DNA of 60,236 bases, the filler included, from Hausera hauseri (taxonomy: Eukaryota), in NCBI GenBank assembly GCA_046269625.1. It is 12 parts of 12 records of this genome, joined end to end, with 100 filler letters (N's around TTAATTAATTAA, not from the genome) between each part and the next. Parts side by side here need not be neighbours in the genome. Positions count along the whole stretch, not along the records: positions 4,338 to 9,405 come from JBJURY010346046.1; 11 more parts are not named here. One strand, given 5' to 3'. The notes under the pieces are model-generated. The model saw only the letters and a list, made by a program, of their open reading frames with translations. It ran no database searches and was not told the origin of the DNA. Below are positions 1-60,236 of the stretch, piece by piece (the first letter of the stretch is position 1; each line of letters starts with the position of its first letter). The translations under genes were made by a program, and so were the position numbers.

Positions 1-52
1 TGATTATTTAAAAATTTACGAATTGAATTATTGTTATGAAAATTCGAATTAT

Positions 53-552
53 TCATGGATTTTTTAAGATTGATTTCTGCGTCCTCGTCGACTGCACGGT
101 AGTCGAAATGCTATTGACATGCCCAGAAATGTCGCCAGTGGTGCCGTTCCTTAAACACTTCTCACTGCAGTCAACCAATAAATTATAACGCGATAAAAAA
201 TCGTATCCTAGCATTGCCGTCTGGACGTAAGCGACTGTGAACGTCCAGTGGAAAGGTGAAAGAAATTTTGGTAAGATGAAAAATAATTTAGCCATGCCAA
301 AAATGTGCAGCGGTTGGACTGAAGTGATGTATAAGGATTTAATTTTGAATGGAGAATTTTGTACAGGAGAGGTTTGTGGTAATAAGGAAATTGCTGCACC
401 TGTATCGACGAGGAAGTCAACAGATTGCGTTGTAGGAGCGGTGATTGCAGCCTTTAGAGTAAAGACAGCAAAGGAGGCGTGTCGGCGTTTAGAAAGTGAA
501 GTAGTGACTTTGCCAGAGTTTGCCGTGACTTCTGGCGGCGAAGTTAGTTTTT
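53..552 (-). pseudogene. pol: Ty3/Gypsy (CsRn1/Kabuki-like) aspartic protease, start of pol, copy A
   Basis: Open -1 frame from the gag stop reads KKLTSPPEV...VDFLVDTGAAISLLP...MLGYDFLSRYNLLVDC (DTG and LGxDFL motifs). Homologous to 48900-49382. Confidence 0.9.
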
Positions 553-1646
553 TGAAAACGGGGAACCTGAGCGATTGTTAGAAACGAAAGTTGTGCGTTC
601 GTCATCTGTATGGTGAAATTTGTTTTTAAACATAAAACCTGGAATGCATTTGCTTGCATTATGTCTGAATTTTGCATGATATATGCAAATTATGTTATCA
701 GAGTGTAGATTAGATGAATAATAGCTACACCCTAAACAGCATTTATGTGCTTTGTTGTTAAATTTGTTGTGGTAATAACATATGAATGACCGTGTTGGTG
801 ACGGTGCCAGATTTCTGGAAGGACAACGTGTTCGATGAGGCGCAGAAGCATTCCGTCGGTGTAAGGAAAGGTCATTCAGTTTATCGTTGATGGTCTTGAT
901 TGTTTGTTGTAGTGCTGCATTTTCGGCGCGCACTTGGTTCAATTGGTGCTCGATGGATGCATGTCCTTGATCATCATCATTCATAATAGCGGCTGATATG
1001 ATAGGTTGTGATAGGATTTGTAAGACTTCGTGTGCTTTATCTGCCAATTCAGCCAGTTTATCTAACGCTATAGAATCTTCAACAACAGTGAGTTAAGCCA
1101 TAATCTGAATGGGTAAGGCATTGAGGAAATATCGTCGAAGTAGGTCCGGATTGTGTTCCTTCGTGATTTTCCTAAAGTACGTAAGTGGGCCAACGTGGTG
1201 AATAGAAAATCGCTGGGTTTTTGTACCCCATTGCGTTTTCATTAAAGAAACACTGCATTATTGAATCAAATGATGGTTCTGTCTGTTTTAACACAGCATC
1301 GAACAATTGGGTATAAGGATCAGAGTGTTGAAAGATGTCTAGTAAGTTGTGGATTGAGGTCTTTATGGAATTTGGTAAAAGGTAAAGTAGATTATGGGCT
1401 TTGGATAGCAAGTCTGTAATACCATTGGACTGTAACCAGAGTTGATGGAAGTGGAGCCAGGTTTTGCTAGACTTCTTATTGTCTATAAAGTATTTAGTGC
1501 AATGTGGTGTAGTACTGATAGGATTTTTGTGAGAAGAATTTGTATCGGTTGAAGTAGCTGGATGGTTTGATTTTGGGTAGTAGAGAATGGATTTGGGTTT
1601 TGTGGTCACCTTATCGTTAGTGTCACTAGGTTGGTGGAGAAATCAT
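544..1646 (-). pseudogene. gag: Gypsy gag (CsRn1-like, two CHCC-type knuckles), frameshifted, copy A
   Basis: WLHFHQLWLQSNGITD...DPYTQLFDAVLK gag core. C-terminal CYYHNKFNNKAHKCCLGC and CIYHAKFRHNASKCIPG match C-x2-H-x9-C-x3-C. Colinear with 47824-48909. Confidence 0.85.
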
Positions 1647-1860
1647 ACCGATTCTAGGATTGACGTGTATACATAGATGGTAATGTGAGGCCATGATGTG
1701 TAGAACGGCAGTTATAATGAAACTGTTGTAAGTCAGGTAGAAATCAGTGTAGGCGGTGGTATTATGAGATTGTATAATTGCAATGACTCCATACGTTGTG
1801 TGACATGTACGGTTTGTATTAAGTTATTATTGACATAAAGGGAGAATGAAAACGGCGATG
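1647..1860 (-). pseudogene. Degenerate ubiquitin-like leader upstream of gag, copy A
   Basis: With one frameshift reads FSFSLYVNNNLIQTVHVTQRMESLQLYNLI...DFYLTYNSFII...LCIHVNPRIG|MISPP. Aligns to the RIRGG|M leader of copy B. Confidence 0.55.
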
Positions 1861-2056
1861 ATAGATGGCAAGCTGGGTAGAGTGGTATCTCAACATGGTA
1901 GTACGAAGTTAAGAAGGTTACTCTGCGATAATGTGCCTCGATTCTACTTCGTCTCATTACAGATCCATTAATTTCCATAGATAGTTCGGTATTAGGTTTG
2001 GTGGGTTTGGCAGGACAAAGTCTGAGTGGTGAGTAATTAACAATGTCACAAGGTGG

Positions 2057-4061
2057 CTAAACCATTTTATTAATTTCTATGTAGTCATCGTCGAATTCAT
2101 GAATTCCTACGAGTGTCAAATACTTCAGAAGGTGAAAGCGTAGTTTACCAATTTTGCCCAATGAAGCTAATTTAAATTTCAATGCAGAATGAGTAACTTT
2201 GTCAACAGTAGCAAGATATCTCGAAAAACTATGTCGTGGACAAAGAATAAAGTGAAGTAACTGTCGAATAGGATAGACGAAATTTATGATCTGAGGAATA
2301 AAGTAAAGGGGAGGTGCTTTGCTGGTATGATCTAGAAATCTAAGGTCAGCATAAGTCATTCCAGAATAATAGCAAAATTTGTCACCAAAAAACGCCTTCG
2401 CTAGACAAGTTATATTTTAAAAATCTGAGGCGATAGAAAACGGAAGGAATCATAAAAAATAAAGAAAAAAGGGATACTGCCAAAATGGGCTGGTAGTAAA
2501 TTCAAAGAAGTCGAAGCAGTGACTAGAAACAGTGATAACCAAACTTTGGCTATCGCAAATTTTATTTATACCGGAGTAAATATTAATGGGAATTGTACAA
2601 GAATTGTTTAAGAACGCCAAACAACTATAATAGATACGAATGAAATTGACAACTTTGCCAAAAAATGTTTCAAAGAACATCGGTATGATAATATAAGTCG
2701 TCCCATGTAAAAACGTGTATACAGTCAACAAAGGCAACGACTTGATTGTCGGCAATAGTAATTTATCTCGCCATTTTAAATCGAGTGTATTACCCACAAC
2801 TCTCAAAAGAGTCATACAGCATATTGAAAGCAAACCTGTTAAGTATTGGGTACAATTATTTTGCGCTGAGCTGATTGTCGTGAAATTACGATTCAAAATG
2901 AGCATGAAAAGAAATATTATTATAATGAGATAAATAACACTATGCCAAAAGCATTGCGCATCGGATATTTCCTTACACACAAAATTAAGAAAAGTTTGAA
3001 CAATCTGAAATTGCCATTTCAAAAAAATGTTGTATGGTACTTATCAGGGCCTGATAGAGTTTGAATCTCAAATCCTCGTCAATTTGAATACTGAAAAGTG
3101 AGAGTAAATCAGCAATCTCAGATTTATCTATATCTGAAGGGAGTAACCTAAAAATGGCAGATATACTACTTTTGGGTGGTGATGTTGTGTCAACAATTGC
3201 CTTAACAGTAGAATACGAAAAAAATGAGTAAAATATATCGTTAGTAAAAGGCATATTAAAAAATATTTGCCGATCAAACTATGTATAACGGTAAATCTCA
3301 CTTCGTCTTGCACAGGATTCTCTACGGTTGTCAGTATCCTGTTGCCTTGTGAAAACTGTAAATCGATTTCTTTGATTCGGTCGTCCTACGAGAGGTCTGT
3401 CCGATTTCTTTCGAAAAAGTTAGATGGAGTAACGTCTGACCGTTGTAAAGTCGAATACCGAGTTTGACTGATCGGAAAGTCTGAATACGAAATAGGGAGT
3501 CCATGTTTTTAGAAAGCAGTGAGAAAATATTCAGTGGCACTTCGATATAACGATCAATAAATGTAAACCTAAATGTTGGACAGAGAGATGTTTGTTTGAA
3601 TAGCTTAGATGCATCTTTGTCTGTATTGCCGTATGACCAGTTCTGTTTGTTAAGCCATATATAGTAACTGAATTCGATTCCTCTTTTAATATTCAATAAT
3701 TTGTCAGTTATTAAATGCTCAGTAACGTTGTTCAGTGCTTCTTTGGCACGTTTCAAAAGGTGTTCGTTATTTTCAAACGAGAAATTTTTCCAATTCGTGT
3801 TACAGTGTTAGAATGAATCGAAAGTGATTTCAAGATAGGGATGTAAAAGTTCTAATTCATTTGTATTTGAAGACTCCATTTTTTGGATCAAAAGGAAATG
3901 TTATCTCCATTGATTCATTATCCAGGTTATACACTTTGTACGTATCACCAGCACCAATCACATATTCCGTTTCCACATTATTCAGTGAAATATCCGATAT
4001 ATTGAAACATTTCAACAACGGCCTCTTTTTCTGTGGAGATTTTTGGTACAAGCCACGGCAA
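2057..4061 (-). pseudogene. Long intronless degraded ORF chain of unknown identity (viral or TE cargo relic?)
   Basis: Successive protein-like minus-strand ORFs (3857-4061, 3331-3756, 2985-3313, 2450-3022, 2057-2359) linked by frameshifts. No recognisable motif. Confidence 0.4.
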
Positions 4062-4237
4062 ATGTACAACTGTAAGAGCCGATAGTGAACAACATAGCTG
4101 GACTTACGCTCATGTGTAAGCAACAATTTCTTTACTTTTGAACCAGGTGGACATTGGTTCATTGGAGCAAGAGGCAGTTGATCTAACTTATCATGTTTGT
4201 CTGCTGGAATGCTCAAGTCAACTTCAAAGACTAAACC
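4062..4237 (-). mobile_element. Polinton/adintovirus-type pPolB fragment
   Basis: FEVDLSIPADKHDKLDQLPLAP...KLLLTHERKSSYVVHYRLLQLY, near-identical to 55690-55870 and similar to 36445-36605. Confidence 0.9.
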
Positions 4238-4337
4238 NNNNNNNNNNNNNNNNNNNNNNNNNNNNNNNNNNNNNNNNNNNNTTAATTAATTAANNNNNNN
4301 NNNNNNNNNNNNNNNNNNNNNNNNNNNNNNNNNNNNN
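4238..4337. other. Artificial contig linker (44N-TTAATTAATTAA-44N). Same linker at 9406, 13555, 20567, 25239, 29415, 33928, 39792, 46076, 50382, 55586
   Basis: Identical 100-nt spacer with stops in all six frames, present 11 times. Confidence 0.99.
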
Positions 4338-4391
4338 TTAATTAATACATTAGGAAGTAAAGTCAAAATCAGCTTTCACGGATGGAACAAC

Positions 4392-4408
4392 TGGTGCTGA
4401 TACCCGTG
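4392..4408 (+). promoter_or_regulatory. Putative primer-binding site (tRNA-Phe-like) after an LTR end
   Basis: ...GGAACA AC TGGTGCTGATACCCGTG resembles the tRNA-Phe PBS TGGTGCCGAAACCCGGG and lies immediately upstream of a gag start (TTRKGTHY). Confidence 0.55.
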
Positions 4409-4444
4409 AAGAGTAAATTTGACCTTTAGATAACAGAAAAAACT

Positions 4445-5518
4445 TGAAGATTACGACTAGGAAAGGCACGCACTACCAAGTAAACGGAGAAGAAAGTCAG
4501 ACTTTTGGATTAGAGTTTTGAATAATTTAAGTGACGAAGTAAACGAAATGTCATCAAACCACGACACAAATACGATAGAGCAAGTCGCACAGTCTAAAGC
4601 TGACTACACCTTACACATGAAGAAGTTCTCAGGTAAAGATGTGTAAGATGTCGTTATGGAGTACGAGGGGTACTCTAAAAGCTTTGGTTGGAATGACAAA
4701 CAATGAATGGAAAGGCGACCTTTCCATTTAAAATGGACAGCCCTTACGATATACTTCCAGATGTCTGAAGAAGACAAAAAGGATTGGAAAGCCGTCAAAG
4801 AAAAGTTGCCACAAAAGTTTCTAGTTATACGAAGAAGGCAACAAAAGGATGATACAGTCCAAGATTTTGACTGCGCACTGTAATGGTAGCAGCAAGGGCA
4901 TACCCTGACGCAAAGATAAGAAGTAACGCATTGTTAACCCAGTTCCAATACGGACTGGAAAAAAAGTTAAGAACGATAATCCTGCAAGCAGACTCACCTA
5001 CATTCCAGGAAGCCATATGGAAGGCACGTAAAGCCAAACGAGATGCGGAAATATATAGGTGGAATAAGCCTAAAAGTTTTAACGGTAAGTACGACAATCG
5101 AAAGAATAATAGCGCACAGAAGTACGAACGATACTACAGAAATCGAAGTCCTTCACAGACATCAGCCACAGAAGCTGAACCAGACGTAGAGAAGGCAGTA
5201 TATTTTAAGTTAAAAAATGATCGTGAAAAGTGGACCTATAAGAAATACCTTAGCAAAGATGGAAGAACGTTATCTAGTATAGATTCTGAAGGAAAATTAA
5301 AATGTTTTAATTGTATTAAATATGGTAACATTGCAAAAGCATGTAGATCACATAAACGGGAAACCATAAGTCTAAGGACAATATATAAAGCAGCACCTTC
5401 AATATTGAAATTAATAGATAACAAATTATCAACGATTAAATTAAATGAAATCCTATTCCAACTATTATTATTATTCTCTACAAAAAATAACAAGAACCAT
5501 GCTATCCAAAGCAGGTGA
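4445..5518 (+). pseudogene. gag: Ty3/Gypsy gag with CCHC zinc knuckle
   Basis: KFSG...FGWND...WKAVKEKL...AARAYPD...QFQYGL...TFQEAI capsid motifs, plus CFNCIKYGNIAKAC knuckle. Stops and frameshifts in the 5' half. Confidence 0.85.
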
Positions 5519-6405
5519 GGATGAAAAAGGAAGAAATGAGTCAATAAGGATAACGTTGAAAGAAGGAAATCAAGATATGAGAATTATCACAATGAATGAA
5601 ACTGATGACATACAGACGTTACGAGAAAAGGTACAAGAAGTATCATTCTACAAAGAAAAAGTGTATGATTGAGTTTCTATGGAATGACATTATATAGTTA
5701 CGATAAATTGCTAAGGATCGGATGTAGAAGTGAAAGTTATAATCAGATTACCATAAGTCAAGTTCACCCTGATACACCAACAGAAGAAACAATAGGTAAT
5801 ATAATAAGAGAACTAAAGCCACCTGAAGAAGGAATACACCCGCTAGGTGACACCCAAGATGTTACGGTTCAAATGAAAGCAAAAAGAGGAAGGCCTAAGG
5901 AAACGAGGATAAGTGATATTCGTATTAAACGAGATAGAAATGAAGAGAGAACGGATAAAACACCAGAATCTATAGATATAGATCCATCAGTGCGAACGTT
6001 ATTAGCAAAGTTACATACGTCATTTGCATCTTTCGATATGCACGTAACAAAACCTGATGAGTTATTCCAAACTTTACGTAACAGCATGCTACGAATCAGT
6101 AGACATTTTTACGAAAACATGGGTGAAGAAAGAATTAACGAACAGCATGAACAAGACAATTTAGCAAAATGATTGCTAGTGGAATCACAAGAGACAAAGT
6201 GTTAACAACTATTGCCTACCTACTTTATAAGCTAATTGTTATTAATTATCGAACAGAAAATTTGGAAGAAATCGAACGAAACAGAAAAATAGGGATTAAA
6301 GTCCTCCGAGACAAGTTAGAAAACTGGGTTCAGTGTAGAGGAGGTTGGATATCAAGTTTAATGAACGTTAGGGCAAGACATAGTTACCTAATTATTAGTT
6401 ATTAG
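5499..6405 (+). pseudogene. Ubiquitin-like domain + Bcl-2-family (Bax/Bak/Bok-like) protein, split by two 1-nt deletions
   Basis: ACCATG start. UBL-like SIRITLKEGNQDMRIITMNETDDIQTLREKVQE...YDLSFYGMTL...LLRIGC. BH1-like MIASGITRDKVLTTIAY and BH2 LRDKLENWVQCRGGW. ORFs 5445-5672, 5669-6172 and 6169-6405 join by restoring one T and one A. Confidence 0.75.
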
Positions 6406-6449
6406 CTGAAATTTTAAAAAATCTGCTATACACAGTATTATAAAACATT

Positions 6450-7790
6450 TTGACAAAATTCTTGGAATAGGAATTTTTTAACATTCAAGAAGGGTTGTAT
6501 GCATATATATTTGCATAAGTTACTACCACATGCAAAAACTAGAAAATTAATCTTTTATTATTTACCATAAAGTAAAAAAAAACGTTTTCAAATGCAGTTA
6601 AAATGTCAGACATCATAAGGATCAACTTGAAGACCATTGTGGAGCACACAGAAGTGCATACGGCGAAATGAGCGTCAATTAATAGCAGCTAAGGTGTCAG
6701 GAGAAATGTCTGAAAATGCGTTCCTGATCACATTCTTCAATTTCTCGACATTTCCAGCCTTCTGGGCGGCGATTTTTGGTTTAATGATTCCCCACTGAGC
6801 ATTATTACATGAGGTCAGGTCGGGCTTCGAGCGGACCAAGGAATTGTCCCGAACTTCCGTACCCATCTGTCCGGGATGTTCCGACAAAGAACTTCCTCCT
6901 GAATTTCGCAATATGCGCTGGTACACCGTCCTGCTGAAAGTGGGACTTAAACAATATTTCTTTTGCTTGCAAGTCAGGAATAAATTTATTGCGAAGCAAG
7001 GTGATTTAAAAATCTGCTGTAATGCGACCATAAATTAAATATGGGCCAATGAGATGTTTCGTTGAAATGGCTGCCCACCATTACAGATGGGGATATTGTA
7101 TGATTTGTTCCCCCAAGTATAGATTTTCTTTTGACCAGAATGATAGCTGCACAGCTCATCTGCTCTCAGCATAAATAGCATATTCATATGAAAACACAGC
7201 TTCTCTCGCCTGTTGCTGTTATCGTACTTTGCCAAAATGCGCTAGCAGCCACCAATTCTGGTTTGGTGATCATCCTCGGAGATATTGGACCTTTGTAGAT
7301 TTCCAGTTTACATACCCCAGGTCTCTTGTCAATGCATAATGTAATGTTGAACGAGGTATTTCAAGTTCGTTAGACCTCCTTCTGAAGAGAGCATTGGGTT
7401 TTCTTCAACGTTCTGTTGAATGCCGTCATGCTCATCGCCTCGCTTATCTGGTAGCCCTGACCGATTTTTTTCACGAATACTGCCTCTGGTGAACAACTTC
7501 TCTTTCCAATTAGCAATAACTCTAGAGTGAGTAGGCTCTGCATTGGATTTTTCTCGGAGTTTGGCTTTCAATGCTCGGACTGAATCAATGGTCTTACCGC
7601 ATTCGTGATAGCAGCAGGCTGCAAGAATTCTGTACTGAAATGTGTATTTACTTATGTCACTCATTCGAAATTTTGAGGAAGAAAATATATACAAAAGCTC
7701 AGTATAACAAATTGCAAAAAATATATATTTCGTTCAGTGAGACTGCCTCCGGTGTTTCTTACTCAGAATTTTCCAAGAATCTTGGACACC
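6450..7790 (-). mobile_element. Degraded Tc1/mariner transposon
   Basis: N-terminal HTH region ...WKEKLFTRGSIREKNRSG; catalytic FQQDGVPAH and degenerate (W)PARSPDL...WGIIK. Imperfect terminal inverted repeat CAAAATTCTTGGAA / TTCCAAGAATCTTGG. Confidence 0.85.
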
Positions 7791-7899
7791 ATTTAGCCGA
7801 TTTCTCGAAAAAGAAGAAAGTGATGATCTTTCATAATCAGAAGGAAGCCCTAGATATGGAAATAAAATTATTCGCTAATACAATCAAACCAAATAATGA

Positions 7900-9405
7900 C
7901 AATGGACGATCAGCAAGTGCAGTAGTACAAATCGGAGGAAGATAAAAGCGCTTTAGTATCGCCGCCCGGGTGAGCTAAGAAAGGAAGACAGGTACATACA
8001 TATTGTGTTGCTTTTAAAAGCCGAATGCGAAAATATGAACTAACTGCAACAGGACAAAGTGTATTACAGGATTTTCTGGATTCCATTTTAAACGAATCGA
8101 TTATTATGTTGGAAAATAGCCGAAGAAAGCTCAAGGTTATCAAAGTGAATTTAAGTTTGAAGCCATATATACCAACGTAGATGGTGAGGATGCAGAGAGC
8201 ATTTGAAACCAAAAATAAGCTAATTTTGGAACAAAATAGTATGGGTGAATTTTTGGGAAATGAGTTCAAACACCTCATACTTGAAACATAGGAATGTCAA
8301 AAAAACAACGCTTGGACACTTTCGGTGATGAAAAACGTAATCATACGAATATATAAGTATTCCCCATGGAGAGGAAGTTCTTACATTAAGTTACCTGATT
8401 GGATTAAAATAAAAAGGTATGCGTTAATGTGAAGAACAGTGACAAATGTTGTTTCAAATATACGATTTCATTAAAATTCATAAATCAGAATGTTCAAAGG
8501 GAAGAATTTTACAGAGACCTTCGGCATGACTATGATTTCTCATGTGTCATCTTTCCGTCATCATTTCATGCTACTGAGAAATTTGAAAAAATATATAATA
8601 TATTGATCAATTTATTTGCGGTAGACGATGCACGGAAAGTGTATACGCTCAAAGTATACAAAATGAAAAACCAACTCATAGGGATTTGCTTTTATTAAAC
8701 GAAATGGACAACAATCATTACGTTTGAATCAAGCGTTTTACATGGATGATGAAAAAAATCGTTACAAACCATCATGGAAACATTGAAGTGTGGAAAAGAT
8801 GTTTGATACACTTCAATAATGATACAGATCAAATAAAAATACAGGAATACAAGCGGTAATTCAATGAATAGGAATGCTTACGATTTGAATTTCCAAAGGA
8901 GAATTAAATGTTTAAGGAGTATGAAAAAATTCTCAGAGTATAAATAATCATATATTGTGACTTTGAAGCAATATTGAATCCTGTACACGGATGTTATCAA
9001 AATCCTCAGCAGTTTCATACAGCAGCATGCTAATTGCATGAACTGTATTCATTTTGCATATATACAAAAAGATTTCATAAAAATAATTTGTGTATAGAGG
9101 TCCATAAGCGGCTTTTGTATTTATGAAAAAATTGGAGAATATGGTAAATGCAGTTCAAAATATAAAACAACAACGTGTGGTCATTACATCTGCTGAAGAA
9201 ACTGAATAGAAAAATACCACCAACTAATACATATTCAGTAATAGCTTTGCTTTAGTAATTCCAAATGCAGGGGTAATTGTCATATCACGGTTAATTTCAG
9301 AGGAGAGGCATGCAATTCATGCGGCTTACGATGTCGAACAACCAATTCCTGTTATTTTTCACAATTTAAGTGGGAATGATTCTTATTTCATTATGAAAGA
9401 ATTAG
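7900..9405 (+). mobile_element. Degraded pPolB 5' half (Polinton/adintovirus type)
   Basis: WTLSV...YSPWRGSSYIKLPDWIK, KNSDKCCFKY, CHIT...GEACNSC and PVIFHNLSGND motifs across frameshifts. Confidence 0.8.
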
Positions 9406-9505
9406 NNNNNNNNNNNNNNNNNNNNNNNNNNNNNNNNNNNNNNNNNNNNTTAATTAATTAANNNNNNNNNNNNNNNNNNNNNNNNNNNNNNNNNNNNNNN
9501 NNNNN

Positions 9506-10684
9506 TTCGGCAAGTCGCTGTTTTCGTGTGAGCTTTTGCCAGTGTCAAAGACAGGATTTCTGGCCATCACCGACGATATTACTCTACCAGACATCGACTA
9601 CGATGACATCAGCTGTGACCAGGACTACCTGGACAGATTGATTTAAGCAATACGTAGTGGCGCCATCAGTAACAGTCTCCTACCTGAGAAGACAGGACCA
9701 CTGTCACAGGCAAGGTGTGTGACAACAACCAGCAGAGTTTGCCGTTTGTATGTGTCGACAGAAGAACCGAGTCCAGAACTCTACTCCCTCACCGATGTGG
9801 TTCGATATCAAGTGTCGTCCACGATGCACAGATGGTCCGCGTCACTTTCTAGCATCAATCAAGTTGAAGACAACGCTCTCTGATGACATCAAGAAAATCG
9901 TTTGGACCGTCATTCAGAAAAAGGTCTACTGGATCCAAGAAGAGAACGTCCTGTTGGCAATGTAGTACATGGAAACTTTTCGACTCGTCAAGCCGCAATC
10001 GACAGAATTAAATCAATCCGACAATCTCCGTCATGCAATCAGCAACAAGTCAGACAGTTCGTGTGTAGTAATGTCAACGAATGTGTCAATATACTACAAG
10101 ATCTACGTCCACCAGAAGTTATCTGTGAACCTCCGCTCATCATGAAGTTGTCTATTGAACAGCTGGAAAGATTCGCTGAACAACCGATTATCGTCGAGAT
10201 ACCATGCCGTTCACAGGGTGTTGAACTTTGTGTGAAAATAGTGACAGAGTCGTCTTCTCACGTTTATGGTATTGAGTTGAAAAACGGTTATATTAGAGCA
10301 AGACTGAAGTCCAGGGAACTAATACCTTCTTTTAAGTCTAAGCAGGACTTTCACGTGTAAACGGACATTATGTGAACTGTTTGCAGTTGGTATGAAAAAT
10401 ATTGTAACTAACTTTTCCTGCACTGTAATACGTTATGGAGTTTTAAATAAATATTCAACAATTCATTTTAAGCAATTCTTGTTTTATTTGCAGTAAAACT
10501 CAAGTAAAACCGGGGAGAATATTTTGAAAAATGATGAAAAACAGCAATTTGTGGTATTTTCGAAGTCAAACAGGGGATGTACCGTTTGTTTTATCAATAG
10601 ATAAAGTGCATTTTTAAAATCAGCATGGTTAAGCTAATAAATCCCCTGATGTGCCTCAAAATTGCCCACTTCACTACACTCTAA
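9506..10684 (+). mobile_element. hAT-superfamily (hATm-like) transposase 3' part with right terminus
   Basis: SCDQDYL...RLYVS...PMWFDIK...ENVLLAM...EPPL...IPCRSQGVELCVKIVTESS...GYIR...SRELIPSFKSKQDF. Terminus ...CACTCTAA (reverse complement TTAGAGTG). Confidence 0.75.
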
Positions 10685-11979
10685 CATATATGGTACATAT
10701 GATATTGGTAAAAATCTGTTTTCATATATTACTCCATTTACAGAAATATCCGCGAGCTTTTAAATACTTTTTTTCAAACCTTTCTTCACGTTTTGACTAC
10801 CAATTATTATCCTCAAATTATCTTCATATTTGGGATATTTTGAAATTTCTGTATTGTACGTTGGTTGGCGTTTTTCTGGTACGTTATAAAAATCACACTA
10901 AAACTAATTCTAAACTGATTATAAGTAAACCGTAAGCATTACCTTTATTTCATCACCAGATAATAAAGTACAAGACGGAGTTTCTCTCATTCTTTTGTTT
11001 ATTTAAATGTTTTTTGATTTTCACAATTTGTTTACAACCTTTCTGCTCATATAAAAAGATGACTTTAACCTTAAATGACCTTGGCCTTAAGTGGCTTAAT
11101 GTGAGGGAGTAAGGAATAAGTACAAATTCCGATTCACCCCTTTTCAATTGACTTTTTTTTTAACGCATCGATTTAATTAAAGAGGAGGTGGGTATGGTTT
11201 GTCCAGCTTGGTTTATAATTGAATAATTGTGATTGATAATTGATTTAGAAAGAAAAGGGGGTGTTTCCTAAATCCTTTTGATTGAGTTTTCTTGGGCCCA
11301 TATTGTTTATTTGTTTATTTTATTGCTTTGGGTTGTCGAAGCCTCGTTGGGTCATTTGAAACGATTATTGATTTTAAACGATGGTTGATTTGAAACATAA
11401 ACTGATCAAAAGGTAAGGACAATAAATTTTAGCAAACAAAAATCGATTTCTAATCCCATACTGATTAAAAGGAATTACCAACAGATTCAATATTGCTATT
11501 AAATGTTTTACAAACGTTTACATGCCTGAATCGAAATCCCAATAATCGAACCCATGGTCAATGTCCGAGGATAACTCACACAGCTAAAAATATACGCATT
11601 AATGTTGTTCGAGGACTATTGAAAAAGGCCTATTTTGATACCATTCTTGATAATTCCCTGTTAGTTTATTTTGTTATTCACTTGAAACTTTACGCGGTCG
11701 AGAATGTATTTAGCATATTTACTGATTCCTTTAAATAAGGTAATCATGGTGCCGTACTGATATAAAGTCGGTCGATTTAACCCCCTTTTCAAATTATTGT
11801 ACTTTTACCTCTAATTGCTATTAACCGAATTTATTGATGTTAACAACGTCCATGTTTTTCTCCATGATCAATCAAAACAAAACCAGTCGTTGAATGTCAA
11901 ATATCTAAAGATAAGGCCATGAGCCTTAGGAATAATAATTAGAAAAGGAGTAGAACATACAAAAATTAATAACACTCAC

Positions 11980-12285
11980 AGAAACTCCCATAAAATTTGT
12001 TTCGTTCATAGCTTTATGTAATTCTTCATAAACCAAATTCGGTTCATCTTGATATTTGAAATCCATTATTGACAAGCCATTTCTTTTCAGTCGTTTTTCT
12101 GTCTTGTCCAACGCAATTGTAATAGCCCATACGGCATCATACGCTAATGGGGCTTCAGGAAAACCGGGAATTTTCGTAACTTGACTAAGCCGTTCAGCAA
12201 TTATATCTTCGGACAATTGACCCGGCTCTTTTCTCCATTCATTTTTCAACATTTCAATCAGTCGGATTTTGAATTCAGCTGCTGT
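11980..12285 (-). CDS. GABBR1: GABA-B receptor subunit 1, internal exon (venus flytrap domain)
   Basis: GFPEAPLAYDAVWAITIALDKT...MNETNFMGVS. Boundaries ttttag|ACA and TCT|gtgagt, 306 nt, phase 0. Confidence 0.9.
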
Positions 12286-12329
12286 CTAAAAATGGGTTCA
12301 CCAAATAAGTCAGTACTCTATTGATTTAC

Positions 12330-12593
12330 AATTCCAGAAAATGTTCGGACTGAATCGTTATTCCACATAACACTTTCAGTGGTAATGTGACCCTCGACAG
12401 TCATTTTCATTTGTTCAGCAGTACAGTTAATACCTTCTTTTTCGAGGTTGGATTTCCACCAATCATCCGGATACCAACCTATTATGATCCAAATTACTTT
12501 CGGTCCATACAAGCCTTGATGATATGCTTCACAAAAGACTTTTCGAGCCAACTTTTCATAGAACAAACCAACGATAATCCGTGCGTCAACATT
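12330..12593 (-). CDS. GABBR1: GABA-B receptor subunit 1, internal exon
   Basis: NVDARIIVGLFYEKLARKVFCEAY..GLYGPKVIWIIIGWYPDDWW..INCT. Boundaries cag|AAT and ATT|gtaaat, 264 nt, then a 44-nt intron to the next exon. Confidence 0.92.
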
Positions 12594-13221
12594 CTGAAGG
12601 CAAAACCAAATACGATTAAATATTATGAAAATAAATTTTAGGAATACTGCTTCGATCGTCTACTAGAGATTTGGATAATAATAGATTATCAAACTATGAA
12701 ACGTACTACAAAGTGATTAAAGATCTTGATTAAGATTTTGTATGACAAAAATACAATTTTTTCAATTTCTTAAACCGGGTGTATTTTTTATAAAAAATAG
12801 TCGTGCAAAAACAAAATTTTATGCTGATTAATAATGAAAATTGTTCTTCTATTTCATCCTAATATGCGGAGTAATTTTGAAAATTCATAAAATTTTCGTT
12901 TTTTTCAACCAACATTCCAGTGTCTTTCATGTTATGCGAAAGTACAACGAATTCGCATTGAAAAATGTGAAATAACATAATATTTCAAAGCTCTCTTTGT
13001 GTAATTTTCTTTTACCATGTAAGATATTTTCCCATATTATAACTTAGCCTAAAATTTTGTACTTGTATAACTAAATTTCATAACAGCCCTGACTAGCCGT
13101 AAAGGAATATCTCCGCCGTGGCTACAAAATTTTTCGACATATTAAAAGAGGGAAAGAGAGAGAAGACAAATCGGCAAAGTCTATGCAATGTTTTAATATG
13201 ATTAAACACCAACATCGGAGG

Positions 13222-13554
13222 CCTCGCAACTCATGCCATTCACAACTCGGACCATTCACAATTCGTACCAATGACAACTCGTGCTTGTCACAACTCATGC
13301 CATTCACAAGTCGTACCAGCCAAAACTCGTGTCAGTCACAACTCGTTCCAGCCACAACTCATGTCATTCGCAATTAGTGCCAATCACAACTCGTGCCAGC
13401 CACAACTCCTGTCATTCGAAATTAGTGCCAATCACAACTCGTACCAGCCACAAATGTTAGTCACAACTCGTGCCAGCCACAACTCATGCCATTCGCAATT
13501 AGTGCCAATCACAACTCCTGTCAGTCACAACTCATGCCATTCGCAATTAGTGCC
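13222..13554. repeat. 16-bp minisatellite (consensus ~TCACAACTCGTGCCAN), runs into the contig end
   Basis: About 20 degenerate tandem units with a loose 3-unit higher-order pattern. Confidence 0.9.
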
Positions 13555-14987
13555 NNNNNNNNNNNNNNNNNNNNNNNNNNNNNNNNNNNNNNNNNNNNTT
13601 AATTAATTAANNNNNNNNNNNNNNNNNNNNNNNNNNNNNNNNNNNNNNNNNNNNGCTGGTCCTTCGAAGTAAATAAAGAAGTTTAAATACTCAAAAATTT
13701 TAACCAAGTTTTGTTGGTGCATCGAAATATCACTTGCCAAATTTCTCTGCACCAGCAACACTAAGTCATTTTGTTGAAGTATGGGCATTTTATATTTCAT
13801 CGTTAATAATAAATGTTTACTTTTTCCAGTGTTCTCCACCTTATAATCGAAAAGAGAAAACAGATTAGTCCGATTAAAATTTATTATCGCCATTGAAAAA
13901 AATCCTATTCTTTCGTTCTTTGATATCATGTGTTTTAAACAACGTTTTTACATCAAAATCAGATAGTTGGTTGAATTCGGCTTCTATCTAGGAACCTCCA
14001 ACAGTTGTTTAGTATAATAATCTCCGTATTATTAATCTGCATTCTTAAACGTAAGCTAAATTACATAAGTTTATACACATTAATTGAGCCGAGAAATCAT
14101 TGTGAACAAAAGTGAATTTCTAACACTAAATAACGACGTAAAATATGTTACAAACTATACACAAACAAATAATTTACAACACTTTGTCTCATAAAATTAT
14201 ATACATGAACTTTGCAATGGAAAATACTCATAAAATGACATTACATGTGATAAGCACTACACAAGTTCAATGTGGTTCCTGCAGCGGCCGGCGCCCTCTG
14301 GCCCATTTGATTAGACACGGCCGGGCGTCCGCCGCCGCCGCGTCGGACCCATAGGCGGGCCCAGATCTTCCGCCTCTAAAATTTATTCTACGATGTTTGA
14401 ATTTGCATCAACAATGTAAGATTACTCGAAAATCACTCTTACACTTTGATTTAAGCTGTGCTATGAGGCGAACGGATACGAGTAATGATAATTCTGAAGA
14501 AATTTTTTGTGTTGAGTCCATCAACACGTCTTCATTTAAAAATAGATTAAATCTCAGACTACACATCAAATCAAATACAGACTTTAATTGCTTCTGTAAC
14601 TTTAGGTCCCATTCAAAAGCTTTACACGATTCTTGTAATACTCATATCAACTGTCCTCTCGAATCTAGTATTGGAAGCTCCATTAGCTCAATCGATGTCA
14701 ATTGTGGGATTAGTTGTATTGCATTGGGCTCCAGTAGTAAGGTTGATTCTGAATTATTATTTCCAAGCAATCAGTCCGGTCATTGCCTCCGACATGATTG
14801 TCATGATTTGCCACCAGCAACTGAAGAAGATAATTCAAAATGTTTGATAAACGCTCTCAGTACGGTTAGCGACGAGAATAAACTTTCAAACCATCTTCCG
14901 TGGCATGAATTGGATATTAATTGTGATTTTCAAATTCGAATCACAAAAAACCAACCTCTGACGTGTTAAATTTGAATTTTGACCAGA

Positions 14988-15519
14988 GTGGGCCTTTTGG
15001 ATTTATTGCGAAAGATGAAACCGAGAGGTCAAGAGGTTCGAATTTTAACTTTAGGTCTTGACAATGCCGGCAAAACGACGTTGTTAAAAAATTAACATCA
15101 GAAGACATTAATCAAATAACACCGACACAGGGTTTTAATGTAAAAACAGTCCAAACCAAAGGATTTAAGTTAAACGTTTGGAATGTCGGCAGTCAAAGAC
15201 GGATTTGGTAATACTGGAGAAATTATTTTGAAAATACAGACGTTTTGATATATGTCATTGACAGCGCAGATCAAAAATGTTTCACAGAAACAACAGAAGA
15301 ACTTAATGAATTGTCAATGGAATCGAAATTAGCCGGTGTACCATTATTGGTATTCGCCAATAAACAGGATCTCATTAGTGCATCGCCCGCTTCTGAAATT
15401 TCATCGGGTCTGAATTTATTATCTATCAGGGATCGTCAGTGGTTCAGACTGGCGAGGGTGTTCAGGAAGGTGCAGAATGGGCTCTGAGCAACATTGAAAG
15501 CAGGGAAAAGGATAAATGA
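14988..15519 (+). pseudogene. ARL3: Processed pseudogene of ADP-ribosylation factor-like 3
   Basis: Intronless [86 protein letters not shown]. Has a GTG start, a frameshift, an in-frame stop and a small deletion. Confidence 0.92.
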
Positions 15520-16213
15520 CTAAGATCTGGTGATTGTATTGCGAACATGTTTTTGCTTCTGAAGTTAGAAACCTCAGTTCGTCTTAATCAAATATTAATT
15601 AAATGACTTACCGTATGAAATATGCAGTCAGTGTTTTCAAATTTCTTTCGTTTTTTTCGTCACTAATGAAACTGAAATAAAATTTCTCTGTGTTTTTGTA
15701 AATACTTTCAAATGTTGTGTAATTTCGTCTTATACGGTTAATTCATCATGGTTTAAAAAAAGAAATTTGTTGGTGTAGACATTATTTCAATCTGAACTTT
15801 TATTTTAGCTACTTTTGACAAAAGAATTTCAGCGATTTATATCTTGATTTAAATTTATTTTTATTCAATAAATTCTCTCAACATCCAATGAGGAAATTAA
15901 TCCACTGTTGTCGTTGTCGTTTTCGTCTCATTTCATCCTCGATACGTGTTACGAAGAGAGATCTGACTATCAATTCAATATGTTCTCGCGTAATCATTAT
16001 TCCGGTTTCTATGAGCTCAAAAACTGTACATCAAACACGTCCAGCGATTATGTCATTGGTCAATTTCTGAATCTCACTTTAAATGTACTGTTCCATTTGA
16101 TCTGTAGTAGTAGTATGGGGAATAAATATTTATAACCGAGTAAGGCAAATTTTCACAGTTTGTTTTATAATTTTAATCCATTTTAAATGTTATTTAATTT
16201 ATTTTCCATTTAG

Positions 16214-19200
16214 AAATGTTCGCAATATCCCATGTACTGCGGATTTCGCATACATGAGGTGGATCAGTGCCATGAACAGATGGAGAAATATTACAACACA
16301 GGAGGAAAGGCCACGTATTTGTGATCGGCGTGTAATATTTCAACCCACTGTCTATACCCCGATTTTTATTAAATGCACAAGCATCGTTTTTGTCCGTTTA
16401 TTCGGTCTAGGAAGATGATGGTTGAGTATTGCCCTACATACCCACACTACTGCAATAATAAAGTGCACAATGTTAGTGGTTGTCATAGTGCAATGGAGCA
16501 GTACTCTGGCATCACAACGCTGCACAAAAAAGGGCTTTGTTCAATAGTTGTTGAAATCAACTATGCACAATTTTATAATATGCACAAGGACCATTTAAAG
16601 CGGTTTAAGCGGTCGAAAAAACAACTAGTTATGGACTCAACCAGCAGCAGCATCCTGTCAACAACTAGTAGGAAACGACGATAATCAGAAAGAGTACCAA
16701 GCTACAGCTGCAACAGAAACAGCACCAAACACAACAACAACAAGAACAGTATCAACAGGAAGCCAATATTCCCAATATTGCAGTCAAGTACGATCTGAAC
16801 AGATCGTACGTGGACATAAAAGTGAACATGTCGGCGGAAACAACAACAACGCAATTGAGACGTTCCGCAAAATATGCGCCACCGGTTGGAATCAGAAGTG
16901 AAATTTCAAGACAACTGCAAAGTGCAATATAATGCACTGGCAAAATTTGAAAATATGGAAGGTGACAAGAAGCAATGGTACCTGTCACGTCGAGCCGAAC
17001 CGTATTCCAACGATTTTATTGTTGATGTAGGCGAAAAGCGCGAGGCAAAAATCGTCAACTACACGGAAAAGGGTAGTGGATGGCGAATTTTAAAAATTGT
17101 CACCCTCGGCTTTATCATAACAAAGTCGAGTGACATAGTATATTTGTCCAGGCAATCATTCATACGGACACCTGCAGCTCTGAAGCAGTCTCTGGCGGTA
17201 GTGAATGTTTTCTTTACAGCATTCTGGCGGTATTAAAACATGACAAAGTGGTCATAAAACATGCTAATCGTCCAAATCAATATCGGCAGTATTTTTCCGA
17301 ATTGGATTTCGATGAAAGCTGGATGCCGAAGAAACTAAAAACTATATCGGCCTTCGAACGGTGTAATTCGACACAGGCAATCAACGCTTTCCGGTACAAC
17401 TCAATAGTTGCAATACCGGTGAAGAAATTTATAAGAATGTCCATGTGGATATAATCTATCGTAGTCGGAACCTAAATGGCCGCCAAATAAGTATGTTGCT
17501 ATTGGAGCATAAGGAAATTACGGCTGTTTCGGTGACAAATCTAGACAGACTGTTGAACATGGAACGTGACCATTTCAAAAAACGGATACAATGTAAATGG
17601 TGTCCTGTATGTCTGCACCGATTCAGATCAGAAACAACATGGGAGAAACATGTAATTCTGCAGACAAAATACGTCAGGAACCACAATGTATGTCATGCCC
17701 GTCAAAAAGGAGCTCAGATTCAGTCACCAGTCGAAAACAGACAGTCCGGCATGTGTTATATGCCGATATCGAAGCTATCTTACCACGGAACGACATATAT
17801 GACCAAAAACATGTTTCAATCGCCGTTGGTATGTTGGTTGTCCCAATAAAAGCCGCAGGTCAACCGCAATATTATGTTTTCCACGGATGGAATTGTGGAC
17901 GTGATTTCTTGCAGCAGTTTCAAACCATAGTGGAAACTGAGATCGCACCATGGTATTTGGACAGATGAAGATGAACGCCTAACGTGTGCAGTCACAGATG
18001 AATGTTACCTGTGCCACAAAATATTACCGTTTTATGCACAGGAACGTCTCGTACCGGATCACCATCATTTTACTGGTCGATATGTCGGAGGAGCATGTAA
18101 TTCATGCAATTTGGCAAGGCGTGTGCGGCCATTCTTATTGGTGGTATTTCATAACTTAAGGGGTTATGATTGTCACCATATTTTGAAATTGTCCATAAGC
18201 TGGTATAAACCGGTTCCAGGTACTCTTCCTTGAATCATTGCAATTTCTCAATGAATCATTGGCAAACCTGGTAAATGCCTTGCCAGATGTGCCGCTAGCA
18301 TTGACTCAATTCCCTGTGCATATAGCGCGTAGCAAAGGCATATTCCCGTATGACTTTGCGATATCGCACGCGTGGCTGGAGACAACAGACGAATTACCAC
18401 CGCAGTTGCCCGGTATCATAGAAGAATATCACAGAGCGCAGTTTTGGGCAAAGCTCGGCTGCAGAAACTTGTTGGAGTACATACTTCACTATCTGAAATT
18501 GAATGCGTAACTGTTAGCCGATGAATCTAAACAAAACTACATAGTTCATTGGCGTCTGTTGCAATTTTACATGGAGTTTGGTTTACGTGTCACACAGCTG
18601 CATCGCGCAATCCGATTTGATCAGGCTCCTATATTCAAGCCGTACATAAGTCGGAATTCGGAAAACAAGCTGCAACTTGTACGAAGTTTGAAAAAGACTA
18701 CTACGAACTGAAAAACAATTCGCTCTACGGAAAAACAGTAGAGAATCTGAAAAAGCGGCTCAATGTAAGCCTGTGCAATAGCGAAAAGCAGTTGGTCACG
18801 TACACGAGCAAGGCGCAGTTTAGGGGCTCAATGCATATTGCCTATTGATTGGTTGCCGTGCTTTTAAACAGGGAAAAAATAGTACTGGACCGGCCAAGTT
18901 ATAGGATAAGTGTCATTGGATTTGAATAAGTTTCGGATGTATGATCTGCAGTATCGAGATTTGGCACGATACTGGCAAGTGTTTGGCGGCAGCGGCGAAC
19001 GCAGGATCAATATAATTGCCGGTGACAGTTTTTTCTTGGAACTGGAAAACGTCAATCGACAATAACTACTGCGGCAAGTGACGGCAGACGGGTTACTGGA
19101 CACGTCCAATTACTCACAGAATCATCCATTGTACAGCAACGCCATCACAAACAAAATCGGCTTCAAGGATGAAAGTGAAGGTCGGGTTCAGTATCGGGAA

Positions 19201-19488
19201 TTGTTATTTCTACGGCCAAGATGTTATAGCCTTTTAATTAACGGTGGACTGAAAATGCGCGCCAAAGGAGTTCAGTTGGCCCGGATGGAAATAAACCACT
19301 GTGATTATCGCCGTATCTATGAAGAAGGGCAATCAAAAGCTGTTGTGTCACAAACGATCATCCGATCAATTGAGCACCAGCTGTATACGGTCACCAATAC
19401 AAAAGTCGCTTTATGATGCAATGAAGATAAGCGTGAGTTGGTGGGGCGGAATAAGAGTTGGGCGTACGGACATTGGGGTTTGGAATAA
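16214..19488 (+). mobile_element. Nearly full-length degraded pPolB gene (Polinton/adintovirus type) with internal deletion
   Basis: KGSGW, LYADIE, DHHHFTG..GACNSCN, FHNLRGYD, KGIFPY, KNNSLYGKT, IAGD(S), FKDE, RAKG and YGH motifs in the expected order. AATAAA follows. Confidence 0.92.
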
Positions 19489-19750
19489 AACGCGCACGCG
19501 CACACGCACACGCATGAATTCAGTGCTGATTATACAGACAGATCAGAGTGACCCATTTTCTGTGACAATTCATTGTGATCTGTGTTTTGTATAAATAATG
19601 TATATTGCTCGTTGTTTTTGTTTTTTGTTTTATTATCATTTAATTTATCTATATAAATTTATCTATTTAACTTAATGTGAAGAGAAACAATATAAAAAAA
19701 CAAAATCAATAAAATTTATTAATAATCATAAACTAAAACCAAAAACAAAG

Positions 19751-20210
19751 TCAAATCAATGTAAACTTTCCCAGCTTCCATATTGGTAATTGAACGCCGT
19801 GCAGATCCTTGTATACTTTCAACTTCAATGTTATATGACCTTTAGTTCCATCCGGTGGCAAAACGGCTGCTGCTGTTTCTCCACCATGCGAAATGACAAA
19901 TTTTCGTCATATTTCCTTTGAGAACAATCGACGATGTATCTCGGATGTTGTTACTCAACGCCAAATTACTGTCAACTTTTCTAATTGTGCCTTCCATCGT
20001 ATCCAAATCATCGTTGCTGATCTTTTTCACCAATAGACCATATTTCACCCGTTTGATTTTCACCGTTTGCGTCAATGTCAGTTAAATAGCGTTGCGCAGA
20101 TAATGTAAGTTGTATCCATTATACAATCGGGAATTTCTGAGCGAATATTCGCTGTACCGTGGCTTTTTTGAGAGACTGGCATCACCTGTTGAATTGTTTT
20201 CAAAAGACAT
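19751..20210 (-). pseudogene. Small (~150 aa) gene convergent with PolB, probably part of the same element
   Basis: TATAAA upstream. MSFENNSTGDASLSKKPRY...TQTVKIKRVKYGLL...GHITLKLKVYKDLHGVQLPIWKLGKFTLI* with one stop and one frameshift. Opposed polyA signals lie between the two genes. Confidence 0.55.
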
Positions 20211-20666
20211 TATTTAAAAAAGACAAACGTGAAATGATATTGCATCTCTATTTATATCAAAGGTTTGTTTCCATTGTAAACAATAGATATTTACTTTATG
20301 AGTATTGTCTCATATCACAATGATACAAATTACCTCCACGTCATTGAAACCCATGTTTCGTTATTGACGAAGAAGTTATTCGTAACAAATGTGTACAATT
20401 TCCATTAGAGCACATTTACATTCTAGAAATTGGTGTGTTAATTTGGTGGTGGTAGAAGACATTTGACAAACAACGAGATGACCGAACATTAAGAATATCA
20501 GTTGTTAGAAATGAGCGCACCAAGCCACACCCCCAGGGAAGGAGGAATAAAGTGGTTCGTGATGAGNNNNNNNNNNNNNNNNNNNNNNNNNNNNNNNNNN
20601 NNNNNNNNNNTTAATTAATTAANNNNNNNNNNNNNNNNNNNNNNNNNNNNNNNNNNNNNNNNNNNN

Positions 20667-22720
20667 AATTGGCAGATAAATATCTGGGAGTATTCAAGTA
20701 TTACGTCGAAGATTTAACAAATAAAACTGAAGCAGATTCTTTTATGATCAATTGTTAGATGGTATACCTTATCCAGGAAGAGATAGATGCCTATGAAGAA
20801 GAAGCGCGGATAGTATGGAATAATTATCTGAATTGGGATATAAATACACCATTAACCCAGTTGGATTACGAAGATATATATAAGTTTGCTATGATAAACG
20901 CAAGTGGATTTTGAGGCAAATTATATGCTTTACGGTACCATTTAATAATCTGTGAGTTAAATGACGGTCAAAAAATAGCTAAAACATTCAAAGAGGAACG
21001 GGAAACATTAATAAATACCTGCCGACTAAAATCAGATAACGAAGGAAAGGTGACAACAGATATGAAAAAAAGTATACGACGATTAAATGCCTTTGAAAAA
21101 TATGTCCTGCGCATCCGCTATAATAGAATATCGTCCAAATGGAAAAGCGCGAGGATATGCCGCGTAGCGACGATGACCACGACGAGACGAAAGGAAATGA
21201 TAATCATGAACCATCAGTGGTAGTTGAGGCACAACACAAAACATTTCAGTCCAAAGTCAATAACGATCAAACAGTGACCAGTGATAACATAGTCCAGACG
21301 AACCCATACTTACTGAGATAGCTAAACAAATAGTACAGAAGGAAATTACGAATCTTAGTACCCGTAAGGAAAATGATATCGACACACAATCAGTATCAAG
21401 AAAAAATCAGTTTAGCAACTGATTCACTTACTCAACAGTAATGTTACTCACTATACCATTCGTATTATTCGGAAAAGCCGAAGCTACTCCTACGACGGCA
21501 AGTACTAATCAGGAAATTTCACCTATATGACTACTATTATTAATCTTAGTCAGCTTAACGCTTTACATGAAAAAATATGAATAATCAAACAGCGACGAGG
21601 AGATTACTCCAACCGAAGGACGCATGATAACAGAAGTTCCAACCATCAAACCAAAATATATGAAACGTCGAACATTAGCAAGAATGAGGGAAATACAAAT
21701 TAATAAGCCCCTGTTACCCGATAATGATAAGGAAAATATTGATCCTACGGGCGAATACTGCTGCAGAAAAAGAGAGTAAAATGAATCCCGAAACCCCGTA
21801 CCAAACCCATTTCTATCACTATCTCGACAAGCAGAACGTTATGAAAGAAAAAGGCTACAAGATGATAAGCAAAAAAACCAAATTTTTCTTAAGAATTTTA
21901 ATCAAACAAGAGAATAGTTAAATTTAGACGGCTCAGTACAGTTAAGCCTAGAAACTTATGCTAAAAATTTAAAACTGAACCGCCATTATCTACAGTTAAT
22001 AGCACATAACTAAGAAATTATCAATTACATAAAGGAGGAAATTTATTTTCCATTCGACATACTCTCAGAGAAAACGCAAATAATCATAGCTGTAATAGCA
22101 AAAGGAGTAGAATTAATAGCGGAGCACCCCTATTTCACTACTAACAAAATAATTCCAATACTTCGTGATATAAATAAGCCTTTCAAGACCGTCAGGAATT
22201 GTCAACCGATGAATATGAACTATATGCAGTGGCGAATTGTTTGGCCCAATTACCATTAGACAACAAAACCCCCGTGACAATATTCGAACGAACCCCGGAC
22301 AAACGGATAATGATTAACGATCTCAGACAAGCGTATGTAACGCATTTAGAATGGAAAAAGGAAATTAGACAATTCGACTTGGTCGGAAAAAATGCACTAT
22401 TAATGTACCAGGAACGAATACAAGTCTGTTGAAGAAGTAACACGGACATCTATCAAAGTATTCAATACGCAAATCGCTTATGGAAAACACCTGATCATAC
22501 CAGAAAAGAACTTATATCCTTCTATCTTGACATTTGCAAAAAATATTTCGAGCAATATCAGAAGGAATCAAGATATAATCCTAAAACTCACCCGTGAGAG
22601 ATAACTTACTACTAATCAAGAGTTTTCAACGCCAACTTTCCAAGGAAGCACTGCAAAAATGCAGATCCTTTAGAGAATGTTACAAAAACGAACGAACAAA
22701 CTAGAATTCAGGATTGAGAA
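20667..22720 (+). pseudogene. Heavily degraded A-rich ORF relics, probably a retroelement accessory region
   Basis: Protein-like segments in shifting frames with the same A-rich coding-strand bias as the Gypsy contigs. No motif recognised. Confidence 0.35.
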
Positions 22721-22783
22721 TAGTTGACGAAATCATGAATGTATCTGGTTTAAAGCTATCGTGGTATAACAGTAGTTTGAAAA

Positions 22784-23200
22784 TGGCGGTTCGGTCCCAC
22801 TCCTGAGGTGGTAATCAATAAATTGATTTTGCACATGTGCCGATCGGTATTGCACACTGTGCACTATCGATCCAAAAAGTGCCTAGTAAAGGTCCCGCTA
22901 GGCACCGTTTCTAAGGGCACTTTTGCACTTCTCACAAATCGATCGTTGCACAGTGCACTAGTGATCAAATCGATCGGGACAAAGTGCTAATCGATAGTGC
23001 ACATCAGTGCTCATTGATTGGAGCAAGAACAAGTGTTCAAAAATCAATAATATTGGATTTCCGATAAATCAAAAAGTGCTGATTAGCACTCGGGACCGGG
23101 TGCAATCGGTAGCACACACGATGTTGTATTGGAATGTGCAGTTAGAATTTAAATCGATTGATTGGTTTTCGAATAATTCGCAAGTGGGACAGAACCGCCA
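22784..23200. mobile_element. MITE-like element with 18-bp TIRs, followed by a diverged related copy (~23230-23630)
   Basis: TGGCGGTTCGGTCCCACT ... AGTGGGACAGAACCGCCA (1 mismatch). Segment 23030-23160 is repeated at 23465-23600. Confidence 0.7.
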
Positions 23201-24405
23201 GAGGCCTTTCCGCTATAAAATTTTAAATCAATGATATGAATATGGCACATATACTGGCATGTGCAGTACTTGATGTAGTATCGAACAGTGCACTAATCGA
23301 GATTGGTGTGTTTATTGATCGGTGTGCAGGAGCACTTTTTCACTTTGCGCACTTCTTGAGTTGTGCAGCGTAGGATTGACGGAATTGATCGGGATCAAGT
23401 GAAGTTATATAGAGCACATCAAGATGCACCTTGACATATGGTATGCAGTGCAAAAACATGTGTGCAAGTGTTCAAAAATCAATAATATCGAATTTCCGAT
23501 ATTTCCAATATGGATGAAGAGCACTTGTGTCTGGGTGCAATAGGAAGCAAACATAATGTAGTATATAAATGTGCAGTTAGAATTTAAATTTATTGATCAT
23601 TTATTGATTAATATCGATTGAAAGTGCAAAATTGGCTATATTTTTAACATGTTTTTTAAGTATCAAGGAAGCAAAATTCGACCTAACATTGAGCGGGGAC
23701 AGATAGGAAATCGAGTATGCCGAACTCGAATATTGAGTCTAAAACTCGAAATTCAAAGATTTTCGAGTTCAAAAATCGAAATTCTAACTACTCAAAAAAT
23801 CTAACGGCAGAATCGATTCGTCATATATGAAAACCCCCATGTGCATAAAAATTATTTCATGAAAATGTACTATATAGATACAAAATCAATATTTCGAATT
23901 AAGCAAGATGTGCATTTAAAGTGCAATGAAGCGGAAATCGGTAAATCTTTAAGCGTACATGGATAGGAAAGCATGTGCTGAATCTGAATATGAAGTTAGA
24001 TGATCGAAAGAATATTCGAACTCGAATAATCAGCTATTCGAACTCGAATATTCGATGAAGCGTGCATTATTCGAATCTGATGTTGCCAATCGATGCGTCA
24101 TTGTCGAAAACCGAATGTGGCGCGCGATATTTTAAATCATTTGATGCATTAAAACAAACGCACATGCCAAGCAATAAGTACGTGACAAGTTCATGCATTT
24201 GATGCATTAAAACAAATGTACATTGGTTATACAATATTCATTGCTGAATTTACCCCACCATTAAAATTATTTCCTGTTTTGCTACGTAAAAATTATTTTG
24301 CATACGTTTTTGTTTTACTGCATCAATTATCAAAATTATACAGTGCGTGCTGACAGCTATATTTTTCATTATTTCCAAATTCAGTTCCACAAATAACTTT
24401 CAAGA

Positions 24406-25238
24406 ATGGTAAGTCTTTTCTTATTTGTTGTCATCATATAATTTTGTTTCTAGATGTGCAAATTATACCAAAAATGTATGGCTCCAACACATGAGCCAGA
24501 AACCTGTCACAATACCATGAGGATCTATTATGGTCACAAATTCAATCGAATACTTTACCATATATGCCCTGGATGTGAGACTGTATGCCAGGACGAGTAC
24601 ATGCAGTTATAAGGACCATAAGGCCGACTTTGCATCAAAGTCAAAGATTATATTTAATGAGAATAGGCCAGCTGCACAGTCCACAGTCCAGTCTGCATTC
24701 CAATCCGCAGTCCAGTCCTCAGTCCCATCCACAAGAGTAAAACGTCCATCAGTTCCATCATGCTCAATAGGTGTAGCGGTTCCACCAAAAAGCCTAAGAC
24801 ACAGGCCAGTTAATGCTTCAGCATTAAATAAAGCCCGAAAATACGTCATTGATGCAGCTGGACAAACAACCATCATGGAATTCCTGGAATATCCAAAGGA
24901 AGAAACAGAGGGCATTCTCCAGAACAACATGACTAAGCTCAAGGCCCTTAAAGTTAATATGAAAGTCGAGGCCACATATGTCAATGTGGAAGCTGAGATA
25001 TCCGCTAGGGCCTTCAAGACCAAAAATACGCCTATATTGGAAAGCACAAATATAGCTGAACGGCTGCATGAAAAACATATGAAGCTGATCCGTGAAGCTG
25101 ATAAGAGCCAAAGTAAAAAGAGTGGATGGACTCTGGCAGGCATCAAGAGACTGATTATATTTGTGCACAGATATTCCCCCATGCGAGGCAGTTCATATAT
25201 ACAGCTTCCGGAATGGATTCGACAGAAAAATGCATGTA
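24406..25238 (+). mobile_element. pPolB 5' end with ATG micro-exon and 45-nt intron
   Basis: ATG|gtaagt...ctag|ATGTGC, then a Cys/His domain, then KSGWTLAGIKRL..YSPMRGSSYIQLPEWIRQKNAC, the typical Polinton PolB N-region. Confidence 0.85.
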
Positions 25239-25338
25239 NNNNNNNNNNNNNNNNNNNNNNNNNNNNNNNNNNNNNNNNNNNNTTAATTAATTAANNNNNN
25301 NNNNNNNNNNNNNNNNNNNNNNNNNNNNNNNNNNNNNN

Positions 25339-26192
25339 TTTGTGATTTCACCATCAATATTAGTGTGTATAGTCTCGAGGAAAAAATTCACCTTGATCGC
25401 ATTTAAATCTTGTATTGCATCCTCCAAAATACCAGCGATTTCCGACTTGCGATTTTCCAGAAATTGAACAATACTCCGGTTTTCTGCATCCGTTTGCGGT
25501 TCAATTGAATATTCCCGTACTTTGCATTTCATGGCGTGTTTGACTGCCGTTCTTTTGCGTGGTGCCTTTTGGTATTTTTTGTGCTGGCTTTGCCTTTGTT
25601 TTTCGATTTGATATATCATTTGATTTTTAAGGGACTGGTTCATCTATGTCAATAGCATTCGTTGTTGTTGCGGGAACTGCTGGATCTTCCACTGCTTCCT
25701 TTAACAAATCACGTTTTCTTTTTGATTGAAATTGCCCCAAATGTGATCCATATTTATGAAGAAAATCCTCATAATTCGACGTTTCGCATGTTTGACATTG
25801 AGGACAAACATAATATTGTACTCCATAACGCCTGACTCCGTAGTATGCATACGACTTGGCATTATCTTGGACGTGATTTTTTTGTTGAATACGATTGATC
25901 GAATGTTGAAGGCGATAATTGCGATGCCAGTTCTAGATATTTTTCTTTTTGACTCTGAAATTGATTTAGGTGGCCATTGTGTTGCTTGTAAAATTCCATA
26001 TAAGGCATATCATTTTGCGATCGGCATACTGGACATATAAATCCATGTTTTGATGCATAATACTTCTGCATCTTCTGATGGCACTTCTCTGGATCTTCGT
26101 GCTAGTTATTGCCACAATAATTCATGTACGTCTTACACTAGAACATTATATTAATAAAATCAACAAACTGAAACAAATCATACTTTAATCAT
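25339..26192 (-). mobile_element. pPolB 5' end (N-terminal region) with 46-nt intron
   Basis: ATGATTAAA|gtatga...ctag|TGT. Tandem Cys/His domain. SIVQFLE..EIAGILE...LNAIKVNFFLE is homologous to 24870-24970. Confidence 0.75.
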
Positions 26193-26587
26193 TTTTTATT
26201 GAAATATTGATTGACTAGAATAAATACTGTATTGACATTGTTTCCTTAATTTATGTTTCATTTTAACAATGTTATTGGTTGATTATATTAACCTCTTATT
26301 TAACTTAATTTCATGATTTACGTCAATCTTCGTTCTGAGTAATGGAAGAAAATATACTACATAATATATCGATATGTACTTTTAAAGACATCCATAAACC
26401 CATTACTCTACATTTACCATTTTTGAAAACAACCAAAGTATATTTGTCCAATCTCAGTACACATTGTTGAGGTTTCCATTTATTAAATTATAAATGTTCA
26501 ACTGTTCCACGAATATAACCACGATAATGTATTGATGATATCATATTGTTTACATTTACTTTTTCTTGTGTCTGAGTTTTTTATGTT

Positions 26588-26611
26588 TGTGTGTGTGTGT
26601 GTGTGTGTGTG
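26588..26611. repeat. (TG)12 microsatellite
   Basis: Read directly from the sequence. Confidence 0.95.
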
Positions 26612-27089
26612 ACGAAGACATCCATAAAACAAATAAAATCGATATTTGTCTAAAACCACATAAAATTTCATGTGTTCAAAGTTCACATGTACATAGAAAA
26701 TTGGTTTCCTCTTGCTATACGTTGATGGAGATGTGTAAAAACTTTGCAACATACATCCATAATCAGTAACCGATGACCGATCGATTGAACCCGATTATGT
26801 TTAATTTGGACGAATTTTTTTCCGATTTTCGACGCTTCTCATCGCACTTCCGTTCGGGAATGCGTTATTTCCATTCGGACACCGTTATCGAATAGCGCTC
26901 GTCATGGGCTTTCGTTTGATATGCTACTCTACACTGGATTCCATTATCAGTGCGCACACACATGGGTATCTGTGACGTCATCGGTGCATCGTGCTCCTTT
27001 TTTGCGGTACCGTTCGGTTACTCATCGCCCAATTGTTACGGGACCGGTGACGGCTTACCGATAACGTTTTCCAGTTCCCCATAAACCAT

Positions 27090-27405
27090 ATGCCGGTCCT
27101 GGCTCACTTTTTCTCCTTCGCCCCTTGCTTCGGCGTTCCATCCGATCGACTTATTTCCTTCGGCATTCGATGCGCCATTGCTGTCCTATCATTTCTATGT
27201 GCCACACATGACCGTGCACCATTTCCTTCTAACATCCGCATTTCTTCGTGTATTTTCCCTGCTTCCGAGGTGCACCGTGCACTCTTGTCCTTGTGATTTT
27301 CGAAACCTCCGTCGCCAAGTTGACAAATTCACTATCCGTGTGCACATCTAGCACGCTTCGTATTGGCTGCATGAGGGCCCCCGGAGGCTGAGCTAGGACC
27401 GGCAT
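27090..27405. mobile_element. ~316-bp element bounded by 17-bp inverted repeats (MITE or solo-LTR-like)
   Basis: ATGCCGGTCCTGGCTCA ... TGAGCTAGGACCGGCAT. No clear TSD. Confidence 0.55.
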
Positions 27406-27418
27406 TTTTCTATTACTC

Positions 27419-28442
27419 ATGGAACGAAATTTTAAGCGTGCTACAGTGTACATCTTCAAAAACTCGAAAAAAGAATCATTAGAAAGGAAACCAGGTTCGA
27501 GCAAAAAATCTAGTTTAGATAAATCAAATATGAAGCGACTACTCAAAATGGCTACTGCTGAGAAGGTGGCAAAATCATATGCATCTTTGTCCAAGCGTTT
27601 TAATTCTGATTATAGAACTGTGAAAGTCCATTTGAAGAAAATGATGATTATCAAGACAGCTGTTTGTCCACTTCAAGCAAAATCTCGACGAAGCCGTTTG
27701 AAAAGCTAGTAACAGAAATTTTCCTTGCCAGGTCAAATGTAGTTTGTGTGATGGATTGCGAGACATATCTGACGGTTGATGGAAATAAATGGCAAGGAAA
27801 ATACTTCTACCAGTCAAAGGACTCCCCAACAAGTGAAACTGTAAAGTATATACCCCGTGCAAAGTTTCCAAAGAAGGTATTGCTATAATTAGTTATCCGT
27901 GAGCGTGGCATATCCGAGCCACTGTTCATCAAAAGTGGTTTGGCCATCACAGGAGACGTTTACCGTACCAAATGCTTGCCTAAGATTGCCAAATTCATTC
28001 GGAAGAAACATGCTGGTGATGCGGTTGTCTTCTGGTCTGACTGAGCATCCGTACACTACGCTCAAAGTGCTTTAGACACAATGACCTCTCTGAGCATTCC
28101 TTATATCCTAAAAGATATGAACCCCCTAATGTTCCTCAGCTAAGACCAATTGAGGATTATTGGTCTCATTTCAAAAGTTTTGTCTACTCTAATAATTTTC
28201 AAGCCAAAATGCAGATTCTTTGATAATGAAGGCAAGATCAGTCCTCAGGAAAATACCTACATCTTCCTTTATAACAGCAATGGAGAAAGTATCAGCTAAC
28301 TGCCGTAAAGTAGTAAACTTTTTCTTGCATTAATAAGTGTTCATAATGTTCTTAAATATAACAAATTTATGTTGAAATTTATGTGTTGAAAAACAAAGAT
28401 CGACCTTTCACTTCTGTCTCAATTTTAATGTAGGTAACGTTA
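27419..28442 (+). mobile_element. IS630-Tc1-mariner DD37E (ITmD37E-like) transposase, degraded
   Basis: RKPGS, VMDCETY, KFPKKVLL, FWSD*ASVHYA ... NPPNVPQLRPIE with 37 residues between D and E. End ...GTAGGTAACGTTA. Confidence 0.85.
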
Positions 28443-29151
28443 TATTTTTCATATGAATATGTTGTCATTCCATTTTCATTATAAAAGTTCTTTTGTACGA
28501 ATTCTGATATTGACTTCGTCACAATTATCCCATTAACAGTTTGTACATAATGAAGATATATTACGAAAAGGTATTACGAATTCACTAATTAAGGTTGTTG
28601 AAGGAATTAATTTTGTTAAGAATTGTATGTGTAATTTCCGAATAAACGTGAACAAGATACAAAATAATTTAATTTGTGTTCCAAAAGTCTGACTCCTGTT
28701 AAAAGTTTGAACGAAACCAATATATAATTGATATTCACTGTTCTACAGTCGAAATATCAGAGAGTAAATTTACATTTTTGATTATAAAGAACTTTAAAAG
28801 TCACTATTTACAATAGTTTTATGTTTAATTGTATATAAGCCGGTTGAAATTATTCGATTGGTACTTTGGCGAATTTTCAAGTAAATAAACTTTTAGGCAT
28901 GATCGAATATTGATTATTTAACATGTTATTCGAACGAAGTCAATCAGTAACTTAGAGTATTATCTCTACGTCCGTTGTCTAATTATCTCGCATGTCAAAA
29001 ATTAGCGATCCATTTGTTAAGATATTAAAAAACTAAATGAGAATATAGAACAGCTGACACGGCTACCAGAAATGTAATTATAATAATAGCATCATAATAT
29101 GGATACATTCCAAATGAATAATTCTATTACTTATCAATTGTTGTGTTATAG

Positions 29152-29304
<153 letters not shown>

Positions 29305-32259
29305 TAGTTACTAGTATAATGTCTTTAAGTTTTTTAATAATTTTATTACTAACTTTCATACAATATAGATATTCGTGACAATTAGGTCACTGACAAATTA
29401 AAATTCCATTTAGCNNNNNNNNNNNNNNNNNNNNNNNNNNNNNNNNNNNNNNNNNNNNTTAATTAATTAANNNNNNNNNNNNNNNNNNNNNNNNNNNNNN
29501 NNNNNNNNNNNNNNAAAAAAAAAAATCTGTGTACAGAAATAGATCAAGGCAAGCACATGTTCGGGTTAAGTTGTCACCATAACGCCAGGCCCTCTTTTCT
29601 TTCCCAGAAAATTTCTCCGGTACCCAATTTATATGGCTAGGCGAACCCTTGAAGCCTTTTTGTCGAAAAAAAGTCCATCCTGAAATCGCTGAGATTGAAC
29701 GTATGCCCATACAACCGGAAAGCCAGGGCACCAACCTGGATGTCACCGGGGCTCCCTATCTACGCGCACCAAGAGTAGATAACAGCAAGGAATGAAGTTT
29801 AGTCTAATTATGTCCCCTATCTCGGAAACCACGTGATAACTAACTCTGTCTTCCAGACTTGAGGGACAATGTGCACACGGCTGTCACATTCAGGAGCTGG
29901 GAAACAGAAAGTCGCATGAAACATTTGTACCATTGGATAATTAGCCATATCCGATGAACAACAAAAGAACATCTCAACATCTCATCTGAAAAAAGAACCC
30001 ATTTATTTGTAAAATGTGAAGACTGGATTGTGCAAATTAATGCATAATTGGTCATCACTAATCGGAAACTCTGTGGACAAAGAACGTTTCGGATTTTTAA
30101 CACGTGTATACCCAGAGTTTGTAATATCAGAACATGACATGACGCAACTAAAGCAAAGTGGAAAAAACGCTGAGGCTTTTAGAAACACAAATCTTATTCT
30201 TTGACAATAAACATATTAATTTCTTAGTTTTTGAGGTGTTCAGCAGAAGCAGGTTGCTGGCTAAGCAACACGTAGACAATATCCCATCTCCTATCTGTAG
30301 GCTGTCTCGTCCCCTCCAAACCATCCATCCGTCTGTCTGTCCATCCATCTCTAAAATATCGCATTTATTTTCGACACCGTCCCTTTCAATTAAAACAAAA
30401 ACACGCCCACGTTTTGTAAGTGCATCTGACACTCTCAGGAATGCCCACATTATCACTGGAAGCAGCGGCGTTTGACGGGCAAATCAAGTTGTGTGCCCCT
30501 AACTCGTGGACCATTCGTGTCCCTTTGTGCTATTACAATTATTTTGTTTTTAGTTTTTGCGCCAATAAGAATATTGTGTCCGAGGCGACAGACCCCCCAA
30601 ACCCCCACGGTACACCAGGGATTGTTTGTTTAGTCAATGTTAAAATTATACCAATGATCGATGTCTAGTCCATTTTTTTTAAAGTGCCAATACAACGTAT
30701 GTGGTGTCAAGTAATTTTGGCACGTCCAAACGCAATTTCTTACACTTGCTCCCCTGAGGGTTTTGTCATTTATGGACGATTGATATCGTCATTACAAAAC
30801 GGTGAAACGTATGAAACAAGAACACATATTACTATCAGTGATGGACGATGAGATCGGGACTCATGTAAAAATTCGAACTTTAAAGATCCAATGTCAGGAA
30901 ACAGGACAGTCGAAAAAAGAAAGAAATCAAAACTCGCCTTTGCTACGGAGTTTGTAAACTCAGGTAGTTTCTCACAAAAATATCGGGGCACTCATGGAGA
31001 TAGATAATCCGATGTGCAGTGTTGATGGCCCATGAAATAAGCTGTGTTAATCATTCAGTCGATAGATCCCATTCCGTGCATGCGGAATGCGTCTATCGGT
31101 GGTCTGACTCCCCCATCTATCTGAATTAAACTTCGTGACCATATAACTACTGTTTCTTACCTGAAATGTAATTGTCGTTGAGTTTGTCCGCCCAGCAGTT
31201 GTGGTCGATATCGATTTTGATAAAGTTCTCACAAGAATCGCTGGATTCCATGGCGTGATTTTTTCAAATGAGTGATTTACGCTGAAGAGATAAAACACAC
31301 ACATTCGTTTTTGCTCGTGAATGAAAGATGGACATTATTCAGGCAAAAGGCCACGATGCCTATTTATTTACTCCGGTAAAATAAAGGATTGGATTTTCTT
31401 TTATATGTAAGAAATATTATTGTTAGCATGGTCTTGTTTAATTTCATTTCACTAAACTGAAGATGCACTTTTCTGTAAGAACATGTTTAGAATACATTTA
31501 ATACTTGTACAAATGGAGTTGATTTTAAGCATAACGCGCAAATCAATCCTGTAAGCAATGTTGCATTGCTTAAACAAGAAGTCACATATACAGTCAATAA
31601 CATATGTACAATAATTACGATCAAGCCTTTTTTTTTCCTCTTAAATTGGAGTTGTAGTAACTTTATGACCACCCTTGTTGTCTCTGACAAATTGAAGACC
31701 TGTCCGCCTGCGTTTCTCAGAAAGGCATTTTTTTTTTAAAGTCAAAATTGGAGGGCGTGGTGAGCCTGCAGTATTCTGACACATACATCACTAAAACTAT
31801 ATAAGACAATGTAAGTAGGCGATTATACAAAAGATTGTCACGGATGTTTAGTCATCACAAAAGCCTAGCTGAGCGAGGGGAGTAATATGTGGGTGGTTTT
31901 TTTCCAAGGTCAGTGCTACGCAAAGTGCGCCCGGCGGTCCAGAAGTGGTCCGGAAGCAAATGTTACGCGGACGGTTTAGTTTCAGAATTCTTTTTGTTCT
32001 TGTTGCTTTAGTTCCGATTAGCACTTCTGAGTGAACCCTTAAAAGGGGTTGTTTAGCCCTGGTAAGAGCTGCAGATGGGTAGCTGAGCTTTTCTGCGTTT
32101 CGATAGGTAGGCCTATCTAGGAGGTGGACCGGTCCTCCAAATGGTAGTACAATGCTAGACCTCCACAATCATCAGGGGAAAATCTCGGCCCTTTGTCGGA
32201 TGGCCGGGTAGATGTCCCTCCGGTTGTCAAGGACAGACGATCCGGCCGTGAAATTTTGC

Positions 32260-32700
32260 CACTGGACATTGACTACTGCTAGACTGAAAAAAAGTTTTGA
32301 CCTCTTGACAAAAACCTTGAGTTGGCCCTTCTCTAGTTGTGACAACAAAGGCTGCCTTCTCTATAGGAAATACGACAGCAGTAATAACATTTCCTTTGCA
32401 TCTCCAAGAAGAATTTAATTTCGTCCATTAATTCAAAGACACGACTGATCACATTTCCTTTCGACAGCTTGCGTACATCAGTGTAGCACAAATGTAGAAT
32501 AGTAGATCTTGTGATGTGAATTACCACCCTTGTGATGTGAATTACCACCCTTGTGATGTGAACTACCACCCTTGTCATGTGAATTAGTGTGTATAGATAG
32601 GTTTTTTTGACAGGTACCGGGGGCTCCGTGTTTGATGTGTTTAACAACTTTGATCAAAGAATCGAGTTCCTGTTTTAGAGGAGACATCATTTCCATTATT
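32260..32700 (-). mobile_element. hAT Buster/Charlie (SCAND3-like) transposase fragment
   Basis: LDSLIKVVKHIK ... YTDVRKLSKGNVISRVFELMDEIKFFL, compare HTEVRWLSRGKVLxRVFEL. Confidence 0.8.
32508..32586. repeat. 21-bp tandem repeat x3.75 (CTTGTGATGTGAATTACCACC) inside the hAT fragment
   Basis: Read directly from the sequence. Confidence 0.95.
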
Positions 32701-33149
32701 TATTTATGAAAGTAAAGTGCGCTTGGTAGAGCTTTTCATCCCCCCTTCCCCCTCTCAAGTTTACAAGGTTGGTGGTGGAAAGTAGTAACTACCACTGTAT
32801 TATTTGAAGTCCTCGCTGAACTAGCTGCCACAGTCGACACCACAGTCAATAACGCATACTGTAGCACAGAACCAAATGAGACAAATATCCAGTGATAAGA
32901 CACTCGTTATGTTAAGGCAGTTCATTGAAGACAATAAAGAAAGTAATGTTAGTTGTAAGGAAATGACAAGGTTCGTCTTACATAGTCAGAAACATTTTTT
33001 TTTTGTTTCAATACTTTTAGGATGGATAAAAGACTTGACAAATCACGACGTCTGCTCAGATGAGCGTTGCACGGATGACTTGTCTACAGATGAACCTTTC
33101 TACAATGATAAATAAACATGGACACTTCACAACTGACTTGTGTTTTTAC

Positions 33150-33927
33150 ATGTTACCTACCTACCTACATATCTATCTACCTACATACTTATGTAAATAC
33201 ATACCTAGCTGTCTGCCTTCTTAACTGTCTACTTATCTACCAATCTACGAACCAACCAAGGAACCAGCCTACCTGCATATATACTTGTTTGTCTGTCTGT
33301 CTAACTGCTTGCCTACGTACCTGCCTAATAACGACCTATCAACCTCCGTTCATGCCTACCAACGTATCAATATACCTACTTATCTTCAATCAACCGTCCT
33401 ACATACCTGTCTACCTACCTACGTACTACCTACTCTGCCTACGTACCTATCTACCTACCTATCAACCAACCAAAGAATACATCTACATGCCCACCTACCT
33501 ACAAACCAAGAACATACCTATCTACATACTTACCTGCCTGTCAGACTAATTGTTTAGCCACCAACCAACCCACCTACTTACCTACCTATCAACCTACGTT
33601 CCTACCTACCTACCAACCCAGCCACCTACCGATATATTTACCAGCCAAACAGCTTACCTACCTAAATACCTACACACATACTTAGCTATCTGTCCGACTA
33701 CGTATCTACCTATATTTACTTATCAAAAAATCAATCCAACTACCTACCAACCTACCTACTAATCTACCAACAGCTAGCCAACCTACCTACCTATCTAAAT
33801 TCCTACATACCTCCAATATACCTACTTACCTACTTACTACATAACTGTAATCAACCAGTCTCACTGCCTGCCTCCTACCTACATATCAATTTACCCACCT
33901 ATCCACCTCCCTACATACTTACCATCA
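33150..33927. repeat. Degenerate (CCTA)n / TAGG microsatellite
   Basis: Tetranucleotide periodicity tacc/ctac runs up to the contig end. Confidence 0.9.
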
Positions 33928-34199
33928 NNNNNNNNNNNNNNNNNNNNNNNNNNNNNNNNNNNNNNNNNNNNTTAATTAATTAANNNNNNNNNNNNNNNNN
34001 NNNNNNNNNNNNNNNNNNNNNNNNNNNACAAAGCAAAGAAAAACCATACTGCAAGAACTGAGAGAAATGATAAACATGACAAAACAGTTAGTATGAGAGC
34101 AACAAATTTCGACAACTGATAAACCAGCCGCTGAAACCCACATCATCGTGTCAGCAGGCTAAACGACTGATGAACCCAAATTCTTAAAAACCAGCAAAA

Positions 34200-37100
34200 A
34201 AATCCCAAATGGATTCTGTGAAAAAGCTACGACTTAATGTTCAAACTATGATCGTTAATAATTATGTAAACTTTCATTTGATGTTTCGCCTGACCAACTC
34301 GTTTCTACTCGACCACCTGAGGAAATTCTGAATTCTTTAGATATGTACATTTCTCGGTTTTCTTCGTGTAAGATTCAATATGGACTTGAGATTCTGTTCG
34401 CGAATCCTGAAGGTGGCTTTAAGGAGGCATATATTTCACATCCAGCTGTCCCTTATGAGCAGGCTTACCCACAATCTGTAGCTGATACCTTGCGTGAGCA
34501 AGTTGAGAATATTGCCAAAATGGGTAGTGGTTGGAAGGTAGCGAAAATTCGGAAATATTCCTATCATATAGAACAATTCCACTACCATATCTATCTGGAA
34601 AATCCTATCTACCAACGCCTGAGGCTTTAAATTTTTCAGTCAGTTATTAACGTGCAGAATGGGGATAGTTTGTTTCCTGTACTCTATTCTTGCAGGGACC
34701 AAATATTCGTCTATCCACAATAATAATCAGTTAGTAATTACATTCCTTATTTAAGCGAGTTGATATTCTGCAGAAGATATGCTTATGAAAATATGCAACA
34801 TAAGTAAATTTGTAAGGCAGAATACACAGATGTCAGTTAACGTTTTCTTGTTTAACGATGAGGATGATGTGGTTTTGATGAGGATATAGTGAAAAATCCA
34901 TTCGTTCATATTTTGTATAAAAGCAAAAATCCTAATGGTTCTGTAGTAAACTTGTTGATTTTAGAAAATAATGACAAGTTTCACTATGTTGCTGTCCCTA
35001 ATCTTAAGCGGTTATTAAATATGGACAGTAAGAAAACCCGTATTCAGTGTAAACATTGGTGTGAAAAATGTTTGCATGGATTTAGGCTTGATACGGCTTA
35101 CACTAGGCATTTGCCAATGTGCATGTCTTCTTCGAAGTGCACGACGTTGCACAAAATGCAGGAAAATAAGTTTTGCGAGTTTAATGACTGAGCCAAATCT
35201 ATAAATCCTCCTTTCGTCATGTATGCTGACTTTGAATCTGTTCTCTCTCCTAATGAAAGTCAAGAATATTAATTTGCCTGATGCGGCTGGTCTTTTGTTA
35301 GTAGCACTAACAGGTATTGAATGTGGGAAATTTGTAGGTGAAAATTCCATAGTTGAGTTTCTGATCTGTTTAGAGGAAATTGTCAAGAAACTTGTTTATC
35401 CGTGGTACGAAAATGCCAAAAAGCCAATAATCCCGTTAACAACAGCTGAATAGTTTCAGTTTAAAAACGCTACACAATGTTACCTTTGCCATGAACAGGA
35501 TACTACACTTGTTCGAAATCACTGTCACGTTACAGGTAAATACTTAGGTCCAGCTTCTAATCGGTGTAATTTGGCTCATAAGATAAGGTATAATTTGCCT
35601 GTTATTTTTCATAATTTGCGTGGATATGATCTCCATCATATTTTAAAACACGCACTAAGTAAATTTGCTACTTGGAATTTGAGTATTATTCCGCAAACAG
35701 CAGAGAAATTTTTAACCATGCAGGCAAATATACAGTGTTCATATAAAAAGTTAGTTTCTATTCGATTTCTAGACTCCTTGCAGTTTCTACCTGCTTCACT
35801 TAAGACTTTGGCTTCCGACTTAGATAGGTATCCCTTTAGAGAGTCGGCTTTTCTTTATGGCATTATTAAGGGAAAAGGTATTTTCCATATACTGCAGCCA
35901 AATCTTTCACTGACTTGCAGTCTAGTAAGGAGTTGCCACCAAAATGGGATGCAGTTAGTTATACCGATTATGAGGAAGCACAACTAATTTATTCAAAATA
36001 TAGTTGTAACTCTCTTTTGGACTATATGCTAATATATATAAAGCTTGACGTATACTTGTTAGGCGATATTTTTGAACCGTTCAGAAAGGAGGTTAAGATG
36101 CAGGATGAATTAGAGGCTACTAACTTTGTATCAATTCCAGGTTTAAGTTGGACAACAGCGCTGAAATTTAGTCCCTGTAAAATAGAGTTAATACAGGATC
36201 CTGATATGTACAATTTCTTTCAATCTGGTACTCGCAGTGGCATGAATTTTGTTAATAAGCATAGGGTTGTCTCCGATGAAAGCACCAGTCTTATGTATAT
36301 AGGTTTAAATAATTTATACGTCTGGGCTTTATCGCAACCTCTGACATTTGCGAATTTGGTATGGATATATGATGAAAATAAATTAACTAGCCTGATTGAA
36401 CAGTTGTCCTATATTGACTGTGTTAAGGAAAAAGAGGGTTTAATATTTGAAGTTGATGTGAGCATTCCGGCTGACAAACATGATAGGACCAACTGCCTCT
36501 AGCTCCAATTAATAAGTGTCCTCCTGACTCGAAAGTTAAGAAATTGCTGCTTACACATGAGTCTAAAACCAACTATGTTGTGCACTATCGCCTCTTACAG
36601 TTGTACATGGAGTTAGACGCTGTAGTTGAGAAGGTACATCGAGCCGTTGAGTTTGACCAGGGTTATATCTTTAAGGATTACATCAATCTAAATACTGCAA
36701 AGAGGGCTGAAGCAAATAATCCTTTTGAAAAGGACTTTTTAAGCTTAAAAACAACAGTTTGTATGAGAAAACATTTGAAAATCTGCTGAACAGGTCAAAC
36801 CTGAGACTGTATAATAATTCTAAAAAGCTAATTACATATGCTAGTAAGGCCCAATTTAAAGAGAGCAGTATTATAGCCGATGATCTGGTTGCCGTTCTCC
36901 TCGATAAAGACATAGTCACCTTAGATAGACCACCATACATCGGTTAGGCCGTACCTGATCTATCCAAGTTACGGATGTATGAGGTAAATTATATTGAGTT
37001 GGAGACATATAGGCTTCAGTTTAATTGCGAGTTAAATATTGTTGCTGGTGACACAGACAGTTTTTTCATTGAATACAATGCTGTGGACTTAAAATTGCAA

Positions 37101-37499
37101 CTGCTACCGGCAATAATAGCAAACGAGCAGTTAGATACGTCAAACTATGACAAGATTGATCCACTGTACTCAATTCGTTTTGCAGCTGTAATTGGTAAAT
37201 TTAAAGACGAGAGCAAGGCCTGAGTTCAGTATCAGGAGGCGATTTTCCTACCTCCGAAATCCTATGCCCACAAAACCCAAACCAAACCAGTCCTCAAATG
37301 TAAAGGTATCAATCTCAAGTAGACAGACCAACAGTTCAGTAACTATATACATGCTTATGAAACCGGTCGCAGCACCATGGTAGACCAAAAGCGATTTGGC
37401 AGTAAAAACCACCAGCTGATGACAATCGGTTCAAAAAGAAAGCATTAGGCCCCCCACTGGATTGAGAAAAACTGGAGTGTTGCATAGGGGCATTATTAA
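34200..37499 (+). mobile_element. Nearly full-length degraded pPolB (Polinton/adintovirus type)
   Basis: MGSGW, YADFES, CHVTG, FHNLRGYD, RFLDSLQFL, KGIF, YIKLDVYLL, SIPGLSW, NNLY, KNNS, AGDTDS, GKFKDE and KCKG motifs in order. Confidence 0.93.
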
Positions 37500-38187
37500 T
37501 ATATGAACTTTTTCTATGTACGTATTTTTGTAGATATCAATAAAAGTTTTAAATCTCTTATATTTTCTTTACTTTGTTGTACGAGTGGGAATAGTGAAAC
37601 CGCGATCAGGCCAGAAATCCCTATGTCCACAACCAAAATTTAAACAAGAATCTTTTGGTTCAAACCGACCAATAAGATTAAGTGGGGTGGGAATAGTGAA
37701 ACCACGAACAAATCAGGTGTTATTAGGTCTACCGAATACTGCTCTCTGATTGGTCAGTTTTCCTTATCCCCGATGGCGTATCCTCATTTGATTGGTTACT
37801 TTCCTTCCCTGGGGGGGAGGTGGTCTGATCAAGTGTGCTCCATTCTACATACTGAAGTGGACAGAAACAACAAAGGCGTTTTCAAGGGAGTATACCACAC
37901 TTTAAAATGCTTCTCCGCATACCAGCAAACTAAAGATGGTAAACTTTACATTCATTACTCCATCCGTTTGTATTTAATGACTTTATGTATATTTTATAAC
38001 AGATTGTTTTGGATCGTCTGTATATCGGAAGACAAAAACAGCGTCTATATAAGTTTTAAGATTCTCTTGTGAATATGGCTAAGGCTACTAGTAATGCAGC
38101 CAAGAAACGAGCTCTTGAAAATCACTTTCCCCTAGAACAAATAAAAAGGAAAAGAGGAGCAAAGAAAATCGGAAAACAACAGCAATA

Positions 38188-39790
38188 TTATGGATCGTCA
38201 GAAATCTTCTCATTAGGATATTGTTGTGCTAGAATGCAGCTTAAACCATTCAAACTTGCATCAGTTTTCAAAATGAATTGTAAATCAAAATCTGGATATT
38301 GCAAAATTGGTGCAGAAACTATTTTCTTTTTCATGATGTCAAATGCATTTTGGTGCTTTTCTTTCCACATGTAGTTCTTGTCATTTCGTAATAAATCATA
38401 TAATACACTATTAATTTGCGAGAAGTTTTCTACGAAAATGCTATAAAACCCAATGAGTCCTAACCAACATTGTAATTCCTTTTTGTTAGTACGGGCTGGA
38501 AATTCTAATACCTTTGCAACTATTTGAGGGCTAGTTTCGATTTCTTCAGCAGATATTTTAAATCCTAAATAAGTTAATGAGGTTTGACAACAATCACATT
38601 TTAGTGGATTCAACTTTAATTTTGCATCTTTTAATCTCTCAAAGACTTGTCTAAGTTGATGTATATGTTCATTCCAAGTTCTAGATGCTTTTAAGAAATC
38701 GTCTATATATGACAAACTTCTAATACCTTTTAGTACTATTCTTATAAATTCTTGAAAGAATATTGGAGCAGTTTTCAATCCAAACGGCATTCTTGTAAAT
38801 TGGTAGATTCCAATGTGAGTTTTAAAGGCTGTTTTCCATCTATCAGCAGCATTAACGGGTATGTTTAGAAAACCCCATTGTAAATCCAAAGCAGTAAACA
38901 AGGTACATCCTTTTAAATTATTTATTATTTATTTAATTCTAGAAATACGATAAATATGATTCTCTAAATACTTATTTAATTGTACAAAGTTGACGCACAA
39001 TCTTCTTTTGTTGGTATTTTTGTTTGTTACCATTACTATTGGTGATGCTCATAAAGCTTGACTGGTTTCTACTATTTATTTGTCTAGCAAATCTTGTACT
39101 TGTTCTTTTACTTCAGCTTGTAATGAATGTGCTGGAGGGTACCATTTTGGCATAGGTTGTCGATATAGATCTATTTATTTTCCGGTTTTTTTATCAGTAA
39201 TCAAATTTGAACGGAATTCTACCAAATCTGTACATCCTATATCAACATCATTAAGTGCGAAAATTTCTGAAAATACCTTTATTAATTTGATCATATCCTT
39301 TAACTGCTTATCGTTAACTCTCTGCTTAATATTCTCTATCAACTGCTGGAAGATTTCGTGTTCATTTAATTCGATCTGTTTAGTACAGCTAAGAAATCGG
39401 TAATATTATGATCGAATGTATAATAGAATTCTCCTATTCTAGTATTAGGATATAAAACTTTTGTTTGTTCAGTACAGTTTACTACTACAATCGGAATAGT
39501 ACCATTTTGAACTATGGTGCAAATTGTAGCGAAGAAATATCCTTTTTCAAAATTTTTGGTTCGAATTTTACTATTGTATTTTCTGCTGGTAGCAGCTTTC
39601 CGATAGTTATCATCTCGCAATAAGATGGTATTATAGTTTCATGAAGAATACATACTGCATTTTTATATTTCGGATTATCCTGTTGTGGAAGTTGTTGATT
39701 TATCCATATTTGGCCTGTAGTTAAATCCATTACTGAATTTTTCAATTGCCGTAATACATTTACTCCAATAATCATTCTAGGATATAATTG
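38188..39790 (-). mobile_element. pol: Ty3/Gypsy pol fragment (protease end, RT, start of RNase H)
   Basis: IIGVNVL; LDLQWGF..KTAF..RMPFGLKTAP..YIDDFL..YLGFKI..PILQYPDF..LKTDAS. Confidence 0.95.
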
Positions 39791-39891
39791 TNNNNNNNNN
39801 NNNNNNNNNNNNNNNNNNNNNNNNNNNNNNNNNNNTTAATTAATTAANNNNNNNNNNNNNNNNNNNNNNNNNNNNNNNNNNNNNNNNNNNN

Positions 39892-41865
39892 TAAAATATC
39901 CGATTGTATAGAACCTCAGAATCAAAAAGAGTTAAAACATTGGTGAGGCCTATGTGGATATTATGCCACTTACGTACCAGATAATTCGAAAATAAACGCA
40001 CCACTATATCGACTACTCAAAAAAGGGATTAAGTGGAGATGGACGGAATTGGAACAAAAAGCATTCGACGAAATAAAGAAAGTTTTTACAAGCGAACCAG
40101 TTTTAAAATGCTATGATTTTAACCTACCATTCATCATTAAAACAGATGCAAGTAAAGAAGGTATAGTATACGAATTAGCTCAGAAACGAGAAGATGAAGA
40201 ACTAGAACATCCAATAGCTTATGGAGGACGCTCGTTAAAGAAGGCAGAAAAGAATTATTTGGTTACCGAATTAGAAACGTTAGCCGTAAAAGAAGCACTA
40301 CGACACTTTAATATCTATGTCTATGGACAAAAGATTATAATAGTGACCGACCACAAAGCAGTCACAACATTGAAAGGACAAGCTAATAACCCAACATGTA
40401 GATTAAACCGTTGGATCAAAGAAATCTCACGATATAACTTCGAATTCCAATACAAACCAGGTAATAAACACGTTGACCCCGACGCGCTATCAAGGTTAAA
40501 GACAAAAACCAGTGGGATTTCCACGGTGAAGAAAACGCAGCTAAAACAAATAATTGAACGTCAAAGGACTTTAACCCTGGATAAAACGATCAGGATCACC
40601 GCAGAACAAGCTAAAGGTAAAGTTACTCAGCAAATTGTTGAGTTTGCACAAAACGGCGAAATTCCCAAAGGACGACAACTAAAGAAGCACCTGCAGAAAC
40701 ATAGACATAAATATTGCGCATCAAACCAAGATAATATTCTATGTTATGAACGAAAGGGGAGAAAACTAATAGTTATCCCAAAAGGATTATGTGTCGAACT
40801 ACTCATGGCCGAACATGATTCATATTTAGCTGGACACATGTCTTGGAAAAAGACCTTGGAAAGGATATTAAATAAATACTATTGGCCAAGCATTTATATT
40901 AATGTAAAGAATTGGGTAGGTGCTTGCAAAGTTTGCGCGACAAAGCAAAGGAAAACGAAAGGGTACGTAGCAGAACTAAAACCCATAAACGTATCGGACA
41001 GGCCCACGCAAGCTATATCTATGGATATAGTAAGAATTTTGCCTAAAACTCACAAAAATAACAAATATATTCTGACATGCGTGGATCGATTAACGCATTT
41101 CGTCGAGCTGGTGGCACTATTAGATCAAAAGGCAGAAACTTTTGCCAACGCAGTAATAAGGAAAATTATCTGCAGGTACGGACCACCAGAACAAATCTTA
41201 ACGGATAGAGGAAGGAACTTCACAAGTGAATTATTCGAAAAAATTACAAAGATATTCGAAATCTAACGATTAACCACTACCGCGTACCACACCCAATGTA
41301 ATGAAATGGTCGAACAAATGAACGCAACAGTCATTCGCATACTATCAACAGTAGTGACCAAAGATCAGAAGGATTGGGGCGAATTCCTAGAATGGACACC
41401 GTTCGCGATTAATACAACTCCATATCCAGCAACAGGGTTTACACCGTTCTTTATGATGTACGGACGGGAAGCAATCTTACCCACAGATCTAGGAATGACA
41501 CCATACGAAAATAACCTCGAGGATCTAGAACAAATTTTTGCCGAAGTCTTACAGACAAGATTGCAAGTGTTGGGAAGTTGCAAAAACATTATCACTCGAA
41601 TTCCAGGAACAATTTAAAAAACAATAAGATAAAAAGACTAATCCCCATGATCTCGAAAAGGAAAATTGGGATTATATACATTACTCAGTCGCGAAAAAAG
41701 GTACGTCCTTGAAATTAACACGTACCAGAAGAGGACCATATGAAATCATTCGCACAACGCCAACCACGGTCTGTTAACAAAAACGGAAAACGGACGTCGT
41801 ATCAATCCAAAGAGTAGTTAAAACAGATATATGACCAGCTAAACACTACAATCTAAGACCGCACG
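39892..41865 (+). mobile_element. pol: Ty3/Gypsy pol: RNase H and integrase, family X copy 1
   Basis: KTDAS..ELE..TDH..DALSRL; zinc finger HDSYLAGH..CKVC; core MDIV..TDRGRNF..(E); GPY module; ends YNLRP. Confidence 0.95.
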
Positions 41866-43260
41866 AAAACAAGATCTCGTCGATTGTCACTAGACCAGTA
41901 TCTTACGCACAGATAACAGTAGCCTTATCGTTGATTGCTGTCCTAACGTCTAAGGCTAACGCCCAATGGTGGGTCGATGAAAACTCGTTGAGCGATATAT
42001 ATGGAATCAGGAAAATCGCGTTAAAACCTTCACCGCCCAAGGAGAAAACTCCAGAATAAAAATCAGAACAAAAAGACGAAAAATTTTTACGAGCAGTAAA
42101 ATTAGATTATTTTTCGCCAGAAGCCCCATGTGTCGGGTTTAGGATACCATGACCATATGAGGGGTAAATCCGGATACTATTCCATGACCTATTAAGCCAA
42201 GCCGAGTCCTATTGTAAATTCGAACCAGAAGACGATATAATTTGCTGCAACGTAGAGTACGGACACTCTTACGCTCTCAGCTATCGTTCATATTTGCCAA
42301 ACTGTAATAATGTACACGCCGAAATAAATCTGAATTCACACTTTGTTATACCACGAATTTATGGAGACTATCTTAATATAGAGCTAGAAGACATGCTCCA
42401 GTCCGTCGATCCATTAAAACTGATGCTAAAAGAAGATATAGCTAGTATAACGAAAATTTCAAAGGACAAATGTATCCAAATAAACACAAAAGGACGGTTA
42501 ACTAAAAAACGAGTAATCACGGTTCAATTCATGAGAGAAGACAAAGCAACTTATAATCAACAATACTGTCAAATCGACGCCGAAAGGCCGAATAAATGGT
42601 GTAAGTTACCTCAGAGATATAAATATAAAATTCGGTTAGACTTATACGAAGTTCAGCCGAACCAGCCGAGTATTTACTTAGGAAGTTATCAATTGGAAAA
42701 TCCAATTTGGGGAATTCCACCTGAAATGACAACAAGCAGAATTACTTCCACCAAATTCCTCCAAACGACTGGATCACCTCAGGAGCTAGAAATGATTCCT
42801 ATAAAATATTGGACACAACAATATGAAATAAAGTTCGTTGCCGAAAAAGTACTGAATTACGACGTAGAAATAAGTTGCCGAACATTACACACTAATCAGA
42901 AAGTGACACTGGCTAAAGGAAGCCATTGAATCAAATGCACCTACTTAAAACCCAGAACAAACTACATAATACAGATAGGTGCGAAGAATAAACAAAGCAG
43001 AACGTTTACAGTACGGACCCTAAACGAGATTGGTTTAACGAAACCACTAATTAACAAAAAACGGAGGACGAAACTACGGCTACCTCTAAAACAAAAAACT
43101 AACTAAATGGACAACTTTGTCATTGATATCAATTATTGGATCGTCAACGTTCGCTCTTATAACTTTAGTTGCGTTTTTTAGAATTGTTACCAAAACTGTT
43201 GTAATAAACGTCATAAAATCACCGAGAGGGAATTAAGGGTGATGGTAACGCAGAGTAAAT
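41866..43260 (+). pseudogene. env-position type-I membrane protein with FN3-like ectodomain, copy 1
   Basis: Signal peptide ITVALSLIAVLTSKANA, Cys-containing beta-rich ectodomain, LKPRTNYIIQIGAKN, TM TTLSLISIIGSSTFALITLVAFF. In frame with the integrase tail. Confidence 0.7.
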
Positions 43261-43379
43261 TTAATGATGGAGTAACCTGACAATTACTGGTTGGGTTATT
43301 CCACCATCTAACAAAGAATTGGTTCAAATTTAGAACAGTGCTTTGTTATAGGATCGACCCTTATTTTTTATTTTTTAGA

Positions 43380-44314
43380 ATGGTAAGTGTGGATAGCCGA
43401 ATTAGCATCGACAAATATTTGCAGGAACAGGCCACGGTATTTATTCCGGATTCAAAGTCTATCTACAGACGCATAAACGACTCATTACAAACAAAAGCCT
43501 ATATCGAAATTTTAAGAACCAGTAAAATACCAAATATTCTTAAAGGTATTACAGAGGAGAGTTGTACAGTATTCCTTTACGCGATGAGTGAAAATAATCA
43601 AGCCAAAGCCTATTTCTTAAAGGAATTTATCCAAAATCGACCAGCTAGAATACGGGATATATATATCCACCTAGCTGACGGAGAAATATATTATAAGATA
43701 GAAAACCAAACATGGAACTCTAATGAAGGACATCACTATCGGTTCAGCACATTTAAAATAAGTGGTGAAGGCCTAGAACGTATTAACTATGGCCTCGAAT
43801 TTAGAGTAGCAGCCTTCCCTGTCAAACTTATGTTCGAAATGACCTACAAAGAAAACTGCAACCTAGGTTTGCCAGTTCTACAGTTTAAACAAACTCCAAC
43901 CGAGGTAGAAAAGGACGAACATCGTCAGTGATATAGGCAATAAATTGTGGCAGAGGAGATTATGGGTAAGGAATACCCATCGAAATATCTATTAGAGAAA
44001 GAGATGGGACTGAAATATATTCTACAGTCATAAACCCCCGGAACCATGTTGAGGAGTCGTATGCAGAAGTGACTGGTTTAAGAAGAGACCAGCTCATAAG
44101 AGGGAAGGATATCCAGCAAGTTCGTTCAGAGTTAGACTATTGTCTTTACGGCTGTATGTTAGCAGGGTATAATGTACGACGAGAAATCGAGCTATTAGGA
44201 ACATCCGATGCAAATATTGCCGGATTTAGGGAAATAGCTACTCATCCTATGGTCCAAGAACGAATGGAGAAAACCGTACAAGTGTTGAGTAATGGTGGTT
44301 ACAATAAGGGGTGA
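43380..44314 (+). pseudogene. Extra 3' ORF: unknown domain + DEDDh (REX4/ISG20-like) exonuclease, truncated or degenerate
   Basis: Preceded by ttattttttag|A ATG. C-terminal part AINCG..IEISIRERDGTEIYSTVINP..YAEVTGLRRDQL..KDIQQVRSEL..GCMLAGYNVRREIELLG..EIA. Confidence 0.65.
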
Positions 44315-44871
44315 ATTTTGTTGGGAAAGGTATCTTGGGGGTTAAACATTAAGGGCAAAATAGAATCAGACTTAGTCTGACCCTGAAAACAGACTTTTTC
44401 TATTTTCTCTCATTTTTCTTCTTTTCCTATCTGATGCGGGAAAGAGAAAGATGATTTCCTTTCCTCTCTGCCCCCAAATACAAAATTTTCTTATTTTCAT
44501 TCTCGCACCTCACTTAGCTGCAATCAGCTATAAATAGCGTTATAGAATGAAACAAAAAATGCACAAAATTTTAACCAAGATTTTTCCGAGAATTTGTGAT
44601 TAGATGCAATAATTTTATTGATGGATTTTGTTGATGATTTCAAAGGTTGAAGTACTGTAAGTCGATTCATTAATTTGTTTATTTCAATATAATTTAGTGT
44701 ATTTCTTGTTACATTTGTTCTAAGTAAGATTATAACCACAGCCAGCAGAGGGCTGTAGGTAAGTAACCATCTCCTTCAACTTCCGGCAAGAATTTACTAA
44801 CATCTACATACAATTTAATTAATTATTATTTAAAGAATTAGAGACCTTTGGTATTGCGAGAGTGAAACATT

Positions 44872-44883
44872 TGGCGCCCGAAC
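44872..44883 (+). promoter_or_regulatory. tRNA-Lys primer-binding site after an LTR end
   Basis: ...GTGAAACA TT TGGCGCCCGAAC: 12-nt match to the canonical tRNA-Lys(UUU) PBS TGGCGCCCGAACAGGGAC. Confidence 0.75.
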
Positions 44884-46184
44884 TAAAGTCCTTCTATGTT
44901 CGACTGTTTTCTGAATCTTTTTAGACGTCGTGATAATCGTGTTTTTCTCGTAAAATCTCCTGCTTCTACTCTTCGTTTTGACAACTACGAACATTACCTT
45001 TCTTACATAGAAACGCTGCACGATCTTCATAATATTGTTATCATTAAAAAAGTAGTTGTAGTTCCCAGAAGTAGAACAAGTCAAGTCCTCTCACATACTG
45101 ATCTTCGTGTTTCCGTTACCGACGTTTAAGGGTTGGGGAAAAGTAGAAGTAGTAGAGAAAAAAGTAGAGAAATTATAAAAGATAATTAATTAAAATCAGA
45201 CACTAATTAAACACCTAAAATTCTTTTTTTGCCAAGTTCAGATCTCTATTAAAGTAATGAAAGAACTTAAACTTAACCCATTTTGCACTTTTCAACAAAT
45301 GATTGCATTACATAAAAATAATTGAAAATCATGTATGTAAAACTAAACATCACTTTTTTACCGTTGTCCTCTGCTTTCACTGAAATTAATTTGACTTCTG
45401 CTTTCATAATTCCCGCACAAGACAACTTGACAGATTATGTCCGTGCAGTCTGAATAATAAACAACAGACTGACATCGAGTTCAGGTGTACCAAATGGAGC
45501 ATCAATGACAAATCAACATTAGGTGCAGACAGGAATCAATAACAAAGAGAATTTTGAATTAAGACAAAAAGAAAACGTTTTACGTGATTATATAACAAAA
45601 AAAATCTTCATCTATTTATAATTGTACGGTATATGCCAAAAATTAAACTTCCAGAATTTATGGGGAAATGAATTTTAGTGGTTTCATAACAAATAGTCAG
45701 AGAGACACGCAAAATATAATGCTGATTAATAATGATGAAAGAAATTTTCTCCACAAAATCAAAATAAAGCAATTGGAGTATTTAAATGTTAGGCATTTTG
45801 TATTTGTTCAAATCCGTTTAATTATGCTTCGAAATGTTGAACTTTGATGAAATTTTCGCTCATTTTCTCGGGCTAAGGTTCTTTTTATATTCGATTTAAT
45901 GTTTTTCCTAGAAATATTATTCATCCTTTTAATAATTGTATATACCCTCATGTACAAATTTAGACTCTGCACATAAGTGGAAACAGGTTATTCGTTATTT
46001 TTTATTTCCGGTAAAACATGAAGTATGAAAATAATATTAGCTGAAGAAAATGAACGAAAATTTTATCAAAATTCCNNNNNNNNNNNNNNNNNNNNNNNNN
46101 NNNNNNNNNNNNNNNNNNNTTAATTAATTAANNNNNNNNNNNNNNNNNNNNNNNNNNNNNNNNNNNNNNNNNNNNAAGAAATTT

Positions 46185-47470
46185 ATGTTTGATTCTCAGG
46201 ATATTATTCTTGAAGATATCATGGTTTATATTACCGACATCGATGTGTTTTTAGTTCAGAAAGATTTGAAAAAGGACCAGAGCAATTACGATACACCAAA
46301 CAAGGAATTATCAAATTTATTCTATTCGATAATAAATGGTGCGCCTTTTGTTTTTCTTAATGACCATAAAGAAATGCTGGATAAGATTGATGATTTTTGT
46401 TATGGTGCCGAACTCTGGCAATTGACCTTTCTCACTCATTTTTGATTGAAAGCACTCAATCGGTACCCGTATGCTGATCAACTGCCGGATTTGTGTAAAT
46501 TGATCAAGAACACATACATCAGTCTAATTGACCGTATTGTTGAAGATGGAGTGTTGTCTAGCAGAAACAAATGTGAACGTGTTGCGGAAATTCCGTTTAG
46601 GTATTATTTCTTATCAGAATCAATCAAATATCTCAATCAATTGAAAGTTTCATACAAAAGCTATAATAAATGGTGTCAGAATAATCTGTATCATTCGGAT
46701 ATGCCCATAAAGGTAATCCTCTTTAATGTTATATCAACTGATTATCAAATTGAATTAACATCCAGTAAGAGTAATATACCACTTATTAATGATCGTTGGT
46801 GCTGGAATAAAATGCAAATTCTGCAGGCAATAATTGATGAGGATGTCAACTTGGGATTTGTACTTGAGTAAATTAGATTCTCGCTGCCCACTTTGTCATC
46901 TAATCTCGTCAGTATTCATTATTATTATATCGCTAATGACGACAACTCAAAATTATATATTGATCTATTACAGATCCCCAGAAGATTATCAAAAATCGCT
47001 TTACCGAATGTCGGCAAGTACGAACTCGTCTTTATGAAACCCGGATACAAATTCGTCCAGATAGGCGAATCACACAAATACACAGTATACAAATTAGCAA
47101 AGTTGATTGCGACTGTCGTCGATAACAATACGGGTAATTCGGTGTCGGGTATTTTGTTTTCGATAATTAGTGATAATTTCCATCAAAATGGGTTGACGAA
47201 TAATAATGGGAAATTTCAATTTAGTAATTTGTTTTCAGGGAAATACTATTTGCCAGCAACGATTAAAGGAATAGCAGAGGAAATGACAATTCGGGTAATT
47301 CATGCATCATTAATGTTTTTGGGAAAATGATTTCATTGAGTAATGAAACAAAAATTGCCGTAATCGTTGAGTCGCATCCATTGCGAATGGATTATGCAAA
47401 CAATTCGTTATTGGTCTGTAAAATAGACTTGTTGCTTAACGAACATGGAGTAACCAATAAAGAAACATTA
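46185..47470 (+). pseudogene. Intronless unknown ORFs, the second containing a carboxypeptidase-regulatory-like (prealbumin/SpaA) domain
   Basis: 46185-46871 is one frame with a single stop. ATVVDNNTGNSVSG...GLTNNNGKFQFSNLFSGKYYL at ~47105-47265. Confidence 0.5.
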
Positions 47471-47574
47471 TATGCGGGGACCTCGGCTACCCCAAAGTTT
47501 GCGGTCCGCCGCGGCGAGACCGAAGTCCCGGTCGCCCACCATATACCATTGGGTCAGGCGGCACCGTTCGCTGA

Positions 47575-50204
47575 CGCCCCACGAAACGCCCACGGTTACA
47601 CGACCTCTCCGTATTTCCTCTTCTTTTTTTAAATAATAAACATATTTACACAAATGAATTTACACACTTAAACACTGCGGCTATCTACAACATCATTTCC
47701 ACTTTTCTTTGCTTACCTGGCATTTACCTCACAGACCACGGCTCCGAAGTGCTTCCCTTTGGGACTCTGCAACCTTCTTCAACTTATATTCACCTCCACA
47801 TGCACTTCCGCATCCGTGGTGGCATGAATTCATCGCCCACCGTAGACACCACGGATAAAACCACCACGAAACCAAATTCTGTCATACTACTTCAAAAACC
47901 CACTCCTGCTTCCACCAATAATACTTTACCTACTACCTCTTCCGCTCCTTTCCCTAATTGCACCAAATTCTTCATTGACAACAAAGGTTCTAGCAAAATT
48001 TGGTTGCAATTCCTTCAACTGTGGCTACAGTCAAACAATATCACTGACCTCTTAACCAAGGCCCACAATCTCTTCTTACTCTCTAACAATATCAAATCAC
48101 GCATTCACAACATCCTTGAAATATTTGAACTTCCTGATTTATACTCACAGCACTCCAACATTCTTCTTAAAATCACAGAATTCTCAATGGATACCATCAT
48201 ACAACGCTTCTTCCACAACAACGCCATAGGCACACAACGACCATCAGAATTTTTACGCACGTCTTTGGCACATTTGCACACTCTCGGCGTCATTAAAAAA
48301 CACAATCCCGAACTACTGCGTCATTACTTTTTTAACGCGTTACCCATCCAAATCCGGGCCTTACTTACCGTGGTGGAGGACTCCACGGTTTTTAAAAAAT
48401 TCACCGAATTAGCCGATAAAACACACGATGTTTTACACTTAAATTCCCCACCAGTCGTTTCGGAGGCAGTTGCCCGAACGATATTCAATCCAATCACATA
48501 TAAATAAAACAACAACTCAGTCAGATACGTGCTGAAAATGCAGCACTACACGCAACCATTAACAATATAAACAACAAATTATACGAGCTTTCCCTGTCCG
48601 GCAAAGGGATTTTATTGCTGACCGCGCCAATTCTGCATCTAAAAACCGGTCACCATTGCCTGCGCTGTCGTCAATCTGCTATTATCGCAGCAGATTCAAT
48701 AAGAATGCAAAGAAATGCTTCCTATGATGCAAATTTTACAACACAAGTTTTTCTTCAGACATTATTTGCATCATTGCATTTATCGCGAAAAGTTTAAAAA
48801 TCAAGCCCGTAAATGCATTCCAGGCTGTACTTTCAAACCAGACACGAACGACGGACGTACTACCTTTTCTTCTAATAGTCGTCCTAGTTCACCTTTTGGA
48901 AAAAACTAACTTTGCCGCCAGAAGTCACGGCAATCTCTGGAAAAGGCACTACTTCACTTTCTGAATGCCGACACACCTCTTTTAACGTGTTTACTCTAAA
49001 GGCTGCAATCACCACTCTTGCAACGCAATACATTGACTTACTCATTGATACAGGTGCAGCGATGGCCTTATTACCACAAATTTTCCCCCTACAAAATTCA
49101 CAATTCAGAATTAAACGCTTATACACCAGTTCAGATCAACCGCTGCACATTTCTGGCACGTCTAAATTATCTTTCATCTTACCAAAATTTCCTTCACCTT
49201 TCCACTGGACGTTCACAGTTGCTAACGTCGAGACGGAAATTCTAGGGTCCGATTTTCTATCACACTATATTTTATTGGTTGACTGCAGTCAGCGATGTCT
49301 GAGGAGCGGCATCATTGGCAGCATTACTGCGCATGACAATAGCATTTCGACTACCGTGCAGTCGATCGACACACGGAGGTGAATTTTGGAAAAATAAATA
49401 AATAATTCAAATTTCCATAACAATAAATCAATTCGTAAATTTTTAAATAATAATATTGATATTCTATCGAGGTTCAATATCCATAATTGTGGTACTGCCA
49501 CCAATGTTCATTCATTCGACGAAATCACTTTATCCAATACCATTTTCAATTCGACCATCTTACACCAAATACCACTTGACTGCACATCACAAAGCAATTC
49601 ACAAATCGCATCCGCTACTACTCAACCTGCTTCACCATCACCACCGAATCTATCACAGTTGCCTACAACTTTACAGCAATTCTTTACCACATCATGTCTA
49701 CGCGTACTTAAAAAAATTGTTCGTTTACCCCTACAAACAGACCGCTCCGGCATTGTACGCCGTTCCAAATTTCCTTGGTCGCCACCTTTACACGTCGTAC
49801 AAAAAATGACGGCACTTTTAGACCATGCAAAGACTACCGCCAGTTGAACAACATGACCATCATGGATGAGTACCCCTTGCCACTCATCAAGGACATCCTG
49901 CACCGCCTTAATTCAACTACCATTTATTGGACCTTCGATTCGGCCAAAGCATACCACCAAATACCGGTGGCACTCGAAGACATAGAAAAAACAGCTGTCT
50001 TTACGCCTTTTGGCATCTACGAGTACCTGTTTATGCCATTAGGTTTGAAAATGCCGCGCAGACTTTCCAGCGACATATAGACTCAATTCTGTCAGATTTC
50101 CCGTTAGAACACCCTTACATTGACGATATTCTGATCGTTTCCTCTTCGGTCAAACAACACGAGGAATATCTTCATGCAATATTCAAACGCCTTCACCACC
50201 ATAA
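47575..50204 (+). mobile_element. CsRn1-like Gypsy element copy B: UBL-gag, -1 frameshift, protease, RT (truncated)
   Basis: Open frame 47575-48507 includes RIRGG|M-gag. Two CHCC knuckles; A AAA AAC TAA at 48900-48909; IDTGA; WSPPLHVV..RPCKDYRQLN..KTAVFTPFG..YIDDILI. Confidence 0.92.
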
Positions 50205-50381
50205 TCATATGCCTTTGAAGAGATTTATTCAAAGGATAATATTAGTGGATATGCAAAATCTTATATAGAGTTTGATATTATTGGTAGTGAAGATGAATAC
50301 ATTAATCTGAATGATACAATGCTTACAATCAAAATCAAGGCAGTTGATGCTGATGGTAAAGATATCACAGCTGATGTTACC
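50205..50381 (+). mobile_element. Polinton/Maverick major capsid protein (PY/hexon) N-terminal fragment
   Basis: AFEEIYSKDNISG..IEFDIIGSEDEYINLNDTMLTIKIKAVDADG matches the IEFxIxGxxxxYIDLxxTxLxVKxKxxxxDG signature. Not in the ORF track. Confidence 0.8.
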
Positions 50382-50599
50382 NNNNNNNNNNNNNNNNNNN
50401 NNNNNNNNNNNNNNNNNNNNNNNNNTTAATTAATTAANNNNNNNNNNNNNNNNNNNNNNNNNNNNNNNNNNNNNNNNNNNNATAAAATAAAATAAGGTTA
50501 ATCCTAAGACAGATCTTTGTTTCATTACAAAACAATTTCACTGTCTGATGACAGAATAACCTGATTTGTAGTTGTCAGGTTATTTTATCATACAAATCA

Positions 50600-51956
50600 C
50601 TTCGGTAAACCACCTTATTCCCGCATTACGATTTTTACGCTGTTTTTTACAATTTTTGGCAACTATATAAAATTACTCAATTAATATTAATAAGACGAAT
50701 GCTGATACTCCGATAGTCGATACAATAGGTAGAGTTGTTAATTCCAATGTTTTCTGTGATATCGGATCTGTAGTAATTATGTTCTCTATGTCTCGACCTT
50801 TTTGTGAATCTGGGTAAATTCTTTTTGCTAAAGTGTGTAAAGTGATTGTCTGATTTTGCTTTCCTGCTGCATTAATTTGTATTATGTATTCTGTGTGAGG
50901 TTTTAATGCGTTACATTCTACTTATCGTGTTTTCTGTATAAGTTTTACTTTCTGTTTGTTATATAAGGTTCGACAGTTTATTTCTACATCGTAGTTTAAT
51001 CCTTCCTCAACAAAGAACACTATTCTATATTGATGGACCAAATATCTGATAGGTATGTCTTCAATTTTTGTTTTAGATATATTGTTCGTCGTGATAATTG
51101 GAGCGGTCGACTTTTTAGTCGAGGTTTTCATTGAAAATTTTCAAATTCTATTTTCTGGATAGTAAATTCGTAATTGTATGCTTGGTTGATTAGGCCGCAT
51201 CTCGTATAAGTCAAATCTTATTTTAAATTCTTGATTCACGGGTATTTTGCAACACGAATGTTGTACACCTGCCCGAATGGAACAATATTCTATTTTTGGA
51301 GTTGGTCTTATTACTGCCTCGAACACGATACTGATTTCTCGATTGACGGTTACTTCCGTCCGAGTATTTACTTGAATACATTGTCTTTTCTTATTCACAG
51401 AAATTTTCTGGATATGTTCGTTTAGTAATCTTATGTCTGGGTAAGTGGATCGCAATATTTCGTTCAGTTTTACTTCGTGATGCCTATTACAAGCAGGAAT
51501 AACTAGCTGAAACTGTGGTTTTATTTTATACATTTCAGATAAGCTTGGTAGGTACAGACGATAGGTTAAATTATAAGTATGTCCGAAATCTATGTCGCAA
51601 CATTGCGTACGTTCTCCGGACTCAAAGTCACAATTCTTTGTTTCTCTTGTTATTACATCATCTAAGACAATTTGGATCCTTCCAGAATTCCGATGTGGTT
51701 TCCGTGTTTTAAATCCGACGCATGTGGAGTTAGGCGAGTAATAGTGAATCCTTATTGCTTGTAATCTTCTTATGTCTTCTTGTCTTTGATTTCCTTCGAC
51801 TGTTCCAACTCCATAACTATCGTACCATCCTCTAGCTTGTATTCTCGGAATATATGAAGCAATTAGCGATAATGCTAAAACTATTTGAACGTAAAATATT
51901 GGTCTATTGATTATGCAGGACGTTTTTGTTTTCTTTTTATCTTGATGCGAGTTAGG
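50600..51956 (-). pseudogene. env-position FN3-like type-I membrane protein, copy 2
   Basis: VQIVLALSLIASYIPRIQA signal, conserved Cys, LKPHTEYIIQINAAG, TM TTLPIVSTIGVSAFVLLILI. Same frame as the integrase tail. Confidence 0.7.
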
Positions 51957-54900
51957 TCACAAATTGTAACGTCTTTCTGGCTTTATTTCTGTTCTAACAA
52001 CTCTCTGAATTGATATTACCTCTTCTTTGCCATTTTTGTTAATGTATGCCGTAGTTTGTGTGGTTCGGATAACTTCATAATGTCCTCGTCCGGTACGAGT
52101 ACGCTTTAATGACATACCTTTCTTTGTGACTGGGTAGTGTACATAGACACAGTTTCCTTTTTCTAAATCATGAGGTTTGACCTTTTTATTGTATTGTTTC
52201 TTAAACTCCTCTTGATACTCAAGAGTGAGCATCTTAGCTATATTCCAACATTTTTGTAATCTGATTTGTAAAACTTCCGCGAAATTCGGTTCTAAATCTT
52301 CTGGACTTGCGTGACACAGAGTCATCCCTAAGTCCGTAGGTAAAATTGCTTCGCGTCCATACATCATAGAAAATTGTGTAAATCCTGTGGCGGGGTGTGG
52401 GATAGTATTGATAGCGAATTGTGTTCCTTCTAAAAATTCATCCCAGTTTTTTTAATCTTTCGCTACTACGGTTGATAAGACACGTATAACTGTGGCATTC
52501 ATACGTTCGACCATCCCATTGCACTGAGGGTGATATGCAGTCAATCGTTTGATTTCGAAAATCTTAGAAATTTTGTCAAATAATTCGCTTGTAAAGTTTC
52601 TTCCTCTATCGGTTAGTATTTGATCGGGCGGTCCATACCAGCAAATGATTTTTCTTACTACTGCGTCAGCTAGAGTTTCCGTCTTTTGATCAGTTAGTGT
52701 ATTAATTCCACAAAATGTGTTAAACGATCTACACATGTCAAAATATATTTGTTATTTTTATGAGTTGTAGGTAGGGGTTCTACTATATTCATAGACATAG
52801 CTTGCATGGGTCTACCTGGTACGTCAATCGGTTTTAATTCTGCTATATAGTTTATCACCCTTCTTTGTTTTGTTGCGCAGACTTCACAAGCGTCCACCCA
52901 ATTTTTCACATCGATATAAACGATCGGCCAGTAGTACTTATTCAATATTCTTTCTAATGTTTTCTTCCACGACATATGTCCAGCTAAATGTGAATTGTGT
53001 TCAGCCATTAATACTTTCCTTCTTAATGCTTTCGGAATAACTACCAGTTTCTGTCCTTTGCGTTCATAATATAAAATATTATCCGGATTTTATGCATAAT
53101 ATTTGTGTCCATGTCTCTGTAAGTGTTTCTTAAGCTGCCGTCCTTTTGGCATTTCATCTTGTTCGGCAAATTTGATTATTTGTTGGATAACCTTCTCCTT
53201 AACTTGTTCTGAAGAAATTTTGATTGTTTTACTTAATGCTAAAGATCGTTGTCTTTCTACTAATTCTTCAAGCTGGACTTTCTTCTTGGTCTCAGTTGTA
53301 CTTGTTTTCGTTTTGAGTCTCAATAGAGCATTTGCGTCGCCATGTATATTTCCAGGTTTATATAGAAATTCGATATTGTATCGAGAGATTTCCTCGATCC
53401 ACCGATTTAGTCTACATGTCGGGTTATTGGCCCGTCCCTTTAACGTTGTAACAGCTTTGTGATCGATAACTAATGATTTTCTGCCCGTAGACAGACATTA
53501 AAATGCCTTAAAGCTTCTTTCACGGCTAGTGTCTCTAGTTCAGTAACTGAATTTTTCTCGGCTTTCTTAAGCGATCGTCCTCCATATGCAATAGGATGTT
53601 CCAATTCTTCATCTTTTCGTTTCTGAGCTAATTCATAACAAATTCCCTCTTTACTTGCGTCTGTTTTAATTATAAATGGTAAATAAAAATCGGGATATCT
53701 TAAGCACTGGTTCACATGTTAGAATTTTCTTTATTTCATCGAACGCTTTTTGTTCGATATCTGTTCATTTCCACTTGATTCCCTTTTTAAATAGCCGATA
53801 TAATGGTGCATTTATTTTCGAATTATTTGGCACAAGTTGCATAATACCCACACAAGCCTAACCAATGTCTTAATTCTTTCTGATTTTGGGGTTTAATACA
53901 ATCTGATATTTTGCTTAGTAAAGATTAATCTGGCTTCGATCCTCCTTCTCTGACTATGTCCAAGATAAGATACAGCATTCTGTGCCCATTTACATTTCTT
54001 GGGATTCAGTTTCAATCCTGTCTGTTCTAGTCGCATAAGAGTACCCTCGATGTCTTAGGTGTTCTTCTGTTTTTGATGCTATCATTACATCGTCTATATG
54101 GGCGAACGCGTGATCGAGTCCCATTAACATTTTATTCATCATTCTGGTGAAGATAGCTGGGCCAGTTGTTATACCGAATTGCATGACATTAAATTCTTAA
54201 ACTCCGTCGTGTCTTAAATGCTGTTTTATAACGATCGTCTTTGATTTCTACCTGCCAGTATCCTGATTGTAAATCCAGTATAGGAAACCACTTTGCTCCT
54301 GATAATCTGTCTAATGCTACCTTTACTGATGGTAGTGGGAATGAATCTCATCATAAGGGTGTTCAGAGCTTGAATCTATACAGAATCGGTGTTTAATGGT
54401 GCCTTTCTTTCTGACCATAAGTATTGGTGAGTACCAAGATTGGTAGCTTGGTCGTATTATGTCGGCCTTCAACATACGTTCTACCTCTGGTTATTTCGGT
54501 CCTTAGCGAATGAGGTGGTAGGTACCATTTGGGCATCTTTTGCTCTTCCAAATCAATTTCGTCATTGGAGCCAGGTTTCTTTTTTAATGGAATGGTTAAT
54601 CTTAAGGTTTTTGCTATACCTATAACTTCTTCATTTTGGGCAATAATCGACTTATATCTGCATAGTAGTTCGTAAAATTGACAGTATGCTTCTGGTGAAA
54701 ACTTCGTTTCCACATGAAGTGGAAACTCAGCATATTTGTATGGTTTTTCTTCTATTGTTATTGCCGATACCTTACAAGTATGGCCCAATGTAGTATTAGC
54801 ATACAACCTTACGGGGGTTGGTGCATTATTCACTAATCTGATCGGTACTCGGCCAGTTACCACTCTTGTCAAAATGTTACTGAGTATGATACTTGGGTTA

Positions 54901-55585
54901 ACGTCTTCTTGTGGCTCAAAGTATACTGGTTGGTCGTCTTCCCGGATTTGAGCATAAAATAACATTTCGGTTCTGGGCGGAATATTATCGCCGACGGAAA
55001 TCCATATTTCTCCTAGTTCCGTTTATTTCATTGTTTTAATCCCTTTAACTGGTCCGAGTTCCAGTAGTTTTCCAGTATGTAAATTTATTGCGATATTGGG
55101 TAATTCTTTCAGTATATCACAACCTGACACTACATCATCGGTTAGTTGATCCATTATGGCAAACTCGTGTCGAAAAATTTGACCCATTAATTGAACTAAG
55201 GGGCTCCCCTTAAATTTCTGTTCAGATTTCTGCCCGAAGGCTCCTATACTACTTGGATCTGACGACGACGCTGGGTGTAAATGTTTTAGTAGTGTCGGCG
55301 GTATTGATTCAAACTTAATAAATAATTTTCCCATCCGGTGTCGATTAAGGCATAGACTTCCCAATCCTCGATGGTAACTTTTGTGAAGGGTCTTCCTTCC
55401 ATAACTGTTCCATAACAACTCCATATGTCCTTTGGTCGTTTAGTTGAAGAAATCTTATGTCCATTTATTGTTATCTCTGGCGATGAGATGATATTTTCGG
55501 TCAACTGTTTCAATTCCTCGTTTGGATACAAATCGTTGCTTAGTATGCTATTTTCATTGTTTTTAATTACTGGTTTTTGTGCTAT
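51957..55585 (-). mobile_element. pol: Ty3/Gypsy pol (protease-RT-RNase H-integrase), family X copy 2
   Basis: ALIDTG; [24 protein letters not shown]; KTDAS; AGHMSW..CEVC; TDRGRNF. Clearly homologous to 39892-41865. Confidence 0.95.
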
Positions 55586-55685
55586 NNNNNNNNNNNNNNN
55601 NNNNNNNNNNNNNNNNNNNNNNNNNNNNNTTAATTAATTAANNNNNNNNNNNNNNNNNNNNNNNNNNNNNNNNNNNNNNNNNNNN

Positions 55686-56257
55686 CCTAACTCGATGTAC
55701 AACTGTAAGAGCCGATAGTGAACAACATAGTTGGACTTTCGCTCATGTGTCAGCAACAATTTCTTAACTTTCGAACCAGGAGGACTTTGTTTGATTGGAG
55801 CTAGAGGCAGTTGGTCCAACTTATCATGTTTGTCAGCCGGAATACTTAAGTCGACTTCAAAGGCTAAACCTCGTTTTTCCTTAACACAGTCAATAAAAGG
55901 CAACTGTTGGATTAGACTGGTCAAGACGTCCTCATCATAAATCCAAGTCAGATTCGCAAATGGCATAGGTTGTGATAAAGCCCAGCCGTATAAATTATTT
56001 ACATCTATATACAAGAGACTGGTACTTTCATCTGTTACAATCTTATACTTATTTACAAAAGTCATGCCTCCGCGAATACCCGACTGAAAGAACTGATACA
56101 TCTCAGGATCCTGTATAAGCTCAATCTTACAAGGACTGGTTTTCAATGCTGTGGCCCAAGACAAACCAGGAATAAAAACGAAATTAACTGCCTCTCCATC
56201 CTGCAACTTAACCTCTTTTCTGAACCGCTCAAAAACATTGCCTAACAAGTATACATC
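55686..56257 (-). mobile_element. pPolB fragment (polymerase motif A region)
   Basis: DVYLLGNVFERFR..PGLSW..GIRGG..YIDVNNLYGWALSQPMP..YVVHYRLLQLY. Confidence 0.93.
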
Positions 56258-56792
56258 TGTTGTGATATCGGTATCAAGCATTAACAAAATTGCAAAAGTG
56301 TACATAGTCGAATAGCATATTTGTAAATAGTAAATTAGTGGAAAATTTTGGAAATTTAGATGGAGTAGAATCGAAAATTAGTTAATTTAATTGCCATTAT
56401 AAATCACAATCTATTGACGTAGAAGAGAAATTAACTGCTGCTTGGCAATAAAATAAATTAAATTTGACAGAAATTGGTATTAAATAAATTAAATCGAATG
56501 AAAATCATAGACAAAATGAAATTAACAGAGCCGATGGACTATAAAAGGCTGGCACAATTGAGACAGAGTCAGAAAGAATTTTCGAATTTAATTGAGTAGA
56601 AACGATTTGTTAGACTGGCAGAAAAAGATTGATCAGGACCGAAAACGATTATTCGAATTGTAAAGACTTTATACGTGAACATTAATCGATATTGTGTAGC
56701 ATCGTTCTTTGGGTAAATTTTGTTTATTAATAAAGTGTAGTATTCAAAATTCCTTGTAATTTCCTTCGCCCCTTAAGGGTGATTTGACGACA
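56258..56792 (+). mobile_element. Putative LTR interrupting PolB
   Basis: Starts TGTTGTGA exactly where PolB homology stops. TATAAAA ~56541, AATAAA ~56729, ends ...TGACGACA. No TSD seen. Confidence 0.5.
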
Positions 56793-57246
56793 TTAAGGTC
56801 TAAATTCTGAACTTAAACTCACATAGCTAGGAGGAGAGTTGTTGAAACATTTGGCACAGGACCGCACGCATATACCTGCACAGTGATTTTAAAATCGTTA
56901 AGGTATAGTCAGTCTATTCGATTACGGTAGACCGACCTGCATAGAAAAGTAAACTTCAAGTGAAAATATTGTTACATAGTGGGAGAGGAATAGGGGCCAC
57001 CCCAATATATATAACATTTGGCAACCCTAGCATGACAGTCTGTACCTTGCTAGACTTTATTTATCAGAGTTAAATAATCACATATCGGCGAACAGCGCCA
57101 TTACATAGAGTAATTTGACTTATTTAGAATCGGAATTTATAATTTTGGTATATAGGCTATTTTGACGGGGATAAATAACTTAGAAATCGTTGAGAACAAA
57201 CATTGATAAGTCGAAAATAAATTACATATTGAACGATAATTCACCT

Positions 57247-58400
57247 ATGCGTGAGACACGTCGTAATATATATAGAGATACACAGAAAGTAGATAAACGT
57301 TCAAATTCTGAGAATATAATTAAACTAGACGTTGTCACACAAAATAAACCATTTAAAACTCCACTCGAGAAGCAGAAAATAAATAAAGTAGATTTAACAA
57401 ATAACGTAATTAACATGGCAACAGATAACCCACCAGTAGCGCAGAAGCTGGACATCTTCACTTTCGATTCTGTAAACTTGCCGGCATATGATGGAGACCC
57501 AGACGGACTTAATGAATTCTTGAGAACTTATAAATTGCACGCAGAAGGTGCTAGCCTCACTCCTGAAGTAATGATAAAACGATTGTCGTTATATTTGAAA
57601 AACTTAGCCGCTGACGCTTATAGTGAGCTCACCAATGACGAGAAGAAATCTTGGTCCTCCCTGGTAGGAGCATTAAATCGCAAATTATTGCCGACAGTAA
57701 CGCCACAACAAAAGCTTATGGCATTTCAGAACACAGTACAGCAAAAGGGTGAATCAGTAACCCAATTCGCATTTGCGTTGAAGAAACTCGCTAACAGTTA
57801 CATAAGCACATTTAGATGTCATGATGACGACTCAATTGATTCATGGTATTTGGTCACAAGATTTAGTTAATCAATTGATTTTGGCTAGACATGAAAATTT
57901 TGAAGGAACTCTACAACTAGCCTAAGACTTAGAAATGGCGCTTGATAGATACGCCAGACATAATGATAGAAACGATAGAAATAATGATCGTAACAACCGT
58001 AATAATAGATATCGCAACGATAATCGTGGAAGAGACGACAGACGATTTACAGGTAACAAAAATTATGGGAATAGAAATAATAATGGCGGTTATAGAAATG
58101 GCAGAGGTAGTAATTATACTAATACGAACAGATCAAACTCTAACTGGGATAGGAATAAAGGAAATTATAAAAGCTCAAACTACTCGAATCAGAACGACGA
58201 TAATAGACGAAATGCCGATAATGCGCAAAGCTTGTCAAACCAGTATAATAAAGGTATTAATAGATCTAAGTCACCAGTGAACGAAGACGGTCTACAGAGA
58301 GTCAGCAGGAATGGGAATTTGGTTCGTTTTACTTGTTACAAAGAAGAACATATTTCAAGGTCATGTACAAATCCGCGTAGCGTTTCATTCACCGAACCGA
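57247..58400 (+). pseudogene. gag: Ty3/Gypsy gag with R/N-rich region and degenerate CCHC knuckle
   Basis: LPAYDGDP..FL..Y..LYLKNLA..W..L..L..QQKGESVTQFA..LA; FTCYKEEHISRSC. PBS-like TAACA TT TGGCAACCC at 57012-57027. Confidence 0.85.
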
Positions 58401-60236
58401 ATAAGACTAGTATAATTAGAATCAATGAGAATCTAGAAGCAAAGTATGGCGTTCGTGGGGATACAGGCACTATCATCGATATACAGGACTTGAGAAAATT
58501 CTTAAATGCTCAGCCGGATACCACTAACTTACAAATACTGATGGCTAGAAGAGAATACAGAGATAAATTAAGATTACTAGAAGTGTATCATGGCTTAGCA
58601 GAACCATAAACTGAATATGAACACGCAATAGCACCTAAACAAAGTAATATGACACGGAAAAAGAGTGTTCCGACAAGCAAGAAGCCATACGATAAACCAG
58701 GCACATCGATGGCAGTCGACTTAGACGCAGAGCCTGAGTTTACAGCTGAAAAAGTAGCTAAGCTTACTGAGGATGATGCAGCAGAAAAAGAATTTATAGA
58801 GCCATTAATACTTAAAATTACGAAAAATAGAGGCCGTAGCCCTTCTCTAAAAACGAAACGAAGAAGTCATTCACGCTCCAAAATAACCAGAGAGAAAATT
58901 GAAGAAACGGAAAACCCGAACGTCGTTGTAGGAGGCGACACGATCATAGTTTGAATACACCAGAAATTGGCTCACACACCTGTCGGAGTAGCAGAATCCA
59001 TAGAGTCAATTAAGGAAATTAACGAGATTTTCCCACTTCCTACTAGTGAGGAAGAAACAACAAATACTGACGATTTCGATCCCAAGAAGTGGAAATTCGA
59101 CATTCGTAGAAAAACGCCGATGAATTAAAGAAAATGAAAAACAAACGTTATGAGCCAGAAATATTACACTGTGACTAAGAAAGGCTTAAAAAATTAGCGA
59201 ACAAGTAGATATATCCGGGAAAGAGCAGAAATACGCTGAGAGGTTATATAAAAGTCTAAAATTACACAGTGAAGGAAAAATCAAAGAAGCAATCGACTTG
59301 GAACAACCTGAAGAGATAGCAACCGAAACGTTGTTAAAATGGAAACACGAATTAGAATCATGGATTAAAAGTGGAGTCGAAATTACGGAATGATGGAGCA
59401 AAAATGAAGATAGTGTCGATGTAAAAGTTACTAAGGCTAAGACATTACTGTCCACTTGAGAAGCAAACTTGAAATTAAAGACAGCAGCTCGTAGTTTAGA
59501 AAATATGATGGATAAAATTCGCCTTGCAATGATTCAGCGGCTCAGAGAAAAAACGGTTATTAATCGAAGTAATATTGACTTAGAAATATTGGGTATAGAC
59601 CTAATAGATATCCCTTCCTTAATGGAGATAATTAAATTCGCGTTGGCCGTACCTAGATGATATACGAATTTAAAGAATCGAATTAAAATAGAAAATGAAA
59701 CACGAGCACAGATTTAAAGTTTGAAAATTTGATTTATGTTCTCAAACAACAAGGAGACTCAATACGTAGTAAAAGCTTGTATCGTAGAATTAGACGAGTA
59801 TAAAGACGAGTTTAGTTATATCAGCCAGATTATGAACTTTCTAAGAGATCCGGACGATGAGTTAAGAGATGCATATAAGATGTTAGATAGGGCTATAATG
59901 GCAAAACCAATCATCGCAAATCAATTGTCGGAATGGTCCGAATTAGTAACGCGATTAAGCAAATTGGTAGAATACCGCAAAACAGAATTTCCGCAAAGCG
60001 AACCAACTGTAAAGAAACAATTAGAAGAAAGTGCAAATGACCTAGGCACAATGCGAATAGAAATAGACATCCGTTCTCAATTCGAAGCGTTACGACGACT
60101 AAAATATATGGAAAAGGAACGGGAAGCGTTGATGACGGAGGCAATCTACAAAATCATCGAAGAGACGAACTTTACGGGAAAAGGGAATATGATTTACAAT
60201 GTAAATTCAAAGTTAAGGATTGTCCGACTAGAAGGG
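58400..60236 (+). pseudogene. Long degraded charged/helical ORF(s) downstream of gag, no protease motif
   Basis: Continuous protein-like K/E-rich segments across stops and frameshifts up to the window end. Confidence 0.5.

Follow-up and report, generated by a model that had tools for sequence, protein, structure and literature searches.

Burro (GYPSM1) elements of planarians are giant Gypsy-like LTR elements, present in thousands of copies with decayed fragments being common, and the description in PMC6431247 gives them a gag, two or three zinc knuckles, a MATH domain, a Ubi2/SUMO-like domain and a BCL-2 domain, followed in frame by a mononegavirus-like env that precedes the protease. According to that source, which also cites Jurka (2007), BCL2-like motifs in Burro were noted by Grohme et al. 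(2018). The BIR/RING region (IAP) of Burro1 is reported to protect stem cells from apoptosis (Lee et al., 2026, Dev Cell, as cited in PMC13465017), and an expansion of Burro in Dugesiidae and Geoplanidae is described in PMC13465017. In the literature consulted, we found neither a functional assay of the Bcl-2 domain of Burro, which is annotated only, nor a Bcl-2-bearing LTR element reported from any host other than planarians; Grohme et al. (2018) and Lee et al. (2026) may cover compact or non-planarian relatives. The portions of PMC11410931, PMC13238120 and PMC8532177 at hand added nothing on the Bcl-2 domain, and a word search of the available text of PMC13524379, which deals with env-bearing Gypsy elements, returned no mention of Burro, ubiquitin or apoptosis.

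We analyzed a 60,236-nucleotide stretch of DNA from Hausera hauseri (the window), which consists of 12 contigs of 4-7 kb chained by N spacers; the finding lies at the start of the contig at 4338-9405. Searching 1.84 billion representatives with the last coding piece of this locus returned a single protein (E 5.6e-17), P0001, an unnamed ENA protein of 1130 aa that forms a single-member cluster. P0001 reads in one frame through gag, a knuckle, a ubiquitin-like domain, an RGRP linker, a Bcl-2-like domain, a hydrophobic segment and env, and it is collinear with the window copy from gag through the helical domain, with 30-43% identity by domain. As described for Burro, an N-terminal gag is followed in order by a ubiquitin-like (Ubi2/SUMO-like) domain, a BCL2-like domain and env, read here from P0001, the collinearity of the window copy and weak Pfam matches. 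The ubiquitin-like domain directly precedes the Bcl-2-like one in P0001 and, by collinearity, in the window copy, and env stands in frame behind the latter in P0001 (E 6e-19), whereas the window copy ends before env. In contrast to the Burro description, the window copy and P0001 each have one knuckle rather than two or three, only ~60 codons (window copy) or ~245 residues (P0001) separate the knuckle from the ubiquitin-like domain, and P0001 and the window pieces gave no match to MATH, BIR, RING or ankyrin domains, of which divergent forms could be missed. Since the knuckle count and extra domains differ from those described, we did not class the locus as a Burro member, the comparison being one of domain descriptions only. 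By this analogy, the feature resembles the gag-UBL-BCL2-env part of Burro and is not a new kind of gene; the version in the window and P0001 appears to be a compact variant of the known layout, with one knuckle and no MATH domain seen. The sequence-only reading, which knew of no described retrotransposon-borne Bcl-2, was mistaken on this point, as one is already in print for planarian Burro, in which SUMO-like, BCL2-like and env parts follow one another within the gag polyprotein (PMC6431247).

Layout of the locus and its relative

Judged by its sequence, the segment at 4392-6405 derives from a Gypsy-type LTR element and is a decayed copy truncated at its 3' end, in which a PBS-like site is followed by a broken gag, a degenerate zinc knuckle and three out-of-frame pieces (Table 1). 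The PBS-like site was found where it had been proposed, and we take it to resemble a tRNA-Phe site; no tRNA gene was found in the window. The remainder of the 5' LTR is missing because the window is made of joined contigs and the contig edge cuts there, and no second copy of the candidate LTR end was found within the window. The gag frame opens with an ATG at 4548, closes with a stop at 5516-5518 and shows 41-42% identity to the P0001 gag (tblastn), which matches the Drosophila Arc2 (dArc2) capsid (E 0.0068). A gag capsid domain and a zinc knuckle, as expected of a Gypsy element, are both present. The earlier description of a gag with a CCHC knuckle holds for the gag and the single knuckle as such; however, the gag contains two stop codons (4644 and 4704) and an 11-residue gap and changes frame near 4881-4885, and the knuckle, degenerate in this copy, reads C-x2-C-x4-N-x4-C, with Asn in place of the expected His.

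Table 1. Features of the window copy (window positions, nt) and Pfam matches of P0001 (residues).
Feature	Position	Strand	Basis
Contig start, candidate last ~50 nt of 5' LTR	4338-4391	+	position before PBS-like site; LTR identity presumed
PBS-like 18-mer, starts TGG	4392-4409	+	sequence; ~50 nt after contig start
Decayed gag: capsid domain, RS-rich linker, knuckle, ~55-codon tail	4548-5518	+	tblastn to P0001 21-182
Single degenerate zinc knuckle	5303-5344	+	translation; aligns to P0001 knuckle, which passes Pfam zf-CCHC
Gag and module frames overlap (+1)	5499-5518	+	20 nt; ATG 5499 in fair context
Three coding pieces, different frames	5499-5669, 5669-6169, 6151-6402	+	collinear with P0001 458-760
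Likely ubiquitin-like domain, frame change near 5669	5529-5771	+	26/88 identities in alignment with P0001 458-545
KRGRPK, AT-hook-like or nuclear-signal-like basic motif (presumed)	5882-5899	+	RGRPK kept in P0001
Likely Bcl-2-like helical domain, frame change near 6169	5981-6384	+	59/137 residues identical to P0001 (43%)
BH1-like motif	6178-6219	+	sequence
BH2-like motif, W-x3-RGGW	6304-6348	+	sequence
Tc1/mariner-superfamily transposon remnant (presumed)	about 6454-7784	-	transposase-like motifs in translation; directly behind truncation
P0001, Pfam zf-CCHC	197-212		E 2.5e-4
P0001, Pfam ubiquitin	473-522		E 0.031
P0001, Pfam Bcl-2	651-748		E 0.055 in full-length scan
P0001, Pfam Monjiviricetes fusion glycoprotein (env)	793-980		E 6e-19

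The three coding pieces matched P0001 458-760 with a tblastn sum E of 1.7e-39, and the module, read with X at its two breaks, scored 441 against P0001 455-765, as compared with 77 for the best of 500 shuffles. Since P0001 reads as one open frame, the two frame changes within the module were attributed to decay of the window copy. Besides this single open frame, P0001 differs from the window copy in its longer region between knuckle and ubiquitin-like domain and in running on into env. Its strongest hydrophobic window (784-802) lies ~30 residues after BH2, between BH2 and env. P0001 is itself probably incomplete, because its env matches only the first ~190 of 653 Pfam positions; its Pfam matches to PDH_C (0.025) and UPF0242 (2.1) were taken as chance. 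Between P0001 and the window copy, the Bcl-2-like part is as conserved (43%) as gag (41-42%) and above the linker (27%). Further searches for relatives returned none with window 5669-6169 among longer proteins, only P0001 itself with P0001 380-790, none with P0001 455-770 among shorter proteins, none in viral contigs, metagenome contigs or phages, and no usable match in the ESM Atlas.

Copies in a public run, the junction and the 3' end

A public run, X1, contains the stretch (69% of its words) and is possibly the source sample; no RNA data set containing the stretch was listed. When X1 contigs were placed on 4345-7900 at 80% likeness, 2109 fitted, 66 of them at ≥99%, 134 at 95-99%, 628 at 90-95% and 1281 below 90%. 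The bulk (1909/2109) were thus less than 95% alike to the window copy, mostly 80-95%. The summed depth, which is not a copy number, was 328-11,493 in all 15 bins over 4583-6367 (gag plus module), 55-80 in the two bins before 4583 and 16 in the bin after 6367; contigs matching the window copy almost exactly had a depth of 6-8. The 2109 contigs, all from one run, correspond to an interspersed element of many copies, as expected of Gypsy, and many divergent contigs cover gag, junction and module. These sequence data support the view that the module, ubiquitin-like plus Bcl-2-like, is a family feature of the Gypsy-type element.

The assembly is short and fragmented, which could favor a misassembly, or one retrocopied host ubiquitin-Bcl-2 gene, beside a gag remnant. 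However, a single-copy retrocopy was excluded because X1 contigs pile up over gag and module. In addition, the junction is covered by many divergent contigs, the independent protein P0001 shows the same gag linkage, and gag and module are equally A-rich (41-42% A). We rejected retrocopy and misassembly on these grounds and regard either as extremely improbable, unless X1 and P0001 should both be artefacts. The proposal that a Gypsy lineage carries a Bcl-2 accessory gene was borne out insofar as the module is family-wide, but not as to a separate gene of ~300 aa: since P0001, collinear with the window copy through the helical domain, reads in one frame from gag to env, the module likely belongs to a gag-env polyprotein rather than forming a stand-alone gene.

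An arrangement in which the module occupies a separate frame behind gag, entered through its own ATG at 5499 or through +1 frameshifting programmed at the gag stop, seems rather unlikely. The ACCATG named earlier as the start of the ORF is present, in fair context, where the gag and module frames overlap by 20 nt; the gag tail is unlike that of P0001, no indel at the junction appeared among the 12 indel rows listed out of 59, and the accessory domains of Burro are described as either sub-domains or separate ORFs (PMC6431247). On the other hand, P0001 has gag and module in a single frame throughout, the window copy contains at least six other breaks, which makes one more unremarkable, and the indel count extends to these 12 of 59 rows, from short contigs that break at variant sites. 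Contigs of other copies do span the junction (13 at 5505, which lies at most 72 letters inside their ends; 5515 is also covered). No similarity was detectable between the knuckle-to-ubiquitin-like stretches of the window copy and P0001, and the in-frame junction of gag and module is therefore established for P0001 only. The overlap in the window copy may be a private frameshift, a programmed shift or a separate start.

The repaired ORF of ~300 aa stands as to its three pieces, collinear with P0001, and its breaks near 5669 and 6169, but its stop at 6403 is, from the sequence comparison, probably the point where the window copy was cut and not a natural end. Similarity to P0001 fades at about 6385-6393, just before this stop, and the summed contig depth in X1 drops from 814 to 16 at 6368. 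The stop was rejected as a natural end, as P0001 continues in frame into the hydrophobic segment and env. The remainder of the contig (4338-9405) contains no protease or RT, in agreement with the earlier reading, and no env. The Tc1 insertion reported behind the ORF is present as a minus-strand remnant, which we assign by its motifs to the Tc1/mariner superfamily; it shows an inverted match of 13/14 nt between 6454-6467 and 7771-7784, and the two ORFs scanned in it gave no Pfam match.

The window holds several other elements. Two related Gypsy pol regions (73-82% alike), at 39892-46075 (+) and 50482-55585 (-), contain RNase H and integrase. Behind each lies an ORF that begins like a signal peptide and has several Cys; as this ORF is unlike the P0001 env, the pol-bearing contigs were rejected as the missing 3' half of the window copy. 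Behind the pol of 39892-46075 there are a weak match to a purple-acid-phosphatase N-terminal domain (E 0.006) and a transmembrane-like stretch (43090-43233), and this region also contains a 216-aa ORF of no named family and, at 43970-44311, an ORF resembling an exonuclease (RNase_T, E 0.067). A second gag at 57184-60236 (+) (Retrotrans_gag, E 6e-4; 37.5% to the P0001 gag) represents a further family whose gag frame is extended: behind it lie >1.6 kb of coding pieces, charged and helical-looking, in which neither a protease nor a Pfam match was found. Yet another retroelement family, which includes a protease-like ORF (Pfam E 0.007), occurs twice, at 56-1642 (-) and 48850-49393, the copies being 82% alike. 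Decayed DNA polymerase B-like pieces at 2450-4237, 8300-9400, 16859-17968, 24521-25237, 34262-36502 and 55688-56377 are presumably of Polinton/Maverick type, by their motifs, and exon-like receptor ORFs at 11929-12659 (-), with a Pfam ANF_receptor match, are taken to be GABA-B-type and point to an animal as host.

The ubiquitin-like and Bcl-2-like parts

The N-terminal beta-grasp domain postulated earlier is likely ubiquitin-like, as P0001 473-522 weakly matched Pfam ubiquitin PF00240 (E 0.031, 14.5 bits, below the 25.4-bit cut-off), although the window pieces of this part alone gave no Pfam match. Its C-terminal Gly-Gly is absent, and ordinary cleavage by deubiquitinases is therefore unlikely. 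The KRGRPK linker, also postulated, is present, and the stretch around the retained RGRPK is only 15/56 identical to P0001.

The C-terminal piece (6151-6402) matched Pfam PF00452 with E 0.0023 and 18.9 bits, which was the only match with E <0.1 among the six window pieces scanned. When the P0001 domain was scanned alone, it matched the same family with E 0.0046 and 17.9 bits over model positions 5-100 of 100; both scores are below the gathering cut-off of 31.4 bits. The C-terminal piece also matched TIGR00865 bcl-2 (E 0.087). In a PDB sequence search with this piece, 51 of the 57 matches at E up to 10 were Bcl-xL, Bax or Bak, a redundant set with a best E of 0.31; rows of Clostridial toxin A (4/57, E 0.3) were taken as chance. 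PDB profile searches with two- and three-row alignments of the copies retrieved no Bcl-2 structure. AlphaFold models of the P0001 helical domain, alone and with two window pieces, reached a pLDDT of 38-39, too poor for a fold search, because alignment depth was lacking, and Foldseek PDB and VIA-align wide searches with these models gave generic helical matches only, with no Bcl-2 near the top.

The cellular Bcl-2 family, to which Bok also belongs, has viral mimics in large DNA viruses, and its usual BH1 motif contains NWGR. The domain described here is like those of Bcl-xL, Bax and Bak in its BH2-like WxxxxGGW and in its helix spacing over the Pfam model. Unlike them, it falls below the Pfam cut-off, does not keep the BH1 Trp-Gly-Arg, is embedded in a polyprotein and has, in the window copy, no tail anchor of its own. 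The claimed BH1 and BH2 matches were accordingly upheld in part: BH2 is clear, with W-x3-RGGW kept, but in both the window copy and P0001 the usual Trp and Gly are missing from the BH1-like motif, and Lys replaces Arg. The spacing over the whole Pfam model is kept in P0001. From these sequence features, whose support for Bcl-2 is weak though consistent, the helical domain very likely has a Bcl-2 fold; normal BH3-binding function is graded lower, as an altered BH1 Trp/Gly/Arg argues against it.

It is improbable that the Bcl-2 and ubiquitin resemblances are both due to chance and that the element simply carries an unnamed helical accessory domain. Every score is below its cut-off, unrelated window pieces gave Pfam matches at similar values (E 0.006-0.013) that may themselves be chance, and the Atlas gave no match. 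However, the window copy and P0001, 43% alike, both score Bcl-2 as their best Pfam family, one of them over 96/100 positions, and the succession of ubiquitin-like, Bcl-2-like and env is that published for Burro, an agreement not expected by chance.

Possible roles of the module

Taken together, we consider it fairly probable that the locus represents a dead copy, truncated at its 3' end, of a Gypsy element repeated many times, whose first frame would encode gag, knuckle, ubiquitin-like domain, linker and Bcl-2-like domain followed, as in P0001, by the hydrophobic segment and env, and whose module would be cut free and damp cell death. The gag-to-env polyprotein would be cut by the protease of the element and, in front of env, by the host signal peptidase. 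The hydrophobic segment, as the env leader into the ER, could keep the Bcl-2-like module attached to the ER membrane as a tail anchor. By analogy with the Burro1 IAP, the membrane-bound module would make the stem or germ cell that hosts replication of the element less prone to die. Like the Burro1 B-IAP element, this is a Gypsy element with a domain for cell-death control, but the tested cargo there is a BIR/RING caspase inhibitor, as described in PMC13465017, and here it is a predicted Bcl-2-like domain.

Given the altered BH1, the module may instead act on another pathway. A Bcl-2 fold that does not block apoptosis by BH3 binding, and that serves in innate signaling, on which several poxvirus Bcl-2-fold proteins act, in particle assembly or in env traffic at the membrane, is a less likely though quite possible alternative. 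Consistent with this, BH1 Trp/Gly/Arg are altered in both the window copy and P0001, the domain directly precedes env in P0001, and the basic RGRP motif is retained beside it. Nevertheless, BH2 (W-x3-RGGW) and the whole-model Pfam spacing are kept, and Burro elements are described as rich in apoptosis-related cargo (PMC6431247), which speaks against this alternative.

Retrotransposon-borne Bcl-2 is, as an idea, already known, and the published descriptions of Burro show that retroelements can carry cell-death-control cargo, its IAP being reported to help host stem cells. A small multi-copy element that keeps the ubiquitin-like domain, the Bcl-2-like domain and env points to this trio as a conserved core and would be a simpler object for testing, and if the host is not a planarian, the range of such elements would be widened. 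As a tentative suggestion from these sequences, which we hold to be doubtful at present, a compact and very successful env-bearing Gypsy lineage outside planarians may carry the UBL/Bcl-2 module between gag and env, with the env leader serving as the Bcl-2 tail anchor. If this is true, invertebrate endogenous retroviruses would have acquired the module as an anti-death device either long ago or on repeated occasions, and it would not be an oddity of Burro.
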